From the IMG/VR virus record IMGVR_UViG_3300025715_000001: 64,000 nucleotides of DNA; one strand, written 5' to 3'. The notes under the pieces are model-generated. The model made no database searches and was not told the origin of the DNA. It saw nothing but the letters and a program-made list of their open reading frames with translations. Numbering within the stretch: position 1 is the first letter of the stretch; the number at the start of each line of letters is the position of its first letter. The translations under genes were made by a program, and so were the position numbers. Below are positions 1 to 64,000 of this stretch, one piece after another. The stretch comes from a virus.

Positions 1-309
1 CGCGGCGGGACCACTGCCAGCCAGTACGGCGACATTCCACACGGCGGCGTTGTAGCCAAATACGGTCAGCCCCATCAGGCCGGGTTCGCAGATCGGTTCC
101 GGCGTAAGCTTCACCGCTTGCGTGATCACCAACTTGGCCGCCGCAATCTCCGGCCAGTCCAGCCCGGACAGCAGCGGATTGCCTTCCGCAAAACCAGCGC
201 GTGACAGGGCTACGGCGGTCGTGGCGGAATCAGCCAGTTGCCCGTAATCCGCGTGCGCGCAACCGGCCAGACTGCCGATCAGGACGAGTACCGGTCCCCA
301 GCGGCGCAT
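1..309 (-). CDS. putative lipoprotein, N-terminal part only (ORF runs off the left window edge); possible spanin-like lysis-module protein
   Basis: ATG at 309. The N-terminus MRRWGPVLVLIGSLAGC has a signal peptide and an LAGC lipobox. It starts 3 nt after the endolysin stop. It is absent from the ORF track because no stop lies in the window. Confidence 0.5.
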   Translation of the reverse strand, partial: MRRWGPVLVLIGSLAGCAHADYGQLADSATTAVALSRAGFAEGNPLLSGLDWPEIAAAKLVITQAVKLTPEPICEPGLMGLTVFGYNAAVWNVAVLAGSGPAA

Positions 310-311
310 GG

Positions 312-755
312 CTACCTCAGCCCCAACCGATAGAACAAATGACGACCGATTCGCTTGCCGACTTTCTTCTGTGCCCACAACGGCGGCCAGGCCTTGACCC
401 CTTCCGGGCGCAAAATGGTGTGGTAGTGATCAGCCCCGCCCGTCGGATCAGGAATCTGATCGTTCAGCACCGCCTCGGCCAACTCGTACAGCGTCCCCAG
501 TTGCGCGAGGGTACTGCTGCGTACTTGTTTGGCCTGACCGTCCCACCAGCACGAGAATTGATGTGGATCAAGACATACGGCTTCAATCGTATCGTCGGGA
601 ATGCCATCGCCGCGTTGCCGACTCCACCAGCCGGGATTCTCCGCGCGGTTGCGAATCGTCCAGGCCACCGCAATCTGGCCTTCACGCGGTTCGCCCCGAC
701 ACTCACCCCAAAGGGTGCGCGCCATGGCGAGAACATCTTCAGGACGGTAGTTCAT
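312..755 (-). CDS. endolysin, SleB-type cell-wall hydrolase (Hydrolase_2-like)
   Basis: Track ORF 312..770. Sequence ARTLWGECRGEP..GQIAVAWTIRNR..CLDPHQFSCW..HY is typical of the SleB/cell-wall-hydrolase family. The ATG at 755 overlaps the upstream small ORF stop (ATGA), so 755 is preferred over 770. Confidence 0.8.
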   Translation of the reverse strand: MNYRPEDVLAMARTLWGECRGEPREGQIAVAWTIRNRAENPGWWSRQRGDGIPDDTIEAVCLDPHQFSCWWDGQAKQVRSSTLAQLGTLYELAEAVLNDQIPDPTGGADHYHTILRPEGVKAWPPLWAQKKVGKRIGRHLFYRLGLR

Positions 756-905
756 TCCTCGCCCCGCCAAATAGCGTCCAAATAATCAAGATCGTGTTTG
801 TTGGGGATTCCCAGCCCGATGCCGATAGCGGCCCATTGCACGGCGTGTTGCCGTACTCTCCAGCGCAAATAGAAATAACGGAGGCGCCTAATAATCGTTG
901 ACATC
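752..905 (-). pseudogene. 3' fragment of a small membrane-protein ORF apparently split by the IS (candidate holin-like remnant)
   Basis: 50 codons, MSTIIRRLRYFYLRWRVRQHAVQWAAIGIGLGIPNKHDLDYLDAIWRGEE, with one hydrophobic segment. Its stop overlaps the endolysin ATG (ATGA). Its apparent ATG abuts the IS terminal hairpin. Confidence 0.35.
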
Positions 906-908
906 CTC

Positions 909-928
909 CCCGGCCTAAAGACCGGGGA
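909..928 (+). repeat. IS subterminal imperfect palindrome CCCCGG-CCTAAAGA-CCGGGG
   Basis: 6-bp stem read directly. It is a paralog of the hairpin at 2430-2449. Confidence 0.7.
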
Positions 929-936
929 TTCCTAAC

Positions 937-1965
937 TCACTTCAGAGCTAGCGTATGATGCCCCATACGGAGAATATTCAGTGCAGCGTTGACATCACGG
1001 TCATGAACCGTATGGCATTCGCTGCACACCCATTCTCTGACCCCAAGACCCTTTCGACCTTTTGGGCCGCCTATCGAACCGCAACAGGAACAGGCTTGAG
1101 TTGTGAGGTGTTCAGAGACCTCACAGTACACCACCTTCCGCGCAATCGCTTTATATTCAAGAAGGTGGCGAAACATCGACCATCCGGCATCATTCACCGA
1201 TTTGGCCATGTTCGTTTTAGTCAACTTAGAACTACAGACATCCCCGACCACAATCAACTCACACTCTTTCGTGAGTCTATCGGATTCCTTGTGCAGAAAA
1301 TCCTTGCGCCGGTTGGCAATCTTGGCTTGAAGGTTACGCGCTTGCCGGGAACGACGCTTGCGCTGATGTTCCGCAATCCGCCGTTGCTGACTCCGATACC
1401 AGCGAGGCGCTTCAATCTTGCGACCATCCGAACACGTCGCCAGCGTTTTCAAGCCCAAGTCGATACCGACGTGTTGGGTTCCGGTTGTCGCTTCCGCTTC
1501 CGGGACTTCGCAGACGAAATTGACATACCAGCGACCCCGCGCATCCTGGGCAAAATTTCCTACCTTGATCGGGCCGGGGAGATCACGGCTGTTCCAAAAA
1601 CGGAAGGTGTGACCTGCATAGCACACGGTATCGTCCACCACCTTGACCCCGGACGCCTTGAACGGAATCCAGCCCAAAGACCGCTTGCCGCGCCAGCGCA
1701 ACTTACGCTTTTTGGCTTGCTTCCGACGTGTGGCATATTCATCGCACACCGCCTGCACGGTCTGCGAATGCAGGCCCAGTTCCTTGCTGCTACCCGTGGT
1801 CAATTTGCACAGGTCTTGATACGTCGGCCAGCGTTGATTCCAGCGCAGCGCGTGTTCCTGAGATTCATTACAGAAATTCCAGACCTGATTGCACGCGCGC
1901 GCCAAGACCGTGAGTTCGGCGGCGCAGGTGGAATCCTTGATTCGGTACTGAAAAGTCTTTATCAT
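937..1965 (-). CDS. tnpB: TnpB (OrfB) RNA-guided endonuclease of the IS200/IS605 family
   Basis: 342 aa. RuvC-like GIDLGLK, a later E, and DRDVNAALNI, plus zinc finger CSCCG...CSECH. The omega-RNA is expected to overlap its 3' end and the IS end near 900-1000. Confidence 0.9.
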   Translation of the reverse strand: MIKTFQYRIKDSTCAAELTVLARACNQVWNFCNESQEHALRWNQRWPTYQDLCKLTTGSSKELGLHSQTVQAVCDEYATRRKQAKKRKLRWRGKRSLGWIPFKASGVKVVDDTVCYAGHTFRFWNSRDLPGPIKVGNFAQDARGRWYVNFVCEVPEAEATTGTQHVGIDLGLKTLATCSDGRKIEAPRWYRSQQRRIAEHQRKRRSRQARNLQAKIANRRKDFLHKESDRLTKECELIVVGDVCSSKLTKTNMAKSVNDAGWSMFRHLLEYKAIARKVVYCEVSEHLTTQACSCCGSIGGPKGRKGLGVREWVCSECHTVHDRDVNAALNILRMGHHTLALK

Positions 1966-1994
1966 GCGGCTATTATATCAATTGGTCTAAGGCG

Positions 1995-2402
1995 ATGCAA
2001 GACGAGCTTAGGCGCGGTAGACACGTTGTTTATCAGCTTCATGTGCATTTGGTCTTTATCCCTAAGTATCGGCGAAAAATCTTTGATGCCGATGCACTAG
2101 GGCGATTGCGAACGGTCTTTGCGAAAGTTTGTAGCGATTTTGAGGCGACCTTGGATGAATTTAATGGCGAACCAGACCATGTTCATTTGCTGGTTCACTA
2201 CCCGCCAAAGGTCTCCGTATCGGCCTTGGTCAATTCGTTAAAAGGGGTCTCCGCACGGCGGTTGCGCCAAGACCGCCCGGATATTGCCCGCCGCTATTGG
2301 CGTGGCGGATTGTGGTCAGCGAGCTACTTTGCGGCTTCGTGCGGAGGTGCGCCCATTGAAGTATTGCGTCAGTACATTGAGCAACAACGCGCGCCAGAAT
2401 GA
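1995..2402 (+). CDS. tnpA: IS200/IS605 TnpA, Y1 (HUH) transposase
   Basis: 135 aa. HUH motif HVHLLV and catalytic-Tyr region SASYFAAS. Size and sequence are typical of TnpA-IS200. Confidence 0.9.
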   Translation: MQDELRRGRHVVYQLHVHLVFIPKYRRKIFDADALGRLRTVFAKVCSDFEATLDEFNGEPDHVHLLVHYPPKVSVSALVNSLKGVSARRLRQDRPDIARRYWRGGLWSASYFAASCGGAPIEVLRQYIEQQRAPE

Positions 2403-2421
2403 CCGTGCTTCGCCCGGTGCG

Positions 2422-2556
2422 CTATCCATCCCCGCCCTGAAGGACGGGGCCTTTCTCGCAAGCTTGGTAAATATCCGGGTCGTCATCCCGAAACTGGATG
2501 CACTTGGCGCATTGCAGATTGGTGGCGGCAATGCGCTTGGGGAGGGTGCCGGTCAT
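2422..2556 (-). pseudogene. 5' fragment of the small ORF split by the IS
   Basis: MTGTLPKRIAATNLQCAKCIQFRDDDPDIYQACEKG, then read-through into the IS hairpin. Its ATG overlaps the stop of the upstream 145-aa gene (ATGA). Confidence 0.3.
2430..2449 (+). repeat. IS subterminal imperfect palindrome CCCCG-CCCTGAAGGA-CGGGG
   Basis: Read directly. It has the same orientation and a similar loop to 909-928. Confidence 0.7.
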
Positions 2557-2990
2557 AACCGTGCTGCTGTGGCAAACAGCGCGTCCACGTGTGCATTGGT
2601 CAAACCGAGCGCGCTCGCGGCATTGACCACCGGAGGCCAATCCCGGCGAATCTGATTAGCAAATTCCCACTCCACTTGTACGGCACGCGGCTGCGTGGCG
2701 ACATACGCTTCCACCGCATCCAGCAGGCCAGCACTCAGCAGCGCCAACCGGGCTTGCCGGGGGGTGATGGTGGACGCATCGTAATACTGATTGACCGCCA
2801 AAGTTTCCCAGTCGGCGATGAGGGCGTCCAGGGATTCAGGATCAGCCTTCCAGGCGTCATACGCACTGCCGGTCAACCATTGCGCGTAGGGAATAGACGC
2901 GCCGGTGGCGGCATCGGTAAATTGCACCTGCACAAAACACTCGCGCCGATCGGGCACGTCTTCCAAGCGAAGCACGGTATAGCTCATCAT
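2553..2990 (-). CDS. hypothetical protein, possible tail-fibre assembly or chaperone protein
   Basis: Lies immediately downstream of the fibre gene, with overlapping stop and start (TGATG). The C-terminal ITPRQARLALL..GLLD segment resembles segments seen in fibre-associated phage proteins. Assignment is mainly positional. Confidence 0.45.
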   Translation of the reverse strand: MMSYTVLRLEDVPDRRECFVQVQFTDAATGASIPYAQWLTGSAYDAWKADPESLDALIADWETLAVNQYYDASTITPRQARLALLSAGLLDAVEAYVATQPRAVQVEWEFANQIRRDWPPVVNAASALGLTNAHVDALFATAARL

Positions 2991-4513
2991 CAAGTCCAGT
3001 CAGCGGGAATGTCCGCGAAGTTGGAAACAGTTGAAACAGAATGACCCTGCCAGCAATCGGTTTTAATCGGCGTACCGGTGCCAAACGCGCAATTCCACAA
3101 ATCCGGGGCCACACCTTGATTGCCGGTGTACGAGGTCACGCGGAAACAGTTGGTAAAGTCCACGCTCTGATTGAGAAAACGGGTACTCTGCTCGCCATCC
3201 GCATAGAAGATGTTGGCGTTTTGCTGGAGTTTAGGACAAGAATAGAAGGTCGAATTAAAAGATGTGCATTGCGTATTATAGCGAAAGAGATCCGTGGGAA
3301 TCGAACCGGTTAGGCCGGGGCAATTATAGAACGTATAAGCAAACCCACTCGTCGAAACCAGCGTGTTGTAGCGAAAGAGATCAGCGGGAATCCCGGTGAG
3401 ATTGGTGCAGCCGCGAAACGTCTGAAAAAACCCACTCGTCGAAACCAGCGTGTTGTAGCGAAAGAGATCAGCGGGAATCCCGGTGAGATTGGTGCAACTG
3501 AAGAACGTATAACCAAACCCATCCGTTGAAACCTGGGTGTTGTATCTGAAGAGATCGGTCGGGATGGAACCGAAGAGATTGGTGCAACCGTAGAACGTCG
3601 CATTAAACCCACTCGTCGAAACCTGCGTATTGTATCTGAACAAATCAGCCGGAATGGAACCAGTGAGATTGCTGCAACTGTAGAACGTCTGAAAAAACCC
3701 ACTCGTCGAAACCTGCGTATTGTATCTGAACAAATCAGCCGGAATGGAACCGGTAAGATTGGTGCAGCCGCGAAACGTCTGAAAAAACCCACTCGTCGAA
3801 ACCTGGGTGTTGTATCTGAAGAGATCAGTGGGGATGGAACCGAAGAGATTGGTGCAATCGCGAAACGTCTGATTAAACCCATCCGTTGAAACCTGGGTGT
3901 TGTAGCGAAAGAGATCGGTCGGAATGGAACCGGTGAGATTGCTGCAACCGTAGAACGTATAAGCAAACCCACTCACCGAAACCAGCGTGTTGTATCTGAA
4001 GAGATCGGTCGGAATGGAACCAGTGAGATTGCTGCAGCCGCGAAACGTCAGAAAAAACCCATTCGTCGAAACCTGGGTGTTGTATCTGAAGAGATCGGTC
4101 GGAATAGAACGAAGCCCAGTATTCTGAAACGTACTCAGAAAATTCGCCAACCCCGGAATAAACGGGATCACCCCGGTCCCGATCAGCCGCGCCCGATCCG
4201 CTGCATTGCTGCCCAGGCGGATATTCCCGCTACTCCGAAACCGTCCGCTGATCTTGACGGTATGGGTCTTGACGAGTTGATAGGTATGCGTTTTCAGCCC
4301 AATGGTGGTGAAGAACTCCACCACACCATCCCCCCAATCAATGCGAAACTCTGGAGCCGTGCCCGCGTTGATGTCCACGGTATAGGTCTGACCCGGCGCG
4401 GTGATTTGCACTGCGAGATTCCAGGTGGCCGGACTGAGCGGGGCACGGGTGCGAAGTCCCGCGTCATCAATTTCAACAGCGCGGGAACGGGGGGAATAGC
4501 TGGCGGGGTACAT
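2990..4513 (-). CDS. tail fibre / receptor-binding protein with 10 tandem ~30-aa leucine-rich-type repeats
   Basis: Track ORF 2990..4627. The ATG at 4513 (MYPASYSP) follows the upstream stop at 4522. The repeat GSIPxDLFRYNTxVSxxGFxxTFxGCxNLT occurs 10 times. Confidence 0.75.
   Translation of the reverse strand: MYPASYSPRSRAVEIDDAGLRTRAPLSPATWNLAVQITAPGQTYTVDINAGTAPEFRIDWGDGVVEFFTTIGLKTHTYQLVKTHTVKISGRFRSSGNIRLGSNAADRARLIGTGVIPFIPGLANFLSTFQNTGLRSIPTDLFRYNTQVSTNGFFLTFRGCSNLTGSIPTDLFRYNTLVSVSGFAYTFYGCSNLTGSIPTDLFRYNTQVSTDGFNQTFRDCTNLFGSIPTDLFRYNTQVSTSGFFQTFRGCTNLTGSIPADLFRYNTQVSTSGFFQTFYSCSNLTGSIPADLFRYNTQVSTSGFNATFYGCTNLFGSIPTDLFRYNTQVSTDGFGYTFFSCTNLTGIPADLFRYNTLVSTSGFFQTFRGCTNLTGIPADLFRYNTLVSTSGFAYTFYNCPGLTGSIPTDLFRYNTQCTSFNSTFYSCPKLQQNANIFYADGEQSTRFLNQSVDFTNCFRVTSYTGNQGVAPDLWNCAFGTGTPIKTDCWQGHSVSTVSNFADIPADWT
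3230..4110 (-). repeat. about 10 tandem 87-90-nt coding repeats inside the fibre gene
   Basis: DNA units such as gaaacctgggtgttgtatctgaagagatc recur with a 90-nt period. The protein motif DLFRYNT occurs 10 times. Confidence 0.85.
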
Positions 4514-4521
4514 GAGCCGTC

Positions 4522-4941
4522 TCAGGTGTAGGGAATCGCGCGACCGGTGACGTACAGGTATTTCCCGCCCGCCAGCGCCGCATCCAGACTGATTTGCAAC
4601 TTCGCACCTGCCGGAACCCAGATGCACAGCACGCCATCACTCCCAGCCACGCCGAGCGTACTCAACACGTTGATGCGGGCGTCTGTGGCACCGTTAGTAC
4701 CGGACAGATCGGGTACGGCGACCGAACCGTGCAACTGGCTGACTGAGCCGTCATGCAGATAAATCTTTGCCACCCGATCCGCGGAGTTATCGGTCGTGAT
4801 AATCAGCGCCTCGACCTTCAGCGCCACACTGCCGCCGCTGTTGTCAAGGACATCCACGATATTCGTCGAATCAGAATCGGCCAGTCGCTTCGCCACCAAA
4901 GAACGCAAGGAGGTAGCGGGATACGTAGGATTCGAGGCCAT
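4522..4941 (-). CDS. hypothetical virion/tail-associated protein
   Basis: 139-aa ORF packed between fibre-type genes. No recognisable motif. Confidence 0.5.
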   Translation of the reverse strand: MASNPTYPATSLRSLVAKRLADSDSTNIVDVLDNSGGSVALKVEALIITTDNSADRVAKIYLHDGSVSQLHGSVAVPDLSGTNGATDARINVLSTLGVAGSDGVLCIWVPAGAKLQISLDAALAGGKYLYVTGRAIPYT

Positions 4942-5228
4942 TACAGTTCAGCTCCAAAATTGAGGGCAACCAGATATTTCGCGTAGTTATCCGGGGCGAG
5001 GGCGGCAATCGCTTGGGCAATGCGCACCGGGGACAGCGCCCGAACCGCCGTTTCCGTGCCGGCTTCCATTTCCGCTTGCGAGGCAGTCGTGGCAATCGCC
5101 AGCTTCTCAGCATCGAGTTCGTTGATTGCGCCCTGAACCGTAGTGGCAGTAATCGAACCAGCCGGGGTGTTGGGGATAGACGCCGCCGTGGTGGCGGCGG
5201 GTTGCCAGAGGGGTTCAAAAAGGCTCAT
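4941..5228 (-). CDS. small tail-fibre-like protein
   Basis: 95 aa. The segment ASQAEMEAGTETAVRALSPVRIAQAI resembles the conserved A..EA..GT....MTP motif of many phage tail-fibre proteins. Confidence 0.5.
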   Translation of the reverse strand: MSLFEPLWQPAATTAASIPNTPAGSITATTVQGAINELDAEKLAIATTASQAEMEAGTETAVRALSPVRIAQAIAALAPDNYAKYLVALNFGAEL

Positions 5229-5788
5229 CGGAATTCTCTGCGAGAGACCCAGGCCTGAAGACCGGGGAGGTAGAACGAACCGCCCAAAGGGCGGTCAGCC
5301 GTGTTCAGTTCCGCTTGACTTGGATTATCTTTATGAGCTTTAACAACAGATTCATTGCAATTTATAAGATCAATTAAAATATCTACATCTCGTTCACCTA
5401 GCCGTTTATTTCTTCTTTGTTGTTTAACTTCATTTATAGTGTTTATATCCAGGTTTTTATCAATTCCCCAAAGATTTGCACCTATATCTTTTAATAAAGA
5501 TACATCACGAAGACTGTTTATGTCTTCATTATCAAGTGCAAACCATTCTCCGATTACTCTTTTGGTTGAAAATTTATCGTGGATTTTATATTCAAGAATT
5601 TCAGGGCGATAGCATGGAATAATTACTTCATGCGATAATTTAATATCTATTTCAAATGGATGCAGTATAGAAATTAAATAGTTATCTAAATCTAAAACCC
5701 TATTTATTTTCATAGTTGACCCTATCTTAAAAAAGATATTTTCTTTCTGCATTCCTTTTATTACATAGACAAATCCAAAATCACTCAT
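5225..5788 (-). CDS. T5orf172 / GIY-YIG-like domain protein on an AT-rich cassette
   Basis: FVYVIKG...FKIGST...R...L.....H.....GEWF pattern. Sharp GC drop at about 5330-5870. The C-terminal ~30 aa are encoded by flanking GC-rich DNA. Confidence 0.65.
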   Translation of the reverse strand: MSDFGFVYVIKGMQKENIFFKIGSTMKINRVLDLDNYLISILHPFEIDIKLSHEVIIPCYRPEILEYKIHDKFSTKRVIGEWFALDNEDINSLRDVSLLKDIGANLWGIDKNLDINTINEVKQQRRNKRLGERDVDILIDLINCNESVVKAHKDNPSQAELNTADRPLGGSFYLPGLQAWVSRREFR

Positions 5789-6026
5789 TAAAATATCCTA
5801 TCAGATCGTATAAAATTAAGATGTATTTTTAACATATCGACTGACATGTTGCAAACGCGGATAAAAACGCGGCGATCAATATCGCTGCAAGGGCTAATGT
5901 CAATTAGCCTATCGTGGCGCACGATGACGACGAAGGATCGTCCGAGTGCAGCCACAAGCCCCATCCTTTAGGGCGGGGTAATTGACGGGCTTTTTTACCA
6001 TCCGTGGCAAGATTTGTGACAGCCGA

Positions 6027-6458
6027 TCAGCGGCCATCATCGTACAGTTTTTCCAGGTCTTTCAGTGCCCGCAGCAGGTACAGCGTGCGGTCTAAACTCT
6101 CTTCAATCGCATGGCGCATCCAGTCCAGCAACGACAGGTCATTGCGCATCAGCGTCGTGCCGTATTTTGCCTGGCCGAGTTTCGAACGGGCCAGGAGCAT
6201 CTGGATGGTCTCATCCACAATAGCATCGCCGCTGCTGTTTGCTCCTTCCGGGTTGGCCTCCAACTGCGGGACTTCCAGATAGGGATTATCCAACAAATCC
6301 AGGATGGCATAGGCCAAAAGTTTCGCGTCTTCGGGTGTGAAATCCATTGGGACATACCCCAGCACGCGAATCAGCCCGCCGATCTGCGATACCTCGCAGT
6401 CCAGAAACGCGCGGGTGTCGCTGGCGCAGCGGACATACTGCGGATGTACTTCGCTCAT
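6027..6458 (-). CDS. hypothetical protein (C-terminal region faintly MazG/NTP-pyrophosphohydrolase-like)
   Basis: The protein-like part of track ORF 6027..6962 begins at ATG 6458 (MSEVHPQY). The upstream part of the track ORF is Arg/Pro-rich junk. Confidence 0.5.
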   Translation of the reverse strand: MSEVHPQYVRCASDTRAFLDCEVSQIGGLIRVLGYVPMDFTPEDAKLLAYAILDLLDNPYLEVPQLEANPEGANSSGDAIVDETIQMLLARSKLGQAKYGTTLMRNDLSLLDWMRHAIEESLDRTLYLLRALKDLEKLYDDGR

Positions 6459-6513
6459 CGGCCTGTGCTCCCAAACCCATTTGCGCCGCGCTCGGTTTCC
6501 GGCAAAGTCGCTT

Positions 6514-7020
6514 TCATGCGGCGCTCCCCGACAAATGAAACAACACCCGATCCACGTCCTCAAACCCGCGCACCACCGCCGCAATCCCCCCGCCGGCCTG
6601 AACCGCCGCCAGAAACGCCTGCTGTTCCGGGGTCGCTTTTTCGCCGGGCCGTTTGACCTCCAACGCGAAATACCGCCCATCGGGCCGCATTCCGTGCAGG
6701 TCGGCCATGCCTTTGTGCGCCGGCTCGGCGCCGCGCAGATACAGCGCATAGAACCGGGTGAAGCTGCGCCGCCCTTTGTGCATGGACAGCACGGAACCGC
6801 CGTTGCAACGGGCAAACCAGACGATGCGCCCACGGGCTTGTTGCGCCCGCAGGTAGTCCACGATCTGCGTCTGCACTTCGGATTCTTTCGGGCGCCGGGA
6901 CGCCAGCTTAAACGGCTTCTGCGGCGTTTTCGGCGCGGGGAGCGCCTTGGGTAGCCCTGCATCGGGCAGCGTGCCTTGTAGAACTTCCTGGACGGCTTTA
7001 CGCGGCATCAGGGAATCCAT
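6514..7020 (-). CDS. VRR-NUC domain nuclease
   Basis: E.QTQIVDYL..., WFARCNGG, GMADLHG, YFALEVKRPGEKATPEQQAFL..V.AGGGIAAVV match the VRR-NUC pattern. Confidence 0.8.
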   Translation of the reverse strand: MDSLMPRKAVQEVLQGTLPDAGLPKALPAPKTPQKPFKLASRRPKESEVQTQIVDYLRAQQARGRIVWFARCNGGSVLSMHKGRRSFTRFYALYLRGAEPAHKGMADLHGMRPDGRYFALEVKRPGEKATPEQQAFLAAVQAGGGIAAVVRGFEDVDRVLFHLSGSAA

Positions 7021-7105
7021 CCGTTTTCTCGCCCTGGATGCGGGTCAGGCTGTGGCCGTACTCACTGATCAGGCCCAGGAGCGTTTTGCGGATTTCGGGG
7101 GTCAT
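7001..7105 (-). CDS. 35-codon ORF duplicating the N-terminus of the 7496..7771 protein (probable recombination remnant)
   Basis: MTPEIRKTLLGLISEYGHSLTRIQ... is encoded by the 78-nt repeat 7033-7110. Confidence 0.25.
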
Positions 7106-7118
7106 GCGGGGTCTCCAA

Positions 7119-7499
7119 TCAGTCAATGCCGCTAGAACCGCAGGGGAGCGCCTGCAAGGCGACGCCAGCGGCTGGGTGCGGCGTTGCTATAGTTTTGTCC
7201 GCAAAATCGCTCCTAGCGCATTCTAGGGGCCTTCCTGTGGCCTTTGTACGCTCCATCAGCGCGCGCATGGCGGCGTCAACGCCGGGATGCAGAGGAATCG
7301 GCTGTTTTCGCAGGTAGCGATCCACGAAATATTCGTGGGGCACGCCGACCGCTTCGCAGGCCAGCAGCCCACGTCGAATCCATTCTTCCGGGCGGCGGTA
7401 TTGCGTCGCCAACAAGCCCGCCTCAGCCCAAAACCAACGATGCGCGATCTGCCCGGCATCCAAGACCTGGATGTTGGCAGCGGTATAGGTTTCATTCAT
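7119..7499 (-). CDS. hypothetical protein
   Basis: ATG at 7499 (MNETYTAANIQ) overlaps the upstream stop (ATGA). Confidence 0.5.
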   Translation of the reverse strand: MNETYTAANIQVLDAGQIAHRWFWAEAGLLATQYRRPEEWIRRGLLACEAVGVPHEYFVDRYLRKQPIPLHPGVDAAMRALMERTKATGRPLECARSDFADKTIATPHPAAGVALQALPCGSSGID

Positions 7500-7771
7500 G
7501 CGCGTTCTCCAGGAAGCAGGTGTTGCAGGTGGCTGGGCGGTGGAAACGGTTGCAGGTCCAGGTCCTGCCCGCAGGCGTGCTTGAGCATGTGCCTCCACAC
7601 GTAGTTGTACCGGCGCGGGTCTGCGAGGACATCGGCCCAGCCCTCTACGGTCTTGCCGGGCAAGCGGAGATAGTGGGCACGGATCGCGGCGTCTACGGCC
7701 TGGATGCGGGTCAGGCTGTGGCCATACTCGCTAATCAGGCCCAGCAGGGTTGTTCGCGCTTCAGGGGTCAT
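7496..7771 (-). CDS. hypothetical protein
   Basis: Start set at MTPEARTTLLGLISEYGHSLTRIQ by analogy with the paralogous short ORF. Confidence 0.5.
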   Translation of the reverse strand: MTPEARTTLLGLISEYGHSLTRIQAVDAAIRAHYLRLPGKTVEGWADVLADPRRYNYVWRHMLKHACGQDLDLQPFPPPSHLQHLLPGERA

Positions 7772-7804
7772 GCGGGCCTCCGGGGGACTGGCAGAGGACA
7801 TGCC

Positions 7805-9238
7805 TTATGTCACGACAAGGGCTAAAAATTCGCGGGACCGGGTAATGGCCACATACAGCGCCCGGTTAAATTCAAACGGATCGCGCATCCGCGCTAAATC
7901 GGTGAAATCCACCAAAGCGCAATCGAACGTGGACCCCTGAGACTTGTGGCAAGTAATGGCGTAGGCGTGGCGCAACGGGGCGAACGCCCGCGCCAATGCC
8001 CAGCCCTGATTAGACGCCTCATGTGCTGCCTCTTTGAGAGCGAAGCGTTCCTTGGAATCGGCGGCGCGCTCCGATTGCGCTTTCAATGCGCGAAATTCCT
8101 CAAAATACCGGGAAATCCGTCGCTGCCAATCGGTCTCATCCTGAACGGCAAAAACCTCATAGTGCTGGCTGGTTTCGCCGCGCAGCACCAGCCATTCCGC
8201 CGCAATCTGAGGGAAAAACGGATGGGACCGGGGCGCCACTTCCATCACGCGCAGTTCTTCTGAGGTGATCAGCCGGTCTGGCTCAGTCATACCTCCCCCT
8301 ACCCGGCGCTGCGCCTCGCATTGTTTATGCACGATCACTTGCTGGCCGACCACAAAGCGGGTCGGCGCGTGCGGATGCAATGTCTGATGAATCTGCTGGT
8401 TGTACCACTGCACCCGATCATTGGTGTACGCGATGATCCGCACATCGCTGTCTGGGACCTCCTCCCGCTGCGACAACCACCAAGCCACAACCGTTGAGGC
8501 CGGCTCCCGCACCAGTGCCGCTTTTGGCCCGGACGCCAAGGGCGGTAATGCGTCCAGCAGCGTCAATGCCGATGCTTTGACGCCGACCTCAATCAACTGC
8601 CGTAACCGCATCGACAATTGGATGATTGGATTCTCGGCGGCCTGGCGCACCACCTCTGCTAGACGCACCACAAAACTGACCTTCGCAAAAACCGGGCTTA
8701 ACGTTTCTTCTCTAACTGGCGGTAACTGCGCCGGATCACCGACAAAGAGCACCTGAGCCGCGCCGCGCTCCATCACGATCTTTTCAAACAGAAACCGGTT
8801 GAGCATGGAGCATTCATCTACCACCACCACGTCATAGTCCCGTAACGTGGATTCCCGGTCGCTGGTGGTTTCCTGCTGGCCGTTCTCCAACTCCCTGAGC
8901 TTCAGCCCCAGCAGCGAATGGATGGACCGGCACACGCAACCGATGCGGGCGCGCGATAACCGGACACCGCTTTCAGGATCGCCGGTCTCCAGTACCGCGA
9001 CGCCCGCTTCAACCAATTTGTCCCGCAATACCCGAACAGCTTTGTTGGTGGGCGCCGCCACGGCAATTTTCAGGTCCATCAAATCGCGCAGCAGCCGGGC
9101 CACCAGAAAGGTTTTGCCGGTGCCCGCGTACCCTTCCAGCACGGCCAGACGCGCTTCGTGGGACCCTTTCAGAAACGGCAGCAACTGGTTATAGGCCAGC
9201 GCCTGGGCCGGGGTCAGTGTCAGCGTCTCAGTCGCCAT
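7805..9238 (-). CDS. RecD/Dda-like SF1 DNA helicase (AAA_30 + UvrD_C-type)
   Basis: Walker A GYAGTGKT, VVVDECSML, and the C-terminal AITCHKSQGSTFD motif. Confidence 0.85.
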   Translation of the reverse strand: MATETLTLTPAQALAYNQLLPFLKGSHEARLAVLEGYAGTGKTFLVARLLRDLMDLKIAVAAPTNKAVRVLRDKLVEAGVAVLETGDPESGVRLSRARIGCVCRSIHSLLGLKLRELENGQQETTSDRESTLRDYDVVVVDECSMLNRFLFEKIVMERGAAQVLFVGDPAQLPPVREETLSPVFAKVSFVVRLAEVVRQAAENPIIQLSMRLRQLIEVGVKASALTLLDALPPLASGPKAALVREPASTVVAWWLSQREEVPDSDVRIIAYTNDRVQWYNQQIHQTLHPHAPTRFVVGQQVIVHKQCEAQRRVGGGMTEPDRLITSEELRVMEVAPRSHPFFPQIAAEWLVLRGETSQHYEVFAVQDETDWQRRISRYFEEFRALKAQSERAADSKERFALKEAAHEASNQGWALARAFAPLRHAYAITCHKSQGSTFDCALVDFTDLARMRDPFEFNRALYVAITRSREFLALVVT

Positions 9239-9499
9239 ACCGGACCCCCTGAGAAGTGTTGCGGCTGCCAACACTGTCTACCAACATGAAACGCCGCTGG
9301 CTGACTGGCAAAACCGAGAAGTGTAGAAGCGTAGACACTATTGATAGTATTTCTCTTATATAGAAAGCTCTCATCCAGAGCGCGATCAGTCGTGTCTGCG
9401 CGTCAACACTTCCGGGAATCGCCTGTTGGCAAGCGGCCTGAAAGTGTAGACAGGGCGCGTCAACAAACGACAACGATTGAGCTACAGTTTGAGCGACCA

Positions 9500-10357
9500 T
9501 CACGCCATCTCCTTCACAAACTGCCGGGCCACATAGACCACGGCCTTGCGCCGGGCGCCGGGCTTGGAGGGGGGCTGCACTTGAGAGATAACACCTTGAT
9601 CCAACAAAAGATTTAAGACTGCTTCGCGCTCTTGATCGGTAGCGTTGCGATAGGGCTTACAAAATTGTTGTAACGTGCGGTGACCGGCTCCGTTTTGTTT
9701 TTGAGTGATGATAAAGTCCAGTAACGATTCTTCTAGGGGTCCGCGCCGGTAACGTCCATGCTGAATCGGTTGGCGGGGTATCGGCGGCTGTTTTTCCAGC
9801 GCCTCAAGCACCGTAAGGTCGTTTATTAGGTCTTGAATCAATGGCTTGCCGCACTGCTGTTCCAGCTTCAGCGCCAGGGGAATCAGCGGCTCTGCCAGCT
9901 TCTGCACCGTCCAGTGCAGGCGAGTCAGGTTCTCCAGGGTGTCGTAATCCACGACCACCTTTCCTTTAAGCAAATCAGCAAGTTGCTGTGCGAGAACGGC
10001 AACATCGAGCGGCTGGGAGGGGGTGCCGGGCAGGCTGTAGCCGCCGGTTTTGCGGATCGAGGGGAGGACTTCTTCAAACAGCCAGGTTTCAAACCGCGCG
10101 GCTTCCGGGAGGGTGCTGCCCGTGATCAGCCGATAGGCGTCCGGTTCGTTGATGACGCGGACTTCTTGAACGCCGCCGGGCGTCTGAAGGGGGTGGTATT
10201 TCGCCGCCCCCTTGCAATGCTGTTTAAGAGCGCGAAGCGAGTCTTGATAACCGAGGACTTCGGCAACATCCTTGCCGACGAACCACGGATTGCCCTCGAT
10301 GTTGAAGGCGCGAACTTCGTGGGAATCAAACGAGAACGGAATGAGACTGCTAGACAT
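9500..10357 (-). CDS. BRO-N domain antirepressor-like protein with a C-terminal domain shared with the primase
   Basis: FSFDSHEVRAF..GNPWFVGKDVAEVLGY is a BRO-N pattern. ATG at 10357 with GGAG 8 nt upstream. The last ~25 aa are identical to the primase C-terminus. Confidence 0.8.
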   Translation of the reverse strand: MSSSLIPFSFDSHEVRAFNIEGNPWFVGKDVAEVLGYQDSLRALKQHCKGAAKYHPLQTPGGVQEVRVINEPDAYRLITGSTLPEAARFETWLFEEVLPSIRKTGGYSLPGTPSQPLDVAVLAQQLADLLKGKVVVDYDTLENLTRLHWTVQKLAEPLIPLALKLEQQCGKPLIQDLINDLTVLEALEKQPPIPRQPIQHGRYRRGPLEESLLDFIITQKQNGAGHRTLQQFCKPYRNATDQEREAVLNLLLDQGVISQVQPPSKPGARRKAVVYVARQFVKEMA

Positions 10358-10421
10358 GATGACAAACTCCAAGTAGGTAAAAATTTTTGGAGTTCGTCGC
10401 TTCCCTTCCTACGGGGATGGC

Positions 10422-10498
10422 GGCGAACGATACGGGGGTAGGAAATGCCGGTCTACTTGGACACCGGCCAACCCGAAGGTTGCCCCGCATCGTTCGCC
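10422..10498 (-). ncRNA. c4-like antisense RNA, copy 1 (77 nt)
   Basis: Minus-strand fold: a 16-bp closing helix, CAACC-UUCG-GGUUG, GCCGGU-GUCCAAGUAG-ACCGGC, and joining strand AUUUCCUA. Loop and joiner are complementary to boxes at 10551-10558/10569-10576 and 10368-10376/10406-10411. The tetraloop and wobbles only make sense on the minus strand. Confidence 0.6.
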
Positions 10499-10518
10499 AT
10501 CGTAAAGTGTACCGACGT

Positions 10519-10543
10519 AAAAAAAGCGCCGGTACGATGGCGC
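10519..10543 (-). terminator. intrinsic-terminator-like hairpin + U7 between primase and c4-like RNA 1
   Basis: Minus strand GCGCC-AUCGUACC-GGCGC followed by UUUUUUU. An alternative hairpin GGCGC-AUCA-GCGCC uses the same 5' arm. Confidence 0.45.
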
Positions 10544-10642
10544 TGATGCGCCAAGTAGATTCAACGGGTTTTCTACGCCCGGCCCCGGCAGTCGCCAAGG
10601 CCAGACCAGAATACGCCCGTGGATTCTGGCGCGCAAGGGGAG

Positions 10643-12949
10643 TCACGCCATCTCCTTCACAAACTGCCGGGCCACATAGACCACGGCCTTGCGCCGGGCG
10701 CCGGGCTTGGAGGTGGGCTGAATCTCGACCACCGCGTCGTCGGCCAGCAACTGCTTGATCAGGGCCTCACGTTTGTCGTCCGGCAAGTTGCGATAGGGCC
10801 GGCAATACTGCTGCAACGACCGGGTCCCCGCGCCCTTGCCTTTTTCCGTTGTGATGAAATCCAACACCCGCTCATACGCCGACAACTTGCCATCCTCGCT
10901 GGACAGCGCCGCGAATCGCGCCAGCAACCGATTCAGCCGCCGCACTTCGCTGTCTACGCCGGCCTGAATCACTGTTGGGGTAATGGCGGGCGCTGCCTGA
11001 TTGAGGCAAAACGCCAGCGCCGTCGCCTCGCGCCGCGCAATCAGCCGCGCGGTCGAGCGCAGCGTTCGCGCCGAACGCTGGATGGGGATTGCCTCCAGCG
11101 CCGCATAGAACGGCTCAATAGCTTGGGGGAAGGTCGCTCTAATTTGGGTCGGTAATTGGCTGGGCAAATTTACTCCGGCCAGATTGCCGGATCCCATGAC
11201 CGCCGTCGCCAGTGCCCGTAGTCCTGCGATCAGCGCCGCCGGGAATGGACCGGTGATGATCTGCTCTGCGGGCGCTTCGGTGAATTCGTCATTATTCAGA
11301 ATCCAGTACTGAATCTGCTCCAGCGCCCCACGGCCTACTTCCGAAAGTTTAAGCGCGGTCGCTAACTGGTCGTGGGACAGGGCCGCCAGCATCGTGAGGT
11401 GAGGCGCCCGAATGAGGTACTGACCGTCGATGCCGGGGTCCTGTAATTTGATGTCGTCCACGTCCATCGTGATCGGTGTGCCGTCCCAAACTTCGCTCAT
11501 CACTGTAAGCACTTGCTCGATAGCGCCCGCCGGCTGGCGTTTGGCGAATTGCAGAATTACGCCCCACTCGCTGCACAGATAGAGCAGGCTGGGCTGGCGC
11601 CACAGCAATTTATACACCTGTTGCGGGCTGGAAAGCCGTTGCTGGCGCACTGTTTTCTCCAGCCCCAACTGCTCCATGAGTTCGCGCACCACGGTCAGGT
11701 ACGGTCTGATTTCGCCCGTACTAGACGCCGCCAGCGCCAGATACAGCCCGGTGGGATCGCCCGACTGGCTAACGACCTGCCGGCCCGTCAGGTGCGCCAT
11801 GACCGCTTTAGCGGCCACCTGAGCGGCCAGAGGGCAGCGCATCGGCACTCTGGACAAAATCTCTTGTTCCAACTGCGCGAACAGGGGCACCAGCAACGGT
11901 GCAAGCGGCGCTTCGCCGGTTTCATCCACCTGATAGTTCGGTCTCTGTCCGTTGGCGCGCTGAAGTTCATCGGCAAAGCGGTCATGGGGATCCAGTGCTT
12001 TGAGCGTCTCCCAGGTTAACCCGCCCAGCCACGTTTCCGCATCGCCCTCCGCCTCGGTCCAGTCGGCCACATCCCAGCCCGTCGGCAACGTCGCGGGCAA
12101 CACCGCACACTGAAGCTCTGCCGCCCGTGCCATCAGCGCCTGGGCCACCTTGGTCATCGCCTTGAGGCCCGGCGCATCCGCATCCGGCAACAGCCACACG
12201 CTGCGCCCGGTCAGTGGCATCCAGTCGGCATGATCGGCGCTGCCCGCCCCGCCCGGCCACGTGATGACCACAAAATCAGCGAACAGCCGTTGTGCCGCGA
12301 CGGCGGTTTTTTCACCTTCGACCACCAGGACCGGCGCCGCTGGGCGCTGGGTTAAGGCGGGCTGGTTGTACAGCGGGCGCGGTTTAGGCCAGGTTTTGTT
12401 TTGCCAGCCCGAAACCTGCCAGTAGGTCAACGGGTAAAAATCCTTTTTGCCGCCCGGCTGATCCACGCGCCGCACATAGCCCAGCAGCCGGCCCTGCTGA
12501 TCCAGATAGCTCCAGACAGGTTGCCCCGCGTGCAGCGGGGGCGGCGGCGCGTCTTCTGGTATCGGCATCACGCAGACCTCATCCGGCGTTACGTGGATTC
12601 GGTCGCGCGCCTTAGCCAGGAACGGCGCGATGGCCGGGTCCACGCCCGCGCCGGCAAAACCGTTCAGGCCCAGTTGGCGCTCAATGTCGCCGGCGGCTTC
12701 GCCTTGGCTGAGGTTCTGCACATACGCCCACAAGCTAATCAAATCGCCGCCGGCGTCGCCGGTAGCGAAATCCGCCCACTTGCCGGTCAGGATATTGATG
12801 CGGAAATTACCGGGGGTCCGGTCGGCGCGAGTCGGATTGAGTACGTCATACTCGGCCCCGTGCAGCCGCCCGCCCGGCAACCAGGCCAGCAGCAGCCCTG
12901 GACAAGCCTGGAGCGCAGCCCGCGCAATGGCTGGAAAGTCGGCGCTCAT
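10643..12949 (-). CDS. bifunctional primase / DUF3987-type helicase-like replication protein
   Basis: 768 aa. Toprim-like VLVVEGEKTA...LLPDADAPG, a long DUF3987-like middle, and a C-terminal winged-helix-like tail. Confidence 0.8.
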   Translation of the reverse strand: MSADFPAIARAALQACPGLLLAWLPGGRLHGAEYDVLNPTRADRTPGNFRINILTGKWADFATGDAGGDLISLWAYVQNLSQGEAAGDIERQLGLNGFAGAGVDPAIAPFLAKARDRIHVTPDEVCVMPIPEDAPPPPLHAGQPVWSYLDQQGRLLGYVRRVDQPGGKKDFYPLTYWQVSGWQNKTWPKPRPLYNQPALTQRPAAPVLVVEGEKTAVAAQRLFADFVVITWPGGAGSADHADWMPLTGRSVWLLPDADAPGLKAMTKVAQALMARAAELQCAVLPATLPTGWDVADWTEAEGDAETWLGGLTWETLKALDPHDRFADELQRANGQRPNYQVDETGEAPLAPLLVPLFAQLEQEILSRVPMRCPLAAQVAAKAVMAHLTGRQVVSQSGDPTGLYLALAASSTGEIRPYLTVVRELMEQLGLEKTVRQQRLSSPQQVYKLLWRQPSLLYLCSEWGVILQFAKRQPAGAIEQVLTVMSEVWDGTPITMDVDDIKLQDPGIDGQYLIRAPHLTMLAALSHDQLATALKLSEVGRGALEQIQYWILNNDEFTEAPAEQIITGPFPAALIAGLRALATAVMGSGNLAGVNLPSQLPTQIRATFPQAIEPFYAALEAIPIQRSARTLRSTARLIARREATALAFCLNQAAPAITPTVIQAGVDSEVRRLNRLLARFAALSSEDGKLSAYERVLDFITTEKGKGAGTRSLQQYCRPYRNLPDDKREALIKQLLADDAVVEIQPTSKPGARRKAVVYVARQFVKEMA

Positions 12950-13029
12950 GCGGCACGCCCTCGCTGGGATACAGACGGGTCGCCGCCAGAAACCGCGCAG
13001 CGCGATAAAAAAAGAGAAACGACGGTCAC
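12946..13029 (-). CDS. 27-codon leader ORF translationally coupled to the primase
   Basis: GTG start preceded by AGGAGTCTGTC. Sequence MTVVSLFLSRCAVSGGDPSVSQRGRAA. Its TGA overlaps the primase ATG. Confidence 0.3.
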   Translation of the reverse strand: MTVVSLFLSRCAVSGGDPSVSQRGRAA

Positions 13030-13081
13030 GACAGACTCCTAGCTGTGGAGCCTGCCGAATCGTTTGTGATGAGGAAAAGGT

Positions 13082-13834
13082 TCATGACAACCATTCCTTG
13101 ATCCATTCCTTGACCGCATCTGCTCCCCATTCTTGAGCAGTCGCGTTCAGATACTCCATAAAATCTCGTTTTTCCGCTTCCATGCGACGAGATTTTGCTT
13201 CCTGTTCCTTGCGTTGTTTGTCGGCTGCCGCCTCGGCCAGCTTGCGCGCTTTTTCGGATTCTTCTGCTTGTTTTTGGGCATCCAGCCAAGCGAAAAAAGC
13301 GTTTCGGTTTTCGTCACCGGCTTGTTTCGGCGTGATGGATAGCCCGGTTTCTTTGCAAAAGGCCGACCACCAGTTGTAAATGGTTTTAGCTGGCGTATTA
13401 CTGGTTTTTGCCAAATCATCAACCCAATTGCCATTAATTTCATTCTTGCCATTGGCAAAAACATCTGTTTGGCAATTTTCTGATAACTTGGCAATCAACC
13501 GCCCCACTTCCGCCGCGAACGCTTTCCGTTCCGCGCCGGTCAGATCGTTGCGGATGCGGTTTTCTTGAAGTTCAGCCAGCAGGCATTCATCGTCACTGGT
13601 ATCTTCCGGGAAAATGCGCGCCTGAATTTCAGGCCAACCCAGCGCCTTGACCGCTTCTAAACGGTGTGCTCCAAACACGAGCCGATATCCGGCTTTCGTT
13701 TGTTTGACGCCGATGTTTTGCAGCAACCCTTGTTGCTCGATGGATTTTTGCAGGTCAGCCACCACCACAAAATCAATCGGGCGCTTGCGACTTTCAACAA
13801 TAATTTTGGAAAGAGAAATTTTTTCTGAAATCAT
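13082..13834 (-). CDS. ParB-like nuclease (ParB/Srx N-terminal) domain protein
   Basis: GLLQNIGV....YRLVFGAHRLEAVKALGW pattern. Confidence 0.7.
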   Translation of the reverse strand: MISEKISLSKIIVESRKRPIDFVVVADLQKSIEQQGLLQNIGVKQTKAGYRLVFGAHRLEAVKALGWPEIQARIFPEDTSDDECLLAELQENRIRNDLTGAERKAFAAEVGRLIAKLSENCQTDVFANGKNEINGNWVDDLAKTSNTPAKTIYNWWSAFCKETGLSITPKQAGDENRNAFFAWLDAQKQAEESEKARKLAEAAADKQRKEQEAKSRRMEAEKRDFMEYLNATAQEWGADAVKEWIKEWLS

Positions 13835-14304
13835 TACAGCAACTCCCGATTTGCGGCACGGAAAAAGGATTCAAAATCAGCAAAAACCGTTAGAAGAGCG
13901 TCTTGTTGTTGCAAACACCACTCCACTGAACAGCGTTTTGCGCCTTTCCCGATCAGCAAAAGAATTGCTGGAAGCCCAATTTTTCGCAGACAGGCGATAG
14001 TATAGGGGAATTTCTCATCAGCAGACCCGGACGTTTCTTGGTATTTGCATTCAATGATGAGGCCGTCAGGATACTTGACCGAGTTCCAAACATAGAAATC
14101 AACCCGCATCGGCAACCCGTAGATACTCAAGAAATCGCCGCGATGCTGGTAAATAAAAAACGGCTGATCGCGTTCTTCAGGAATCGCGGCGACCTGAATA
14201 TATCCTTTTGATTTTAGGCGCTGAATAATTTGCTCCTCAAACGCCCTGCCGTTTTGATTGGCCTGGCGGCCTTGCTACTGAATCAATTTCGCCAAAGCGT
14301 TCAT
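13834..14304 (-). pseudogene. PD-(D/E)XK restriction-endonuclease-like ORF interrupted by an in-frame TAG at codon 10
   Basis: The ATG at 14304 overlaps the Dam stop. TAG lies at 14277-14275. The same frame continues QGRQANQNGRAFEEQIIQRLKSKGY...MRVDFYVW...LIIECKYQ (D...ExK). The track only reports the TTG-initiated 13834..14130 remainder. Confidence 0.55.
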
Positions 14305-14900
14305 GTCCGCCACCCCATTGTTTTGCTGATGCACCAGCCAAACCGGGAAAACTCGACGACAAACGCTTCAGCGCGGGATTCCGATCCAAAATAGAAAAAG
14401 GTCTGTCCGCGAGTGTTTCCGCTGACTCGCTTGCCATCGGTGGCTTCAAATGAGATGCGATGGTGGGTAAAACAGACGGCGGTGCTGCGTTCGCGTAAAG
14501 CGCGGAACCATTGAGTGTCAGTAGCGTTATTGACTAAAATAACCGCCTGTTCAATATGCCCGGCGCTCAAATTCTCAAGAAACGTCTCAATTGCGCGGGT
14601 AATCAATCCAGAAGAATAAGGGGGGTTCATCCAGACCCGAACGCCGTTGGGGTATTTGCGCTTATCCTTGCGCCACGCATTAACGAATGCTGACCGATCT
14701 TCAGTCAAAATTCGGGTAGCGCGGATGGTCTCATTAGCTTTTTCGGAAGAGAAAGGATCGAGATCAATGCCGTCCATCACAGCGCGGGCGGCTTCGACAT
14801 AAGAAATGGGGGTATACCACGAATCCGCATCGCGGTCGGGAAGAGTGGCGCCAGGCTTGCGACCAATATAGCCAAGCCGATTAACATCAGCGATTAACAT
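14301..14900 (-). CDS. phage Dam-family DNA N6-adenine methyltransferase
   Basis: DSWYTP... and the catalytic WMNPPYS motif. ATG at 14900 with GGAG 8 nt upstream. The longer track ORF start lies inside the structured RNA. Confidence 0.85.
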   Translation of the reverse strand: MLIADVNRLGYIGRKPGATLPDRDADSWYTPISYVEAARAVMDGIDLDPFSSEKANETIRATRILTEDRSAFVNAWRKDKRKYPNGVRVWMNPPYSSGLITRAIETFLENLSAGHIEQAVILVNNATDTQWFRALRERSTAVCFTHHRISFEATDGKRVSGNTRGQTFFYFGSESRAEAFVVEFSRFGWCISKTMGWRT

Positions 14901-14953
14901 GACAGACTCCTTGCAAAATTGGAGTCCGCCACTTCGTTTTCCACGACGAGGGT

Positions 14954-15031
14954 GGCGGACGGTACGGGGCTGTGGAAAAGCCGGTCTGCAAGGACACCGG
15001 CCAGCCTTACGGCTACCCCGCGCCATCCGCC
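14954..15031 (-). ncRNA. c4-like antisense RNA, copy 2 (78 nt)
   Basis: Same architecture as copy 1 with compensatory changes: UAGCC-GUAA-GGCUG, GCCGGU-GUCCUUGCAG-ACCGGC, joiner UUUUCCACAG. Matching boxes lie at 15082-15089/15099-15105 and 14908-14915/14937-14944. Confidence 0.6.
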
Positions 15032-15051
15032 ATTGAGGGAGAATCGGCCAT

Positions 15052-15075
15052 AAAAAAAGCGCCGATTCAAGGCGC
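15052..15075 (-). terminator. intrinsic-terminator-like hairpin + U7 upstream of c4-like RNA 2
   Basis: Minus strand GCGCC-UUGAAUC-GGCGC + UUUUUUU. Alternative hairpin GGCGC-GCA-GCGCC. Confidence 0.45.
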
Positions 15076-15161
15076 TGCGCGCCTTGCAGTTCGACCGGTT
15101 TCCACGCCGGGTTGCCGCTGCTGCGACAACGGTTAAAGCATACCCCGATACCGCGCGCTTT

Positions 15162-15977
15162 TCAACCATGGCCCGCTTCCCCGAACACGCCGGAACTCAA
15201 CCCGTGCTCCCCGCCGACCAGCAGATCCAGCAGCACCTCGATACGGACGCGGCGGTGATCCCAGACGCGCGGATGCTGAACGAGGAACTTCCGCACCGCT
15301 GGCATCGTAATCTGGTACTGCAACCGCCGTGTTTCCAGGTCATCCGCGCACGCTTCGCTGGCAATCCCGACTCCGCGATCTGCCTTTAGCCAGCCTTTCT
15401 CAATCCACTGCGCCACCGATTTACTCGCGATGCCCAGCATTTTTCCGACCTCGCTGGCGCTGTACCAGGGGCGATTCCAGCCGAGTTGCAATTCCCCTAC
15501 CCGATCCGCGACCGCGGATAGCGACCGCTGAAAACCGGCCTGATGCAACCGCCGATGCAGCGTGCTGAGCGCGTAGCCCCGTTCGATGCCGTCGCGCAAA
15601 AGGTCAATTTCAGCGTCCGTCCAGCGGCGCCAGGGCTGTTCTGCCACCCGTCGCACGCCCAGCATCCCCGCCCGCCATTTCAACCAACTGACCTCGCGGT
15701 CTACTTCCCGCGCCAGCCGTTTCAATTCCGGCTTGGGCTGGCGGTAGGCGCGTTTGATCGCCGCGTCAATCCACTCGGAGGATTCCTGCCGGCGATGCGG
15801 CATCCGACCGGCAATCCGCAACCGCAGCGCCCCGGCTTTCCCCTTGATCGAGTTTTTACTACGCTGCGGCAAAGCCGCCTGCGCGGCGGCCAGACCGCCC
15901 TTGGGCCACGCCGCTTTGAGCGCCTCCATCTCCCAGTCCTGCCAGGGAGTTTTCACCGCGCCCGGTTTACCCGCCAT
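15162..15977 (-). CDS. putative DNA-binding protein (Myb/SANT-like W-repeats + HTH)
   Basis: Repeated W..W/E..L segments, and an HTH-like YSASEVGKMLGIASKSVAQWIEKGWL. Confidence 0.5.
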   Translation of the reverse strand: MAGKPGAVKTPWQDWEMEALKAAWPKGGLAAAQAALPQRSKNSIKGKAGALRLRIAGRMPHRRQESSEWIDAAIKRAYRQPKPELKRLAREVDREVSWLKWRAGMLGVRRVAEQPWRRWTDAEIDLLRDGIERGYALSTLHRRLHQAGFQRSLSAVADRVGELQLGWNRPWYSASEVGKMLGIASKSVAQWIEKGWLKADRGVGIASEACADDLETRRLQYQITMPAVRKFLVQHPRVWDHRRVRIEVLLDLLVGGEHGLSSGVFGEAGHG

Positions 15978-16171
15978 TACTCAGTCTCCAGTTCCAGCCG
16001 GTCCATGGCCTGTTGAATACATTCGCACAGCGGCCCGATGTCGCTAAGCGCCACCAAGGCATCCATCGTCAATTTGGCCATGCCGCGGTCAAACGCGCGC
16101 AGCGTGAACAGCGTGCGGTCGTCGTCGTCGCTGTCCACGCCGATCACTTCCATCGTGTAGAGCTTGATCAT
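15977..16171 (-). CDS. hypothetical small acidic protein
   Basis: 64-aa ORF, tightly packed with its neighbours. Confidence 0.4.
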   Translation of the reverse strand: MIKLYTMEVIGVDSDDDDRTLFTLRAFDRGMAKLTMDALVALSDIGPLCECIQQAMDRLELETE

Positions 16172-16368
16172 GCCTCACCCTCAAACTCGCCATCCCAGAC
16201 GTAGCCCAGCCCGGTTTCCGCGTTCGTTTCCGGCAGCGGCGGCGGCTGGTAGAACGCGCAGTCCAGGGCGTGTGGGAAACAGGATTGAGATAACGCGCAA
16301 TCCACTTCCCAGAAGCTCGGCCCCTTCTGGGCGCGGCGGTAGTGACAGCACAGGAAACAGGCAGTCAT
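16168..16368 (-). CDS. hypothetical Cys-rich small protein
   Basis: MTACFLCCHY... The ATG overlaps the upstream stop (ATGA). Confidence 0.4.
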   Translation of the reverse strand: MTACFLCCHYRRAQKGPSFWEVDCALSQSCFPHALDCAFYQPPPLPETNAETGLGYVWDGEFEGEA

Positions 16369-16571
16369 CGCGCCTCCTTTCGGCGTTGCTCTTGTTGGAC
16401 ACACACCCGGCATTTGCGAATCTTCAGGTTGTCCACGGTCAGCGGTACGGTCGTTTCGTTTAAATCCCGCGCGAACAACCGCCCGCAGGCGGTCTGCCAC
16501 AGCCGCCCCGAGATCGGCGCCCACAGATGCGCGGCGCCAGGGCGAACGCGGAAATAGCGCCAGGTGGTCAT
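16365..16571 (-). CDS. hypothetical small protein
   Basis: 68-aa ORF with 4-nt overlaps on both sides. Confidence 0.4.
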   Translation of the reverse strand: MTTWRYFRVRPGAAHLWAPISGRLWQTACGRLFARDLNETTVPLTVDNLKIRKCRVCVQQEQRRKEAR

Positions 16572-17626
16572 GCGGCTTCCCCGCGAATCACCGAAAGGGC
16601 GGGCTTGGTATCGCCGACGAAATGCTCAATCGCCGCCGCGCCCTGCCGCAACATATCGGCCAGCGCGTGCCATTGCCGGAGTTCGTGGTCGCGGTCAATA
16701 ACCTCGCCGAATCCTTCCAGATTGGCTGCCAGCAACGCCATGGACACACGGGCGTTTTCAATGGTGTCCAAATGCACCTTCAATTCCCGCTGTTGCATGG
16801 AGTAGCGATCAATCTGGGTTTGCAATCCAGACAACAGCGTTTCGGATTGCCGCACCTTGCGGTCTATTTCAGCCAGTTCTGATTCACGCTCTTTCAGCTT
16901 GGCGACGACTTGTTGCTGAACCAATTCGCGCTGCTGTTGCTTCAGTTCCGCCAGATCACTGCGTAAATCCCGCTCGGTTTGCTTGAGGTGCTCGTAGTCA
17001 TCCGGGACCACGATGACCTTTTCCGGTTCGGGGACGACGGTCGCAAGATGGTTGATTTCCTGAGTGGCCTGCTCAAGCCGATCTTGCATCATGCGGTCGC
17101 GGATCGTGAGCAGGTCGATTTTCTCTTCGAGTTCCCGCACCTTCTTGCGCTGTTCGTTGGATTCCTCTTTCCATTCGCCGGCGCGTTGAGTCTCGACGCC
17201 AAGCTGTTGCTCGGCAAACTCGCGGGCCTGGCGCTCGGCTTCCGCCTTGGCTTCCGCCGCTTCGCGTGCCTGTCGTTCCGCCTCCACGTCAAGCAGCGTG
17301 CCTTGCTCGGCTTCTGGCTCCTTATCGGACAGCAGTTCGAGGGCGGCGCGGATAGAGGGGGCGACAGTCAAATTAAAATCGCGGTTATAATTTGCCGCGA
17401 GTTTCATGTATTTGCTGGCTGTTGGTTGTGAAAACCCAATCGCCCCTGATTCCTGCTGCTGTTTCAACCACGGCAACCACTCGCCATGATTCAGGCTAGC
17501 CTTGACCTGCAACAACATCAGCCCGCAATTCGTGGCGTGTTGAACGGCTTCGCTGGCCTTGCTATTCGCCAGCCGGTGTTCAAGGTTGATTTGTTCGACG
17601 GTGGGAAGCTGAATCAAATCGTTCAT
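16568..17626 (-). CDS. DUF3102-like coiled-coil protein
   Basis: N-terminal INLEHR...A..A...CG..L..VK..L.HGEWLPWL....S.PTASKYMKLA, followed by a long E/Q/R coiled coil. Confidence 0.65.
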   Translation of the reverse strand: MNDLIQLPTVEQINLEHRLANSKASEAVQHATNCGLMLLQVKASLNHGEWLPWLKQQQESGAIGFSQPTASKYMKLAANYNRDFNLTVAPSIRAALELLSDKEPEAEQGTLLDVEAERQAREAAEAKAEAERQAREFAEQQLGVETQRAGEWKEESNEQRKKVRELEEKIDLLTIRDRMMQDRLEQATQEINHLATVVPEPEKVIVVPDDYEHLKQTERDLRSDLAELKQQQRELVQQQVVAKLKERESELAEIDRKVRQSETLLSGLQTQIDRYSMQQRELKVHLDTIENARVSMALLAANLEGFGEVIDRDHELRQWHALADMLRQGAAAIEHFVGDTKPALSVIRGEAA

Positions 17627-17799
17627 AGCGTTTTCGCCTTCTCGAATTCGGCATAGGTGGCTTGGCGGATTTCGGCGCGCAGCATCAGGCCCGCCACGCC
17701 ATTGCGAATCGCCTTGGCGGCGCGCACATTCGCCAGTGCATAGAGCAGCGAGCGTTCTGGATCACCGTCCAGGTCCTTGACGCTCTTAATACCGAACAT
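17623..17799 (-). CDS. hypothetical 58-aa protein (below the track cutoff)
   Basis: AAGGAA SD, then the ATG at 17799. The stop overlaps the next ATG. Confidence 0.4.
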   Translation of the reverse strand: MFGIKSVKDLDGDPERSLLYALANVRAAKAIRNGVAGLMLRAEIRQATYAEFEKAKTL

Positions 17800-17964
17800 C
17801 CGGTTCCTTGGAATCCGCGAAGTGAGTCATGGATGACGAACGACCCGGCGGGTCGAAGAAGGGATTGCGTAGGGCACGGGACGCGCCAGCCATCCGGCGA
17901 TGCGCGTCCACCCGGAGCGGCCCGTCCCGCCGTTCTTAAAAAGCCGTCGCCGCCGTCTTTTTCG

Positions 17965-19257
17965 TTACGCTGTTGCATAGTCGAATCCATCGTTGCGCTG
18001 AATCAGGGTGAAGTGTTTGTAGCTGGCCCCTACGGTTCCCGCTGCGGTTTTGATGTCCAGCGTTCCCGTGGCGCGAATTCCGGTGAGCCGGGCAACATAA
18101 CTTCCGGCATATTTGCCTTTCGGCATGTGGAGTTTCACGATGTCCCCGGTTGAAAACCCATGGACTCGTTTGATGCGCCCGGCATTACCGCGTGGAAATC
18201 CGAACCGGTCGGTGCGCACTACTTGATGCGTTCCGCGCCCCTTGGCGGTGATAACCAGCGGCTTCATGCCGTCTCGAATCGAAACCATCTCGCCCGATTC
18301 CGCCACGCATACGGCGTCAATCCAGTGGTCTTTTGCGTAGCCTTGCCGAGTCCGGTTGAACTTGGTGCGCCCGCCGCTTCCGGTGGTGACGGGTAGCCAC
18401 GCTTTCAGGCGATTGACCAATGCCCATCGGCTGGCATTCACCGCCGCCGCGTCTTTCAGCGGCGCTTTGGCTTGCGCCTTGATCTTGCGGAGTATCTCCG
18501 GCTTGTCTTTGAGAAATTCATCAATCGGGCGACTGCTCTTGCGCTGATTGCAGGGGTGACAAGCCAGAGCCAGATTGGATATCCGGTTGCTCCCACCCGC
18601 CGCTTTGGGCTGGATATGCTCGACCTGCAACGGCACGTCCTTCTTACCACAATAGGCACAGGTGCGATGCCATTTTTCGAGCAGATATTCCCGAACTTCG
18701 TAGCCGGCCAATTCGCCCTGCTGATACTCGGTTCCGCTGACTTCCGGGTTGACCATCGCCTGCATGTCGAACTTGACCAGTTCAACCGTCGCCTCGGTGA
18801 TGGGGCAACGCGCCGCCAACTTGCGAATGACGGACTCGGTATTGACCACCCGCGATTCAATGGACGGCGGTAGCCAGCCGGTAGTGCGCGTGCGGTTCAA
18901 AAACCGGGCTGGCCGATAGCGAGTCTTGCGCCCGCGCCGTCCTCGGCGTAATGAGCGGCGAGATTCAAGGCTGTTCTTGATCGCCTGTCCGCGATGATTC
19001 AAGTTCGAGCCGAACAGTACCACCGCGCCCTGCTGCTCGAAGTGGCCGACCAGGGCGATGCCGGTCGTTTTGCTGCCCGGATCAATTTTGACTTCAACCG
19101 GCTGTATGTCGCCATCGGCCCGGTCTTTCAGAATGATGGTGAACGGATGCAACCGATAGACGGCGGCTTTGCCCGCCGTCAACAACTTGCGCGCCCGCGC
19201 TGGTCGGCAGGGCATCAAGGGCTTCTTCGTGTTGCTCAAGACAAAAACGGAATTCAT
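17965..19257 (-). CDS. iscB: IscB, OMEGA-family RNA-guided nuclease (PLMP + RuvC + bridge helix + HNH)
   Basis: KKPLMPCRPARARKLL (PLMP), KIDPGSKTTGIAL (RuvC-I), RRSLRRGRRGRKTRYRPARF (Arg-rich helix), CAYCG..LQVEHIQPKAAGGSNRISNLALACHPCNQRK (HNH), DHWIDAVCVA (RuvC-III). ATG at 19257. Confidence 0.85.
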   Translation of the reverse strand: MNSVFVLSNTKKPLMPCRPARARKLLTAGKAAVYRLHPFTIILKDRADGDIQPVEVKIDPGSKTTGIALVGHFEQQGAVVLFGSNLNHRGQAIKNSLESRRSLRRGRRGRKTRYRPARFLNRTRTTGWLPPSIESRVVNTESVIRKLAARCPITEATVELVKFDMQAMVNPEVSGTEYQQGELAGYEVREYLLEKWHRTCAYCGKKDVPLQVEHIQPKAAGGSNRISNLALACHPCNQRKSSRPIDEFLKDKPEILRKIKAQAKAPLKDAAAVNASRWALVNRLKAWLPVTTGSGGRTKFNRTRQGYAKDHWIDAVCVAESGEMVSIRDGMKPLVITAKGRGTHQVVRTDRFGFPRGNAGRIKRVHGFSTGDIVKLHMPKGKYAGSYVARLTGIRATGTLDIKTAAGTVGASYKHFTLIQRNDGFDYATA

Positions 19258-19520
19258 GGGTTTACACCCTCTCGAAAATCGGTAACGGTCATCTCGCAGG
19301 GAGTGCAACGGTCGTTCAGTCGCAGCGTTCGCGCATTCACCACGTCGCGCAGCATCGCTTTTGACGACAGGGCTTGAGACTGATGAAGCATCTCAAGGTG
19401 TCTCGCTTTCGCTTCACGTTGCATCGTCTACTCTCTGATTAGAAAGTCTGCTGGTTGAGTCTCATGCGGATTTGGGGCTGTCAGGGATGACAGTCACAAA
19501 CCCGCACGGCGGCGACTCAA
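19258..19520 (-). ncRNA. candidate IscB omega-RNA (structured 5' region); ends uncertain
   Basis: Minus-strand helices GGUUGAGUC...GACUCAACC enclosing CUGUCA-UCCC-UGACAG, and CUUGAGA-UGCUUCAUCA-GUCUCAAG. The position immediately 5' of iscB is as expected for IscB systems. Confidence 0.5.
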
Positions 19521-19704
19521 CCATTCGGGCAAGGTGCGCCCAGGCACGGAAAACCAGCGCCCGTTACTGATGAAGGCTATGCGGTTCATGAGCGCCAACC
19601 CAGTCGGCGGCGGCGCAGCACGTCGCGGGTGATGTCCGCGACAATCAGGCGGTGCAGGCGCCGGCGCAGGGCGCGCCGATAAAAGTCAGCGAGATCGCCC
19701 ACAG

Positions 19705-19920
19705 TCACGCCGCTCGCTCAACCAATCCGGCGCATTCCGTACCAATTTCATGGGCCGTGACCTGGCCATGGGTCGCCCGTTCGATGGCTACCGCATGGCG
19801 GGCTAACAGTTGCGTCGAGCCAGCTTTCCACAAATGCACCGCCTGCTGGCTCACCCCCACCTGGTCGGCGAGCGCCTTGGCGCCGCCGCAAATTTCAATC
19901 GCGCGTTTGATCGTGTTCAT
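19705..19920 (-). CDS. Cro/YdaS-like HTH regulator
   Basis: 71 aa. AIEICGGAKALADQVGVSQQAVHLWK is a YdaS/Cro-type HTH. It is the first gene of the leftward arm. Confidence 0.7.
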   Translation of the reverse strand: MNTIKRAIEICGGAKALADQVGVSQQAVHLWKAGSTQLLARHAVAIERATHGQVTAHEIGTECAGLVERAA

Positions 19921-19967
19921 AACTAATCAGCATATAAGCTGGCTTGCCGGGGTGCAATCCCCCTTGC

Positions 19968-19996
19968 TTGACACTAAAGCTTGCTTTAGTAGTCTG
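19968..19996 (+). promoter_or_regulatory. sigma70-like promoter (TTGACA, 16-17 nt, TAGTCT) overlapped by an 18-bp palindrome
   Basis: TTGACA at 19968-19973. The palindrome ACTAAAGC-TT-GCTTTAGT at 19973-19990 is a likely operator. Confidence 0.4.
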
Positions 19997-20178
19997 ATTC
20001 ATCAGATGTGAGGGCGCGCGTTGGTTTGCGTCTATTTGCGCAAGAGGTATTGATAATATGCAAGTTGGCTTGTATATTCATCGTGCGGTCGTAAGACCGT
20101 ACCTAAGCCGGATCGTAGAGCATTGCTCGTATCGGTCTTTTTGGGGATGTTCCCCTTAGTAAGTTGGAGCAGTTATTT

Positions 20179-21153
20179 ATGGCTGAAAACCTCGTTGTTT
20201 CTCTTCCCAAAACCAGCCGCCTGGACGATGCGATCAAGGATGTCATTAGCGGCCTGGTGCAGAAAGCTCAGCCTGCCGATCTGGTTGATACTGAGAAGCT
20301 GGTCGCCAATCAGAACATGCGGGTCGAAGTTATTCGCCCAATCGTTGCGGCGCTGATCTTCGAGAAGCACAACCGCATCAATCGCCAGTTGACCCCCTCT
20401 CGCGTTTACGACTACCAGGACGCTATGAAGCGCGGTGAATGGAAGGTTCACCACCAGGGGATTGCGTTCTACTCCGATCATACGTTGGCCGACGGGCAGC
20501 ATCGCATGGCGGCCCTGGCGCTGGCCGGGCTGGAACTGCCCTTCTCCATTTATCCCAACTTTACCAAGGACGCCATTGACGCCATTGACCGCACCGTTCG
20601 CCGGACAGCGGGAGAAGCGTTGCAGATGATGGGGTATGAGGATGCCAAGGTTAAGGCGGCAGTCGCTAAAGGCGCGATGGAATACGCCTCCGAGTTGGAA
20701 TCCGGCAAGAAGCCGCGCTTTACGGACCCACAGATCGAACGCTTCGTGATCGACAACGATCATCGCCTGTCCGAAGCGGTACGGATCGGGCGCGAATCGT
20801 TGAAAAACGTTTCCGATGCGTGTCTGGGCGAGGGCGAGGCGGCGCTGCTGTCCCAGTTGATGATCATGGGCGGCTATCCGGTGTTCCACGTGGTCGGGTT
20901 TATCTCCAGCATCCAACAGGGCGTCGCTACCTACCCTGAGTCACCGACCGTTGACCTGTCGCGGCAGTTCGTCAAGGCCAAATTTTCCGACAACAGCAAA
21001 GATCGCCTGAACAAGAAGGAGAAGATGGCGCTGGCGTTGAAGGGAGCGGCCTTGTGGACTGAGGGTAAGTCGGTCGCGCGGGTCAAGTGGAATCCGGTCA
21101 AGGAGACCCTGCCTACCAATCGCCCGCCGATTGAACTGAAAGCCGCCGCTTAA
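20179..21153 (+). CDS. ParB/Srx-superfamily protein (DGQHR-type)
   Basis: NR.....RV.DY..AM..GEW......I......LADGQHRMAAL. ATG at 20179 with an upstream GGAG. Confidence 0.6.
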   Translation: MAENLVVSLPKTSRLDDAIKDVISGLVQKAQPADLVDTEKLVANQNMRVEVIRPIVAALIFEKHNRINRQLTPSRVYDYQDAMKRGEWKVHHQGIAFYSDHTLADGQHRMAALALAGLELPFSIYPNFTKDAIDAIDRTVRRTAGEALQMMGYEDAKVKAAVAKGAMEYASELESGKKPRFTDPQIERFVIDNDHRLSEAVRIGRESLKNVSDACLGEGEAALLSQLMIMGGYPVFHVVGFISSIQQGVATYPESPTVDLSRQFVKAKFSDNSKDRLNKKEKMALALKGAALWTEGKSVARVKWNPVKETLPTNRPPIELKAAA

Positions 21154-21169
21154 CTTTTACCAGTAATCA

Positions 21170-21191
21170 GGGCCGGGAGACCGGCCCTTTT
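21170..21191 (+). terminator. rho-independent terminator
   Basis: GGGCCGG-GAGA-CCGGCCC + TTTT. Confidence 0.6.
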
Positions 21192-21207
21192 CCCATGGGG
21201 AATCGCA

Positions 21208-22563
21208 ATGAGCAACGTGATTGAAATGCAAGACCAGCGCCGGCGCATCGCGCAAGAAGCGTGGACCCGCATCAATACCCAGTCCAAGCGGTTGCGCGAG
21301 GATTGGCTAGTGGTGGGGGAATACCTGATCGACCTGCGCAAGCAGTATCCCGCCAATCAGGATTTTGGCCGGGAAGCGCGCCTGGTGTTTCGGGATATGG
21401 CTAGAAACGAGCGCGGGGCGGCGGTGTGGTGGGCCGAACTGGCGCCGCGCCATCGGGAGTTTTGCGCAGAGATGTGGCCGACCCTCAACAATCCGCGTGC
21501 CCTCCGCAGTTGGTTTAAGGAAGAGCAGGGGGAAGAGGATGACGGGATGGAGGAACCCATTCAGGAGCCAGAAATCGAGGCAGTGGCGTCGTCACATCAT
21601 GTGACAACGCCCGCAGTAGAGCAGTCGGAACCCGAAACCGTTGAAATCACCGAGAATAGCCCGGAAATCGAGGTGGAACAGGCTTCTGAAAAAGACGAAG
21701 AAGACCGAGAACAAGGGTCCAATCGTAAAAGCCCATTACACGATTACCTAACCGCTAAAGAAATCGAAACCCTCCATCGGTTTTATCCTAAGAGCCGGAC
21801 TCTTGGAACAAGAATGGCGATACGCATTTTGAAAAAAATGGCGGACGCTAAACAGATCAAAACTGTACGAGAACTGATCAAGGTAATTGACGCCAAATTT
21901 AAAGATAAAACCAATCAAATGAATATTGATGGCGATTATAAATCAGTCCTCAACGCCCGCATGATCCATTTTGAATTGCCCATCAAATTCGCCAACGTAT
22001 GGGAATTCGTTCCAGAGAAACCGGGCAAGATTTTTATGAAGATGCTCAACGATGCCGAGGAACTTTATCAAGTTGGCGAGGCGATCAAGCATATTCCGAG
22101 AACCAACATGCCCCAGCGCGAAGTAGAGTCCGCCAAGGTCTGGAATGCTTTGCATCGCGCGCCGATACCCTCCGCCAATTCCGATCATGGGGGAAACGAT
22201 CAACCGACAGAACCCGCCGAGATCGCCCCGCCCAGCCGTGAAGACCAGATCAAGATTTGCGGCGTTTCGTTCTGGCCGCAGACTGAGAACCAACCCAAAG
22301 CACCGTATCACGTAGTATGGGGTGCTGCGCATATCGTCGACGAGGTTTATCGAGAATTTCACTTGGCCTGCAAGATGCCAATAGAGGACGCCATCATGGC
22401 CGCTAAACAGCTTTGCCGGGCGTTGCGCCTGTTTAATCGGGAGGGCGGACAGCTTACCCTCGCCATGCTCACGGCCATGGCAAACCACAAAGAGTTGCTC
22501 AATGATCATACAGCCACTTCATGGCCGACGCATTCAGGCAAGCCGCCCGCGTTTGACGCCTAA
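21208..22563 (+). CDS. hypothetical protein with an acidic central region
   Basis: 451-aa ORF. No motif recognised. Confidence 0.55.
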   Translation: MSNVIEMQDQRRRIAQEAWTRINTQSKRLREDWLVVGEYLIDLRKQYPANQDFGREARLVFRDMARNERGAAVWWAELAPRHREFCAEMWPTLNNPRALRSWFKEEQGEEDDGMEEPIQEPEIEAVASSHHVTTPAVEQSEPETVEITENSPEIEVEQASEKDEEDREQGSNRKSPLHDYLTAKEIETLHRFYPKSRTLGTRMAIRILKKMADAKQIKTVRELIKVIDAKFKDKTNQMNIDGDYKSVLNARMIHFELPIKFANVWEFVPEKPGKIFMKMLNDAEELYQVGEAIKHIPRTNMPQREVESAKVWNALHRAPIPSANSDHGGNDQPTEPAEIAPPSREDQIKICGVSFWPQTENQPKAPYHVVWGAAHIVDEVYREFHLACKMPIEDAIMAAKQLCRALRLFNREGGQLTLAMLTAMANHKELLNDHTATSWPTHSGKPPAFDA

Positions 22564-22587
22564 CCTCACGCCCCCTCCCCGTTCCCA

Positions 22588-22610
22588 CCCGGCCCCGCGC
22601 CGGGTTTTTT
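22588..22610 (+). terminator. rho-independent terminator
   Basis: CCCGGC-CCCGC-GCCGGG + TTTTTT. Confidence 0.65.
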
Positions 22611-22783
22611 GTGTCTGTCGCTGCAATCTAGCTTGCATAAGCTCAAGTATGCTTGTATTATTCTCCTACCCCGTTGCCCTCCGGCCTTGAGTCCCCGGTC
22701 GGCGGCGGGGCACCTCCTTTTCGGCTTGGCGAGGCTTTTGGTGGGGCTGATGACCCAAGCCGTTTTTTCGGCCAGAGGTAGTT

Positions 22784-23191
22784 ATGAATCAAACCAGAGC
22801 GCAAGCCATAGCGGAAGGGGAAAAAACCTACTTTACAGGTAAGCCGTGTCCTCATGGACATATAGCAGAAAGAAGGACAAGGGATTGTTTTTGTGTTGAG
22901 TGTAGAAAAAATCATCAACGAATATATCAAAGAGCATATATAAAAGAATATGAAAGGAAAGATGATAGGAAACAATATTTTAAAGAATACGACAAACAAA
23001 GGGATGTATTAAAAAAATATGCTAGACAAAACACAAATAAGCTTTTATCCAAAGGAATAATCATTAAACAAAAATGCTTGAAATGCGGCGATTCTAATGT
23101 TGAAGCTCATCATCCAGATTACAACAAGCCTTTAGAAGTAATTTGGCTGTGCCGTATTCATCACGCGGAAATCCACCATCCGCTTATCTAA
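22784..23191 (+). CDS. HNH-type endonuclease-like protein on an AT-rich cassette
   Basis: C-terminal CLKCG....VEAHHPDYNKPLEVIWLCRIHHAEIH. The local GC content is far below its surroundings. Confidence 0.65.
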   Translation: MNQTRAQAIAEGEKTYFTGKPCPHGHIAERRTRDCFCVECRKNHQRIYQRAYIKEYERKDDRKQYFKEYDKQRDVLKKYARQNTNKLLSKGIIIKQKCLKCGDSNVEAHHPDYNKPLEVIWLCRIHHAEIHHPLI

Positions 23192-23200
23192 TGGTGGTTT

Positions 23201-23239
23201 CCTCTTCCGGCTTCGCCTTTTGGTCGGAAGGGGCTTTTT
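23201..23239 (+). terminator. rho-independent terminator
   Basis: CCUCUUCCG...CGGAAGGGG stem (one G-U pair), then C + TTTTT. Confidence 0.55.
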
Positions 23240-23252
23240 CAGGAGAGCAGTG

Positions 23253-23459
23253 ATGAACGAATCTCAGGCTCAAACCGGCGCTCTGCGCATCGGGCGCGGC
23301 GCCACCCTTCACCCGGCACGGAAAGACCGCTATGGAGTGACCGCCTTGTGCGGTTGCCCCAACACCCAGAACGGGTTTGGCGTCAACGGCGGGCAGTTTT
23401 TCGCCGGCCAGGCCCCCACCTGCAAACGCAGCCACAGCAAACAGGAGCAAGCGCAATGA
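23253..23459 (+). CDS. hypothetical small protein
   Basis: AGGAGA SD, ATG at 23253, and the stop overlaps the next ATG. Confidence 0.35.
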   Translation: MNESQAQTGALRIGRGATLHPARKDRYGVTALCGCPNTQNGFGVNGGQFFAGQAPTCKRSHSKQEQAQ

Positions 23460-23770
23460 ACGAATTTAAGACCGAACTTGAGTTCGCCGGCGAGACGCGC
23501 CAGGCGCGGGTGTTGTGGGGGGCTGTGTGGGGCGACATCTACCTGGGAAGAATAGAAATTTCCCTGGTCGTGGACGAGACGTACACGACCCTTGGGGTGT
23601 ACGACCCCCGCCCGATCACGATATGGCTGGACGTGACCGAGATCATCAGTGACCGCCAAGCGCTGGCGTTGACGAAGGCCATCAAAGCAGCGGCGGAAAA
23701 GGCGCGCGCCGAGGACTACCACGACTCGGACATGCAGGACTGGGAAGAGCGGTACGCCCGCGCCGCATGA
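23456..23770 (+). CDS. hypothetical protein
   Basis: AGGAG SD. Sequence MNEFKTELEFAGE... Confidence 0.5.
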   Translation: MNEFKTELEFAGETRQARVLWGAVWGDIYLGRIEISLVVDETYTTLGVYDPRPITIWLDVTEIISDRQALALTKAIKAAAEKARAEDYHDSDMQDWEERYARAA

Positions 23771-23989
23771 AAAAAGCCGCCTGGTGGTGACACACCGGGC
23801 GGCCTTGGAGAACGAGATGAAAATTCAGAAGCAGTATGTGTCATCCCGCGCCGCCGCGCAAGCCGCCGCGCTTCTGGCGACTCCAGCCCAGCCCCGGCAA
23901 CAGCGGGAAGCCCGGCGCCTGTTGCGGGCGTGGCAGAACCAGCAATCCCAACCGCGCCCCGTGGCGCGTTAATCCCAGAGGGCAACGAT

Positions 23990-24382
23990 ATGACCATCAT
24001 CAATTTGACCCAGCATCCCGCGACCGCCGAACAGATCGAGGCGGGAGTCCTTGATCTGTCCCCCGCTGACCGCGCGTTGTTGGCCTCGGCGCTCACGTTT
24101 GATGAAGCGCCTGATGAGGCAACGCTCGTGACTCGCGCCATCACCATCGCCCTGATGGCCGCTGGGCATTCCAGCGGTGCGCGCTCGGCCATGATCGGCG
24201 GTGCGCCCTATTTCATGCGCCCCCTGGAACAGGCGTTGTGGGATCAGAACATTCGCCCGCTCTACGCCTTTTCGATCCGGGAAAGTGTCGAACGCCCCCG
24301 CCCCAGCGGGGCTGTGGAGAAGGTTACCGTCTTTAGGCACGCCGGATTTGTCGGCGATGAGTTCATGGAAATCAGCCGTTAA
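23990..24382 (+). CDS. hypothetical protein
   Basis: MTIINLTQHPATAEQIEAGV... Conserved-looking phage protein of unknown function. Confidence 0.5.
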   Translation: MTIINLTQHPATAEQIEAGVLDLSPADRALLASALTFDEAPDEATLVTRAITIALMAAGHSSGARSAMIGGAPYFMRPLEQALWDQNIRPLYAFSIRESVERPRPSGAVEKVTVFRHAGFVGDEFMEISR

Positions 24383-24421
24383 TCACAGAGGCGCCCGCTG
24401 GCAACGGCGGGCGAGAAAATC

Positions 24422-24949
24422 ATGAGCAAGAAGCACACCCAGCCGCGCCCTATTAAAGTGGCCGATCGGTCCGGCGACGAGTTACTGGCCTTTCCCTCCG
24501 CCCGTCACGTCCTGACAGGCCGCCAGCGCGACCTGCCCAACCCAACCGCCGCGCTGGCGGAACTGGGCCAGCCCCAGCCGAGTGAGCGCGCCCGGTTGCG
24601 CGCCGCGAGCGTTCAGCACGAGCAGCGTGAGGCGCGAGCCAGAAGGGAGGCGCAGCAGATTTTGGCGGCGGCGGAACGGCCCGCGCCCACCGTCCATGAT
24701 GACCTCCAGGCCGCCAAGCGCCGGCCCTGGGATGCGCCAATGGCGACATCGGTCAATGATCTGCCCTTGCCGCCTGCGCCGATGATCTGCGGGCTGAGCG
24801 GGCTGCCAGACCCGCTGGCGACGCTGGCGTGGGAGGCGGTAGTCACTGACGCTGCGGCAACGGCGCGGTCGCTATGGACGCGCGTGCGGTTGCCGCTGGC
24901 GTTCACGGCCTGGTCCATCGGCTGCTTCCTGCTGGGGCGGCTGGCATAA
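24422..24949 (+). CDS. hypothetical protein with a C-terminal TM segment (paralog of 25244..25438)
   Basis: The C-terminus SLWTRVRLPLAFTAWSIGCFLLGRLA matches SWWTRVQAPLAFAVWSAACFGLGVLA. Confidence 0.45.
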   Translation: MSKKHTQPRPIKVADRSGDELLAFPSARHVLTGRQRDLPNPTAALAELGQPQPSERARLRAASVQHEQREARARREAQQILAAAERPAPTVHDDLQAAKRRPWDAPMATSVNDLPLPPAPMICGLSGLPDPLATLAWEAVVTDAAATARSLWTRVRLPLAFTAWSIGCFLLGRLA

Positions 24950-25243
24950 CGCCGGCCTGGTTGATTTTGTGGTTCTGCACGGCGGTCGCTGAGTCGGATG
25001 CGCCGCGCACTGTTTACTCATCCCGCATTGACGGGATGTTGTTACCAATCCCATTCGCGCCAGGGACGGCACCTGCTCGGAGAATCAAAATGGCCATCAG
25101 CGCAGAAGCGGAAGAGTCCGAACGCTATCAAAAAGCGAAGGCAGAGGCAGAGAGAATAGCTGCCAGAGAGGCAGAGGCTATCATCCTGAATTTCGTGCGC
25201 CGCCAGCAAGAAATGAAGGAAGAGGCAAAGAGGCAGCTTTAAA

Positions 25244-25438
25244 ATGAACAACGCCGCCTATCAGTCTTTCCCCGCCGTCTCCTCGCACTGGCTGATTGAC
25301 CTGCTCGTCAGCCCGGCGCACTGCTACCGCCGCCACATGGCCCCCGCGCGCTCGTGGTGGACCCGCGTCCAGGCGCCGCTGGCGTTTGCCGTGTGGAGCG
25401 CGGCCTGTTTCGGGCTGGGAGTGCTGGCGCGTGGATAA
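25244..25438 (+). CDS. small membrane protein (paralog)
   Basis: See 24422..24949. Confidence 0.4.
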   Translation: MNNAAYQSFPAVSSHWLIDLLVSPAHCYRRHMAPARSWWTRVQAPLAFAVWSAACFGLGVLARG

Positions 25439-25685
25439 CGAGATGGATTGGTCCGCGTTGGTTGTCCAGTTCTGCATGGCGACGGCGGCGGGTGACAGCT
25501 TCCGCACGGTCTATCACGACCGGATTGATGGGCTGCTGTTTCCGCTGTGTGAAGTTGTACATAGAGGACGAGTGCAATGTTAGCGTCAGAGATTTATCGG
25601 CAGACCACTGGGAAAAAAGGGAGTTGGTATCTACAACTAAGGAAATGGCCCAAACTTTGATACGGATTGAAGCGTTGTGGAGGAC

Positions 25686-26075
25686 ATGAGGATGATCTCG
25701 TTACACGACCTCGCGGCGGAATACGCCGCTGCGAAAGAGGCCGAAAACCAGTGGGCCACTCGGCGCCGTGAACTGGCCGCCGCGATTCAGGCGGCGACCG
25801 GCCATGAGTCAGAGGGCCAGAAAACCTACGACGCCGAGGGCTGGAAGGTCGCGGTCCGGGCGCCGCTGATCCGCTCGATGGACTGGGACCAGTGGGAGGC
25901 GGTGAAAGAGCGCATTCCCGAAACCCTCTGGCCGGTGGTGTACCGGCCTACCGTGGACTCAAAAGGGGTCGAGTGGATCGCCAACAACGACCCACAGACC
26001 TGGGCGGTGCTGGCTCCCTGTCTCACTACGAAACCCGGCGCCGTGCAGGTCACGGTCACGCCGGTGGAGGGATAA
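25686..26075 (+). CDS. hypothetical protein preceding the recombination module
   Basis: ORF packed against the ATPase gene. The exact start is uncertain (GTG 25677, ATG 25686 or ATG 25692). Confidence 0.5.
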   Translation: MRMISLHDLAAEYAAAKEAENQWATRRRELAAAIQAATGHESEGQKTYDAEGWKVAVRAPLIRSMDWDQWEAVKERIPETLWPVVYRPTVDSKGVEWIANNDPQTWAVLAPCLTTKPGAVQVTVTPVEG

Positions 26076-26821
26076 TGATGGCTTTTGACCTGACTTCGAT
26101 TCAGCGCGGCCCGCGCTGTCATCCGCCGCGCCTACTGGTCTACGGCCCGCACGGCGTAGGGAAAACCACGTTTGCCTGCGCCGCCCCCGCGCCCATCGTG
26201 ATCCAGACGGAGGACGGGTTGGGAATGCTGGAGACCCCGGCGTTTCCGTTGGCTACCGAAACCGCCCACGTGTTTGAGGCGCTGGAGACCCTCTACAACC
26301 AGGAGCACGAGTTTACAACCGTGGTACTCGATAGTGCGGACTGGCTGGACAATCTGATCGCCAAAGAAGTTCGCGCCAGTCACACCATTCAGGAATTGGC
26401 CTACGGCAAAGACACGTTGCTGATCGCCGAGCAATGGCGGCTGGTGCTGGACTGGTTCAACGCCCTGCGCGGCAAAGGCATGACCGTCATCCTGATCGGC
26501 CATGCCGAGATCAAGCGGTTCGATAGCCCAGATTCAGACAGTTACGAACGGTATCAGCCCAAGCTGACCGCCCGCGCCTCGGCGTTGGTGCAGGAATGGG
26601 CCGACGCCGTGCTGTTTGCCGGATTTAAGACGTTCGTCAAGAGCGAGAAAGTTACCGAACAGAAATCGGTCAAGAAAGCCGTGTCTGGTGGTGAGCGCCT
26701 GCTGCACACCGGCGAAAAGCCGGCGCATCTTGCCAAGAATCGTTACAGCCTGCCCGAAACCCTCCCGCTGTCTTGGGAGTCGTTTTCCAAGGCGCTGCCG
26801 GCGCTGCCCCTCCCGTTCTAA
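26075..26821 (+). CDS. Sak4-like / AAA_24 RecA-fold ATPase
   Basis: Walker A VYGPHGVGKTT and Walker B-like TVVLDSADWL. Typical phage recombination-module neighbour. Confidence 0.75.
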   Translation: MMAFDLTSIQRGPRCHPPRLLVYGPHGVGKTTFACAAPAPIVIQTEDGLGMLETPAFPLATETAHVFEALETLYNQEHEFTTVVLDSADWLDNLIAKEVRASHTIQELAYGKDTLLIAEQWRLVLDWFNALRGKGMTVILIGHAEIKRFDSPDSDSYERYQPKLTARASALVQEWADAVLFAGFKTFVKSEKVTEQKSVKKAVSGGERLLHTGEKPAHLAKNRYSLPETLPLSWESFSKALPALPLPF

Positions 26822-26889
26822 CCCTCAACCCAACCTAACCCAACCCAACCGATTCGACCTGAACCGACTGAACCAACCGGAGAACATCC

Positions 26890-27561
26890 ATGGCGTACTT
26901 AGGCTCGTTTGATGCAAACACGGTAGAACCTGCCGATTTTTCTGCCCTGCCTGCGGGCGACTACCTTGCGCTGATTTCCAGTAGCGAATGGAAGCCCGCG
27001 AAATCGGGCGGCCAGTATTTGTCTCTCACTTTGCAGGTGCTGGAGGGGCCGCATCAGGGGCGCTTTCTGTGGCACAACCTGAATCTCAACCACCCCACGG
27101 CACAGGCCGCTGAAATTGCGCAGCGCGAACTGTCGGCCATTTGCCGGGCGACCGGTCAGATGGCGATTTCTGACAGTGAGCAACTGCACGACATCCCGAT
27201 CATCGTGAAAGTCGCGTATGTGCCCGCCAAGGACCAGTGGCCGGAGAAAAATCAGATCAAGCAATGGAAGCCGGCAGGCTCCGCCGCTCAGCCGGCGCTG
27301 ACCCCGGCCCCCGCGCCAGCGACCAAGCCCGCGCCGAAGGCCGCCCCCGCCCCCGCCCCCGCCGCCAAGGTCGCGCCCGCGCCGAAAGCGCCGCCTCCCG
27401 TGGCCGGCAAGCCCTGGGCGAAACCGGCGCCGGCGCCCGTGCCGGAAGTGGCGACCGCGCCGAAAGCGCCGCCTCCCGTGGCCGGCAAGCCCTGGGCGAA
27501 ACCGGCGCCGGCGCCCGTGCCGGAAGTGGCGACCGCTGACGACGACGACATCACGTTCTAA
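26890..27561 (+). CDS. DUF669-like single-strand-binding-type protein with Pro/Ala repeats and an acidic tail
   Basis: N-terminal AYLGSFDA..VEP...FSALPAGDY and an SSB-like C-terminal DDDDITF. Confidence 0.65.
   Translation: MAYLGSFDANTVEPADFSALPAGDYLALISSSEWKPAKSGGQYLSLTLQVLEGPHQGRFLWHNLNLNHPTAQAAEIAQRELSAICRATGQMAISDSEQLHDIPIIVKVAYVPAKDQWPEKNQIKQWKPAGSAAQPALTPAPAPATKPAPKAAPAPAPAAKVAPAPKAPPPVAGKPWAKPAPAPVPEVATAPKAPPPVAGKPWAKPAPAPVPEVATADDDDITF
27379..27534 (+). repeat. perfect 78-nt tandem duplication (2 copies) inside the DUF669-like gene
   Basis: Units 27379-27456 and 27457-27534 are identical and encode APKAPPPVAGKPWAKPAPAPVPEVAT twice. Confidence 0.9.
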
Positions 27562-27573
27562 CGCCCTACCGCC

Positions 27574-28872
27574 ATGGCCACGATCAACTACAGCGTTGAC
27601 CCGACCCTGGCGGCGCTGGACGCCCTGCACACACAGGCGTCCAGCCACGACGCGCCTCGGCGCTATCTGGGCGCGTCGCTGATCGGCCAGGAGTGTGCGC
27701 GGCGCATCTGGTTCAGTTTCCGCTGGACCTTGCCCCGGTCGTTCCCGGCCACTTCGTACCGCGCGATCCAGGACGGCCATCGGGGGGAGGCGCAAATGGC
27801 CGGCTGGCTGCGCACGGTGCCGGGGATTGAACTGTGGACGACCGATCCCGATGACCCGCAACGGCCTATTGGGTTTGTCGCCTGTTCCGGGCATTTCCGG
27901 GGGCACCTCGACGGCATTATCAGCGGTTTGTACCAGGCAACCCAGGCTCCGCACGTCTGGGAGCACAAGGTCTGCAACGAGACCAAATGGAACAAGTTGG
28001 TCAAGTTGATTCAGCAGCACGGCGAGAAAGCGGCGCTGGCGCTGTGGGATGCCGTCTACTACGCCCAGGCTCAGGTGTACATGCACCAGATGGACCTGAC
28101 TCGCCATTATCTGACGGTGGGCACGCCGGGCAACCGGCAACTGGTCTCCTGTCGCACGGAGTATCGCGCCCAGGCCGCCAAGGCCCTACTCAAAAAAGCC
28201 GAGCAGATCATCACCGCCGACCGCCCACCGCTCAAAATTAGCGACAACCCGACGTGGTATCAGTGCAAGCTCTGTGACTACCACGCGCTCTGTCACGGCC
28301 CGGCTTTGCCGGCGGTGAACTGCCGCACCTGCGCCCACAGCACGGCCCGGCTCGATGAGTCCCGGCCTTGGACCTGCGAACAGCGCCAGGCCGCGATTGA
28401 CGGCGACCAGGCGGGCTGTGACCACCATGCGTTTCATCCCGACCTGCTGGCCAACACTGCCGAGCCGGTCAACGCCGACCCAAAAACCGGCACGATCACG
28501 TTTCGTAGAAAGAGCGATGGCGCGACTTGGGACAACGGGTTGAACGGATTAAAAAGCGCAGATTGGATAAAAATAAACAAGGAATTTGCAGAAAACTCAC
28601 AAAAAAACGCTGAATTTTCTATTCATGATGAAAATAAAGTGCTGACGGCCCTGGCCGCCGAGTCGGCGATTCCCGCCGATGCCCTGCTGTCTGGCGCTCT
28701 CGACGAGGCCGAATGGAATCAGGTGACCGATGCGTGCATCCGGCTTTGCCATGCCTGGACCGGCGAGGATCGGCGCAAACGGACCCTGGCGGCGCTGATT
28801 GAGCAGATGGACAGCGCCTATTACGCGCTGGCAGAGCGCGTGCAAATCCAAATCAAGGGGGTGGGGGCGTGA
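27574..28872 (+). CDS. PD-(D/E)XK (YqaJ/Cas4-like) exonuclease with a Cys cluster
   Basis: GHLDGII...VWEHKV (D...ExK) and CKLCDYHALC...CRTCAH cysteines. Confidence 0.65.
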   Translation: MATINYSVDPTLAALDALHTQASSHDAPRRYLGASLIGQECARRIWFSFRWTLPRSFPATSYRAIQDGHRGEAQMAGWLRTVPGIELWTTDPDDPQRPIGFVACSGHFRGHLDGIISGLYQATQAPHVWEHKVCNETKWNKLVKLIQQHGEKAALALWDAVYYAQAQVYMHQMDLTRHYLTVGTPGNRQLVSCRTEYRAQAAKALLKKAEQIITADRPPLKISDNPTWYQCKLCDYHALCHGPALPAVNCRTCAHSTARLDESRPWTCEQRQAAIDGDQAGCDHHAFHPDLLANTAEPVNADPKTGTITFRRKSDGATWDNGLNGLKSADWIKINKEFAENSQKNAEFSIHDENKVLTALAAESAIPADALLSGALDEAEWNQVTDACIRLCHAWTGEDRRKRTLAALIEQMDSAYYALAERVQIQIKGVGA

Positions 28873-31682
28873 TTCTCCGCGACTATCAAACCGCCGCCAG
28901 CCACGCCGCCGACCAGGCCATGCGCCAAGGTCAGTCCGGGGTTTGCCTGATAATCCCGACTGGCGGCGGCAAAACGATTGTGATGGCCGACATGATCCAT
29001 CGCTGGCTGACTACCTGGCCGGATACCCGCGTGGCGGTACTGGCCCACACGAAGGAACTGGTCGAACAGAATACCCAGAAATTCAGGATATTTTGGGACG
29101 CGCAAAACCACACCCCGGCCCCGGTTGGCGTGTATTGCGCCGGTCTGAAGCGCCGCGATATGGATGCGTCCGTGCTGTTCGTCAGCATCCAGTCGGTCGC
29201 CCGAAAAGCGATGCAACTGGGGATGTTTGACGTTCTGCTGATTGACGAAGCACACCACATTCCAACGGCCCGCGACGAGGGTATCTGGCGCACGTTTATC
29301 AATGATGCCCGCCGCGCCAATCCGAACCTGCGCATCATTGGCCTGAGCGCAACACCGTGGCGACTCGGTAGCGGGTCTATTATCGGGCCAGACTCCATCC
29401 TGCAAAGCATCGCTTACGAAATCGGCGTTGCGGACCTGATTCAGCAAGGGTATCTCAGTCCTTTGATCTGCAAGGGCAGCGCCGTGCAACCCGATACGTC
29501 CCGCCTGCACATCCGGCAGGGCGAGTATATCGGGGCGGAACTGGCGGAACTGATGGACCAGCAAAACCTGATTGAGGGCGCTGTGCAGGATATGGTGCGG
29601 CTGGGCCACGACCGGAAAAGCTGGCTCCTGTTTTGTTCTGGCGTGGCGCACAGTCAGCACGTCGCCGATACTCTGAATGCGGCGGGTATTCCTGCCGCCA
29701 GCCTGACCGGCGAAACCCCTGGCACAGAACGCGACCGCCTGATCGTTGATTTTAAAGCCGGCAAGATTCGCGCCCTGTGCAATTGCATGGTGCTTTGTCT
29801 CGATGAGAAAACGCAAATCTTAACGGATTCAGGATGGGTAGGTATTGACGACATTAATCCTCAGTCGCGTGTGGCGAATTGGGATAATGGCAATATCTAT
29901 TTTGAAGAGCCGCTAGATATTTTCAAGCGGGATCGGGGTATTGATGAGCGAATGTTTAGCATTCATCACCACAGCGCTAGGGTTACGGAAGGGCACAATA
30001 TCCTGGTCGCGTCTGGTGGCAAGCGTGATGTTTGGAAAAAAAGACCTGTCGAGTCTTTGAATGGAAAACAGTGCATCATGCCTGTTTCTGGGTTGGCCCC
30101 GCCTAAATCCATTGATCTGCCTATGCAGGTTCTTCCAAAATCAAAGCATGGGCGATTGGTTTCTGCGCTTTCTTACCATCTGCGAAAAACACATGGGATG
30201 ACCCCGGCAGGGGCAAAGATCGAGGCAACCCATAGAGTCAATACCCGTTATGCAATGCAATATACCGCAGTTGAAAACCTGACGGATGAGCAATGTGCGT
30301 TTATTGGGCTGTTTCACGCAGACGGGACCAAGACCGCTTTAAACAAAGGCGGCTTTGAGTTTAAGTTTGCTACCGGAAAGCATCAGCCATCTATTGTTGA
30401 GGCGTTCAATAAAGTTTTCGATGGCGTTGATTGTCACCGCATTGAGCGAGAAAAGCAAAGCACGATTGAATGGAGCTTTTCTCGTGGGACCGGAGGCGGG
30501 CATCAAAAACGCAAAGGTGTTTTTGAAATTGAGATTTACCTGAAAAAAGGCAGTCTTGATTTTTTATGGGGACTGGATCAACGCCAGTTTGATGCGTTTA
30601 TTTATGGGTTTTGGCTAGGGGACGGCAATCACGGCAATCACGGGCAGCGCCCTCCTGCGTCCAAAACTATTTCGCTCTATCAAGCCAGCCCTGATGTCCT
30701 TGATATAATTCAGGCTGTGGCTGTTTGTCGAAATTATAAATCCTACCTGTCTTATACCCCAAATGGAGAAAACTTCATTCTTGGTACGTTGTTCCTGTCG
30801 AAAAAAACAACACACAACATTGCTGCCCGTCATTCATGGAAAGAAGAATCTTCTTACACGCCTGAGCGAGTTTGGTGTGTAAAAACCAAAAGCGGAAATA
30901 TTATTACCCGAAGAAACGGGTCAGTGACTGTTATGGGGAATTGCGAGGGCTTCGACCATCCCGGTATTGATCTCGTGGCGCTGTTACGCCCGACCAAAAG
31001 CGCCGGACTGTATTACCAAATGGTCGGGCGCGGGTTTCGTCTGGCCCCGGCCAAAAGCGATTGTCTCGTACTGGACTACGCGGGCGTGATTGCCGAACAC
31101 GGCCCGGTGGACGCCATCACGGTCAAAAAACAAAAGGCTAAAGGCGAAGCCGCCACTACGGGCGCGCCGACTAAAACGTGCCCGGAATGCCAGACCTATC
31201 TCCATCCATCAACCAATCCCTGCCCGGAATGCGGCTATACCTGGGCGCGTGAACTCAAGCACGAGGCTCAGGCGAAAGCGGCAGCAATTTTATCAACCCA
31301 GTTGCCGCCTCCGCCCCCGCCCGTTCGTTACGACGTGTCCCGTGTCGCCTATTCCAAGCATCTCGGTAAGTCCGGTGTCCCCACCTTGCGCGTGGACTAT
31401 TTCAGCGGACTTTTTCGCGTGGCGAGTGAATGGGTGTGCCTGGAACATACCGGGTATGCGCGGCAGAATGCGGAAAAGTGGTGGAAACAGCGCGAACCCC
31501 GCCCGATGAAATTCATCCCGATAACCGTTAATCAGGTCATGGACTGGATTGATGGCGGGTATGAACCCAAACAACCCACCGCCATTCACGTTCGGCCCGC
31601 CCGCGACGCGAAAGGCTGGCCGGAGATCGTGAAATACGAATGGCCGAAATCGGATTCCGTAATGCTCAAATGCGCTGCCTAG
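28869..31682 (+). CDS. SF2 DEAD/DEAH-box DNA helicase interrupted by an intein; C-terminal zinc ribbon
   Basis: PTGGGKT, LLIDEAHH, SATP, EGFD..., QMVGRGFR, CPEC...CPECG. Confidence 0.85.
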   Translation: MILRDYQTAASHAADQAMRQGQSGVCLIIPTGGGKTIVMADMIHRWLTTWPDTRVAVLAHTKELVEQNTQKFRIFWDAQNHTPAPVGVYCAGLKRRDMDASVLFVSIQSVARKAMQLGMFDVLLIDEAHHIPTARDEGIWRTFINDARRANPNLRIIGLSATPWRLGSGSIIGPDSILQSIAYEIGVADLIQQGYLSPLICKGSAVQPDTSRLHIRQGEYIGAELAELMDQQNLIEGAVQDMVRLGHDRKSWLLFCSGVAHSQHVADTLNAAGIPAASLTGETPGTERDRLIVDFKAGKIRALCNCMVLCLDEKTQILTDSGWVGIDDINPQSRVANWDNGNIYFEEPLDIFKRDRGIDERMFSIHHHSARVTEGHNILVASGGKRDVWKKRPVESLNGKQCIMPVSGLAPPKSIDLPMQVLPKSKHGRLVSALSYHLRKTHGMTPAGAKIEATHRVNTRYAMQYTAVENLTDEQCAFIGLFHADGTKTALNKGGFEFKFATGKHQPSIVEAFNKVFDGVDCHRIEREKQSTIEWSFSRGTGGGHQKRKGVFEIEIYLKKGSLDFLWGLDQRQFDAFIYGFWLGDGNHGNHGQRPPASKTISLYQASPDVLDIIQAVAVCRNYKSYLSYTPNGENFILGTLFLSKKTTHNIAARHSWKEESSYTPERVWCVKTKSGNIITRRNGSVTVMGNCEGFDHPGIDLVALLRPTKSAGLYYQMVGRGFRLAPAKSDCLVLDYAGVIAEHGPVDAITVKKQKAKGEAATTGAPTKTCPECQTYLHPSTNPCPECGYTWARELKHEAQAKAAAILSTQLPPPPPPVRYDVSRVAYSKHLGKSGVPTLRVDYFSGLFRVASEWVCLEHTGYARQNAEKWWKQREPRPMKFIPITVNQVMDWIDGGYEPKQPTAIHVRPARDAKGWPEIVKYEWPKSDSVMLKCAA
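29796..30941 (+). mobile_element. intein (382 aa) with a LAGLIDADG homing-endonuclease domain
   Basis: Starts CLDEKTQILT and ends VTVMGN, followed by the +1 Cys (CEGFD). Two LAGLIDADG-type motifs, FIGLFHADGT and FIYGFWLGDGN. AT-rich relative to the host gene. It splits the conserved VL-x-EGFD helicase motif. Confidence 0.75.
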
Positions 31683-32132
31683 AAAGGAACGCCGCGATGA
31701 CTGCTGTAAATCAGGTAGTGGACGCGCTGTACCGGATGTTTACCGCCACGATTTTGTTCCCCGATCCACGGGATGAAGAGTACTGCCGGGTGCTGTGTAG
31801 AGGCCGCTACCGGAACCTCCGCATGAGAACGCTGAGCCATGACCGAAGAAAGTCTAGCCTTGCAGCGCATGAACGCCGCTGAGGATTTCCCGCGCAACAC
31901 CTGCCCAGCCTCCCGGATTACAGCGGGCCTCGCCGAGGCGATGATCACGGGCCGACCCTATCCGCTGCTGACGGAAGAGCGGGAATACTGCGGTGCGATG
32001 CTGGCCGCCACGGTGGCGGCCCTGTGGGAACTGCGAACCGAAATGGCGCGATTGCCGGCGGCGAAAATCAAAAATCTTTAAAAATTTCTCTACCTACTCC
32101 GTTGTAGTAGGTAGGAACCAAGGAGAACTGTC

Positions 32133-32342
32133 ATGTTGTTCAACAATCCCCGTATCACCGCCGCCGCTGACCGATTGGTCGCTGCACTCGAATCTGGTCA
32201 GGAGTTGGACCAGGAGCAAATCGAGTTTTTGGAAACTTACGCTTTGGACAGGGCGCTCGATGTCGCCTTGTCCGGTGGCGATATGGACAACCTGGTGAGC
32301 CGCGTTGACGCGGCTAGAAAGGAGCGCAGTCATGCACGATAG
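32133..32342 (+). CDS. hypothetical small protein
   Basis: AAGGAG SD. 69 aa. Confidence 0.4.
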   Translation: MLFNNPRITAAADRLVAALESGQELDQEQIEFLETYALDRALDVALSGGDMDNLVSRVDAARKERSHAR

Positions 32343-32583
32343 CCCCCGCTCGGTTCTCCGCTACGAGGTCCGTGCAGTTGAATATGCACGGATGGGAGTC
32401 GAAGTTGGTGATCGGCATGTTTCCGACCATGTTTGGCCGGACGAGGCTACAGTAGCCGCCTGGGAGTTCTATAATCGGCACCCTGACGAGGATCATTCGG
32501 TTTACGTTAATCAGTATTCCAATGGGGTGCTGGTTGACACCTATCCGATCCTGCCTAAGCAGTCGGCGGATGCAGTGACTTGA
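32332..32583 (+). CDS. hypothetical small protein
   Basis: AAGGAG SD. Sequence MHDSPRSV... Confidence 0.45.
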   Translation: MHDSPRSVLRYEVRAVEYARMGVEVGDRHVSDHVWPDEATVAAWEFYNRHPDEDHSVYVNQYSNGVLVDTYPILPKQSADAVT

Positions 32584-32706
32584 CCGCTGGCCGGGGACGG
32601 GGTAGGCTATCCGTACCTTGAAGTTTCATAGGCGGACTTCCGCCCCGTCAGCGCGCTTTTTTTATGCCCGGCGTTCGCCCGAACGAGGGGCTACCCCAGC
32701 AGCTTA

Positions 32707-32786
32707 GGCGGGGTAGGATGAGGAACGGTAAATAACCAATAGCCGTCCGAGTTTCCTATGACACTCAAGGTGAGTCCTATCCCGCC
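32707..32786 (+). ncRNA. candidate structured regulatory RNA in the rha leader
   Basis: 12-bp closing helix GGCGGGGUAGGA/UCCUAUCCCGCC (one G-U pair). Contains CCUAUGACACUCAAGGUGA, which is complementary to boxes at 32613-32632 and 32802-32820. Confidence 0.3.
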
Positions 32787-32829
32787 GCTCTTATGAGCGG
32801 TATACCTTGAAGTTATAGGAGTTGTACTC

Positions 32830-33615
32830 ATGAGCAGTAATCCCCTTGTTATTACGCCTATTGACGGCGAACCCCGCATTGATTCCCGCCTTGTTGCTGT
32901 TCAGCTTGACGTAGACCATAAGAACACCCGCGAGCTTATTGAAAAATATTCTTCGCAATTTGAAGAACTTGGAATACTACGGTTTGAAACCGCTAAACCT
33001 CCGCAAGGTTCATTGGGCGGGCGCCCAGAGAAGTTCTACCTGCTCAACGAAGATCAGACCTACTTCCTGATGACGCTGGCGAGGACCACTGATCAGGCGG
33101 TAGAGCTTAAGAAGCGGCTGGTCCAGGCCTTCAGCGAGTGCAGGCGCCAAGTACAGGTCGGACAGTCCATGTCTCCTGCCTCACGCCTGGCCGCGTTCGA
33201 TGCGCTTAAACTCGCCAAGGAGGGCGCGCGGGTCGCGCGCATCTTTGGTTTCACGGGGAACATGGTGGCGCTGTCCGCCGATTGCTTCGCCAAGCGCCTG
33301 ACCGGCATCAGCGTGTTGGAGTACATGGGCACGACGCATTTGCTGGCTGATGAACGTGGACGCACCTATACGCCGACCGAACTGGGTAAGTTGTGTACGC
33401 CACCGCTGACGGCGGTCAAGTTCAATCTGTTGTTGGAAGGTGCCGGTTTGCAAGCCAAGGAGTTTGACCACTGGTTGCCGACCGATGCGGCGAGCGGGCT
33501 GTTTGAGTGGCTGGACACAAACAAGCGCCACAGTGACGGAACTCCGGTCAAACAAATCCGCTGGTTCAAGGCGGTGCTGGAACGGCTTTACCCCAGCCAG
33601 AAGGAGGCCGCATGA
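32830..33615 (+). CDS. Rha-family phage regulatory protein / antirepressor-like
   Basis: PRIDSRLVA..L...HKN.RELIEKY......G.LRFET....QGSLGGRPEK.Y.LNEDQ..FL.T is a Rha pattern. Confidence 0.8.
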   Translation: MSSNPLVITPIDGEPRIDSRLVAVQLDVDHKNTRELIEKYSSQFEELGILRFETAKPPQGSLGGRPEKFYLLNEDQTYFLMTLARTTDQAVELKKRLVQAFSECRRQVQVGQSMSPASRLAAFDALKLAKEGARVARIFGFTGNMVALSADCFAKRLTGISVLEYMGTTHLLADERGRTYTPTELGKLCTPPLTAVKFNLLLEGAGLQAKEFDHWLPTDAASGLFEWLDTNKRHSDGTPVKQIRWFKAVLERLYPSQKEAA

Positions 33616-33750
33616 CCTCCGACCGCACGCTGAACCTGGAAGCCCTGCTCGATCTCCCATCGCCTGCGCGCCCACTGCCCCAGCCTGAACCGGCATTGAC
33701 GTGGGCGGCGCCAGGGCGGCGCTTGGCTGGACCGCCGCGCAGGGTTTTTT

Positions 33751-33867
33751 ATTCCGGCAATAATTCCGGCAACCGAAACTTACCGGAATAAAACAATATA
33801 ACTTATTGACTCGTTAGCAGTTTCTAATCCCGGCAATAGTTCCGGCAACTCTTTATTACCGGAATTC
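33751..33867. repeat. two sets of TTCCGGCAA / TTACCGGAAT sites directly upstream of a promoter-like site
   Basis: ATTCCGGCAAT, AATTCCGGCAAC and TTACCGGAAT lie at 33751-33789 and again at 33826-33865. TGGACA-17-TAAACT lies at 33868-33896. Confidence 0.6.
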
Positions 33868-33929
33868 TGGACAGTACCCGAAACCCCTCGTAAACTGCGG
33901 CGTACCTTAACTAAATTCAGGTACGCTTA

Positions 33930-34208
33930 ATGACTACTAACGATTCTCACATTCCCGCCCGTCCCGGAATCGCGGACTTTTGGGCGGCCCCTCCTGATGC
34001 GCTATTCCCTCGTGTAGCCGTCGCCTCCGTTCTCTCGAAGTCAGTGAGTTGGCTTGAGCGGGCTGCATTGACCGGTGATGGCCCCGCTTTCTGCAAGCTG
34101 GGGCGGCATTCCCTATACCGAAAACGCGACGTTCTCGAATTCATCGAGAAAACCGCCTCGCGCCGGGTCACTTCAACATCGGAATTGCAGGGGGATCCAG
34201 CGGATTAG
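33930..34208 (+). CDS. AlpA/excisionase-type HTH protein
   Basis: 92 aa. The SVSWLERAALTGDGPAFCKLGRHSLYRKRDVLEFIE pattern is typical of the AlpA/MerR-like Xis family. Confidence 0.6.
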   Translation: MTTNDSHIPARPGIADFWAAPPDALFPRVAVASVLSKSVSWLERAALTGDGPAFCKLGRHSLYRKRDVLEFIEKTASRRVTSTSELQGDPAD

Positions 34209-34320
34209 CGGGTTGGTCGCCCCAGCCTGAGCCGGCATTGACCCAGCCCGCGCCAGGGCGGCGCCTAAATTGCGCGCCAAATAACCGGAAACAGAATCAA
34301 TGAGTTAGCTCCGGTTTGTT

Positions 34321-34363
34321 GGCGCGATTTGGCTTGGATTTGGCGCGATTTGGCGCGATTTGA
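34321..34363. repeat. four tandem 10-11-nt repeats GGCGCGATTT / GGCTTGGATTT about 40 bp upstream of a promoter
   Basis: Read directly. The period is about one helical turn. Confidence 0.7.
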
Positions 34364-34400
34364 CGCCATGGTAACTACGAAAAATAATTCACTCCCCCTA

Positions 34401-34429
34401 TTGACACAGTTACGAATCTGGGTTAGTCT
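34401..34429 (+). promoter_or_regulatory. sigma70-like promoter TTGACA-17-TAGTCT
   Basis: Same hexamers as the promoter at 19968. Precedes the 34477 gene cluster. Confidence 0.45.
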
Positions 34430-34476
34430 AGAACCATGAACAGCGGCATGGGGCCGCTGGGAACTGGAGAAAGACG

Positions 34477-34725
34477 ATGAACACCACAGAATATAGAATT
34501 CGCCCAGTCAGATATGCGACCCGGCTTTTCGGGGCCGACCGACCGGTAAAAACGGAATGGGTCGTCGAGCAAAAGAGGGATCGTCTTCCAGATGTAGACG
34601 AGTACCAGCATGACGGCTGGGTACAAATAACTTCTGGTATCACCGAGATCGAGGCAAAAAAATACTTTGCCCGCTGGCTGAACGCTGAAGTTTCAAACGC
34701 CGCAACGGCGGCGGATTTCGGCTAA
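34477..34725 (+). CDS. hypothetical protein
   Basis: GGAGAAAG SD. 82 aa. Confidence 0.5.
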   Translation: MNTTEYRIRPVRYATRLFGADRPVKTEWVVEQKRDRLPDVDEYQHDGWVQITSGITEIEAKKYFARWLNAEVSNAATAADFG

Positions 34726-34777
34726 CCCACCCACCCCCATCCCGCCGCCCTCCGGGGCGGCTCTGAGGAGAATAGAA

Positions 34778-35143
34778 ATGAACGCACACAAACAGATCAA
34801 GGCGGCGCTAAGGGATGTTGATTACCGGCTCCCCATAGGGGAGTACGGGCGCCTGGTGATGTGGATAGACACTGCCGGCGGAATACGCGCCCGGATTGAC
34901 GAGGAATCCCGCCGCGACGCGGCCTATGTGGTCCGGTTGGTCCGGCTGGACAACACGGAAGGCAAGTTGTCGGCGCGCGGCGCGGTGCGCGCGCTGCTGG
35001 AAGCGGAGCCAGAAATCCGCCGCCAACTCGAAGAGGATGCCGCCCGCGACGAGACGGCGGCGGCGATAGTAGCTGTTGACCGCGAGCGGCGCGATGCGAC
35101 GGAGCGCAATCGCCGGCCAATGCCAAGCTGGCAAAAGCGATAA
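34778..35143 (+). CDS. hypothetical protein
   Basis: GAGGAG SD. 121 aa. Confidence 0.5.
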   Translation: MNAHKQIKAALRDVDYRLPIGEYGRLVMWIDTAGGIRARIDEESRRDAAYVVRLVRLDNTEGKLSARGAVRALLEAEPEIRRQLEEDAARDETAAAIVAVDRERRDATERNRRPMPSWQKR

Positions 35144-35190
35144 CCCACCCCCACCCGCCGCCCTCCGGGGCGGCTTTGAAGGAGAAGGAA

Positions 35191-35424
35191 ATGACTGCTT
35201 ACCGTGCTACCCGTTCTGGCGAAAAGCCGGGGGTCCTGTTTGACAGCAGGACCACTAGCGCCGCCAAGGCGCGCGCCAGCCGGGCGTTAGAGGCCGGCGC
35301 ATTTGCCGGCCAGAGCATCACCCTGATCGAGCTGTATGTGGATCAGGATGGCATTCTCGTTCGCACTGATCGCGTATGGAAGAAACAGTACGGGCAATGG
35401 CGTGCCTATGGAGACGCCCAATGA
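35191..35424 (+). CDS. hypothetical protein
   Basis: AAGGAG SD. Sequence MTAYRATRSG... Confidence 0.45.
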   Translation: MTAYRATRSGEKPGVLFDSRTTSAAKARASRALEAGAFAGQSITLIELYVDQDGILVRTDRVWKKQYGQWRAYGDAQ

Positions 35425-35651
35425 AGATCATTGATCGAGACCACGGCGACGTGACCGTCGCCGACGCGGAGATTATTAGCCGCGTCAACCCATACTATGT
35501 GCTAGGGGGCGGTCGCCCGCTCCCGATCGTTTTGCTGGAGGAAAGCGCGGACGGCCAAGTGGCCCGCGCCTGGTTTACCCGCTGGCTCCGCGCCAGCACG
35601 CAGGAACAGATCGAGTTTTGTGGGGCTGGGCTGTTCTGGAGTCCGCCATGA
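35421..35651 (+). CDS. hypothetical protein
   Basis: ATGA overlap with the upstream stop. Confidence 0.45.
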   Translation: MKIIDRDHGDVTVADAEIISRVNPYYVLGGGRPLPIVLLEESADGQVARAWFTRWLRASTQEQIEFCGAGLFWSPP

Positions 35652-35809
35652 CCCCCGCCGCCGCCCTCCGGGCCATGCGCCCGGTTCGCTCCTACAACTG
35701 CGCCCAGTGCGGGCGCGGGTTTACCGCGTCGGATGAAAGGGCGCGGTATTGCAGCAATAGATGCCGCCAGGCCGCGAAGTATCAGCGGGTCAAGGCGGCA
35801 AAAAAGTAA
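35648..35809 (+). CDS. small zinc-ribbon protein
   Basis: CAQCG....YCSNRCRQAAKYQR. ATGA overlap. Confidence 0.45.
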   Translation: MTPAAALRAMRPVRSYNCAQCGRGFTASDERARYCSNRCRQAAKYQRVKAAKK

Positions 35810-35826
35810 AAGCCCACCACCCACAA

Positions 35827-35849
35827 ACCCGCCCCTCGGCGGGTTTTTT
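35827..35849 (+). terminator. rho-independent terminator
   Basis: ACCCGCC-CCTC-GGCGGGT + TTTTT. Confidence 0.7.
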
Positions 35850-35946
35850 GTGTCTGCGTACCTATTTTTTAGGGGAATGCAGCACGGAGTATTGACAGCG
35901 ACGGGGAAATGTGATTATTAGAATATTAGAATATTCTAATATACTG

Positions 35947-36315
35947 ATGGATAGAGCGATGCCGGCAGGCCGACCAACTAAATATCGAGCAGAGATGTGT
36001 GACCGGGCGTATGAGGCGCTCTGTACGGGCGGCACCCTGGCGCATGTCGCTGTGGCGCTGGATGTGGATGAGGAAACGGTAGAAATTTGGCGCGGTAAAC
36101 ACCCTGAATTTTCCGTAGCGATAAAAAGGGGTCTCGCCCACGCAAAAATTCTATGGCTAGAAAAAAAAGAAAACGGAATGAGTCCCGGGTGTTGGGTATT
36201 CAGTATGAAAAATATTTTTCAGTGGCGCGATACCCAAACTACGGAGCATACCGGGGGGATTAACGTGAATGTCCGGTTGAATATGACGGGGAATGATCCT
36301 CGTGGAACAGATTGA
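35947..36315 (+). CDS. terS: terminase small subunit (HTH type)
   Basis: GRPTKY....C......C..G.TL..VA..L.V...T...W...HPEF pattern, and position directly before terL. Confidence 0.65.
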   Translation: MDRAMPAGRPTKYRAEMCDRAYEALCTGGTLAHVAVALDVDEETVEIWRGKHPEFSVAIKRGLAHAKILWLEKKENGMSPGCWVFSMKNIFQWRDTQTTEHTGGINVNVRLNMTGNDPRGTD

Positions 36316-37738
36316 CATTCAGTACACAGCGCCCCCTACAGCGGCCCGAATGCACGCTGATGATTCGTTTGTGCGGGGTATTATGGGGCCAATCGGCAGT
36401 GGAAAATCAGTCGCGTGCGTGATGGAGATTATGGCGCGGGCTATGCGGCAAGCGCCCGGCTCGGACAAAATCCGCAGAACGCGCTGGGCGATCATTCGCA
36501 ACAGCTATCCTGAATTGCGCTCCACCACCATCAAAACCGTTTTGGACTGGTGGCCGCCGGCGCTCTGTATGATGCGCTGGGATGCGCCGATTACCGGGCG
36601 CATTCGGTTTCCGCTCGGTGATGGAACGCAGTTGGATACTGAGTTGTTTTTCCTGGCGCTGGATTTGCCCAAAGACACGAAAAAGCTGTTGTCGCTCGAA
36701 TTGACCGGAGCCTGGGTCAATGAGGCACGCGAAATTGACAAAACGATCATTGATACCGTGACCTCCCGTGTGGGGCGCTATCCGTCCAAACGCGCGGGCG
36801 GGCCTACGTGGTCGGGCGTAGTGATGGACACCAATCCGCCCGACGAAACCCATTGGTGGTATCACCTGGCGGAAGAAAACACCCCTCCCGACTGGAAATT
36901 CTGGCGTCAGCCGCCCGCGCTGTTTTTGCGCGAGGGGCAATACCGCATCAATCTCTCCGCAGAAAATATCCAGCATCAACCGCTCGGCGGCGACTATTGG
37001 CTGCGGCAGGTAGGCGGCAAAACCCCGGAGTGGATTCGGGTCTATCTGATGGGCGAGTACGGAACTGTGCTCGCGGGAAAGGCGATTTTTTCCGACAGTT
37101 GGAACGACCAACTACATGTGGGCGATGTGTTGCCGTTGCCGCGCCATGAAATTATTTGCGGCTGGGATTGGGGATTGACGCCGGCGTGCGTCATCGCGCA
37201 GGTGTCCCCCCAAGGGCAGCTACGGATATTGGATGAGATCATCGGGAATAATATCGGCGTACAGCAGTTCGCGGATGGATTTGTCCGGCCATTGCTGAAA
37301 ACCAAATACCGGGATAGTCCGCAAACCCATATTGGCGATCCAGCAGGCCGCCAACGCAGCCAGACCGATGAGCGTACCGTGTTTGACGAATTGGCGCGGA
37401 TTGGCATTTCAGTGCTGCCGACTAATAATAACAGTCCACTGGCGCGATGGGAGGCGGTTCGTTATTTCCTGACCCGCCTGGTTTCGGGTCAGCCGGGATT
37501 GGTATTGGATCGGTCCTGTAAAACGTTGCGCAAAGGGTTTAGCGGCGGGTATCGGTTTCGCCAGTTGCAGGTTTCCGGTGATACTCGCTACAGCGAACAG
37601 GCCGACAAAAACGAGTACAGCCATTGTCACGATGCACTGGGGTATCTGTGTCAATATCTGCGTGAGCCGACGTTTTATAATACTGAGCCTGCGATTGACG
37701 CCGGCGTCATCGCGTATGACACCGTAGCTGGATATTGA
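36293..37738 (+). CDS. terL: terminase large subunit
   Basis: Walker A GPIGSGKS and the conserved WAIIRNSYPEL segment. A C-terminal nuclease-type region with HCHDALGY. 481 aa. Confidence 0.85.
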   Translation: MILVEQIDIQYTAPPTAARMHADDSFVRGIMGPIGSGKSVACVMEIMARAMRQAPGSDKIRRTRWAIIRNSYPELRSTTIKTVLDWWPPALCMMRWDAPITGRIRFPLGDGTQLDTELFFLALDLPKDTKKLLSLELTGAWVNEAREIDKTIIDTVTSRVGRYPSKRAGGPTWSGVVMDTNPPDETHWWYHLAEENTPPDWKFWRQPPALFLREGQYRINLSAENIQHQPLGGDYWLRQVGGKTPEWIRVYLMGEYGTVLAGKAIFSDSWNDQLHVGDVLPLPRHEIICGWDWGLTPACVIAQVSPQGQLRILDEIIGNNIGVQQFADGFVRPLLKTKYRDSPQTHIGDPAGRQRSQTDERTVFDELARIGISVLPTNNNSPLARWEAVRYFLTRLVSGQPGLVLDRSCKTLRKGFSGGYRFRQLQVSGDTRYSEQADKNEYSHCHDALGYLCQYLREPTFYNTEPAIDAGVIAYDTVAGY

Positions 37739-37739
37739 C

Positions 37740-39752
37740 ATGCCGATTCCCTCCTCCGCGATTCAGGGCAAATTAGACGAACTGGGCGGGATGCTCCGGC
37801 AAAAAGCGGTGGCCCAGGCCGGGGCCAAATACACGATTGAACAGCGCTGGCTAGAAGATACCCGGCAGTATCACGGTCAGTATTCTGAAGAAACCGAGGC
37901 GCGATTGACGGCGGACAAAACCGGCGCCAGCCGGATTTTTATCAACCTCACGCGCCCGAAATGTGAAGCGCTGGAGTCGCGGCTGGCGGAAATGCTGTAT
38001 CCCACGGATGATCGGAACTGGGAAATCATTCCGACGCCGAACCCTGAACTGGCCGCGAATTTGCGTTCGCCGAATCCCGCCGCCGTCGAGTCCGCGCAAT
38101 GGCTGCAACAGTCCGCAAAACGCGCTGCCGAGGCGATGCAGCGGCTGATGGACGACCAACTGACGGAAACGCAGTACAGCGAGAAAGCCAAAGCGGCGAT
38201 CCATGATGCGGTGATGCTGGGGACCGGCGTGCTGAAAGGGCCGGTCATCGCCGCCCGTAGTGAGAAACGTTGGGTGTCCGCTGGCGGGGTGCAGGTGCTG
38301 TCGGTGCAGCAGATCATCGCGCCCGAAATCGAGGTGGTGTCCCCATGGGATTTTTTCCCAGATATGTCCGCCGCGAATCTGGGCGAGTGCGAATTCGTGT
38401 TCGAGCGCCGATTTATCACCCGGCGCACCCTCCGGCAACTGGCGCAGCGGCCCGGCTACCGAGCGGAATCCATCCGGGAGGTGCTGCGGGATGACCCGCG
38501 CGGTTCCCGCATTTCCGACTGGCAGCGGGCGCAACTGCGCGAGGTGCTGGAGGTCGGCCAACCGTGGGACGAGACTCAATATGAGTGGTGGCAGTACCAC
38601 GGGCCGATTGAGCGCGAGGACGCCGAGGCGCTGGGGCTGTCGTTGCCCGATGACCCGCTGATCGGGTTAGAGGTAATGGTCGAGTTCGTCGGGACGCGGG
38701 TCATTCGGGTCGAGCTACACCCGCTGGATACGCAGGATACGGTCTATTCGCTGTTTTCGCTGGTCGAGGACGATAGCACGCCATTTGGCTATGGCGTGCC
38801 CTATTTGTTGAGAAGCGCGCAAACAGCGATCAATGCGGCGTGGCGGATGATGCTGGACAATGCCGCGCTGGCGATTGGCCCCCAGATCGTCATCAATCAG
38901 CACGTGATTAAACCCGCTGACGGGATTTATGCGCTGTCGCCGAGAAAACTCTGGCTGCTGAATGACCCGACGCGCAATGTGCGCGAGGCGTTCGAGGCGT
39001 TTCAGGTCCAATCCAATCAGCCCGAACTGATGGGCATCATCGAATTAGCACGGGCGCTGATCGAAAAAGAATCCAACATTCCTGATTTGATGCAGGGCGA
39101 TTTGGGTTCGATGCCGCAGCAGACCGCCAGCGGGATGAGCATGGCGATGAACGCCGCCAACACGGTACTGCGACGGCTGGTGAAACGCTGGGATGATCAA
39201 ATCACTAAAACGCTGATTCGCCGGTTCTACGACTACAACATGCAGTACAGCGAACTCCAGGATGTGAAGGGCGATTTTGAAATAAATGCGCGCGGCTCGT
39301 CGGCGTTGATGGTGAAAGAGACCCAGGCCCAGTCGCTGATGCAGCTCCTGCAACTCGCACAATCGCCGACGCTGTTGCCGCTGACGAAAATCAGCGCGCT
39401 CTATCGGAAACTGGTGGAAACGCTGCGGTTGTCCGCCGATGAACTGGTCTATTCCGATGACGAGTTGACGGCGATGCAGCAGCAACAAATGGCCATGCAG
39501 CAGCAGGCTCAGCTACCGGCGCCGGACCCGCAGGCGCAAATGGCGCAGCAACAGCAACAACTGGACGCCGAGAAAGCCGCGATGCAGGCCCAACTGAAAC
39601 GCGATGAGATTGCGGCCCGCGAGCGGGTCGAAATGGCAAAACTGGCCGATAAAGAGCAGGACCGGCAGATGGAGTTTGAAAAAGAGGCGTTGCGCGCGGA
39701 ACAACTGGATGCCGAAGCCCGACTGAAAATGACGCTGGGAAGTGGGCTGTAA
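37740..39752 (+). CDS. portal protein
   Basis: 670 aa, directly after terL, with a Q-rich coiled-coil C-terminus. Confidence 0.75.
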   Translation: MPIPSSAIQGKLDELGGMLRQKAVAQAGAKYTIEQRWLEDTRQYHGQYSEETEARLTADKTGASRIFINLTRPKCEALESRLAEMLYPTDDRNWEIIPTPNPELAANLRSPNPAAVESAQWLQQSAKRAAEAMQRLMDDQLTETQYSEKAKAAIHDAVMLGTGVLKGPVIAARSEKRWVSAGGVQVLSVQQIIAPEIEVVSPWDFFPDMSAANLGECEFVFERRFITRRTLRQLAQRPGYRAESIREVLRDDPRGSRISDWQRAQLREVLEVGQPWDETQYEWWQYHGPIEREDAEALGLSLPDDPLIGLEVMVEFVGTRVIRVELHPLDTQDTVYSLFSLVEDDSTPFGYGVPYLLRSAQTAINAAWRMMLDNAALAIGPQIVINQHVIKPADGIYALSPRKLWLLNDPTRNVREAFEAFQVQSNQPELMGIIELARALIEKESNIPDLMQGDLGSMPQQTASGMSMAMNAANTVLRRLVKRWDDQITKTLIRRFYDYNMQYSELQDVKGDFEINARGSSALMVKETQAQSLMQLLQLAQSPTLLPLTKISALYRKLVETLRLSADELVYSDDELTAMQQQQMAMQQQAQLPAPDPQAQMAQQQQQLDAEKAAMQAQLKRDEIAARERVEMAKLADKEQDRQMEFEKEALRAEQLDAEARLKMTLGSGL

Positions 39753-39967
39753 TGGGAAAGGTCGTGCAATTTAACGGCATCACCCGACTGGATTTGCCAC
39801 CAGATCGCATCCTCAGCAACGCGATGGAGCAATTGGAATCGGTGGTGATTATCGGCTATGACACGCAAGGGAACGAGTATTTTGCGACAAATCTGGCAGA
39901 CGGCGGGACTGTGCTGTGGTTGTTAGAGCGGTGCAAAAAAGACCTGCTGGAGTTGATTGATGATTGA
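39752..39967 (+). CDS. hypothetical small head-module protein
   Basis: ORF overlapping the portal stop. Confidence 0.4.
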   Translation: MGKVVQFNGITRLDLPPDRILSNAMEQLESVVIIGYDTQGNEYFATNLADGGTVLWLLERCKKDLLELIDD

Positions 39968-40181
39968 CCGCGACTCGGAGAGCTGGCGCGACGTAGAACT
40001 GTACCTTACTGCCGCGATTCAGCGCGCTCAGGAAGAATTGGCGAGTCCGGCGTTGGATTGGCCGATGACGCAGTATGTACGAGGCCGACTGACCGAACTG
40101 CAACAGATTTTGGATTTGCCTGCGGTTCAACGCGCGCAACAGGAACCTGTTTTTATGCTAAAACCCGGAGAGATTTATTGA
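39957..40181 (+). CDS. hypothetical small head-module protein
   Basis: Overlapping ORF. Confidence 0.4.
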   Translation: MMIDRDSESWRDVELYLTAAIQRAQEELASPALDWPMTQYVRGRLTELQQILDLPAVQRAQQEPVFMLKPGEIY

Positions 40182-40182
40182 T

Positions 40183-40893
40183 ATGAAAATCGAAATCAAA
40201 GCCAAACCAGGCGGCATGGACGACATGAATGAACCGCGCATGGATCAGGACGAGGATATGAGCGGTTATGCGCTGGACGAGAGTGGGTTGTTTGGCGAAA
40301 CCGAATCCCCAGAGCCGCCTACGGCTGAAGCGCCGATTGAGAAGCCGGCGCTGGCGGATGTCGTGCCAGAGGCCAATAGCGAAATCGAAGACCGCATTAA
40401 AGCAGTCGAGAACCAGTTGGCTGCCGCGAAAGAGCGGGCCGTTGAACCCGCGCCCGCGATGCCCGGCGAATCGCCAGGCATGGCCCCGGAAATGAGCGAA
40501 TGGGAGCAATTCAAAGCCGACTACCCCGATATTGCATCGCCGGTCGAGAAAATGCTGACGATGCGGGAACAGACCCGCGATCAGCAGATGGCCGCGATGC
40601 ACGCCCGGATTTTCGAGGAGGCGATGGACGCCGCTCGCCCGACCTGGCGTGATCTGCGCGACGATCCGGGGTTTGGTGCGTGGCTGGAGGCCAACCCGGA
40701 GCAACAGGCGGCGGCGCAAACCCCTGGAGTCCGCGCGGCGCTGAAAGTCCTGGACGCCTACGAGTCCGGCAAGAAAGCCAGCGACGTGACCGCCCAGCGA
40801 CAGGAGCGGCTGGCCGGCGCGGTAGCGACCCCCGCTAAAAGCAGTCGCGCGCCGGCGCTCAGCGATACGCTGGACGGCTGGGCCGCCGATTAG
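40183..40893 (+). CDS. scaffolding protein (inferred)
   Basis: Acidic, helical 236-aa protein between the portal and capsid genes. Confidence 0.55.
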   Translation: MKIEIKAKPGGMDDMNEPRMDQDEDMSGYALDESGLFGETESPEPPTAEAPIEKPALADVVPEANSEIEDRIKAVENQLAAAKERAVEPAPAMPGESPGMAPEMSEWEQFKADYPDIASPVEKMLTMREQTRDQQMAAMHARIFEEAMDAARPTWRDLRDDPGFGAWLEANPEQQAAAQTPGVRAALKVLDAYESGKKASDVTAQRQERLAGAVATPAKSSRAPALSDTLDGWAAD

Positions 40894-40985
40894 ATTTTGA
40901 GTTGAAGTAAAGAGTTGGACTGTCGAGAGACAGACCGTTCGTTTTTACCGCCGTGAGGCGGAATGCAGTGTGAGGTATTTGAGTC

Positions 40986-41984
40986 ATGGCCGTTACGACC
41001 TATGGTGACATTTCCCAGCGGACCGCCAACTGGGCGGTCAAAACCATGCTGGAACACGCGCGCCCGGTGCTGGTGCTGAATCAGTTTGGCCGCACCTACC
41101 CCATCCCCAAGAATAAGGCCGAGCGGGCGAAATTCCGCCGCCCGGTGCCGTTCGCGGCAGCGATGACCCCACTGGTGGAGGGGGTGACGCCGACCAGCCA
41201 CAAGATTTCGTATGAAGATGTCGAGGTGCTGCTCCAGCAGTACGGTGATATTTACGAGATCAGCGACAAAATTCAGGACCTCGCTGAGGACCCGGTGCTG
41301 GCCAATGCGGTCATGCTGGCCGGGGAGCAAGCGGCGGAAACCGAAGAAATGCTGCTGTGGGGCATCATCAAGGCGGGAACCAACAAGTTCTATACCAATG
41401 GCACGCAGCGCACCGATGTGAATACGGTCTGGGCGCTGACCGACCAGCGGGCCGTCGTGCGGTCGCTGCGGACCAATCGCGCCCGCCCGGTCACGCAGAT
41501 GCTGGGCGGTTCGCCGGACAGCAACACGACCCCGGTGGAGGGCGGGTACATTGCGTTTGCCCATACTGATTTTGAACACGATCTCCGCCAGGTGGCCGGG
41601 ACGGCGTTCACTCCGGTGGCGCAGTACGGGAGCCGGAAACCGCTGTGCCCGGAAGAAATTGGTAGCGTTGAAAACGTCCGCTACATCCTGTCCCCGTTAC
41701 TGGAGCCGTACCCCGATGCCGGCGACACCAAGGGCAGCATGAAATCCACCAGTGGCGCAAAAGCCGATGTGTACCCGATCATCTACATCAGCCAGGAGTA
41801 CTACGCGACCTGCCCGCTGGCCGGGAAGGGGATGATCAAACCGACCGTGCTCAACCCTGGCACGCCCAGTAAATCGGACCCGTTGGGTCAGCGCGGGTAC
41901 GTGGGATGGAAGACCTGGTGGGCCGGCTGCATCCTCAATGAGGCATGGGGCGCGTGCTTGGAAGCGGCGGTCACGGCGATCTAA
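40986..41984 (+). CDS. major capsid protein (HK97 fold; resembles the N4 gp56-type family)
   Basis: 332 aa. The position, and the LVEGVTP...QYGD.YEISDK segment typical of this capsid family. Confidence 0.7.
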   Translation: MAVTTYGDISQRTANWAVKTMLEHARPVLVLNQFGRTYPIPKNKAERAKFRRPVPFAAAMTPLVEGVTPTSHKISYEDVEVLLQQYGDIYEISDKIQDLAEDPVLANAVMLAGEQAAETEEMLLWGIIKAGTNKFYTNGTQRTDVNTVWALTDQRAVVRSLRTNRARPVTQMLGGSPDSNTTPVEGGYIAFAHTDFEHDLRQVAGTAFTPVAQYGSRKPLCPEEIGSVENVRYILSPLLEPYPDAGDTKGSMKSTSGAKADVYPIIYISQEYYATCPLAGKGMIKPTVLNPGTPSKSDPLGQRGYVGWKTWWAGCILNEAWGACLEAAVTAI

Positions 41985-42035
41985 TTCGATTCCCTGTTTT
42001 GCGCCGGTGGAGAGCCGGCGCTTGGAGATTTTGTC

Positions 42036-42530
42036 ATGAGTGTGAATTTGTCTGATTCCCCCTACGCTTACCTGCGGTCTCTGCTCGGTACGCGCAGCCA
42101 CGGCAAAGCCGGGCTGGCGATCCACGGCGCAAATCTGGAGAACGTCCAGACCACCGCCGGCATTGATTTTTCGATTGACGGGGTTGTGTATTCGTTTGGG
42201 CTGGCTGGCGAGATTGACCTGTCGGCGCTGACGGTGATTGACCCCGATACCGGCGACACCACTACGATTTCGGCTCAGGCCGATGACACCGACCGCATCT
42301 ATCTGTTGGCGCTGACCAGCGCGGGCGCGGTGCGGATTATTCAGGGCGTCGCGGTAGAGACCGGCGAGACCTGCTATTGCCCGCAGTGCCCGGTGACCCT
42401 GGCGCCGTTTGGGGCGGTCAAGGTCGAGAACAATTCGGGCGCCGCCTTTACGTTTGGCACAACCTCGCTGGGCGCAGCGGGGATTACCGATAGCTATTAC
42501 GACCTCTGTGTCACTCCGGTTTCGCTGTAA
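42036..42530 (+). CDS. 164-aa capsid-module paralog 1 (possible decoration or head-fibre protein)
   Basis: First of three tandem equal-length paralogs. Confidence 0.55.
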   Translation: MSVNLSDSPYAYLRSLLGTRSHGKAGLAIHGANLENVQTTAGIDFSIDGVVYSFGLAGEIDLSALTVIDPDTGDTTTISAQADDTDRIYLLALTSAGAVRIIQGVAVETGETCYCPQCPVTLAPFGAVKVENNSGAAFTFGTTSLGAAGITDSYYDLCVTPVSL

Positions 42531-42541
42531 GGATTATTGCC

Positions 42542-43036
42542 ATGCCCAATTACACCTCTCTGGCGGCTACTAACACCGTCATCCGCAACACCACCGCGAA
42601 CCGCTGTTTCGGCAAGGCCGGGCTGGCGATCCACGGCGCGAACGTCGAAAACGTCCAGACCGTCGCCGCCGTGGATTATTCCATCGCCGGCGTGATGTAC
42701 CAACTGGCCATCACCGCCGAGATTGACCTGTCGGCCCTGAGCTGCATCACCGAAACGGGCGCAGCGGATACGCTCACGGCTCAGGCCAAAAACACCGACC
42801 GGGCGTATTTGTTGGTCCTGAATGCGGCGGGCACCGTCAAAGTCATTCAGGGTACGGCGGTCGCGACGGCGGGGACCTGCGTGGTGCCGGGGTGCCCGGA
42901 TGGCTATGCGCCGTTGGGGGTCATCAAAGTAGTGAACGGGAATACCGCGACGTTTACTCTGGGCACGACCAATTTTACGGCAGCCGCCGTCACGGCGACC
43001 TATTACGACGTGTCGCTGGCCCCGGCGAGCGTTTAA
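42542..43036 (+). CDS. 164-aa capsid-module paralog 2
   Basis: MPNYTSLA..., LAIHGANVENVQT, DLSALSCITETGAADTLTAQA. Confidence 0.55.
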   Translation: MPNYTSLAATNTVIRNTTANRCFGKAGLAIHGANVENVQTVAAVDYSIAGVMYQLAITAEIDLSALSCITETGAADTLTAQAKNTDRAYLLVLNAAGTVKVIQGTAVATAGTCVVPGCPDGYAPLGVIKVVNGNTATFTLGTTNFTAAAVTATYYDVSLAPASV

Positions 43037-43045
43037 GGAGGGCTA

Positions 43046-43540
43046 ATGCCCAACTATACGAGTCTCGCTACCACGACGACCGTGATCCGTCATGCAACGG
43101 CCAATCGCGCCTGGAGTAAGGGCAAGATCGCCAAACATGCCACCAATCACGAAAACGTCAAAACAACGGCGGCGGTTAATTTCTCCATTGCCGGGGTGAC
43201 GTATCAAAAGGGCGCGACCGGCGAGTTTGACCTGTCGGCCCTGAGCTGCATCACCGAAACGGGCGCAGCGGATACGCTCACGGCTCAGGCCACGGCGACC
43301 GACCGGGCGTATTTGTTGGTCCTGAATGCGGCGGGCACCGCCAAAATCATTCAGGGTACGGCGGTGGCGACGGGCGGAACCTGTGTCTGTCCGGGCTGCC
43401 CGGAGAGTTACGCGCCGTTTGCGGCCCTCAAAGTCGCCAACGCCAGCGGTAGTAATTTTACGCTGGGCACCACGGCGCTCAACGCCGCCAACGTCACCAC
43501 GACCTACGTGGATGTGTCGCTGGCCCCGGCCACTCTGTAA
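43046..43540 (+). CDS. 164-aa capsid-module paralog 3
   Basis: Shares identical DNA tracts with paralog 2. Confidence 0.55.
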   Translation: MPNYTSLATTTTVIRHATANRAWSKGKIAKHATNHENVKTTAAVNFSIAGVTYQKGATGEFDLSALSCITETGAADTLTAQATATDRAYLLVLNAAGTAKIIQGTAVATGGTCVCPGCPESYAPFAALKVANASGSNFTLGTTALNAANVTTTYVDVSLAPATL

Positions 43541-43591
43541 TCCCACTCCCGCCCTGCGCCTCATCGCCCAGGGCGGGACGAGGCCCTGCTG

Positions 43592-43897
43592 ATGACGATT
43601 CGGATTGGATTTGACGCGACCGCCACCCATAAGCTGGTGTCCGTGACGGCGGCGGAAGCGGTTGCGCTGTACCCCGGCAACAACGACAAACTGCCCTGGC
43701 CGATCACTATACGGGCTAAACCAGGCGCCGGCGGAACGTTGTTGGTGGAGTATCAGGTTGAGCCGAATGACGACTGGACCGCCTGGCCGGACGGCACCGT
43801 GGCGGTAGCAACTGTGGCGGTCATGGCTGGCCCGATGTACGCATTGCGGTTTACCGCCGCTGCGGCTACGGGCACGATCGCACTAAATCATGACTAA
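43592..43897 (+). CDS. hypothetical structural-module protein
   Basis: 101-aa ORF. Confidence 0.45.
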   Translation: MTIRIGFDATATHKLVSVTAAEAVALYPGNNDKLPWPITIRAKPGAGGTLLVEYQVEPNDDWTAWPDGTVAVATVAVMAGPMYALRFTAAAATGTIALNHD

Positions 43898-43910
43898 TTT
43901 TGGAGGTTCC

Positions 43911-44255
43911 ATGGCAACATCACAAACTGTACCGACTGCGCCCGACAAGGGCGTGCTGCTCAATGCCCGGCCCGACGTGGACGAAAGGGACCCTCATGAG
44001 GTGCTGCGCAAAGCGCCCAAGGTGAAGATCAAGATCCATCGTACCGGGGCGGGGCCGGAAAGCGATGACGTGTATGTCGGCGTGAACGGCGTCGGGTTCC
44101 AGATCAAACGCGGCGTCGAGGTCGAAGTGCCGGAGCCGGTCATGAAAAATCTGGAAGACGCGATTCAGACCGTGTACCACAAGGCCGTTGTGGACGGGAA
44201 AGAAGTGCTGGTGCCCAGTCAGGTCCCGGCCTATCCCTTTACCCGGCTGAATTGA
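43911..44255 (+). CDS. hypothetical structural-module protein
   Basis: GGAGG SD, then the ATG at 43911. Confidence 0.45.
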   Translation: MATSQTVPTAPDKGVLLNARPDVDERDPHEVLRKAPKVKIKIHRTGAGPESDDVYVGVNGVGFQIKRGVEVEVPEPVMKNLEDAIQTVYHKAVVDGKEVLVPSQVPAYPFTRLN

Positions 44256-44264
44256 GCATCCCTC

Positions 44265-45389
44265 ATGGCCGTCTATGCGCTGGAGGTCATCGCTGCGGCT
44301 CGCGACCGGCTGGACGATTACGGCGGTGATACCGGCACGACGCCAGCGGGGTACTATGCCTACTGGCAATACAGCGATGCCGGGTGTTTATGGCGCAATA
44401 CTGAACTCACCCGGTATCTGCACCAGACCCTGCGTGACCTGGGCCAGCGGCAGCCGCTGCTGGACGATACCCGCGCCCGGTATACGATGACGCTGGTGGC
44501 GGGAACGCGCCAGTATGCGGTGCCAGCAGAGATTGTTCGGATTGAATCCGTGATCCGCGCCTCGGACGGTGAACCGCTCGCCAAAGCGACCGTGCCTGAA
44601 ATGCAAGCGGTCGCCAAATGGCATCGCCATCAGCGCGAACTGCTGGCGGATGACTGGCGCTCCAGCGCGGACAACTACCCGACGCATTATCTGCTGGATG
44701 AGAAACACGGGTATTTGACGGTCTACCCGACGCCCTCCGCCGATTACCTGGATACGCTCTATCTGGTGGTCCGGCGCACCTTTTTGACCGAGGTAGACTG
44801 GACGACGCTGGCGCATCAATCCACCACCGGCGCGGAGTTACTCACGTCGGCGGGTTGGACGGTGGGCACGGGCTGGGCGGAGTCGCCCGACGATACGTTC
44901 ACCCACAGCAGCGGCACAGCGGCCCTGAGCCATTCCGCCACGATCACCGCCAGCACGGCCTATCGGTTGACGCTGACCGTGACCGGGTGCACGGCGGGCA
45001 GTTGCACCGTCGCCGTAGGCGGCCAGACCGTGACCGGCATCACTGCCAGCAGTACGTTGACCCTGACCGCGACCACGACCGGCGCGTTCACAGTGACGCC
45101 GACCACGGATTTCAACGGCGTCTGCGCGTTCAGCCTGCTGGCCGTGGCGGCACTGACCGCTCTTGCGGATATTCCCGATCATGCGTTTGACGCGCTGGTT
45201 GCCGGGGTGTGTGCGCGAGCCTATCTCAAGCGCGATGCGGACACTCATTCGCCGCAACTGGCGGCGCAGTGCGAAGCGGAATTCACCCGCTATGCCGGCC
45301 CGCCGCGCAGCTTCCTGAATCAGGAGGCGGACGCCCGCTGGGCGGATAACCCGGAAGCGATCACGCCCCGGACCTGGCTGGCACGGTGA
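44265..45389 (+). CDS. hypothetical structural protein with a Thr/Ala-rich beta-type insert
   Basis: 374-aa ORF. Confidence 0.5.
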   Translation: MAVYALEVIAAARDRLDDYGGDTGTTPAGYYAYWQYSDAGCLWRNTELTRYLHQTLRDLGQRQPLLDDTRARYTMTLVAGTRQYAVPAEIVRIESVIRASDGEPLAKATVPEMQAVAKWHRHQRELLADDWRSSADNYPTHYLLDEKHGYLTVYPTPSADYLDTLYLVVRRTFLTEVDWTTLAHQSTTGAELLTSAGWTVGTGWAESPDDTFTHSSGTAALSHSATITASTAYRLTLTVTGCTAGSCTVAVGGQTVTGITASSTLTLTATTTGAFTVTPTTDFNGVCAFSLLAVAALTALADIPDHAFDALVAGVCARAYLKRDADTHSPQLAAQCEAEFTRYAGPPRSFLNQEADARWADNPEAITPRTWLAR

Positions 45390-45412
45390 GCGTGGCAAAT
45401 GGAGAAATGGAC

Positions 45413-45952
45413 ATGAAAAAGATTATTAGTTTGTTCTGCCGTAACTATGACGGAGACCGTCTGGTTAAAGATGAAATTGCCCATGGAGCGGAATGGGTAA
45501 TTGCTGGAGAAGGTAAGGCAACGCGCAAATGGGACGGAACATGTTGCATGGTACGCAATGGGCGGTTGTTTAAGCGTTATGAAGTACATCCTGGCAAGAC
45601 CCCGCCTGTTTATTTTGAGCCGGCAAATACCGTTGATGAAATCACAGGGAAGCAACAAGGATGGCGTCCTGTTAGCGATGGGCCAGAAGACAAGTATCAC
45701 CGGGAAGCATTTACTGGAACTGAGCCAAATGGTACGTATGAATTATGCGGCCCAAAGATACAAAGCAATGTCGAAAATTTCGACAGGCATGTTTTAATTC
45801 CCCATGGAACGCATCCAGTAGATGCGCCGCGCACATTTGGCGAATTGCGTAAATGGTTGGAGACGGCGGGCATTGAAGGAGTTGTATGGCATCACGATGA
45901 TGGGCGCATGGTGAAAATCAAGGCAAAAGATTTTGGATTGCGCCGTAGTTAA
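45413..45952 (+). CDS. ATP-dependent ligase-like nucleotidyltransferase (RNA/DNA-ligase fold)
   Basis: KATRKWDG (KxDG motif I), ELCGPKIQ, EGVVWHH.DGRMVKIKAKDF (motifs IV/V). Lower GC than its neighbours. Confidence 0.5.
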   Translation: MKKIISLFCRNYDGDRLVKDEIAHGAEWVIAGEGKATRKWDGTCCMVRNGRLFKRYEVHPGKTPPVYFEPANTVDEITGKQQGWRPVSDGPEDKYHREAFTGTEPNGTYELCGPKIQSNVENFDRHVLIPHGTHPVDAPRTFGELRKWLETAGIEGVVWHHDDGRMVKIKAKDFGLRRS

Positions 45953-45997
45953 AGATTGCCACGGAAATTTTAAATTTGCATTTGACGGAGCAGTCCC

Positions 45998-48394
45998 ATG
46001 CAACGATCCCTGCACGACTATCTGACGGGCGGCCCAGTACGCGGCCCTGGCACCCCGACCAGTGACAGCATCCTGGCGCGGCTCTCGAACGGCGAGTACG
46101 TCCTGCCCAAGGTGGCCGTGGATCAGGTCGGTGTCGAGAATCTGGAGGCGATCCGGCGCGCGGCACTGGCGAAGACGCCCAAGCTGGCGCTGGGCGGGCC
46201 GATTTCGGGCGGGCTGAATTTCCAGAGCGAAGAACCCACGTCTACCACGTTTTATCCATCCGGCCTCCCAACAGCATCCGCCCCCTCGTTCGGTGATGCG
46301 ATTGGCGGTACAAATACCGGGATCAAACTGGGCGGTTCTCCAGCCGCAACGCCGCCCGGTTCACTGAACTCGTATGGCAACGACATGTCACTGGCCAACC
46401 GGATGAATGCCGGGGCTGAGGCGATGCGCACGATGCGCGAAGGTTCTGCCGCGCCACCCGCCAAGCCCGCTGATGATTTTGCGACGACCCTGGCCAAGGC
46501 CCTGCAAGCCAACGACCCCGCGAAACAGGCCGATGAGGCGCGAAAGGCCGCGCAAGCCAAGGCCGATCCGCTGGACGTGGCAAGTGGACGGTTTGACCGG
46601 GAGTATGCGCCGGGGATGGCGGCGGGCGGGTTGATCAGTCAAAAACAGTGGGAAGGGTTGCCGAGGTTTGCGGAGGGAACTCCTGCTTCTCCAGACGAAG
46701 AAAGTGACGGAGAATTTGATTGGAATCGGGGATTACTCCCCCAAGCGATTGACGCGATTCAGCGAATCCAAACGATCCCGCCAGCCGAACGTACCAGAGC
46801 GCAAAACCTGTTTACCGGGCGGGGACTTTCCGGAAAAGAACAAGAAGCACTCGTTCCGCCTTCTCCGAAACCTACCCCATTATCGCCAACCGGACAGGTG
46901 GTTTCAACACCAATACCATCTGCGGCCCCGCCTGCGCCATCATCGGTTAGCGCGGATGATAGGCAGCGTTATATCGCGTTAGAGGATCAGCTAAAAAAAT
47001 CGGGAGGAACGCCGCCGCCTAGACCTCCTTCAATGATGGGGCCGACAGCAACCCCTACGCCATCGCCAAAAGCGCAGACTGGAGCTGTGACGACGGGCGT
47101 GGCCACATCGCCAGGTTCGGTAACGCCGCCCGCCGTACCCTCCTTTCCCTCACTCATTCCTGGTGGCAGTTGGCAAGACTTGGCGCAGCCCGGCGAATGG
47201 GAACAGACTAAACAAGCTCTGCAAAATCGCAATCCTACTCCCGCCAAGAGCGTGATGCTGCAACCCGGCGCTCGTGATGCTGGCGTCTACGCGCAGCAAG
47301 TCGGCGGGAAGATTCTAGCCAATGGCCCAGGCCCCGGCATCGGCCCACAAGCTGTAGTCGCGGCCCCCTCCCGCCCCATCGGCACTCAGTCGTACACGAC
47401 CGGCCAGCCCTTTGAGCCGTCGCAAGGAACGGCGCCCCCGCCGCCGCTAATGGGGTCCCAGCGGATTATGTCCGGGAATGGTGTTACCGGACCCGTCACC
47501 ACGGGCGGATCCAATGTCCCAATTTACCAGACCGACTACACCGTGTTCGGCCCCAAAGGCCAACAGGGCACACTGTCGGTCACCGGCCCCGATCAGCGCG
47601 TCGGCGGCGGAACCGTGTCGCAACCCGATCAAGGCAACGGCGGGACCGTCGAGGGCAACGTGGCGGCGCTCAATCGCCAGTACGAAGCCGTGAAATCCCG
47701 CAACGAAGCCTATGGCTGGGGTGGCGCTTCCGGTTCCGCATTGCCCGCCGCGCCCGCCTCAGTGGATATGTGGGCGCGTCCCGGTGATTCGTTTGGGGAC
47801 TCCCAGATGCGCCAGGCGCGGTACGAGGGGCTGCTGAAAGACGCTGCCAACCAGAAAGGATTGGGCGCAAAACGCCGCGCTGCCGCGATGATTGATGCGG
47901 CCACCGGGCTGCTCGCCCCCGGCGCGGCAACCGCCAAGCTCAACGCCGAACAACAGCAGGCCGCGAACAGCCTGACCGGGCAACTGGCTCAGGCGCGCGC
48001 TCAGCAAGAGGCGTCCAAGTATGGCGCGGATGTCGGGCTGGCCGGCCACAAATACACGGCAGATGCGAGCTTGGCCGGAGCGCGGCTCAAGGCCGAGCAA
48101 GAGGCCCAGCAAGCAAGCCGTGCTGCCACGCAAAAAGATAACGAAATTTCGATTAGCGCATATCGGGCAAGAACCGAAGCGGATCGCGTCAAAAAAGAAA
48201 TGGCGGGATTATCAACCGCTGAAAAAAATGAGGCTATTTTGCGTTTAGCGGATCGGTTATCGCAGTTACCCCAAAATTCGCCAGAAGCCATAAATATCCG
48301 GACGGTATTGCAGTACCTGCAACCGTCGAGTAATCAAGACGATGCGCTGGCGGCGACAGAGGCACTGATAAAAGCGCAAGCTGCCGCCAAATAA
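45998..48394 (+). CDS. large low-complexity virion protein (internal or ejection-type, inferred)
   Basis: 798 aa, P/A/G/Q-rich. N-terminal GGPVRGPGTPTSDSILARLSNGEYVLP segment. Confidence 0.5.
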   Translation: MQRSLHDYLTGGPVRGPGTPTSDSILARLSNGEYVLPKVAVDQVGVENLEAIRRAALAKTPKLALGGPISGGLNFQSEEPTSTTFYPSGLPTASAPSFGDAIGGTNTGIKLGGSPAATPPGSLNSYGNDMSLANRMNAGAEAMRTMREGSAAPPAKPADDFATTLAKALQANDPAKQADEARKAAQAKADPLDVASGRFDREYAPGMAAGGLISQKQWEGLPRFAEGTPASPDEESDGEFDWNRGLLPQAIDAIQRIQTIPPAERTRAQNLFTGRGLSGKEQEALVPPSPKPTPLSPTGQVVSTPIPSAAPPAPSSVSADDRQRYIALEDQLKKSGGTPPPRPPSMMGPTATPTPSPKAQTGAVTTGVATSPGSVTPPAVPSFPSLIPGGSWQDLAQPGEWEQTKQALQNRNPTPAKSVMLQPGARDAGVYAQQVGGKILANGPGPGIGPQAVVAAPSRPIGTQSYTTGQPFEPSQGTAPPPPLMGSQRIMSGNGVTGPVTTGGSNVPIYQTDYTVFGPKGQQGTLSVTGPDQRVGGGTVSQPDQGNGGTVEGNVAALNRQYEAVKSRNEAYGWGGASGSALPAAPASVDMWARPGDSFGDSQMRQARYEGLLKDAANQKGLGAKRRAAAMIDAATGLLAPGAATAKLNAEQQQAANSLTGQLAQARAQQEASKYGADVGLAGHKYTADASLAGARLKAEQEAQQASRAATQKDNEISISAYRARTEADRVKKEMAGLSTAEKNEAILRLADRLSQLPQNSPEAINIRTVLQYLQPSSNQDDALAATEALIKAQAAAK

Positions 48395-48451
48395 TCATCA
48401 TCAGGCCTGCGGTGATCGCAGTCCGTTTGACACGATAGACAGGATTTGACC

Positions 48452-51400
48452 ATGGCGAATTGGTGGGATGCCCCGTCCGATGAATCGGCGGTTGCTGAAT
48501 CGGCTCCAACCCTGCTGGATACCGCGACCCTGGAGCGACAAGCCCGCCAGGCCCAACTGGCCGAATTGCTCCGCCCCACGCCCACGTCCGCCGAACCGTC
48601 CATCCTGTCGACGCTGGACAGCTACCGCCAAGCCAAAGCCGCTGCCGCGAATCCGCCCCCTGTCATAGCGGCGCCGGCAGTACCAGAAGATGCCAATCGT
48701 TCGCGCACCTGGGGAGAAGTAGGCGGCGACGTACTGGCCGGGTTGGCGCGCGGCGCGACTGGCATCACGCAGGGCATGGCCAATCTGGCCGATCTGGCCA
48801 CGTTCGGTGGCGTCTCGGCACTGACCAAAGCCGGTGGCAGTTTGGCGGATTCGCTGCTCGGCGGTCGCGGCGAAGGCTATACCCTCCAGGAAGCGAATCG
48901 AGAAATCGGACAAGCCATCGAAGGGATGGAATCGGCCCCGCTGCGCCAACAGCGCCAGCAATTCGCACGCACGCTGCAAGAAACCGGAACGCAGGGCGGC
49001 GTATCGGGGGCGCTGGATAAATTCGTCACCGGCGCCAAGGAAACCCTGACCAATCCGATGTTGTTGGGGCAGTTCGCTACTGAACAAGTCCCGATGATCG
49101 CCACGCTGGGCCTGGGCACGATCGGCACAGCAGCCAAGGCTGAAGCGGCGGCCAAAGCGGCGGGGCTGACCGGCCAGGCGGTTCGTGATGCAGGGATTCG
49201 AGCCGCCGAACGGGCGAACATTCTGGCATCAGGCGTGCTGGGTTCCGGGTTTAGCAGTCAGCAAGCAGCGGATGCGATCCTGAATGCGCCCATCGAGGAC
49301 CTGTTCAAGAACGAGCAATACGTCGAGTTAGCCAAGACCCTGGGTGATCGGGGCGCGCGGGCGGAACTGGCGCGCCAGGCCGGGTATCCCGCAGCGGCCA
49401 TCGCGGGACCTCTGTCGGCGCTGGCGGGCCGGATTACGGCACCGCTGGAAACGCGGGCGTTTCTGGGGCAACTCCCCAAGGGGATTACGCCGGCACTGGT
49501 TGCGGGCGGCAAGGAAGGACTGGAAGAAGCCCTGCAAGAACCCAGTGAACAATTCGGCTCGAATGTGGGCGAGCGGTTCGCGGGCATGGACAAATCCCTG
49601 TGGGAGGGCCTCCCGGAAGCAGCGGGCCAAGCCGGCGCTGCCGGTTTTCTGATGGGCTTGGGGTTAGGCGGCGTCAACGTCCTGCAAAATACCCGGTTGG
49701 AAGGCCAGCAAGCCGGCGCCACCGGCGAATATGCTGCCAAGCGCCTCGACCAGTTATCGCTGGCCGGGTTGACGGATGCGGACCTCGATACCGCGATCCA
49801 GCAAACCCAGCAAGTCATCGCCACGCCCAAGCTCCCGCCCGCCTTGCGCGACCGGCTCACCGCAGCGATGGGGCGGCTTAACGGCGATCAGCAGGCGCGC
49901 GCCAATGGCGATGCGCTGCGGCAAGCGTTCGGCGACTATGCGGCGGCTACGGCCCCCGAAGCCTTGGTCGACCTGCCCGCCGATGAGCAAAGCCGGGTTC
50001 TCCAGGAGGCTGCGTTTGGTACGCTGTTCGCGCCCCGCACCCGCAACACCCTGGTCGGGATGAGTGCGCCCGACAAGCTGAATCAGTTGAACGACGCCGA
50101 AATGGCGCAGGCCGGCCAGGTGGCGGTGGATGCGGCAACCCTGCTAGCGCGCGCCAATCAGCCCGAACTGGAACCGGAAATCCGGTCGCTGCTGGACGCC
50201 GCCCGCACCTACAGCGGCGAATTGCACCAGCGCCGGTCTGCCGCCGATTTAGCGAGTGAAGTCACTGGCCCGGACGGCGCGGATCGGGCACGCGCACTGC
50301 TGGACAGCGTGACCCGGATCAACGGCAACGCGCAACAGTTTCTCAGCCCTGAATATCAGCGGGCGACGCTGGCCGACGACCAGTTGCCCCGGCTGCTGGA
50401 GCGCGGCCAAACCCTGCTGCGCCTGGACGCCGATCCCGCCATACCGTTCAATCTCGCGGCGCCGCAACGGGCGGCGCTGACGACGGCGCTGGGCCATTTG
50501 CGCGCGGAACAGGAAAACCGACAAACCGAGGGCTGGCAACAACGCAACCAGACCCTCAGTCAGATCGAAACCCCCAAGGTCAAGGAAGTCGAGGCGGCGC
50601 TGACGCGCAAGGATGTTTCGACCTGGCTGAATGACAAATCGCGCGGCCCGCAGTGGTTGCCGGCGCTGCAAGGGGCGCTGGATCAGGCGGATGCGCGGAT
50701 CGCGTATCGGCAACAGATTGGCGCTACCGAGGCGGATGACTATCAACGCCTGGTCGCCAATCGGGCGCTGCTGCGCCAGAAGATCGAGACGCTGACCGCG
50801 CAAGCGGAGCAGGCGCGCAAAAAAGCGTTCGATGAGGATTGGCGGTTTGCCCCAGGCCAAGCATCCGCCAATGAAGTCACCGACGATCAGGGGCGGGAGT
50901 GGGTCCGCAATAAGGCCGGGCAGTGGGTCCCCAGATCTGCCGACCAGCAGCGGATTCATGATCTGGCCCTGCAACTGGATGCGCAAAACCGGCAACAGGC
51001 CGCTCAATCCGACGTAGCGCCGGATTGGCAACAGCGCCAGCAAGCGATCCTGGATCGGGAAACCGCCTTCCGGGAACAGCAGCAGCAAGCCAGCGAAGAG
51101 CGCCGATTCCAGCAGGATCAACAGCGACTGGAGCAGCAACGCCAGCAGGGGATTCGGCGGGCACAACTGGCCGCCCAGATGGGGCTGTCGCCCGACGAAC
51201 TCTTGCAACTGTCCGAAGTGAATACCCTCCGCGCCCGTGCTGGCCTGCCGTCCCTAACGGCGGCGGAGTTCAAGGCAGTGCGCTCCACGCTCCAGGGATC
51301 GCACCCCGACGGAACGCCGGCGATGACGCAAGAGGAATGGAACGCCGCGACTCGATTTTACCGTTCAGGAAAGAGCAAAAATGCAGAAACGCCATCAGGC

Positions 51401-51614
51401 GAACGAATCATTCTGACATCGGATGTTACGGAAAAAACGTTTAGAGAAAAATCGGCTGAATTTCTCAGAAAAATTCGGAGAAACTATATTGTCAGCGCCA
51501 TCCGCGACGGCAAGCCTGTCCCTCAAGCTGTTCTCGACGACTACCCCGATTTAGCGCCCAAAGCGATAACGCCGGCTTCGCCCGTAACTCCTTCCCCGAC
51601 CCCGGAATCCCCCA
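48452..51614 (+). CDS. module A of the stop-free frame: large virion-type protein with NO in-frame stop in this assembly
   Basis: ATG at 48452 with an AGGA upstream. Protein-like frame-2 translation up to ...DDYPDLAPKAITPASPVTPSPTPESP. One extra C in the C5 run 51609-51613 would create ...ESPQ-TGA overlapping the ATG at 51615. Confidence 0.5.
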
Positions 51615-54600
51615 ATGAGCCTAACGAAGCAAATCGAGAACCATCTACTGAAGCAGGGAGCGCCCTCGGAGTACGCCCAGGCCAAGGCGCGGGCCGTCGC
51701 CTTGCGCTATCAGCCCCCCGCTCGCCCCGCCGCACCGTCGAAGCCCTCGCCGACGCCGGGCGCATCGTCACTATTGACGAAGACGCCGGGCTGATTGAGG
51801 CGGTCGAAGAACAGGTTGATCCTGAAGACCCCAGCCTGATCTTTACCCGGCTGAGCGTCAACCGCGACCGCGCCCAGCAGTTGCTGGTCGAACGGGATGC
51901 GGCGCTGGGGTTGCGCTTCCCCGGCCTGGAACCGGGCCGGCTGGCCGAAGACCTGCAAATCGTTCCGACCTACCGGGAGGCGGCTGATCCTCAACGCGCG
52001 GCGGACACTGAAACCGACGACACCGCCGATGGCAATTGGCGGGTGTCCCTGGCCGGCGAGCCTGAGCGCGCCCACTCGGTTTTGATCCGCGCTGTGCGCG
52101 TGGACGACATCGAGAGCCAAGACCAGACGCTGTACGCGCCTGCCGGCCCGGTCTATCTGGGTCGCGGCAAAAACGAGCGCGACCTGGAAAGCCTCGTGCT
52201 GTACCGGGTAGGCGAGGACGCTACCCTGTACGACTTCCTGGATGCTATCGAACAGGCCAACGCCCGGCTGGTGGTGCGCGCCAGCGCCGAACGCAATCAG
52301 GCGACGCTGGACCGCTATTTTACCACCGCCGACACCCGCGCTCCGGTCTGGGTAGCGAAGGATGCGGATGGCGTGGTGGTGGACTGGTCCATCAGCCGGG
52401 AAGGGCTGCAACGCCGCCAAAGCGATACCGGCGCGACGCTGGAGCGCATGACCAAGCAGGACTGGCAAAGCCGCCAGCAGGACACGCCGATCTTCGAGGA
52501 CATCGCCCAGGCGCTGGAGCGGTTCGGCGCGGACGACGGAACGCTAGAGACCGCGCGGCAGCAGGTGGCCGGCCTCAAGGCGGAACTGGCCTTGTGGCAA
52601 AAGAGCCGCGCCGAAATCCCGGAGTACATGCCGGGCGGGCGGTATCACGTCGGCGTCCAGAAGGGCATCGTCGAACTGGAAAAGAGACTGGCTGAGGCTC
52701 AAGACACCCTGGCCGAAATCACCCTCCAGACCCCGCTGACAGCCCCGGACGGTTATCAGTTCAAGGCTGAGAAGAAAAAGGGAGGGCGCTGGTACAAGTT
52801 CTACTCGCAAGCGCCCAACGACCGGGAATGGAAGCCCATGGACGGCAGCGTTTCGGGATTGGATCCGCAGAATGCGCTGGCCTACCTGCAAGGCATCATC
52901 CAGCAAGAGCATCAGGCGGCTGAGGTAGGATCGGGGTCTGGGGTCGAATCCGAGCCCGCACCAACACCCGCGCTCACCCTGCTGCAAAAAGCCGCGATCA
53001 AGGTGATCTCCGAACAATACTATGGGGATGCGTGGCGGCTGGCGGGGCCGCACAACAAAGAGTTGCGGCGCGATCTTTACCAGAATCTCCTGGATGGTAC
53101 CGGCCAGAAAGCCACCATCGCCAATTCGGGCGTCGGCGCGATTCGAGATCGGTTGGTTGAACTGGCCGGGATCAGTAAAGAAGGCAAGGCGATTGTCGAG
53201 TGGGAAAACGAACTGACCGACTGGATGAAGAACGTGCTGGCGGCCAAGGGACCCGTGCCGGCGCCTCGTCCTGCCCCCACTCCCGCGCCCGCTGAACCCG
53301 TTGCCCAAGAATCGCCGTTAGGGCCGCTCGATGAGGCGCTGGTGCAACGCTGGGAAGCGACGCTAAAAGGTCAGCGCCGCGAAAAAGACCCACAAGCCGT
53401 CATCGCAGCCGCGCAAAAGCAACTGCAAGAACAAATCACTGGATGGAATACAGTACGCGCCGAATCCGACAAAGCATTACAGGATGCGGGAACGCGCCCG
53501 GACGGCAAACCTCGGCAGGTCGCCAATGCGGCGCTGATGAAGCGGTCGAAGAATTTAGCCGATCAGGCGGATAAGCTATTCCAGGAAATCCAGGACACGC
53601 GCGCGTTTATTGCGGCTACTGAGCGGCGGTATGGATTAACCCAACAGCCCGCTCCCGCCCCGCTCACCGAAGCCCAGCAAATCACCGAAGTCGAAGAATT
53701 GCTGTTTGACCAGTTGTTGAGCCAAGTGCCGATGCGTCACATGCTGGCCAACGACACCAATCAGTTGATGGTTGAAGTTGATTTAGTTCGCAAAGAAATC
53801 GGCACTCTGTTGGCGCAATGGATGGTAGAGCAGCTCGACGAGAATCCCAACGCCGACATCGGGGCGACTGTCAACCGAATTTACGAGGACTGGCAGAACG
53901 CCGACTACGCCGAGCGGATGACACGCCAACTCATCGCCACCGCCAAGACGATGCGGCAGACGGCGGCGACGGTCCCCGCCGCCCCCACTACCGTCGAAAC
54001 GCCCATTGGCCCCGCCCAAGCCAGACCGGCTGGGCCTGGAGTAACGGCGATTGAGCTGCCCGTGGGCGCAGCGACCCCGGCCCCGACGCCTGCGGCTCCA
54101 CCAGCCCGTCCTGCAGACTACGGCAAGGGCAACACCATCTTTACCGAAGACGCTGCCGCCAAGGCGCGCGAGTTGCTCAAGCGCAAGCTGGGGCAACTGA
54201 ACGCGGGGCTGGATCCGGAACTGATTCAGGCCGGCATCACCCTGGCCGGCTATCACATGGAAGCCGGCGCGCGGGCGTTTGCCGATTACGCCAAAGCGAT
54301 GATTAGCGACCTCGGCGAAGCGGCGCGTCCGTTCCTGCGCTCGTTTTATGAAGGCGTCCGCCATTATCCGGGCTTCGACAAGACGGGATTGACGCGGTCG
54401 AATGACTTGGATTACTCCGAGAAGTGGGAGATTTGGCCCGGCGATACGTTCAGGATCAAGGGCCAGAACAAGACGGTAGCCTGGCTGAATGAGCATCGCG
54501 TGTATTTTGAGGACGGCACTGAAGTTTCCGCTATCAATCTGGCGTCGGCCAAGCCCGATTGGGAATTGGTAGCCCGCGTCGGCGCAATGCCGCAGGAAGC

Positions 54601-54653
54601 GGCGCCAATAACCCCGAATTATGGTATACTCTCTACGGAATCTCCTGCATTAA
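51615..54653 (+). CDS. module B: starts in frame 0 (MSLTKQIENHLLKQGAPSEYAQAKARAVALRYQ) and continues in frame 2 after the C6 run; no in-frame stop
   Basis: GC3 and residue composition favour frame 0 for 51615-~51713 and frame 2 from ~51734 (TVEALADAGRIVTIDEDAGL...). The end coordinate is nominal. Confidence 0.4.
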
Positions 54654-54665
54654 AGGAGGAAAGCC

Positions 54666-54995
54666 ATGTTAATCCCACCGTCACGACCGCAACTGCTGCG
54701 GACAATAGACCTGGCGTTGCAGGATCAAGACCCGGAGCGGTATCAGCGCCTGCACCAGAGCCAGGAACTCCCGACCTTTCTTCAGAATCGGGCCGAGGAA
54801 ATGGAGGAGGCGTACTTCGAGGGCAAGGACGCGGTGATCGAGGGAATGCTGCGCTTTCAGCAAACCCAGCCGGAAGGGGACGCGGCGGCCTGGATCCAGA
54901 CCCAGAGCCTGGCGTTGTGGCACCAAATCCTGGCGGACTTCCTGGAATTCCGCCCACTGAGCGAAGCGATTACCGACTCCCCCTGGGAGGATTGA
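54666..54995 (+). CDS. 109-aa ORF in frame 0, nested within the open frame 2
   Basis: AAAGGAGGA SD at 54652-54660 and a TGgTATACT extended -10-like site at 54622-54630. GC3 is roughly 75% in this frame against about 40% in frame 2 (hand count). Confidence 0.65.
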   Translation: MLIPPSRPQLLRTIDLALQDQDPERYQRLHQSQELPTFLQNRAEEMEEAYFEGKDAVIEGMLRFQQTQPEGDAAAWIQTQSLALWHQILADFLEFRPLSEAITDSPWED

Positions 54996-57900
54996 CCCGC
55001 GAAGGCTCGTGGCTGGCGACTGCGCAACGCAACGCCGACATTCTCGAACTGGCGGCCCGCATCGAAAACGAGGGCCGCCCTGCCACCCCCGACGAACAAG
55101 CCCTGCTGGTCAAGTATGTGGGCTTTGGCGCGGGCGAAATCCGCAACAAACTGTTCCCGCCAGCAACGCCGGAAGAACTGACGCAAGACCCGGACGCCAA
55201 TCGCCGCATCCGTCCTGCCATCACCCGCCGCTATCTGCAAACCACCGGCATCAGTGCCGCCGAACAAAAGCGGTGGATCGCCGTCGCCGAACGCCTGGAA
55301 CGCGCCCTGACGCCCGACGATCAGGAAACCCTGCTGCGCTCCACTCAGTACGCCCACTACACCAGCGAATCCATCATCCGCTCGATTTGGCGGGCGATGG
55401 AACAGTTCGGCTTTGGTGGCGGCAAGGTACTGGAGCCGGGCATGGGCATTGGCAGTTTTGCCCTGGCCATGCCGGAAGGGATTTACCGCGCCAGTCAGTA
55501 TGTCGGCGTCGAGATGGACGGTCCTACCGCGCGCATCGCCAAGCTGCTGTCGCCGCGCCAGACCATCAATCAAGCCGATTTCACCAGGCAGTCGCTGCCC
55601 CGCGATTACTTTGACGTGGCGATTGGCAATCCGCCCTTCAGCCGCACCATCATCGAATCCGATCCTGAATACGCCGCGCGGCGGTTCTCGCTGCACGATT
55701 ATTTCTTTGCCAAGTCCATGGACCGGGTACGGCCCGGTGGGCTGGTGGTGTTCATCACCAGCCGGCACACCCTGGACAAGCAGAACGACAAGGCGCGCAC
55801 CTATCTGGCCGAGCGGGCCGATTTTCTGGGCGCGATCCGGTTGCCGCAAACGGCGTTCAGCGCCAATGCCGGCACCGAAGTCGTCACCGATGTGATCTTC
55901 CTGCGCAAGCGCCAACCGCTTGACGCGCCCGCAGGCGCCTCTTGGACCGGGCTGGACACGCTCACGACCGCCGATGGTCCCGTGGCGGTCAACGAATACT
56001 TTGTCGCCCACCCCGAAATGATCCTGGGCCAACCGCGCCTGAGCGGCAACCGGGACGATCTGAACCGGTACATCTCTGGCCTGCATCCGGGCGACTTTAC
56101 CGTGGTGTCCTACGACGACTCACCCGCCGAACTGGAAGCCCAGTTCGCCAAGGCGGTCGAAACGTTGCCGCGCAATCTCTACAGCCCGGTGCTGCAAGAC
56201 CCGGAAACGGTGCGCACCGTGACCGCCCAGCGCGATTTCGCACCCAAGACCAATCGGGAAGGAGCGTTGTACCTGGCCGATAACGGCACGCTGATGCGGG
56301 TCGAGAACGGCGCTGGGCGGCCCCTGAGCGAAGTTGCGCCCTGGCTGAAGCCCAAACAACTGCCGTTCGTCCAGGACTATCTGGGGCTGTTGCAGCAGGT
56401 ACGCGCCACCAAGCTAAGTCAATGGGAAGACGGCGCCTGGGAACAGGAACTGGCCGCCCTCAATGCCCGTTACGATGCGTTCCGCGCCCAGCACGGGCCG
56501 CTGCTGGCCTATACCGTGCAACAGCGGGTCGCGCCCGAAGTCAAGGAGACCTGGGCGGCGTTGACCGTCGAAGAGCGGCGCTGGGTGTTTGATGCGGCCA
56601 AGATTCCCTTCCAAGCCTGGGAGAAGATGACGCCGGAGACCAAACGCGCGATTGCGCAGGCACTGAGTGATCAGGCGGCGTTGCCGGCGGCGATTCGGGA
56701 CAAGCTGGCGGAACGCATCAGCGAAGACAATGACCTGCTCAGCGAAAGCCGAACCTTCCAAAACAAACGACTGTTGGAACTGGACAGCGACAGTTCGGTT
56801 GCCTACGCCCTGGAAAACATCAACGAACAGGGCGACATCGTTAAAGCCCCGTTCCTGAAGGGGCGCACCATTCGCCCGCCCCAAGCCCGGACCGTCGCCA
56901 CCCCTCAAGACGCGCTGGCGGTGTCGCTGGATCGCAAGGGCTATCTGGATTTGGCGGACGTGGCCGGCGAACTGGACCTCGACCGCGACGAGACGCTGGC
57001 CCGGCTGGGCACGCTGGTCTACCAAACGCCAGCGGGCGAATGGCAGTTAGCCGACGAGTACCTGTCCGGCGACGTAGTGACCAAACTGGCCGAGGCTGAA
57101 CTGGCGGCCCGCCTCAACCCAGCGCTGCAACGCAACGTCGAGGCGCTCCGCGATGTACAACCGATGCCCAAAGGAATCGGAAGCATCACGGTCAAGATCG
57201 GCGCGGGCTGGATCGAACCGCGCTACATCGAGCAGTTTGCGCGCGAGGCGCTGGAACTGCCGGCGCGAGTGACGTTTGACCCGCTGACGACCACCTGGCA
57301 AGTCCGGTCGGAAGATACCAGCGGACGCCGCAATGAACGGGCGGTGGCGCATCCCTATGGGGTGCTCAACCAGCTATCGCCCTACGAGGTGTTGCAGGCG
57401 GCGTTGCGCAATACCCGCATCACGATCAGCGACACCGTGCGCAATCCCGACGGCAGCAAAGCCACAGTCACCAACACCGAACTGACGCTGCGGGCGAACG
57501 AACTGGCGAAGCAGATCGGCGAGCAGTTCAAAGCCTGGGTCTGGCGCGACGGCGTGCGGGCGCTGGATTTGGTCAATACCTACAACGACCGGTTCAACCG
57601 GTTGGCGGGACGCAAGTTTGACGGTTCCCATCTGACCCTGCCGGGCTTGTCGCTGCGGTATGTCCTGCACCCCCATCAAAAACGGGCGATCTGGCGCATT
57701 ATCCAAACCGGCAATACTTATTTGGCGCACGCGGTCGGGGCCGGTAAAACCCTGGAACAGATTGTGGCCGGTATGGAGCAACGGCGGTTGGGACTGATTC
57801 GGCGCCCGATGTACGTGGTGCCCAATCACATGCTGGAGCAGTTCGCGTCCGAGTTCATGGACGCCTACCCCACCGCGAACATCATGGTGGCCAGCGGCAA

Positions 57901-60900
57901 AAACTTTACCGGCGACAACCGCAGACGGTTCCTGGCGCAAGCGGCGCTCAACAATCCCGACGCCATCATCCTCACCCACAGTTCGATGAAGCTGATCGGA
58001 ATGCGGGAAGAAACCCTGGCCCCGGTACGCCGCCAAATCCTGAACGACATCCAGGAAGCGATTGCCGAACTGGGGGCCGGGCAGGACACCCGCATTTTGC
58101 GGTCCCGGCTGGAACAGCAATACGAACAGGCCCAGCAGCGGTTTGACAAAATGATCGGCAGTGGCGACCGGAGCGGCACGTCCATTCGCTTTGAAGACCT
58201 GGGCGCCGATTTCGTGTTCTACGACGAAGCCCACGAAGCGCGCAAGCTGGATTTCACCACCGGGCTGCAAATCAAGGGTATTGATCCGAAAGGCTCCTGG
58301 CAGGCGCTGGATTTGTACGTCAAGACCCGCTGGCTGGAAGCGCAGCATCCAGGACGGTCATTTGTGTTCGCCTCCGGGACCCCGGTCACGAATACGATGG
58401 GCGAACTGTTTACCGTGATGCGCTTTTTCGATGAAGCCAGTTTGCGGCAACTGAACGTCCATACCTTCGATGCCTGGGCGGCGATGTTCGGCGAAGAGGT
58501 GATGGAATACGAGCCGGACGCCACGGGGGTATTGAAACCGGTTTCGCGGTTCTCCAAGTTCAACAACGTGCCGGCGCTGATGGCGCAGGTGCGGTCCTTC
58601 ATGGATATTTTGACCGGCACCCAGTTACGGTCGGTGGTCAAGAACATCCCCCAGATCGAAGGCGGCGCCCCGGCGATGCTGGAAGCAGACAAGTCGCCGG
58701 ACCTGAATACCTACATGCAGCAGGTGCTGGCGCCGCGCCTGGAGCAATCGCGGAGATTCAAACCCTCTCGTGAGGAACCGGGTAATCCAGACCCGATCAT
58801 GGCGATCAATAACGATGCTCTGCTGGCGTCCATTGATTTGCGCTTTACCAACCCAGCCTTGCCCAGCGACCCCCATTCCAAGCTCAACCGGATGATTGAC
58901 GAAATCATCACGGACTATCGCGCGGGGGCAGACCAGATTTATCGAGACCGCGACGGGCAGCCGATGGTGTTGCCGGGCAGTACCCAAATCGTGTTTTACA
59001 ACGTGGGCTTCGGCGAAGGGGTGTTAAACCGGCGCGGATTCGATGCGCGCGCCTGGGTGAATCGGCGGCTTAAGCAAGCCGGGATTCCGCTGGATCAAGT
59101 CGCCTGGTTCGATGACGCCAAAACCGCCGCCAATAAAGAGCGGGTCTTCCGCGATGTTCGCGCCGGTAAGGTGCGCATCCTGCTGGGGTCGGCCAAGAAA
59201 ATGGGCACGGGCGTCAACGTACAAAATCGGCTGGAAGTCTTGCACTACCTGGATCCGCCCTGGTATCCGGCGCTGGTCGAGCAGCCGTTCGGGCGCATTC
59301 TGCGGCAAGGCAACCAGAACCCCACGATTCGGATCAAGCTGTACGGCACCAAAGGCACGTATGAGGCGGCGCAATGGGGGCTGCTGGCGCGCAAGATGCG
59401 CTTTATCGAAGCGGCCTTGTCGGGCGACAGCACGATTGACAGCATTGAAGACGTGTCGGCGGCTTCGGTGTACGAACAGGCCACCGCCGCCGTAGCGGGC
59501 GACCCGCGTTTCAAACAACTGGCCGACCTGACCAACACCATTCGCAAGCTGGAAACCCTGCGCGCCGCGCATCAGCAAAATCAGGCGGCGTTGCATGGCC
59601 GGCAGCGGGACCTGGAAAACAGTCTGGACTGGAAAACCCGCTATGCGCGGCATTGGCGCGTGGTGGAAGAGGAATTGGGCGAATACGCTGAACGGGCGGT
59701 CTTCGAGTCCGGCGAACTGAACGGCAAGACCTACACCAAGCGCAACGAATTTGCCGAAGCCCTGTTCCAGGAAGTCAATCGGCGCTTGCCGAAGCTTCAG
59801 GATGAAGGCGCGCTGGCGCAACTGGCGCAGCGCCCCATTCAGTTAGGCAAGCTCAACGGGCGATTCCCAATCGTTCTGCAAGGCAAGGCGGCGGGCCAAT
59901 ACGATACCAAAGAATTGAAATTGGTCGTCACGGTTCCCAGCGAGGAATTTTGGATTCGGAAACACGTGGGTTCGGATGTCGAAACTGAATTCCCTCTCGC
60001 ACAAAGCGGCTACGACCTCGGTAGTGCGCTGAACAAAATGAGCAGTAGCGGTCAAACCCGCCGCAGTTACGAAGACGAAATTCGGATCGCGCAAGAAGAC
60101 TTACGACGCACGATGGCCCAAATCGGCGCTCCATTCCCGCAAGAAGCGGAATTGGGCCGGGCCATTGCCGACCGCGCGGCGCTCGAACAGGAGATGACCG
60201 AAGCCAAGATGCCGATTCCGGCGGATGACCGCTTGGTGGCGGAAGCCGAAGCGCGGCGCATCGAACATCAGGAACAGGCCCAGCGCATCGCGCAAGCAAC
60301 TCCCACCACCCCGCCCCAACGCTTTGCCATTGCCGCCACCCCCGCCTCGGTGCGCGCCTCGCTGGAAGCCATTGCCGGTGACCGGATCGTACAAGACCTG
60401 ATAGACGCCGGCTCGCTGGCGCTGGTCGCTACCCAGCAGGACGCGGTACGCCGGTCGCAAGGCCGGATTCAGATTCCCCCCGGCCAGCGGGTCGGCGGCG
60501 CGGTAGACCCGGAAACCGGGACCGTGTACCTGATCGCCGAGCACATCCGCCCGGAAGACGTGGCCGGACTGCTGCGTCACGAGGTCGCGGTGCATCAGCG
60601 GCGCCTGGGGCTGGATCAACCCAAGCCGCGCGCCCTGCGGCTCGCCATGGCCTTGTTGCGCCTGACGCCGGCACGGCAATGGATGGGCGAGACCACATTC
60701 GCGGGCGTGCTCGACCAGATGGAACGGATGCGGAAGGCCGGTAACGTTCGCGTGGTCGCGGCTTTCGAGCAGGCCCTGAAGGCGATGAAGGCGCTGAACC
60801 AGGACGTGAACAATCCGCAGTTGGTCGCCGAGGAGGCGCTGGCGTACCTGGTCGGCGACCAGGCCAATGCCGACCTGCCGCTGTTCCGCCGCATCCTGGC

Positions 60901-63900
60901 CGCCGTGCGCGCCTTCCTGACCCGCGCCGGGTTCAAGCTGGACTTGACCACCGATGATCTGGTGCTGCTGGCGCAATCGGCGCTGGAAACCGCCGCGCAG
61001 CGGGAAGTGCGGGCGGGGGCGATGACGCGGGGCGTGTTTGGCGCTGAAACCACTGCCAGTTTGATGGATCGGTTCAGGAAGACCGGGTTTATCAGCAATC
61101 GAGACGTGCTGGGGATCCTGGGGGACTACCCGCAATATCTGAATACCGTGGCCGAATACATCCTGAGCCAGCATCAAAAGCTGATCGAGGGGAAGGTCAC
61201 GCCGCGCGATGTCGCCAAAGCCTATCTGCTGACCCTGGCCAGCCAGCGGTCGGATGCCATCAATCCGGCTGTGATTCAGGCGCGCACCGGGTTTGTCGTG
61301 CCCGAACGGTTTATTGACCAGAACGGCAAAGTGCGCCCGGAAGAAGCGACGGCGGCCTGGCTGTTGTCCCCCAATGGCAAACGGGCGCTGGACGCGATTG
61401 AACAAGGCCGCCTGGAACCCGCGTTGTGGGAAGAAGGGTTGCAGATACGGGATGCTTTCGGAGCCAATGTCCCCCGCAACCAAGCGTTTACCGAGCGCAC
61501 CTATCAAAAAAATTATGGCGGAAAGCCGCGCACCGAAACCCGCCAGTACAACAATCTGCACGAAATCCTGGCCGTCACGCAGGCCATCAACGCCGCCAAG
61601 GGCGATACGCAAAAGCTGGATGTCGCGTTGCGCAATATGGCCGGGATTGGCCCCGGCAAGACGGGGTTCATCAAGCATTTTCTGGGACTGGGCGATACCC
61701 CGACCGCGGATGCAGTGGAAATCAATACCTGGCTGACCGGTTTGGGTAGCGTCAAAGGGGTCGAAACCGAAGCAGCGACGCTGGCGCGCGAGTTTTCCGA
61801 CAAGAGTGACAAGCCAAAATTGGCAGAGGGCTTCGTTTCCAGAATTGAGCGCCGATTCAACCAGTTAAAGGATCAAACCAATATCCCGGAAAAATATAAG
61901 GATAATCGGGTTTACCAGCATCTCATGCACCATTGGTTGTGGGAACGCGCCAAAGGGCTGCAAACGACCCATGCCGGGGTCTACGAAGCGATGCTGCGGG
62001 CAGCGATCGCCCAGGAAGACGCCGAAGCGGCCCGGCAGTACGCCGAGGTCGTGGCCCGCTACACCAACCCGGACGGTTCCAAGAAAGCCGGCTGGCTGAA
62101 AGCGCCGAACGGGCAACCGACAAAGCTCAACGAGCGGCAGTGGGTGCAGGTAAGGACTCCCAACACCGGCGCGTTCTCCCCGGTCAACCCCGATATTCGC
62201 TATGCCTATGCCGGCGAGCGGGCGGCGACGGGCCAGTACGGCGTGCCATGGCCTACCGATTTTCCAAACATTACGCCGTTGTCCACCATCGCCAAGCTGA
62301 AAGCGCATCCCGAGTACCTTGCAGCCAAGACCGGCGACCGCGCAGCAGCGGTGCGCGTCATCAGCGCCATCATGCAGCGTGACCAGCAAACCAAGTTGCG
62401 CGCGCTGGCCGCTCGGTATCCTGATGCCATAGTCGTACCAGTTCATGCGGTGGAACGTAATGGGACCAATAAGATTCCAAGAACGTTTGCCGATTTTATC
62501 AGTGAACTGACCGGGCTATCGGTTGATACTTCTATCGTGCAAACCAACAAAGTCGGGCGAACCAGCCAAAATACCTGGCATCGCCTGGCGTTTCGCCCGC
62601 AGTTTGATGGCGACGTGCGCCCTGGCGCCCGCTATCTTTTAGTCGATGATGCGGTTACGGGCGGCGGTACGTTTAGCGAATTGCGCCAGTTCATTGAAGG
62701 GCGCGGCGGGCGAGTCGTACACCTGGCGGCTATCGGCGCGGCGCAATTCAGTGCTAAAATAGCCTTATCCGAATCCACCTATCAAACCCTGGAGGCTCGT
62801 TATGGCGCTGAAAACCTCGAACGGTTCCTCCGCGACCATTCCCTCTACGGCGGCAACCCTCGCGCCCTCACCGAGTCCGAAGCCCGCACCCTCCTGGGCG
62901 CCGGGACCCTTGACGCCGCAGGAGATCGAATCACTGCGGCAATCGAACAAGAGCGACTCAGAAGCCAATCGCCGGGAGTTCAAGGCGCTGTTGCAGAAAC
63001 AACGCCTGACACCGTAACGCCGCCTTCGGGCGGCCCCCAACGCTTCGCCATCGCCATCGCCCCCGGCACCCCGCCGCAGATGACCCTGCCGCCGATGACG
63101 CGGGTCGAGGTGCTGCGCCGGGCGATTCAAGACCGGTTCCTGCGCTTCAAGACCCTGCAAGACTGGCTCAAGAAGACAGGCATCAACCTGACGCCCGACG
63201 CCGACGTGTACGGCGAGGAAGAACGCAGCGTTAAACGCTTCGCCGCGCAGGCGCAAGACTTCCGCGACCAGACCCTGACCCCGCTGGTGCAAGCGGCGGG
63301 CCAGGCCGGCTATGCCGTCACCGGGGGCGACTTCATCGCCGCGCTGATGGACGGCCAGTCTTTGCCGGCGCGTTTCAAGCCCAGCATCCCGGAATACCTG
63401 ATCGCCCAACACGCCGCCGAGCGCAACCGGGCCATCGCCAAGATCAACCCGCGCTATGCGGATCCTGATCAACCGGGGTCCGGGCTGACCGACGCTGAAG
63501 CGGCAACCATTCTGGCCCGCTACCGCGCCCTGCCCAACTTCGCCGCCTTCGAGCGCATGGCCGAGCAGTTCCGGGCCATCGCCGAGGGCACCAAAAACCT
63601 GTTGCTGGACGCCGGCATCCTGAACGCCGAGACGGTCGCCGCCTGGGATGCGGCCTATCAGCACTATGTCCCGCTCAAGGGCGGCCCGGACGACGCGCCC
63701 GCGAAACAGGGTACTGGCCCCGGTAATTCAGTGGTGGCCCGCCAGCGCCGTGCCATGGGCCACGATCTGCGCGCCGAGAACGTACTGGAAAACATCTTCC
63801 GCGACCGGGAACGCGCGCTCTTCAACATCGAGAAAAACAAGGTCGGCCAGGCGCTCAAACAATTCGTGGAGCAGGCCAACAATCCGGCCATCGGCACGGT

Positions 63901-64000
63901 CGGCCAGCCCGAAAAGCACGCTACTTTGATCCAGGGCTGGCTGCACGAGGTCTGGATTGAGGGCCGCCCGCTGGGGGCCTACCAGAGCTACAACGACGCC
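54992..64000 (+). CDS. DarB-like polyvalent protein: N6-adenine MTase + SF2/SNF2-type helicase + further domains including a PRTase-like domain; 3' end outside the window
   Basis: TTG at 54992 overlaps the TGA of the 109-aa ORF. VLEPGMGIGSF at 55427-55459, GNPPF at 55625-55639, GAGKT at 57737-57751, DEAH at 58223-58234, QPFGRILRQGN at 59282-59314, YLLVDDAVTGGGT at 62633-62671. No stop before 64000. Confidence 0.75.
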   Translation, partial: MTREGSWLATAQRNADILELAARIENEGRPATPDEQALLVKYVGFGAGEIRNKLFPPATPEELTQDPDANRRIRPAITRRYLQTTGISAAEQKRWIAVAERLERALTPDDQETLLRSTQYAHYTSESIIRSIWRAMEQFGFGGGKVLEPGMGIGSFALAMPEGIYRASQYVGVEMDGPTARIAKLLSPRQTINQADFTRQSLPRDYFDVAIGNPPFSRTIIESDPEYAARRFSLHDYFFAKSMDRVRPGGLVVFITSRHTLDKQNDKARTYLAERADFLGAIRLPQTAFSANAGTEVVTDVIFLRKRQPLDAPAGASWTGLDTLTTADGPVAVNEYFVAHPEMILGQPRLSGNRDDLNRYISGLHPGDFTVVSYDDSPAELEAQFAKAVETLPRNLYSPVLQDPETVRTVTAQRDFAPKTNREGALYLADNGTLMRVENGAGRPLSEVAPWLKPKQLPFVQDYLGLLQQVRATKLSQWEDGAWEQELAALNARYDAFRAQHGPLLAYTVQQRVAPEVKETWAALTVEERRWVFDAAKIPFQAWEKMTPETKRAIAQALSDQAALPAAIRDKLAERISEDNDLLSESRTFQNKRLLELDSDSSVAYALENINEQGDIVKAPFLKGRTIRPPQARTVATPQDALAVSLDRKGYLDLADVAGELDLDRDETLARLGTLVYQTPAGEWQLADEYLSGDVVTKLAEAELAARLNPALQRNVEALRDVQPMPKGIGSITVKIGAGWIEPRYIEQFAREALELPARVTFDPLTTTWQVRSEDTSGRRNERAVAHPYGVLNQLSPYEVLQAALRNTRITISDTVRNPDGSKATVTNTELTLRANELAKQIGEQFKAWVWRDGVRALDLVNTYNDRFNRLAGRKFDGSHLTLPGLSLRYVLHPHQKRAIWRIIQTGNTYLAHAVGAGKTLEQIVAGMEQRRLGLIRRPMYVVPNHMLEQFASEFMDAYPTANIMVASGKNFTGDNRRRFLAQAALNNPDAIILTHSSMKLIGMREETLAPVRRQILNDIQEAIAELGAGQDTRILRSRLEQQYEQAQQRFDKMIGSGDRSGTSIRFEDLGADFVFYDEAHEARKLDFTTGLQIKGIDPKGSWQALDLYVKTRWLEAQHPGRSFVFASGTPVTNTMGELFTVMRFFDEASLRQLNVHTFDAWAAMFGEEVMEYEPDATGVLKPVSRFSKFNNVPALMAQVRSFMDILTGTQLRSVVKNIPQIEGGAPAMLEADKSPDLNTYMQQVLAPRLEQSRRFKPSREEPGNPDPIMAINNDALLASIDLRFTNPALPSDPHSKLNRMIDEIITDYRAGADQIYRDRDGQPMVLPGSTQIVFYNVGFGEGVLNRRGFDARAWVNRRLKQAGIPLDQVAWFDDAKTAANKERVFRDVRAGKVRILLGSAKKMGTGVNVQNRLEVLHYLDPPWYPALVEQPFGRILRQGNQNPTIRIKLYGTKGTYEAAQWGLLARKMRFIEAALSGDSTIDSIEDVSAASVYEQATAAVAGDPRFKQLADLTNTIRKLETLRAAHQQNQAALHGRQRDLENSLDWKTRYARHWRVVEEELGEYAERAVFESGELNGKTYTKRNEFAEALFQEVNRRLPKLQDEGALAQLAQRPIQLGKLNGRFPIVLQGKAAGQYDTKELKLVVTVPSEEFWIRKHVGSDVETEFPLAQSGYDLGSALNKMSSSGQTRRSYEDEIRIAQEDLRRTMAQIGAPFPQEAELGRAIADRAALEQEMTEAKMPIPADDRLVAEAEARRIEHQEQAQRIAQATPTTPPQRFAIAATPASVRASLEAIAGDRIVQDLIDAGSLALVATQQDAVRRSQGRIQIPPGQRVGGAVDPETGTVYLIAEHIRPEDVAGLLRHEVAVHQRRLGLDQPKPRALRLAMALLRLTPARQWMGETTFAGVLDQMERMRKAGNVRVVAAFEQALKAMKALNQDVNNPQLVAEEALAYLVGDQANADLPLFRRILAAVRAFLTRAGFKLDLTTDDLVLLAQSALETAAQREVRAGAMTRGVFGAETTASLMDRFRKTGFISNRDVLGILGDYPQYLNTVAEYILSQHQKLIEGKVTPRDVAKAYLLTLASQRSDAINPAVIQARTGFVVPERFIDQNGKVRPEEATAAWLLSPNGKRALDAIEQGRLEPALWEEGLQIRDAFGANVPRNQAFTERTYQKNYGGKPRTETRQYNNLHEILAVTQAINAAKGDTQKLDVALRNMAGIGPGKTGFIKHFLGLGDTPTADAVEINTWLTGLGSVKGVETEAATLAREFSDKSDKPKLAEGFVSRIERRFNQLKDQTNIPEKYKDNRVYQHLMHHWLWERAKGLQTTHAGVYEAMLRAAIAQEDAEAARQYAEVVARYTNPDGSKKAGWLKAPNGQPTKLNERQWVQVRTPNTGAFSPVNPDIRYAYAGERAATGQYGVPWPTDFPNITPLSTIAKLKAHPEYLAAKTGDRAAAVRVISAIMQRDQQTKLRALAARYPDAIVVPVHAVERNGTNKIPRTFADFISELTGLSVDTSIVQTNKVGRTSQNTWHRLAFRPQFDGDVRPGARYLLVDDAVTGGGTFSELRQFIEGRGGRVVHLAAIGAAQFSAKIALSESTYQTLEARYGAENLERFLRDHSLYGGNPRALTESEARTLLGAGTLDAAGDRITAAIEQERLRSQSPGVQGAVAETTPDTVTPPSGGPQRFAIAIAPGTPPQMTLPPMTRVEVLRRAIQDRFLRFKTLQDWLKKTGINLTPDADVYGEEERSVKRFAAQAQDFRDQTLTPLVQAAGQAGYAVTGGDFIAALMDGQSLPARFKPSIPEYLIAQHAAERNRAIAKINPRYADPDQPGSGLTDAEAATILARYRALPNFAAFERMAEQFRAIAEGTKNLLLDAGILNAETVAAWDAAYQHYVPLKGGPDDAPAKQGTGPGNSVVARQRRAMGHDLRAENVLENIFRDRERALFNIEKNKVGQALKQFVEQANNPAIGTVGQPEKHATLIQGWLHEVWIEGRPLGAYQSYNDA

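Follow-up and report, generated by a model that had tools for sequence, protein, structure and literature searches.

We find that the minus strand of a 64,000-nt stretch of viral DNA (the window) carries, at 10355-10640, a genuine member of the catalogued phage c4 small-RNA family. This stretch, here called module 1, is very probably a complete P1-type c4 control module in the leftward early operon of an uncultured tailed phage, acting on the Bro-N gene that follows it by the mechanism proposed below. Its membership in the family, its structure, the complementarity between the RNA and its targets, and the covariation of RNA and targets are seen directly in this module. The first-pass annotation of this DNA had recognized here the design of the P1/P7 immI c4 RNA, and the Rfam C4 score, the order and spacing of the elements, and the covariation all bear it out. 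A second, paralogous and complete module, which is differently addressed and was absent from that annotation, lies at ~14895-15165 on the minus strand before a Dam methyltransferase gene.

A c4 RNA of the P1 type

The Rfam C4 model (RF01695), one of two covariance models to which the first-pass annotation had pointed, matches module 1 over its full length (10416-10504 on the minus strand, model positions 1-87 of 87) with 69.7 bits (E = 1.6e-11) against a gathering score of 45 bits. P1's own c4, searched with the same model as a control, has a like score of 68.8 bits. A 16-bp helix, two hairpins, and a joining strand had been described at 10498->10422, and all of them are present: both the minimum free energy (MFE) structure and the centroid structure of this stretch are a three-way junction, in agreement with the structure line of cmscan. 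The closing helix comprises 16 bp, one G.U among them; the hairpins are CAACC-UUCG-GGUUG and GCCGGU/ACCGGC, the second with the loop GUCCAAGUAG, and the joining strand is single-stranded. The fold has an energy of -47.9 kcal/mol (z = -6.8) that none of 200 shuffled sequences equalled. Within it, the recognition element b' corresponds to the loop UCCAAGUAG at 10461-10453, and a' to the joining strand, UUCCUAC, at 10444-10438.

Based on the Rfam match and the MFE fold, the c4 RNA is placed at 10419-10498 on the minus strand, consisting of a 77-nt body (10498-10422) and a GCC tail. Its ends were set after the annotated P1 c4, which has a 5' G after AU and the 3' end ACC. The 5' G of module 1 likewise comes after AU, and an RCC tail follows the closing helix in module 1 (GCC(A)), in module 2 (ACC), and in P1 (ACC). 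The length of 77 nt given in the first-pass annotation therefore holds for the body from helix to helix, whereas by analogy with P1, where the annotation includes the 3-nt ACC tail, the mature RNA would be ~80 nt long (10498-10419). In P1, the 5' end of c4 is made by RNase P. Since the RNA and its targets are on one strand, the RNA is "antisense" only in the sense of pairing in trans.

Target sites around the bro start codon

The 8-mer CTACTTGG occurs three times in the 64-kb window, where 0.75 occurrences are expected by chance, and every occurrence is in the module 1 locus. Two are sense copies on the minus strand (10551-10558 and 10369-10376) and the third is the c4 loop read on the other strand (10453-10460); across the 64 kb, the 8-mer complement of b' is found in b1 and b2 only. 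The earlier claim that the complement of the loop stands twice in the transcript, upstream and over the GGAG of bro, is thus exact (10558-10551 and 10376-10368). The upstream site b1, CUACUUGG (10551-10558, minus strand), is an 8/8 complement of the c4 loop and forms an 8-bp duplex with b' of -11.9 kcal/mol. The downstream site b2, CUACUUGGA (10376-10368), overlaps the Shine-Dalgarno (SD) sequence GGAG of bro (10370-10367), which stands 9 nt before the ATG (10357-10355), and pairs with b' in 9/9 positions over GGAG (-12.9 kcal/mol).

The translation-initiation region of bro (10355-10398, minus strand) comprises an SD hairpin, b2, GGAG, and ATG. The hairpin GACGAACUCCAA/UUGGAGUUUGUC (10398-10361) sequesters the SD without c4 and holds the variable part of b2 in its loop; the first-pass annotation had rightly noted a local hairpin over the SD but had given it 6 bp, whereas it has 12. 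Next to it, a small predicted hairpin CCCC-GUAGGAAG-GG (10403-10416, minus strand) carries a2, GUAGGAA (10412-10406), in its loop, such that both downstream targets are presented in hairpin loops, a feature that the first-pass annotation had not noted. Pairing of a' with a2 (UUCCUAC with GUAGGAA) is perfect over 7/7 bp (-9.9 kcal/mol), one pair longer than the match at 10406-10411 that had been reported before.

The upstream partner of a' is poorer. As had been noted, a1, GUAGAAAA (10576-10569), is an imperfect match: it pairs with a' in 4+3 bp with one mismatch (-4.1 kcal/mol), which is the weakest a1 pairing across 26 modules compared. Of the two target pairs expected of a P1-type module, b1, a2, and b2 are in place and a1 is only weakly paired, which may mean that this half of the upstream site is in decay or does not matter. 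The repaired form of GUAGAAAA would read GUAGGAAA.

The elements follow one another in the order promoter position, a1, b1, c4, a2, b2 over the ribosome-binding site (RBS), and start codon, and both this order and the spacing are those of the annotated P1 immI region. The gaps between b1 and c4, c4 and a2, a2 and b2, and b2 and the start codon are 52, 9, 29, and 10 nt in module 1, 50, 9, 20, and 7 nt in module 2, and 66, 6, 22, and 10 nt in P1.

The leader, its terminator, and the promoter

The leader of module 1 (10565-10601, minus strand) is composed of hairpin 1 (10601-10582) and hairpin 2 (10581-10565), the latter with a1 in its loop. Two Rfam models match it over their full length but below threshold: isrK (RF01394) with 34.6 bits (gathering score 50, E = 1e-4) and c4-a1b1 (RF03163) with 24.5 bits (gathering score 46.7), the latter being the second model named in the first-pass annotation. 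Every match of the window's leaders to these two models covers the full length, with E values between 1e-4 and 7e-3. The leader of P1 scores 51.0 bits with c4-a1b1, above threshold, and 35.1 bits with isrK, below it. Of 17 related loci, 9 have an isrK match above threshold immediately upstream of C4.

Between b1 and c4, a terminator scan places a hairpin that the first-pass annotation did not list and that resembles an intrinsic terminator, AGCGCC-N8-GGCGCU followed by U7 (10519-10544, minus strand). It falls within the isrK model match and is kept in module 2, and a run of at least five T precedes c4 in 27/27 modules examined and in P1 likewise. Cmscan lines and terminator scans together give an architecture in which two hairpins, the second with a1 in its loop, are followed by an unpaired b1 and then by a Rho-independent terminator; judged from its sequence, this terminator between b1 and c4 makes the module 1 leader an element of the IsrK/c4-a1b1 type. 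The two-hairpin form rests on the family model, since the MFE structure of the leader as a single sequence is one longer hairpin. Site b1 is clear of the terminator stem, standing 6 nt upstream of it.

A putative promoter of module 1 (10608-10636, minus strand) lies directly past the stop codon of a primase-like gene, with a -35 element TTGCGC (10636-10631), a 17-nt spacer, and a -10 element TATTCT (10613-10608) that together agree with the consensus at 7/12 positions. The sigma-70 scan called no promoter at module 1, and this one was placed by positional homology only, namely to the called promoter of module 2 in the alignment and to P1c4 in P1.

A second module and the specificity of pairing

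Module 2 has the same parts. Its promoter was called by the scan (15137-15165, minus strand; TTGAAA, 17-nt spacer, TATGCT) and agrees with the consensus at 9/12 positions, with a mean of 0.1 in shuffled sequences. The leader (15052-15130, minus strand) comprises hairpin 1 (15130-15111), hairpin 2 (15110-15095) with a1 GUGGAAA (15105-15099), b1 CUGCAAGG (15089-15082), and a terminator hairpin with U7 found by the terminator scan (15076-15052); isrK matches this leader over its full length at a sub-threshold 33.3 bits. The c4 RNA has a 78-nt body (14954-15031, minus strand; fold z = -4.8) and scores 64.3 bits with Rfam C4 (14948-15037, minus strand), with b' UCCUUGCAG at 14994-14986 and a' UUUUCCAC at 14979-14972. 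The target region (14898-14949, minus strand) presents a2 GUGGAAAA in a hairpin loop (14944-14937) and a predicted SD hairpin (14932-14899) with b2 UUGCAAGGA (14916-14908) over GGAG (14910-14907), followed by the ATG of the Dam gene (14900-14898). Here b' pairs with b2 over 9 bp (one G.U) and a' with a2 over 8 bp, and the upstream pair is formed by 7 bp at a1 and 8 bp at b1.

The gene that module 2 would regulate (14301-14900, minus strand) encodes a Dam-type N6-adenine DNA methyltransferase of 199 aa (Pfam Dam, 63.9 bits; PHROG DNA methyltransferase). Downstream of it come a PD-(D/E)XK gene (14130-13834, minus strand; Pfam PDDEXK_11, 76.4 bits) and then a ParB_N gene (13834-13082, minus strand; Pfam ParB_N, 31.7 bits).

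The two modules of the window are each predicted to recognize their own targets. The b' of module 1 forms 8 and 9 bp with its own b1 and b2 and 5 and 4 bp with those of module 2, and the reverse is true for module 2; the duplexes of b' range from -11.9 to -14.3 kcal/mol with cognate targets and from -6.0 to -7.5 kcal/mol across modules. Alignment of modules 1 and 2 furthermore reveals a compensatory change from A-U to G-C in the SD hairpin. An orthologue of module 2, L109, lies in the same Dam context (80% amino acid identity) with a re-addressed c4: its a' and b' differ from those of module 2, with matching changes in a1, b1, a2, and b2. Close homologues of the Dam gene have no c4 module.

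This correspondence extends to a set of 26 unique modules that come from other contigs and genomes, among which the b' loop takes 18 different sequences and the a' strand 11. Pairing of at least 7 bp was found for 96% of cognate and 16% of swapped combinations at b1, 73% and 12% at b2, 92% and 6% at a1, and 85% and 18% at a2. Such covariation of RNA and target supports functional pairing. All of the comparison loci scanned (17/17) exceed the C4 threshold. The relatives were collected with a 39-nt scaffold pattern that gave 39 matches, one of them (L098) false; it replaced a loose hairpin 2 pattern, GCCGGTGTCCNNNNNNACCGGC, which had matched 66 viral contigs, nearly all by chance in GC-rich coding sequence, and was discarded. 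The automatic closing-helix finder mis-measured bulged helices (lengths 57-63), and tail and lead strings were used only where the helix had 16-17 bp. A candidate extra target of the module 2 b' within the bro coding sequence (UUGCAAGG, 10217-10210) was rejected because such matches are at chance level, with 12 7-mers observed and 10.7 expected.

The putatively regulated gene and its surroundings

The gene that module 1 would regulate, bro (9500-10357, minus strand), encodes a protein of 285 aa with a Bro-N domain at residues 14-99 (Pfam Bro-N, 75.9 bits) and a C-terminal 76 aa shared with the upstream primase-like protein. The first-pass annotation took it to be an antirepressor. The Bro-N gene stands, and PHROG "anti-repressor Ant" families match residues 1-127 only; since the protein has Bro-N instead of ANT/KilAC, "antirepressor" is a label at the level of annotation. 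Pfam detects no ANT domain in it, whereas P1 Ant1 is a Pfam ANT protein, and Bro-N is unrelated to P1 Ant. No repressor for Bro to antagonize was identified in the window, where only a Cro/YdaS-like gene (19705-19920) was found, and module 1 contains no icd-like leader ORF.

Both modules sit within one long co-directional gene block, and the unit of c4 and bro is flanked by 78-nt direct repeats that are 99% identical. The 285-aa Bro product and an identical module recur together on 10 metagenomic contigs. BLAST of the 311-nt module 1 against cultured phages and plasmids returned nothing, and BLAST of bro together with the module returned only weak Bro-N matches, the best to Xylella phage Xfas53 (69%). 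Among viral contigs, the Bro protein has one distant match only, with no C4 upstream of it.

Proposed mechanism and alternative readings

Processing, repression, the role of the leader as a decoy, and the antirepressor activity of Bro we infer by homology, and the mechanism of module 1 is most likely P1-like. Transcription would enter from the upstream primase-like gene, from the weak module promoter (~10636-10608), or from both. The two-hairpin leader would display a1 and b1 and end at the leaky intrinsic terminator (10544-10519), with read-through transcripts carrying c4 and the bro mRNA. The c4 RNA would be excised, RNase P probably cutting before G10498 under the guidance of the 16-bp helix, which resembles a tRNA acceptor, and the 3' GCC(A) tail, and the product would be a stable three-way-junction RNA of ~77-80 nt. 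Its loop b' (UCCAAGUAG) is predicted to kiss b2, which spans the loop and the 3' arm of the SD hairpin, while the joining strand a' would pair with a2, presented by the loop of the small hairpin beside it. Covering GGAG would block translation of the Bro-N gene, and downstream transcription may drop by polarity. The terminated a1/b1 leader could compete for c4 as an IsrK-like decoy, chiefly via b1, and the paralogous module 2, with its orthogonal b', would place the Dam-nuclease-ParB gene block under the same control. Against this explanation, the SD is in a 12-bp hairpin already without c4, the promoter is weak, a1 is poor, the leader scores below threshold, and neither an icd-like leader ORF nor a repressor for Bro was found; conceivably, binding of c4 remodels the SD hairpin rather than adding repression.

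One alternative holds that the key regulator is the terminated IsrK-like a1/b1 leader (~85-90 nt, ~10601-10519), which would titrate c4 or remodel read-through and thereby turn bro on, c4 being a constitutive brake. We regard this as quite possible, if somewhat short of probable. In its favor, full-length isrK matches stand upstream of both c4 copies with scores (34.6 and 33.3 bits) comparable to that of the P1 leader, isrK passes its threshold upstream of C4 in more than half of the related loci, and b1 binds b' as strongly as b2 does. Additionally, the downstream antirepressor of Gifsy-1 is translated 114- to 171-fold more when IsrK is provided in trans (PMC4825925). The leaders of the window are nonetheless below the isrK gathering score, the degenerate a1 of module 1 would weaken any decoy, and co-expression of the downstream RNA of Gifsy-1 did not relieve IsrK toxicity (PMC4825925), which makes the sponge reading ours and not the conclusion of those authors. 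In any case, a regulatory leader complements the P1-like mechanism and does not replace it.

A second alternative, which we consider rather unlikely, is that the output is mainly transcriptional: pairing of c4 would set read-through at 10544-10519 or at a Rho-dependent site near the start of bro, such that the module would be a gate segmenting the early operon, as the P4 CI RNA acts on seqA/seqC. In its favor, every family member examined has a terminator between b1 and c4, as have both modules of the window, and these two modules are embedded in one long co-directional block. In P1, the block of icd translation by c4 leads to Rho-dependent termination before ant. The lack of an icd-like ORF here means that this route cannot apply literally. 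Furthermore, the authors of the IsrK study raise the idea that the processed downstream RNA exerts CI-like control over the IsrK terminator (PMC4825925). Against a mainly transcriptional output, b2 exactly overlaps the SD in both modules and in most relatives, as translational block predicts, and b1, standing 6 nt off the terminator stem, would by its pairing disrupt no obvious alternative between antiterminator and terminator. The two kinds of mechanism are not mutually exclusive.

In a broader and speculative proposal, to which we give only limited credence, the two orthogonal c4 modules would be independent RNA gates that split the early operon into a Dam-nuclease-ParB-primase part and a Bro-helicase part, each gate consisting of a leaky terminator, a processed repressor RNA, and an a1/b1 anti-c4 decoy. 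The modules would then be portable, re-addressable cassettes for any gene instead of dedicated antirepressor control, and the 78-nt repeats would mark cassette movement.

It is very improbable that module 1 is an inactive relic of a recombined cassette, recognizable by a covariance model yet regulating nothing. The degenerate a1, the weak promoter, and the absence of the module from close Dam homologues are what such a relic might show, and the nearly identical repeats that bracket c4 and bro point to recent recombination. The closing helix, however, is intact with its 16 bp, b1 (8/8), b2 (9/9), and a2 (7/7) are perfect, the SD hairpin is intact, the C4 score equals that of the functional P1 RNA, and the identical module accompanies the Bro protein on 10 metagenomic contigs.

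Finally, we reject as hardly credible the reading of the region as protein-coding, in which a 98-aa ORF (10350-10646, minus strand) and a 91-aa ORF (14894-15169, minus strand) would be genes for "orf45"-like leader peptides in translational coupling with bro and the RNA structure would be a by-product: although an open frame spans both modules from the stop codon of the upstream gene to just past the downstream start codon, and orf45 translation contributes to anrP expression (PMC4825925), the frame in which c4 is crossed differs between the two ORFs (1 and 0), whose products align only weakly (score 52), the frame open across the whole module varies and none is open in 7/27 modules, the alignment of modules 1 and 2 has frame-breaking gaps (e.g., 5, 2, 1, and 8 nt), stems and RNA-target pairs show compensatory substitutions, and in orf45 itself nucleotides are conserved and amino acids variable (PMC4825925). 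Most modules are free of stops over c4 in all three frames, as is expected of GC-rich structured sequence.

Relationship to known systems

The closest known system is the P1/P7 immI region (RF01695; NC_005856, with a1, b1, c4, a2, b2, icd, and ant1/ant2), in which c4 represses ant via pairing around the RBS (PMC12197685; also the annotation of the P1 record). Module 1 and P1 share a three-way junction built from a UUCG-type hairpin, a recognition hairpin that carries b' in its loop, and a long closing helix, with a' located in the joining strand; the succession and spacing of a1, b1, a hairpin with a U-run, c4, a2, and b2 over an SD; an RNA on the same strand and transcript as its target; and an RCC tail after the helix. 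The two differ in that P1 has Icd, a separate 73-aa ORF, whereas here the SD under b2 is that of the target gene itself, and in that this gene encodes Bro-N with a further C-terminal domain in place of ANT/KilAC. Neither a C1 operator nor a repressor was identified here, a1 is degenerate, the body has 77 nt compared with 74 nt in P1, and the genome has two modules with different addresses and belongs to a phage in whose DNA BLAST detects no similarity to cultured phages or plasmids. Given that b2 lies directly over the SD of a Bro-N gene, with no icd or ANT, the module works like immI and is not an orthologue of the immI operon.

The isrK-orf45/STnc1160-anrP region of Gifsy-1 in Salmonella (Hershko-Shalev et al. 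2016, PMC4825925) likewise has a promoter, a two-hairpin leader, a leaky Rho-independent terminator, and a processed ~80-nt RNA followed by a gene of antirepressor type, and its leader is complementary to the downstream RNA. IsrK ends at the leaky terminator, and the ~80-nt RNA is processed from the read-through transcript (PMC4825925). The isrK model matches over its full length upstream of both c4 copies of the window, although at 34.6 and 33.3 bits against a threshold of 50, and the published model is one of activation via orf45 translation, not of c4-type repression. In our reading of the published description of Gifsy-1, STnc1160 would be a c4 RNA and IsrK its a1b1 decoy.

A c4 RNA together with isrK upstream of a Bro-N gene is already known from the APSE phages of Hamiltonella, in which both sRNAs lie beside such a gene (Rouil et al. 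2020, PMC7313666). According to the published description, a' and b' have their matches in the non-coding stretch that precedes the neighboring Bro-N gene (PMC7313666), which is the same pairing of RNA and gene as in module 1. The host lineage and the sequence are different, one c4 is reported, and matches in a distant DNA polymerase gene (PMC7313666) are without counterpart here.

The P4 CI RNA (seqA/seqC) and the RNA that controls the N15 antirepressor are small RNAs processed from the leader of the operon that they control. They resemble c4 in having complementary sites upstream and downstream of the small RNA, and they differ in acting by premature transcription termination, not by RBS occlusion, and in belonging to different RNA families.

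Module 1 extends the catalogued family and leaves the picture of c4 biology unchanged. It demonstrates that the c4 design of P1 is recognizable by sequence alone in an uncultured GC-rich phage without BLAST-level similarity to known phages. The two paralogous modules and the re-addressed L109 amount to a natural specificity experiment and would form a compact system for studying how loop addresses of 8-9 nt set RNA immunity. Furthermore, these data connect IsrK, an RNA known from experiments, with the a1/b1 leader found in c4 modules, a link that suggests a decoy role for a1/b1.

A C4-family RNA upstream of bro

The small RNA encoded upstream of bro belongs to the Rfam C4 family. The family model (RF01695; gathering score 45 bits) matches positions 10416-10504 of the minus strand over its full length at 69.7 bits (E = 1.6e-11), and phage P1's own c4, taken from its annotated immI region for calibration, scores 68.8 bits. 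The first-pass annotation had proposed, from structure alone, a c4 of the P1 type, to be checked with this covariance model; the match and the P1-like spacing of the elements bear that proposal out. Furthermore, on the minus strand, inspected over 10340-10650, folding recovers the shape it had described for 10498->10422 as both the minimum-energy and the centroid structure: a 16-bp closing helix (including one G.U pair), a CAACC-UUCG-GGUUG hairpin, a GCCGGU/ACCGGC hairpin whose loop is GUCCAAGUAG, and an unpaired joining strand (-47.9 kcal/mol; z = -6.8; 0 of 200 dinucleotide shuffles fold as well).

The recognition-hairpin loop (b') and the joining strand (a') have targets upstream (b1, a1) and downstream (b2, a2) of the c4. 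The 64-kb window contains three copies of the loop complement CTACTTGG (shuffle mean 0.75), all at the module 1 locus: in sense on the minus strand at 10558-10551 and 10376-10369, the upstream site and the site over the bro Shine-Dalgarno (SD) sequence that had both been noted before, and on the opposite strand as the c4 loop itself. The downstream site b2 extends to 9 nt (CUACUUGGA, 10376-10368) and overlies GGAG (10370-10367), 9 nt ahead of the ATG at 10357. The joining strand pairs with a2 (GUAGGAA, 10412-10406), as claimed, over 7 bp, one above the original count; its upstream match, already called imperfect, is poor, with the a1 candidate GUAGAAAA (10576-10569) offering 4+3 bp with one mismatch at -4.1 kcal/mol. 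The SD-sequestering hairpin also exists and is larger than the AACUCC/GGAGUU core first described, folding as 12 bp at 10398-10361. In this module and the second one in the window, hairpin loops are predicted to present a2 and the variable portion of b2, a display that suits loop-loop initiation of pairing.

Leader, terminator, and proposed mechanism

The terminator scan and leader model matches reveal a feature absent from the first-pass annotation, an intrinsic-terminator-like hairpin with U7 (10544-10519) between b1 and c4 of module 1; P1 carries an equivalent hairpin and U-run in the same place. The c4-a1b1 leader model (RF03163), which had been suggested as a further check, stays below threshold in the window (24.5 versus 46.7 bits), and isrK (RF01394), which aligns over its full length at 10519-10601(-), also falls short of its threshold (34.6 bits, E = 1e-4). 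The P1 leader scores nearly the same on isrK (35.1 bits) and passes the c4-a1b1 threshold at 51.0. Both models overlap on one leader stretch in P1 (L108, 4218-4312) and in two comparison loci (L072, 2644-2731; L091, 5449-5536); Rfam places isrK in no clan and c4-a1b1 in CL00128. The two models look like alternative descriptions of a single element, and this would tie experiments on IsrK to c4 modules.

By homology with P1, a read-through transcript would yield a stable c4 RNA, whose b' and a' would pair with b2 and a2, cover the SD, and block bro translation. Processing of the P1 c4 is by RNase P. The tail after the closing helix is GCC(A) in module 1 and ACC in both module 2 and P1, and the predicted c4 5' G is preceded by AU, the same context as the 5' end annotated for P1 c4, features that would fit RNase P processing in the window as well. 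The gaps b1-c4, c4-a2, a2-b2, and b2-start codon measure 52, 9, 29, and 10 nt in module 1, 50, 9, 20, and 7 nt in module 2, and 66, 6, 22, and 10 nt in P1. In the P1 sequence record, 'repression of icd ant translation' is the role assigned to a2 and b2, and a review likewise summarises the repression of ant by c4 as pairing in the vicinity of the RBS (PMC12197685). Control of transcription by the c4 module, at the terminator or via Rho, is a rival reading that is compatible with this translational block, and both could operate. The Gifsy-1 IsrK leader RNA has a leaky terminator at its end and a processed ~80-nt RNA downstream, and when supplied in trans it increases translation of the antirepressor over 100-fold (PMC4825925). 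The terminated leader of modules 1 and 2 resembles IsrK, and we infer, in a reading that is ours and not that of the IsrK authors, that it could serve as an anti-c4 decoy. That module 1 is instead a relic is unlikely, given that b1, b2, and a2 are perfect, the helix is intact, and the C4 score equals that of P1.

Module 1 would work like P1 immI, with matching spacing. It is not an immI orthologue: it lacks an icd ORF, and its predicted regulatory target is a Bro-N protein rather than ANT/KilAC. The earlier label of bro as an antirepressor holds at the level of annotation, from PHROG families that match the protein at residues 1-127 only; no repressor was identified. The C4 family was defined in 2010 (PMC2864571), and APSE phages are already known to carry c4 and isrK beside a Bro-N gene, with a' and b' matching the region upstream of that gene (PMC7313666). 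A Xylella genome has likewise been listed with a C4 and adjacent isrK, plus a second C4 (PMC12189769). The points of modest interest are two orthogonal modules in one operon, a re-addressed orthologue, a Dam target, and the isrK/c4-a1b1 overlap.

A second, orthogonal module upstream of a Dam gene

Scanning the whole window with the C4 model returned a second match, missing from the first-pass annotation, at 14948-15037(-) (64.3 bits). This module 2 is a complete paralogue of module 1, with 79% column identity over 318 columns (alignment A1). A promoter found by promoter scan (TTGAAA-17 nt-TATGCT, 15165-15137(-)) precedes a leader of two hairpins and b1; a terminator (15076-15052(-)) then separates b1 from c4, and beyond c4 come a small hairpin that contains a2 and an SD hairpin that contains b2. 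A Dam-type methyltransferase gene (Pfam Dam) begins with the ATG at 14900 and is followed by PD-(D/E)XK and ParB_N genes. Its address (b' UCCUUGCAG, a' UUUUCCAC) is unlike that of module 1 in both parts, and all four targets are altered to match (b1 CUGCAAGG, b2 UUGCAAGGA, a1 GUGGAAA, a2 GUGGAAAA). With the b1 and b2 of its own module, each b' forms 8-9 bp (-11.9 to -14.3 kcal/mol), against 4-5 bp (-6.0 to -7.5 kcal/mol) with those of the other module; a' is less discriminating. The SD hairpins of the two modules differ by a compensatory change from A-U to G-C (A1). Within the bro coding sequence, UUGCAAGG(G) at 10210-10217(-) is complementary to the module 2 b' loop, a hint that the module 2 c4 might also regulate bro; 7-mer complements of this b' occur in the window at chance level (12 observed versus 10.7 expected).

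Covariation among related modules

With the loop core left free, a 39-nt scaffold pattern hit 24 viral contigs and 15 genomes, the latter including Janthinobacterium, Pseudoduganella, Massilia, Pandoraea, Dyella, Endozoicomonas, and an Enterobacteriaceae MAG. After removal of duplicates, 26 unique modules remained, with 18 distinct b' loops, 11 distinct a' strands, and nearly fixed offsets of a1, b1, a2, and b2. Pairing of at least 7 bp is found for cognate versus swapped combinations in 96% versus 16% at b1, 73% versus 12% at b2, 92% versus 6% at a1, and 85% versus 18% at a2. C4 is above threshold in all 17 related loci scanned (57-86 bits), in 9 of them with isrK above its own threshold immediately upstream, and a T-run (at least 5) lies within 70 nt upstream of c4 in 27 of 27 modules examined. 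A coding reading of modules 1 and 2, as the 98- and 91-aa ORFs that span them, was rejected: the two are in different frames where they traverse c4, in most modules none of the three frames has a stop over c4, no frame is conserved module-wide, 7 of 27 modules have no frame open throughout, and alignment A1 contains frame-breaking gaps.

The sharpest case of covariation is the module 2 orthologue L109 (IMGVR_UViG_3300045994_000392, 280-592), which has the same scaffold, a Dam with 80% amino acid identity, and a C4 match of 61.8 bits. Relative to module 2 it is re-addressed (b' GCCUAGUU, a' UUUACGAC), with matching changes at all four targets (b1 ACUAGGC, b2 AACUAGG, a1 GUCGUAA, a2 GUCGUAAA; alignment A2). 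No C4 lies upstream of the Dam homologue that ranks after L109 (L110, 77% identical) or of 16 more distant ones, which indicates that the module behaves as a swappable cassette. Nor are two modules in one element unique to the window, since a Desulfamplus MAG (L105) has two C4 modules 1.4 kb apart (5424-5502 and 6803-6874) with different a'/b' sets matched to their own flanks. Genes downstream of c4 vary across the family and include Rha, P22_AR_N antirepressors, a long primase-like ORF, and many small unknown ORFs. In related c4 loci (L069 5772-5890; L072 4202-4268; L077 9984-10051; L093 1984-2052; L086 720-803), further RNAs catalogued from phages or islands (Betaproteobacteria-1, int-alpA, and Proteo-phage-1) exceed threshold; none occurs in the window.

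Genome context

The window comes from an uncultured tailed phage, whose terminase, portal, and tape-measure genes lie on the plus strand; the exact Bro protein is also encoded on 10 metagenomic contigs. Modules 1 and 2 share one long leftward gene block, which runs from a Cro/YdaS-like gene through genes for an RRXRR-HNH protein and DUF3102, a 271-aa ORF, module 2, and Dam, and continues with PD-(D/E)XK, ParB_N, and primase-like genes, module 1, Bro-N, and an SF1 helicase. The Cro/YdaS-like gene (71 aa, 19705-19920(-)) heads this operon and adjoins a divergent junction with plus-strand genes near 20.1 kb; none of the ORFs neighbouring it was recognised as a CI-type repressor.

A 78-nt direct repeat (99% identical) at 9500-9577 and 10643-10720 forms the 3' ends of bro and of the upstream primase-like gene, and thus brackets a 1143-bp c4-bro unit. 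The proteins encoded by bro and the primase-like gene have a C-terminal domain of 76 aa in common (64% identity), of which the final 26 aa are identical. The bracketing suggests insertion of the c4-bro unit as a cassette, or recombination. Elsewhere in the block, a 447-aa ORF at 17965-19308(-) is IscB-like (Pfam RRXRR, 233 bits, plus HNH; N-terminal KPLMP motif), and the sequence immediately upstream of it matches HEARO/omega-RNA over the full model, though below threshold (RF02033; 19282-19491(-); 40.4 bits versus gathering 83; E = 3e-6), so that the pair looks like an OMEGA-type element within the phage early operon.

Follow-up and report, generated by a model that had tools for sequence, protein, structure and literature searches.

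The closest described counterpart of the locus presented here is the immI region of phages P1 and P7, in which the antisense RNA c4 (Citron & Schuster 1990; RF01695) represses translation of ant around its ribosome site (PMC12197685; Weinberg 2010, Additional file 1). This three-helix RNA exposes the element b' in the loop of helix P3 against a site at the Shine-Dalgarno sequence (SD), and the element a' in a 3' joiner against a site just past the RNA; an additional a/b pair of target boxes upstream gives the order a1-b1-c4-a2-b2. A 2025 review still describes c4 as an RNA restraining the P1/P7 antirepressor (PMC12197685). Leaders located 5' of C4-type RNAs are represented by the c4-a1b1 motif (Weinberg et al. 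2010; RF03163) and by IsrK from Salmonella Gifsy-1 (RF01394; Hershko-Shalev et al. 2016), which comprise two hairpins, with a1 in the loop of the second one, followed by b1 and a terminator with a U tail. At the isrK locus the ribosome site is sequestered in the read-through mRNA, which is intrinsically inactive and becomes activated by the short leader RNA (PMC4825925). The CI RNA of the satellite phage P4 (seqA-cI-seqC) is a small RNA processed from an operon leader, with targets on both its sides, which holds the replication genes off in the lysogen (PMC4825925). Multiple C4-like RNAs were found in one genome among the Group 1 sRNAs of A. baumannii AB5075 (PMC5320573), and tandem C4/isrK/Xcc1 matches in Xylella (PMC12189769), so that a single replicon can contain C4-type RNAs whose recognition loops differ.

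The Rfam cmscan analysis of the window (i.e. the whole 64-kb stretch of viral DNA), carried out with the gathering thresholds, identified two matches, both to C4 (RF01695) and both on the minus strand: C4-1 at 10416-10504 (69.7 bits) and C4-2 at 14948-15037 (64.3 bits versus the threshold of 45, full-length model 1-87, minus strand only). Module 2, which contains C4-2, is a genuine member of the known C4 antisense RNA family. A tRNA or tmRNA reading of the region was ruled out, as ARAGORN finds none. The 78-nt core proposed in the initial annotation (15031 to 14954) is the helix-bounded core of this second Rfam match, and its assignment to the minus strand, based on G-U pairs that exist on this strand only, agrees with our own covariance model, which gives 89 and 84 bits for this strand and, for the plus strand, either nothing or 29 bits. 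C4-2 is predicted to fold (minimum free energy -51 kcal/mol, z -5.1) into a long closing helix P1 (15032-14953) around two hairpins, P2 with a GUAA tetraloop and P3 with a large loop. The differences from C4-1 described previously are real: in P2, the stem CAACC/GGUUG is replaced by UAGCC/GGCUG and the UUCG tetraloop by GUAA, and two A-U pairs of P1 become G-C. One C-A mismatch in P1 of module 2 was passed over; 3 of 10 relatives likewise lack a pair in this column. Over 10 distinct relatives, 95.9% of the cells in the C4 helices are paired and 13 of the 27 pairs show compensatory changes, with the observed helix support matched by 0 of 500 shuffles and with 30-46% pairing in slid controls. 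The C4-2 sequence is compatible with the ends of the P1 c4 RNA, which RNase P releases from a longer transcript as a product of about 77 nt (5' end AU^GGCGG, 3' end GCCACC in C4-2); with the ends taken from the P1 annotation (NC_005856, c4 at 48343-48419, our reference also for nomenclature), the mature C4-2 is predicted to span approximately 15031-14951 (5' GG..., 3' ...CCACC).

The recognition elements of C4-2 and its four target boxes, the latter lying where the initial annotation had put them, are as follows (boxes were read off the sequence):

14948-15037, minus strand: C4-2 antisense RNA gene (RF01695, 64.3 bits; own covariance model, 89.2 bits)
14996-14985, minus strand: P3 loop, UGUCCUUGCAGA
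14986-14994, minus strand: element b' in the P3 loop, UCCUUGCAG, complementary to b1 and b2 (exact complements on the plus strand at 14986 and 14987)
14979-14970, minus strand: joiner, UUUUCCACAG
14972-14979, minus strand: element a' in the joiner 3' of P3, UUUUCCAC, complementary to a1 and a2 (exact complement GTGGAAAA on the plus strand at 14972)
15105-15099, minus strand: box a1, GTGGAAA
15089-15082, minus strand: box b1, CTGCAAGG
14944-14937, minus strand: box a2, GTGGAAAA, 4 nt past the C4 match
14915-14908, minus strand: box b2, TGCAAGGA / UGCAAGGA, overlapping the SD AAGGAG (14912-14907)

This arrangement reproduces that of phage P1 immI in the placement of a' and b', in the order and like spacing of the boxes, and in the ends fitting RNase P processing (5' AU^GG, 3' CCACC), whereas the recognition sequences are unrelated to those of P1. 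When the flanks are shuffled, a given box (7-mer or longer) turns up with a probability of 0.015-0.03, and the product amounts to 1.6e-7. The pattern GTGGAA-N8-38-GCAAGG occurs within the 64 kb only at the two cognate leaders, and no further combined a+b sites were found in the window. Additional copies of CTGCAAGG on the plus strand (6 versus 1.3 expected) share no common context and have no adjacent a box, and were set aside as composition or codon effects.

The consensus scan and RNA folding revealed a structured leader upstream of C4-2:

15137-15165, minus strand: predicted promoter-like site, TTGAAA (15165-15160), 17-nt spacer, TATGCT (15142-15137)
15052-15130, minus strand: isrK / c4-a1b1-like leader with hairpins, a1, b1, then a terminator-like hairpin and U-run
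15130-15111, minus strand: leader hairpin
15110-15095, minus strand: leader hairpin with a1 in the loop
15069-15085, minus strand: hairpin A, AAGGCGC-gca-GCGCCUU, with the 5' arm overlapping b1 and the 3' arm serving as the 5' arm of the terminator
15052-15076, minus strand: terminator-like hairpin AGCGCC-uugaauc-GGCGCU with U7, from the terminator scan; it fits the stem and the U tail that the isrK model has for its terminator
15041-15068, minus strand: helix GAAUCGGC (15068-15061) / GCCGAUUC (15048-15041) around the U-run, possible in read-through transcripts only

The relative position of the promoter-like site equals that of the annotated P1c4 (P51b) promoter of phage P1, and a TTGNNN-17-TANNNT site is found 121-132 nt before the C4 match in 8 of 9 related cassettes (sigma-70 behavior is assumed). 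The isrK model matches the module 2 leader over its full length with 33.3 bits (E 1.5e-4), below the threshold of 50, and for c4-a1b1 (threshold 46.7) no match is listed; the module 1 leader reaches 34.6 and 24.5 bits, respectively, both under the thresholds, and the leaders of the relatives and of phage P1, taken just 5' of C4, score 35-44 and 27-51 bits. As the P1 leader itself obtains just 35.1 bits for isrK, the boundary of this family is loose. The module 2 leader exhibits the anatomy of both families: two 5' hairpins, a1 in the loop of the second, and a terminator with a U tail, directly 5' of C4, all of which align with the consensus structure of isrK. In the free leader, hairpin A is the fold of minimum energy, and with b1 held unpaired the terminator forms instead; phage P1 shows the same three-part complementarity in other letters (UGCGG/CCGCA/UGCGG). 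Of 30 distinct cassettes among the matches listed, 27 have a hairpin followed by a U-run between b1 and C4, and the position of the terminator between the promoter and C4 means that the output of C4 may be low. In folds of 10 leaders the arms of the helix enclosing the U-run vary yet stay complementary (GUACCGGCG/CGUCGGUAC, GACAGGC/GCCUGUC, UGUUGGC/GCCAACA). The terminator-switch folds were judged by eye, an automatic classifier being too lenient (any small hairpin abutting the U-run was counted as a terminator).

On the other side of C4-2, the ribosome-site region is followed directly by a gene unit, all calls of which in the initial annotation (Dam, a nuclease with an in-frame stop, ParB_N, primase) were confirmed by Pfam, PHROG and translation:

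14934-14946, minus strand: small hairpin presenting a2 (from RNA fold)
14899-14932, minus strand: 12-bp helix GUGGCGGACUCC / GGAGUCUGUCAU, in which the SD is sequestered together with the AU of the dam start codon; b2 covers the loop and the 3' arm
14301-14900, minus strand: dam, 199-aa N6-adenine DNA methyltransferase, first gene past the cassette (PF05869, E 1.9e-17; PHROG 111; NPPY motif)
13834-14304, minus strand: gene of a PDDEXK_11 nuclease, interrupted in frame by a stop at codon 10 (14277-14275) and starting with an ATG that overlaps the stop codon of dam
13082-13834, minus strand: ParB_N-domain protein, 250 aa (PF02195; PHROG 3264 and 4715)
10643-12949, minus strand: primase-like protein, 768 aa, Toprim/DUF6371, last gene of the unit (PHROG 239, 3022, 6088; Pfam DUF6371, Toprim_3)

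The dam ATG is located at 14900-14898, with the SD AAGGAG 7 nt ahead. The helix that hides it is predicted by folding (RNA fold -21.5 kcal/mol, z -4.7), its CUCC:GGAG pairing is the same in all 9 leaders compared, and b2 overlaps the SD in every cassette compared; for the two closing pairs of the a2 hairpin, 4-5 sequences out of nine leaders carry compensatory changes. The SD helix has a 5' arm that is, in addition, perfectly complementary to the C4 3' strand, which makes alternative structures possible. Pairing of this strand with the dam leader amounts to -13.0 kcal/mol for the cognate and -12.1 kcal/mol for the non-cognate combination, i.e. there is no discrimination, because the outer stem of helix P1 is conserved. 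The isrK-like leader with its terminator, the promoter-like site and the SD-hiding helix, all absent from the initial annotation, imply a circuit that exceeds a simple block of the SD; with the dam SD and AUG already locked in a helix, and the isrK read-through mRNA being intrinsically inactive, the net sign and the main actor may differ from those in phage P1. The nuclease gene is 85% identical over 156 aa (tblastn) to a protein of contig L022, and in L266, a 99% Dam relative, codon 10 specifies Q and the rest of the gene is identical. The dam-PDDEXK_11-ParB_N-primase order is kept in the relatives, downstream of cro-like genes, with VapE/Toprim primases at the position matching that of the window primase. 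Gifsy-1 gates orf45-anrP, while in the window there is no upstream small ORF and dam comes first.

An antirepressor operon of the icd-ant type, which characterizes the P1 system rather than the RNA family as such, is not found behind module 2; module 1, in contrast, precedes a Bro-N gene:

10352-10614, minus strand: module 1 (leader, C4-1, target boxes, SD)
10601-10519, minus strand: module 1 leader with a1 GTAGAAAA, b1 CTACTTGG and a terminator at 10544-10519
10504-10416, minus strand: C4-1, followed by a2 GTAGGAAG and by b2 CTACTTGGA over the SD
9500-10357, minus strand: Bro-N antirepressor gene, directly past module 1

The initial annotation regarded the two RNAs as hetero-specific paralogs. 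Their specificity differs clearly at the b' loop, which in the RNAduplex analysis scored -13.0 with the cognate leader versus -7.5 with the other one (-12.9 versus -6.5 in the reverse direction), owing to mismatches at 3 of 8 positions. The joiners (UUUUCCAC and UUUCCUAC) are just partly orthogonal, with one mismatch and two wobbles in 8 positions, and judging from these letters the a' elements of both modules would be partly cross-reactive. Only the b'/b2 matrix is clean when RNAduplex is run against whole leaders; the results for a' and for the upstream leaders are noisy, because short G+C-rich oligonucleotides pair with the conserved GGCGC segments. As to common origin, both copies belong to RF01695. 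They are only 74% identical, and module 2 is at least as close to the cassette of contig L102, hence "paralog" should not be taken to mean a recent internal duplication.

Searches of IMG/VR revealed the same cassette directly before Dam homologs (72-96% identical) in uncultured phage contigs, with eight recognition codes (the window, L265, L048, L002, L022/27, L028, L035 and L024) and with boxes changed to match a' and b'. The switch of specificity that the initial annotation had read from one pair of modules, with loop, joiner and boxes changing together, extends across the eight Dam-linked cassettes. The flanks of L265 are near-identical to those of the window, yet all six recognition elements are swapped; the difference in specificity between the close relatives P1 and P7 is a parallel case. 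This pair also exemplifies a block swap of the recognition code. Approximately 30 further IMG/VR cassettes among the matches listed have b1 at -50 to -70, a2 at +1 to +4 and b2 at +27 to +41, and the a2/b2 placement of module 2 recurs in about 40 cassettes (the sample comprised at least 32 distinct cassettes among the matches listed; the single-sequence folds used for loop extraction mis-drew P3 in about one fourth of them). None of the 17 representative first genes behind related C4s, among the matches listed, is Dam. Several close Dam relatives (L003, L030-34, L038 and L051, 77-81% identical) have no cassette, so it is dispensable for the operon. Neither megablast nor blastn matched the region to any of 50,697 phage records, tblastn of Dam against cultured phage records yielded matches of at most 35% identity and hence no cultured relative, and the Dam scan of GTDB genomes found two distant loci only, neither with C4. 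Among the IMG/VR relatives of the primase, C4 was found at 1 of 44 loci (L102), as an antirepressor-type cassette past the primase.

Taken with a probability of roughly 0.75, our preferred interpretation is that 14898-15165 (minus strand) constitutes a complete c4-type cassette, as in phage P1 immI, which gates the dam operon. The promoter-like site (15165-15137) would drive a leader that displays a1 in a hairpin loop and b1 beside the terminator, and the transcripts reading through would contain C4-2, presumably excised by RNase P at AU^GG like the P1 c4 RNA (RNase P behavior is assumed). In the free RNA of about 80 nt, b' (UCCUUGCAG, P3 loop) would pair with b2 over the dam SD, and a' (UUUUCCAC, 3' joiner) with a2, 30 nt upstream. 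This pairing would block ribosome loading on dam, the first gene of the dam-nuclease-ParB_N-primase unit, and the downstream genes would probably be silenced via translational coupling and polarity. The wiring of C4-2 to dam is supported by the matching letters, and control of Dam by C4-2 may be expected from homology and anatomy. Since the b' loop is mismatched to the module 1 targets, the antirepressor and the replication/methylase operon would be gated separately. The window differs from phages P1 and P7 in that its cassette precedes dam-nuclease-ParB_N-primase and not icd-ant, and in that a second, differently coded cassette 4.5 kb downstream gates the antirepressor.

Another actor deserves to be considered as the main switch, and we regard this as possible, if not favored: a short a1/b1 RNA of ~85-95 nt (if transcription begins immediately 3' of the -10 hexamer), ending at the terminator (15076-15052), could turn dam on in trans in the isrK style, by titrating C4-2 and/or remodelling the leader, with C4-2 as one arm of a three-RNA balance. 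Full-length isrK matches, including the terminator and U tail, were obtained for both modules, the relatives and phage P1, albeit with scores of 33-44 against the threshold of 50; the hairpin and U-run recur between b1 and C4 (27 of the 30 listed cassettes); and the SD/AUG helix (z -4.7) would leave the read-through dam mRNA silent on its own. The perfect complementarity of the SD-helix 5' arm to the C4 3' strand offers alternative structures, but this pairing does not discriminate between cognate and non-cognate leaders. The published isrK mechanism, with IsrK complementary to the processed downstream RNA STnc1160 (PMC4825925), and the idea of Citron and Schuster, as related in Weinberg 2010, that a1/b1 compete with a2/b2 provide precedents; P1 genetics, however, make c4 a repressor. 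Such a role of the short RNA would complement repression by C4-2 and does not exclude it. It is rather unlikely that control is exerted mainly at the level of transcription, as in P4, with C4-2 binding to nascent b1 (and a1), blocking hairpin A and freeing GCGCC for the terminator, so that transcription would stop ahead of both C4 and the dam-primase genes. Only one of hairpin A and the terminator can form at a time, b1 overlaps the 5' arm of hairpin A, and folding with b1 blocked yields the terminator in the window subfamily and in phage P1. The three segments co-vary between these two (GGCGC/GCGCC/GGCGC versus UGCGG/CCGCA/UGCGG), but inside the window subfamily they are invariant and hence show no covariation. 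The window operon ends with a primase. The alpha gene of P4 is a primase as well. The P4 CI RNA pairs with seqA and seqC flanking itself and causes premature termination before the replication genes (PMC4825925), via one element, seqB, whereas the window employs two elements and has its main target on the SD. Cassettes of the enterobacterial type form the terminator with b1 free or not, so the terminator switch is not general, some members (L028, L102) have near-equal energies of the two folds, and the overlap of b2 with the SD in every cassette favors translational control.

Decay of the locus would be a further explanation, i.e. module 2 as an inactive relic of cassette exchange that does not regulate dam, and the C-A mismatch in P1, the nonsense codon in the neighboring nuclease gene (some decay at the locus) and the Dam relatives devoid of a cassette might be quoted in its favor. 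We consider it very improbable: the C4 score is above the threshold, the four boxes are intact, as are the promoter-like site, the terminator and the SD helix, 3 of 10 relatives are likewise unpaired in the mismatched column, and the eight Dam-linked cassettes remain matched despite sequence change, which requires selection. Least credible of all is a coding function, either as an N-terminally extended Dam (ORF 14301-15026, 241 aa) or as a 91-aa ORF (14894-15169). Both ORFs are present, and gene callers give a "Dam" of 236-269 aa in some relatives (P0007, P0008), but the ATG at 14900, where the Dam homology begins and whose homolog is the called start in most relatives, is preceded at 7 nt by a strong SD (AAGGAG), and the variation among relatives consists of compensatory pairs and whole-loop swaps and is not codon-preserving.

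The novelty of the cassette is modest: the family and its layout are already known, and P4 uses a related RNA for replication genes, while placement before a methylase/replication operon is less usual, and no published description of a C4 cassette before a Dam operon was found in the literature. The antirepressor-only view of c4 is widened by its repeated use before the Dam-nuclease-ParB-primase operon in a clade of uncultured temperate phages, by the presence of two differently coded cassettes in one phage, and by the exchange of all six recognition elements as a block between near-identical phages. The locus links the separate literatures on P1 c4, Salmonella IsrK and P4 CI, without revealing a new type of mechanism, and presents a compact natural case of programmable, orthogonal RNA gates. 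The window, L265 and L048 make up natural matched and mismatched pairs, which may help to probe the minimal specificity nucleotides.

The presence of two differently coded cassettes in a single phage invites a bolder interpretation, which we put forward as speculative and doubtful. Two orthogonal C4/isrK-type gates might act in series on one early transcript, gate 2 restraining the methylase/replication operon and providing P4-like replication immunity independent of the protein repressor, and read-through past the dam-primase unit into the module 1 leader producing a decoy for C4-1 that opens the antirepressor gate. C4 cassettes would more generally be portable, each combining promoter, decoy, terminator, repressor RNA and SD trap and usable before any operon, and block swaps of their two-part code between near-identical phages, of the kind observed for L265 and the window, would create new immunity types. 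Two hetero-specific c4 RNAs per genome were called unusual in the initial annotation; they are uncommon but not unique, as many occur in bacterial genomes (PMC5320573) and at least two other viral contigs, L154 and L165, contain two different C4 cassettes. In these prophage contigs the cassettes lie 1.5-3.2 kb apart on one strand and differ in b' (in L165 also in a'), and both gate ORF6N antirepressor paralogs, whereas in the window one cassette precedes an antirepressor and the other a methylase/replication operon.

The curated Rfam models gave two matches to the C4 family (RF01695) in the 64-kb window, at 10416-10504(-) (69.7 bits) and 14948-15037(-) (64.3 bits), both above the gathering score of 45 bits, and no other Rfam family above threshold. 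The former (C4-1, in module 1) lies before a Bro-N antirepressor gene and the latter (C4-2, in module 2) before a Dam methyltransferase gene, as proposed in the initial annotation, whose observation is borne out as a whole and whose interpretation is supported. C4-2 is a member of this curated family and has the architecture standard for it, and both the Rfam and our own covariance models score the minus strand only, in agreement with the strand assigned originally. We fixed the nomenclature on the annotated immI region of phage P1, in which the P3 loop (b') pairs with boxes b1 and b2, with b2 lying over the icd ribosome site, and the joiner 3' of P3 (a') pairs with a1 and a2; the P1 transcript order, a1-b1-c4-a2-b2, is exactly that of module 2. 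All four target boxes previously proposed can be read directly off the sequence, each where it had been placed.

Features of module 2 and the genes that follow it
15165-15137, minus: promoter-like site, TTGAAA-17-TATGCT (consensus match)
15130-15052, minus: isrK-like leader (end-to-end alignment to Rfam isrK, 33.3 bits, E 1.5e-4, under the threshold of 50)
15105-15099, minus: box a1, GTGGAAA
15089-15082, minus: box b1, CTGCAAGG
14944-14937, minus: box a2, GTGGAAAA
14915-14908, minus: box b2, TGCAAGGA, overlying the SD AAGGAG
ORF start 14900, minus: dam, 199-aa Dam methyltransferase (PF05869, E 1.9e-17)
13834-14304, minus: PDDEXK_11 nuclease gene (85% identity to a 156-aa relative; stop at codon 10)
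3' of the PDDEXK_11 gene: ParB_N protein
3' of the ParB_N gene: Toprim/primase-like protein, 768 aa
3' of the primase-like gene: module 1, then the Bro-N antirepressor gene

The SD lies 7 nt 5' of the dam ATG at 14900. In shuffled flanks each box recurs with p 0.015-0.03 (joint chance about 1.6e-7), and no a-then-b box pair was found elsewhere in the window. The b1 octamer CTGCAAGG has six extra plus-strand copies (5885, 7152, 29468, 50666, 52886 and 59876; 1.3 expected), which share no context, have no a box nearby and are probably a codon or composition effect. Likewise, GTAGAAAGAGCGATGGCGCGACTTGG at 28505-28530(+), inside a Cas4-domain exonuclease gene (27574-28872), fits the C4-1 a-then-b pattern, probably by chance, as the 6-7-nt cores alone match (0.06 expected per window).

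The helices are kept through compensatory changes, as had been claimed. Where C4-1 has CAACC/GGUUG in the P2 stem and a UUCG tetraloop, C4-2 has UAGCC/GGCUG and GUAA, and two A-U pairs of the C4-1 closing helix are G-C in C4-2; the closing helix of module 2 contains one internal C-A mismatch. The covariation check on homologs, run on 10 distinct C4s, found 95.9% of cells paired and compensatory changes in 13 of 27 pairs; no shuffle scored as high, and slid controls were 30-46% paired.

Searches of phage records found no similar cultured phage, and comparison of Dam homologs from metagenomes and IMG/VR revealed that dam-PDDEXK_11-ParB_N-primase is a conserved early/replication module, situated 3' of cro-like genes, with an integrase beside a tRNA gene in one contig. 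A C4 above the Rfam threshold lies directly 5' of dam in the related loci L002, L022/23, L027/29, L028, L035-37 and L024-26, and two more cases, L048 and L265, come from our own covariance model; further close Dam relatives (77-81% identical) and every distant one examined lack the cassette. The Dam-linked cassettes, among which L022 and L027 have identical C4 sequences, exhibit eight different a'/b' combinations with the target boxes altered to match in each, as the predicted co-variation of boxes and recognition elements implies; the exceptions are L024, which lacks the a2 box, and L265, whose b2 has one mismatch to b'. The most telling case is L265 (Dam 96% identical), in which some 95 nt of upstream sequence, as well as dam and the SD helix downstream, are nearly identical to the window, while all six elements are exchanged together: a1/b1/b'/a'/a2/b2 read GTAGCAA / CAGTTAGG / CCUAACUG / UUGCUAC / GTAGCAAG / CAGCTAGGA (L265:150-465 versus window 14890-15200(-)). 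The RNA code has here been swapped as a block between two near-identical phages, as is the case for P1 versus P7. Among loci without C4, L030 has a Proteo-phage-1 match (RF03044, 44.6 bits, 3493-3566) 5' of dam and another (44.3 bits, 178-263(-)) on the opposite strand near the contig start, and L039-41 have two tRNA-model matches 5' of dam (2131-2203 and 2478-2615 in L039).

The suggested switch of specificity holds at b', where the two window loops differ in 3 of 8 positions and RNAduplex favors the cognate leader (C4-2: -13.0 on the dam leader versus -7.5 on the ant leader; C4-1: -12.9 on its own versus -6.5 on the dam leader), but some cross-pairing of the a' elements, UUUUCCAC and UUUCCUAC, is possible. 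The two C4s share 74% identity, which does not exceed that between C4-2 and the L102 cassette; the term paralog therefore does not denote a recent internal duplication here.

By homology with P1, it is most likely that a processed C4-2 RNA of about 80 nt would pair with a2 and b2 and prevent ribosome loading on dam, as a consequence of which the coupled downstream genes would be silenced; the sequences show identity, anatomy and co-variation, while expression, processing and repression are what we infer here. The initial annotation did not include the promoter-like site, the isrK-like leader, the alternative hairpins or the sequestered ribosome site. An equivalent promoter-like site occurs 121-132 nt 5' of C4 in 8 of 9 related cassettes, and the annotated P51b promoter of P1 has the same relative position. 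The leader comprises two hairpins (a1 in the second loop), b1, a terminator hairpin and U7; the leaders of relatives and P1 likewise give sub-threshold isrK matches, plus c4-a1b1 matches, and a hairpin with a U-run separates b1 from C4 in 27 of 30 distinct cassettes. A small hairpin overlapped by b1 shares a strand with the terminator, its 3' arm serving as the terminator 5' arm, and the terminator forms when b1 is blocked in the folding. In the dam leader, a2 lies in the loop of a small hairpin that is closed by pairs with compensatory changes, and a predicted 12-bp helix (z -4.7) encloses the SD and the AU of AUG, its CUCC:GGAG pairing being invariant in nine leaders.

These structures bear on two possible complements to the simple repression model. 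At the homologous isrK locus, termination in the leader gives a stable short RNA, the mRNA produced by read-through is inactive in translation, and the short RNA, complementary to the processed downstream RNA, activates that mRNA in trans (PMC4825925). Because of this published behavior, we regard a balance of three RNAs (decoy/activator leader, C4 repressor and self-locked mRNA) as a serious complement. The 5' arm of the SD helix, GUGGCGGAC (14924-14932(-)), perfectly complements the 3' strand of the C4 closing helix, GUCCGCCAC (14952-14960(-)), hence an unprocessed transcript could switch between a state with C4 folded and the SD hidden and one with C4 unfolded and the SD free, similar to structures A and B of the isrK locus; a comparative test of this alternative pairing gave no discrimination. 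P4-like attenuation, to which the terminator formed with b1 blocked is relevant, is the weaker complement.

An IMG/VR pattern scan for this C4 subfamily found at least 119 stretches, and the 80 loci examined yielded 78 hits and 32 distinct C4s. For 17 representatives among the matches listed, 13 first downstream ORFs have a Pfam family (Bro-N 4, ORF6N 3, Derepression family 2, and AntA, P22_AR_C, pRha and HTH_35 1 each) and none is Dam; therefore, antirepressor-type proteins dominate downstream of C4 in this sample. A 2025 review still presents c4 solely as an ant regulator (PMC12197685), and our literature search found no paper linking c4 to a methylase or primase, while a related RNA that gates replication genes is already known in P4 CI (PMC4825925). 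The co-occurrence of two hetero-specific c4 RNAs, initially called unusual, is noteworthy but has precedents: several C4-type RNAs per genome in A. baumannii (PMC5320573) and Xylella (PMC12189769), and two contigs resembling E. coli lambdoid prophages, L154 (4063-4147 and 7322-7406) and L165 (3731-3815(-) and 2146-2229(-)). Each of these contigs has two differently coded cassettes on the same strand, all preceding ORF6N antirepressor paralogs; the two L154 cassettes differ in their b' loops (UUUCCGUAC versus AUGUUUCGA) and have a' in common, while in L165 both elements differ. The Dam/replication operon as cargo, with a second orthogonal cassette, is a noteworthy yet incremental variation.

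The proposed order of Dam, nuclease, ParB and primase genes was recovered by the domain matches. The PDDEXK_11 ATG overlaps the dam stop codon, and the single in-frame stop (14277-14275(-)) reflects either a read error or a nonsense mutation that arose very recently; L266, whose Dam is 99% identical, has Q at codon 10 and no other difference in this protein. The module 1 leader and terminator (10519-10544(-)) lie directly 3' of the primase gene (layout 10352-15165(-)), so dam-primase transcripts would enter, and largely end in, the module 1 a1/b1 decoy region; coupling between the two gates could result. This order (primase, leader, C4, ant) is kept in L102. In L022, the position occupied by module 1 in the window contains a possible replication origin, a cluster of iteron-like GCTACG / GTAGCT repeats (13170-13430) directly 3' of the primase gene and 5' of a lysozyme-like gene. 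Genes for terminase, portal and tape-measure proteins identify the window as a tailed phage or prophage. Its early genes include a TnpB/IS605 OrfB-type gene with a Cas12f1-like TNB domain (937-1965(-)) and an RRXRR-HNH endonuclease gene (17965-19308(-)); OrfB_IS605 insertions occur also in L024 and L043, in the latter within the Dam operon.

Follow-up and report, generated by a model that had tools for sequence, protein, structure and literature searches.

A non-autonomous IscB element with its putative omega-RNA and guide in the early operon of a presumed wastewater phage

The phage locus and its iscB gene

The window (the whole 64,000-nt stretch of viral DNA that was analysed) is phage DNA, encoding a terminase-like protein, an SU10-type portal and adaptor, capsid, Rha, Bro-N, Dam, ParB-N and helicases, along with an AAA_24/DUF669 replication module and two c4 antisense RNAs. 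The carrier is presumably a phage of activated-sludge Gammaproteobacteria, that is, a wastewater phage; megablast with positions 14000-24000 as the query returned nothing from GenBank phages. On the minus strand, an operon headed by a cro-like gene proceeds through two small ORFs, the IscB element, a 58-aa gene and a DUF3102 gene to the Dam, primase and helicase genes. The initial annotation had put the element in the leftward early operon, following cro, and had noted a 31-codon ORF (ATG at 19589) entering the structured region, and both observations hold, the latter ORF indeed reading into the element. The principal features of the locus are as follows.

19705..19920, minus strand: cro-like gene heading the leftward operon (Pfam YdaS_toxin 2.5e-17, P22_Cro 3.9e-7)
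19522..19589, minus strand: small phage ORF cut by the insertion, first 23 codons (MNRIAFISNGRWFSVPGRTLPEW); contains the putative guide
17819..19521, minus strand: whole IscB element, 1703 bp, sense strand 5'-GTTGAGTC ... GACTCACTTC-3'
19258..19521, minus strand: putative omega-RNA scaffold of HEARO type, which may reach into the ORF to about 19168
19478..19493, minus strand: conserved RE subterminal hairpin CTGTCATCCCTGACAG, with GTCATCCCTGAC at 19491-19480
17965..19257, minus strand: iscB coding sequence (P0001), ATG at 19257, stop ending at 17965, 430 aa
17819..17964, minus strand: non-coding 3' end (LE on the opposite strand), with hairpin GTCATCCATGAC at 17837-17826

IscB is a small RNA-guided nuclease and the ancestor of Cas9. 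A TTG lying 17 codons upstream would extend P0001 to 447 aa; the homologues (10/10) begin MNSVFVL or M..VFVL. Against Pfam, P0001 matched RRXRR (E 1.7e-69, residues 4-181, profile positions 1-174) and HNH (residues 200-243, E 5.8e-13). The phmmer search of PDB chains returned IscB, IsrB and small Cas9 relatives only, with TbaIscB (8e-40) and OgeuIscB (7XHT/7UTN, ~4e-28) at the top, and, with regard to a C-terminal TAM-interacting domain, OgeuIscB-type chains align as far as residue 362, some 70 residues short of the end of P0001. The solved IscB chains align at the motifs IDPG, E, (E/H)H and DHxxDA, and the full motif set previously claimed for the 430-aa ORF (PLMP, split RuvC, bridge helix and HNH) could be located at the following residues of P0001.

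13-16: PLMP, within the RRXRR region
59: RuvC-I, D59 in IDPGS, aligned with solved IscB chains
104-119: Arg-rich bridge helix, RRGRRGRKTRYRPARF, aligned to the bridge-helix region of TbaIscB
159: RuvC-II, E159 in VELVKFD, aligned with solved IscB chains
200-203 and 233-236: CxxC pairs (CAYCG at 200-204, CHPCN at 233-237)
213-214: HNH, E213-H214 in VEHIQP, with H214 as the catalytic His
311 and 314: RuvC-III, H311/D314 in KDHWIDA, aligned with solved IscB chains

Across P0001 and nine homologues from viral contigs, D59, E213, H214, N228, N237, the four cysteines, H311 and D314 are invariant, and comparison with characterised IscB proteins disclosed no inactivating substitution in RuvC or HNH. 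Pairwise dN/dS of the homologues against the window iscB ranges from 0.08 to 0.14. Since the motifs align, the catalytic residues are invariant and dN/dS is close to 0.1, P0001 is, judged by its sequence, an intact IscB under purifying selection.

An HNH domain is also what a protein-only HNH homing endonuclease would carry, the upstream structure being then a leader or attenuator, and phages often have free-standing HNH genes in their early regions (PMC13565253). Such a reading is hardly credible here, as P0001 combines PLMP, split RuvC, bridge helix and HNH in full-length matches to solved IscB-omega-RNA complexes, and as the RNA upstream both fits the HEARO model and covaries with iscB in the 10 loci compared.

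Element ends and the upstream RNA

Comparison with relatives, which the initial annotation had proposed for defining the element, gave both ends. In the alignment of the window with four viral loci (L001-L004), similarity opens exactly at GTTGAGTC (19521), the upstream DNA differing from locus to locus, and runs for about 146 nt past the iscB stop to ...GTCATCCATGACTCACTTC (17819; ending CACTTC), where it is lost. Metagenome contigs from three runs break at 19521 or at 17819 and have unlike continuations, and a full-length chromosomal copy in a Pseudomonadota MAG (G002) aligns over positions 1-1703 of the element. The element is assigned to 19521..17819 because conservation, contig breaks and the chromosomal copy share these ends, which were fixed by comparison with 11 viral contigs, the one full-length chromosomal copy and the metagenome contigs.

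The region past the iscB stop is conserved in five of the viral loci (L001, L003, L004, L007 and L009). A GTCATCC(C/A)TGAC hairpin lies at both ends on the same (minus) strand, and the RE hairpin of L003 is a compensatory CCGTCA/TGACGG variant. Neither terminal inverted repeats nor a flank duplication was found at the element ends; together with the same-strand end hairpins, this corresponds to the IS200/IS605 pattern. Neither the ORF list nor Pfam revealed a TnpA between 17819 and 19521, so the element is non-autonomous, like most iscB elements, of which only about 1.5% adjoin tnpA (PMC10055086). It is therefore very probably a typical and apparently active non-autonomous IS200/IS605 IscB transposon, a further member of a known family.

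The earlier statement that no TnpA is adjacent holds for the neighbourhood, and a Y1 TnpA is encoded elsewhere in the window at 1995-2402 (plus strand, E 9.3e-44), divergent from a TnpB at 937-1965 (minus strand). The two together constitute a complete IS605-type element, the end hairpins of which (CCCCG...CGGGG and CCCCGG...CCGGGG) are unlike those of the IscB element; on this difference, the window TnpA was judged unlikely to be the mobiliser of the IscB element. Y1 TnpA genes are also present in the three bacterial genomes that carry element ends, and the GTCATCC hairpin was found in none of the TnpA loci from element-bearing bacterial genomes.

The RNA upstream of the ORF, previously proposed to be an omega-RNA, was searched against Rfam. 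HEARO, subsequently identified as the IscB omega-RNA (PMC10055086), matched at 19282-19491 (minus strand, model positions 1-211) with 40.4 bits, corresponding to an E-value of 4.6e-6 in a 4-kb search and 7e-5 over the whole window. This score falls below the Rfam gathering score of 83 bits, and so the omega-RNA call is based on graded relatives and covariation as well as on the match. HEARO scores are indeed graded among the relatives, amounting to 91-145 bits where IscB is 56-64% identical and to 43-57 bits in the window's own clade (L001-L004), and in that clade an insert of about 60 nt causes the model to misalign the 5' stem.

By eye, the 5' stem can be recognised as GUUGAGUC (19521-19514) pairing with GACUCAAC (19461-19454), and in L009 the compensatory change GUCGAGUC / GAUUCGAC preserves this pairing. 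The central hairpin is formed by CUUGAGA (19397-19391) and UCUCAAG (19379-19373), with UUGGGA/UCCCAG, UACAGA/UCUGUA and CCGGGA/UCCCGG as its counterparts in relatives. The initial annotation had named these two helices and CUGUCA/UGACAG (19493-19478), and all three are present; its helix GGUUGAGUC pairs as it had described, except that the first G (19522) belongs to the flank and not to the scaffold. RNAalifold on ten homologous loci yielded 22 consensus pairs with compensatory changes in 16 of them, the covarying pairs including a pseudoknot-forming stem and the central CUUGAGA/UCUCAAG hairpin. The single-sequence fold of the scaffold has an energy of -105.9 kcal/mol (z = -4.8 against shuffles). 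Taken with the scores of the relatives, these covarying helices support the identification of the upstream RNA as the HEARO-type omega-RNA of iscB.

A stable RNA, proposed along with the model search as a check on the omega-RNA, finds a hint in one metatranscriptome. In RNA run X6, a 354-nt contig spanning exactly 19168-19521 has a depth of 575, as compared with 11.6-34.5 (17-50 times lower) in the adjoining contigs, all of them identical to the window, while in three DNA runs depth over the same region differs by at most about 2-fold. This depth hints at an abundant and stable scaffold RNA, as read from assembled contigs, which carry neither strand nor ends. In another X6 contig the scaffold adjoins a different flank, and the abundant RNA may come from other copies of the element rather than from the window's phage.

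It could be argued that the locus holds a decaying passenger, a dead insertion with inactive protein or RNA kept at a neutral site: a cognate TnpA is missing from the vicinity, the HEARO score falls short of the threshold, the gene on the 5' flank is truncated and the region is mosaic. The open frame, the conserved catalytic residues and a dN/dS of about 0.1 speak against decay, as do the compensatory changes that keep the scaffold helices within the close clade and the high RNA-library depth at the scaffold, and we regard it as very unlikely.

Insertion flanks, putative guide and element-free alleles

Two further features adjoin the transposon ends.

17814..17818, minus strand: GCGGA, candidate TAM and TnpA target flank, NNGGA (TCCNN on the plus strand)
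19522..19537, minus strand: putative 16-nt guide GCACCTTGCCCGAATG, the flank DNA directly 5' of the conserved scaffold

Among 22 distinct insertion flanks read 3' of CACTTC, the third position is G in 18, the fourth is G in all 22 and the fifth is A in 15; the flanks 5' of the scaffold, compared across loci, have no conserved motif. Elements carrying TnpB and a small RHH (Arc-like) ORF share the last ~120 nt with the IscB element (L029, L030 and L039), and their TnpB reads away from this end, which as the end on the start side of TnpB is the LE on the opposite strand. Excision would leave the guide match followed by NNGGA on the sense strand, which makes NNGGA the candidate TAM and TCCNN the TnpA target. 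The comparison of relatives in search of the TAM thus arrived at NNGGA, which the flanks suggest to be the likely TAM. An origin of NNGGA in insertion at ribosome-binding sites was considered and rejected, an ORF start lying 6-22 nt downstream in 5 of the 22 flanks as against 25% at random positions.

The usual length of an IscB guide is 16 nt. The IscB scaffold derives from the RE, the guide being the 5'-adjacent flank outside the boundary (PMC10055086), and both the 16-nt length and the 5' position adopted here follow published IscB work. The guide had been predicted at the 5' edge of the scaffold near 19520-19560; with the scaffold beginning at 19521, we infer it to be 19537-19522. The sequence GCACCTTGCCCGAATG is unique within the window, the next-best site having 3 mismatches, no more than expected by chance. 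It is local flank and differs at every locus compared.

The family to which the element belongs is widely distributed. IscB relatives of 56-92% identity occur on 11 IMG/VR contigs, and a 19-mer from the LE matched 5 times in viral contigs and 14 times in three bacterial assemblies, namely Candidatus Contendobacter odensis and two Pseudomonadota MAGs, all of which also carry IscB homologues. Most of the bacterial matches stand at contig ends, as a repeat would give, and Candidatus Contendobacter and related activated-sludge MAGs harbour the element family in multiple copies. In one locus (L041), a derivative of roughly 460 nt retains the omega-RNA and the LE and lacks iscB. A 3.5-kb stretch of the window is near-complete in anaerobic-digester and activated-sludge DNA runs of 2016 and 2022, and activated-sludge metatranscriptomes contain it almost completely as well; DNA runs of four studies (2016-2022) contain 98-100% of sampled words. 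A search of the three element-bearing MAGs for the phage structural region did not find it, and no host emerged by prophage match.

Element-free relatives were recovered from metagenomes. A 674-nt contig of run X9 consists of cro (20014-19704), 14 other letters, 19576-19521, 20 other letters and 19634-19591, and a contig of run X13 has the same joint. Read on the minus strand, both contain an uninterrupted ORF, MNRYSFISNGRWFSVPGRTLPEW-QLQWTAR-DITRDVLRRRRLGW..., that continues past 19521, so the protospacer region is present and continuous in element-free relatives. The motif following the protospacer is GCAGT in X9 and GCGGT in X13, as against GCGGA in the window, and relatives with these motifs may be poor IscB targets.

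The tail DITRDVLRRRRLGWRS of the uninterrupted ORF is, in the window, part of the preceding ORF (19708-19586), and the region is thus a mosaic. At L001, the guide-side flank is a 13-codon copy (29/39 nt, 12/13 aa) of the start of an intact gene, which itself starts 11 nt after the element and reads CTGGA at the corresponding position.

No two-sided empty site was recovered: JGI metagenome contigs had no match to a pattern spanning the two window flanks, and viral contigs did not contain the exact 19-mer of the guide flank. In viral contigs with cro homologues (L016 and L017), homology is lost directly after cro at 19704. The 58-aa downstream protein has no relative among the viral contigs, and its homologues elsewhere (L018-L025) share DNA with the window only from 17807 downward, their upstream parts being unrelated. 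Removing the element yields an 88-aa in-frame fusion in which the cut ORF continues into the 58-aa gene. It was considered as the ancestral gene and rejected, since the 58-aa protein has homologues of 57-64 aa that start near the same Met.

The element could alternatively be a domesticated phage weapon or regulator, an immobile pair with a fixed guide that cuts competitor or host DNA or represses a target. TldR proteins are TnpB-derived repressors in temperate phages. The early-operon site co-oriented with cro, the near-complete presence of sampled words across the four studies, the relatives in 11 viral contigs, the purifying selection on IscB and the existence of element-free relatives with the protospacer are all in keeping with domestication. 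Nevertheless, the IS ends, hairpins included, are intact on both sides, bacterial chromosomes carry several copies of the element with differing flanks, and the guide is local flank that differs at every locus and has no other match in the window. The nuclease residues are all intact, unlike those of TldR-type domesticates, and co-orientation is a general rule for selfish iscB elements, the genes upstream of iscB being biased to the same orientation (PMC10055086). On this evidence domestication is improbable, and a mobile IscB transposon remains the preferred reading.

Possible homing and comparison with known systems

Elements of the iscB type need read-through transcription (PMC10055086). 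No convincing strong terminator was found on the minus strand between the cro-like gene and 19521, making read-through plausible, and the operon of the cro-like gene is the likely source of the transcript reading into the element. In the mechanism proposed below, the transcription origin, guide length, cleavage, homing and identity of the TnpA are inferred only.

The guide would have no promoter of its own; an early phage transcript from the cro side would pass 19537-19522 into the scaffold, giving a guide-bearing omega-RNA as the read-through product, and IscB translated from the same transcript would bind it. The complex would then cut DNA having GCACCTTGCCCGAATG followed by about NNGGA, that is, the uninterrupted site, which could be either the joint left after TnpA excision, expected as ...CCCGAATG joined directly to GCGGA..., or the corresponding gene of a sibling phage that lacks the element. 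With the occupied copy as template, repair would restore or spread the element. Movement to new sites would depend on a Y1 TnpA acting in trans and recognising the GTCATCC(C/A)TGAC hairpins and the TCCNN target.

From the arrangement of the locus, it is conceivable, albeit doubtful, that the element serves as an RNA-guided homing cassette that takes its guide from a small early gene and cuts uninterrupted siblings at co-infection. As part of the same tentative proposal, the cut siblings would be destroyed or converted and cro-side markers dragged along. If true, no earlier natural case would exist of homing between phages, or of marker exclusion, that is directed by a guide RNA and not by protein recognition. 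A search of the literature on phage-borne IscB homing found no report, and in a 2026 review the category 'transposon non-restorative homing' into coinfected phages is a theoretical one (PMC13565253), so that OMEGA-nuclease homing between co-infecting phages has so far been theoretical. Occupied and element-free alleles exist in related phages from public metagenomes, the element-free ones in drinking-water and wastewater samples, and the phage-homing proposal is therefore directly testable.

Overall, IscB-omega-RNA elements are already well described, and the locus adds a fully delimited natural IscB element in a phage early operon, with a putative guide and a G-rich candidate TAM. In comparison with OgeuIscB (7UTN/7XHT) and GstIscB of Geobacillus stearothermophilus (Meers et al., PMC10055086), it has the same domain order and catalytic residues, the upstream omega-RNA with its scaffold in the RE, the putative guide outside the boundary and the candidate TAM on the LE flank, and it likewise lacks tnpA in cis and is co-oriented with the upstream gene. 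It differs in that its IscB has only about 30% alignable identity to OgeuIscB (E 4e-28), its scaffold belongs to a diverged HEARO subgroup with a longer P1 insert holding the RE hairpin, and a phage genome carries it. The candidate TAM NNGGA is G-rich, whereas that of GstIscB is of the AT-rich TTCAT type, and a compact 430-aa IscB clade with a candidate non-AT TAM is thereby available for characterisation. With respect to HEARO RF02033 itself, the match is full-length, with the pseudoknot and central hairpin in position and directly upstream of an RRXRR/HNH ORF; the differences are the score (40.4 bits versus 83) and the unaligned 5' stem with its insert of roughly 60 nt.

The intronless homing of the T-even nucleases SegF, SegB and Mob offers a parallel, in that a phage nuclease could cut a co-infecting allele into which repair copies the element. 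By analogy, recognition in the window would differ in relying on an RNA guide and a TAM, and the occupied allele would be immune as the insertion splits the site. Among IS200/IS605 relatives, the nuclease-less derivative L041 resembles PATE-like elements, whereas the window element has its full iscB cargo; with the TnpB/Arc IS605 elements (L029, L030 and L039) it has the same ~120-nt LE in common and iscB as its different cargo. One transposon end is thus common to IscB, TnpB/Arc and nuclease-less elements of the same microbial community.

Second nuclease-bearing element and other features of the phage

The phage that carries the IscB element (window 17819..19521, minus strand) also harbours a complete IS605-type element at window 937-2450, and the presence of TnpB in the latter together with IscB means that two different OMEGA nucleases are carried by one phage. 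The components of the IS605-type element and the RNA matches of the window are as follows.

Features of the window
937-1965 (-), TnpB, with OrfB_IS605 and Cas12f1-like TNB matches
1995-2402 (+), Y1 TnpA, divergent from TnpB of the same element
near 2440, end hairpin of the IS605-type element, CCCCGTCCTTCAGGGCGGGG
927-908, end hairpin of the IS605-type element, CCCCGGTCTTTAGGCCGGGG
10416-10504 (-), C4 antisense RNA match, 69.7 bits, over the Rfam gathering score
14948-15037 (-), C4 antisense RNA match, 64.3 bits, over the Rfam gathering score
10519-10601, weak isrK-like match

Two scans against Pfam yielded no match at E <= 0.01 for an AT-rich ORF of 135 aa at 22784-23191 (+).

Flanks of the IscB element and its relatives

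Downstream of the cro-like gene, window 19521-19708 is a mosaic of two small ORFs when compared with contigs of the metagenome runs X9 and X13. The C-terminal tail DITRDVLRRRRLGW closes the first small ORF in the window; in these relatives, which lack the element, it is fused to the N-terminal portion of the second. Locus L025 carries a homologue of the first small ORF only.

At locus L001 (3690-5500), the guide-side flank is a diverged 13-codon copy (MSSARFRLTPVNR) of the beginning of an intact gene (MSAARFRLTPVNRLE...) starting 11 nt past the element end. The differences between the copies of this partial duplication are mostly synonymous, and CTGGA is present at the homologous position of the intact gene copy. 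In L002 (3646-3743), a viral contig of 110 kb, the insertion point of a related IscB element lies 13 nt 3' of a tRNA gene (39.7 bits with the Rfam tRNA model); given this position, its guide would match the tRNA 3' flank.

Shared terminus and a nuclease-less derivative

The final ~120 nt of the IscB element (LE) also form the terminus of TnpB-bearing elements (L029:7283-7400, with the same end in L030 and L039), each of which combines a TnpB gene with a small ORF of the RHH (Arc-like) type. Among these elements, one belongs to a phage with a cro that shares 79% identity with that of the window. The GGA motif is absent from their flanks, which read GTTGG, AACGA and GTCGC.

In a MAG chromosome (L041:2270-2730, minus strand of the locus), an element of ~460 nt comprises the omega-RNA scaffold and LE and lacks the iscB ORF. 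It is a nuclease-less, PATE-like derivative and could supply a second guide in trans.
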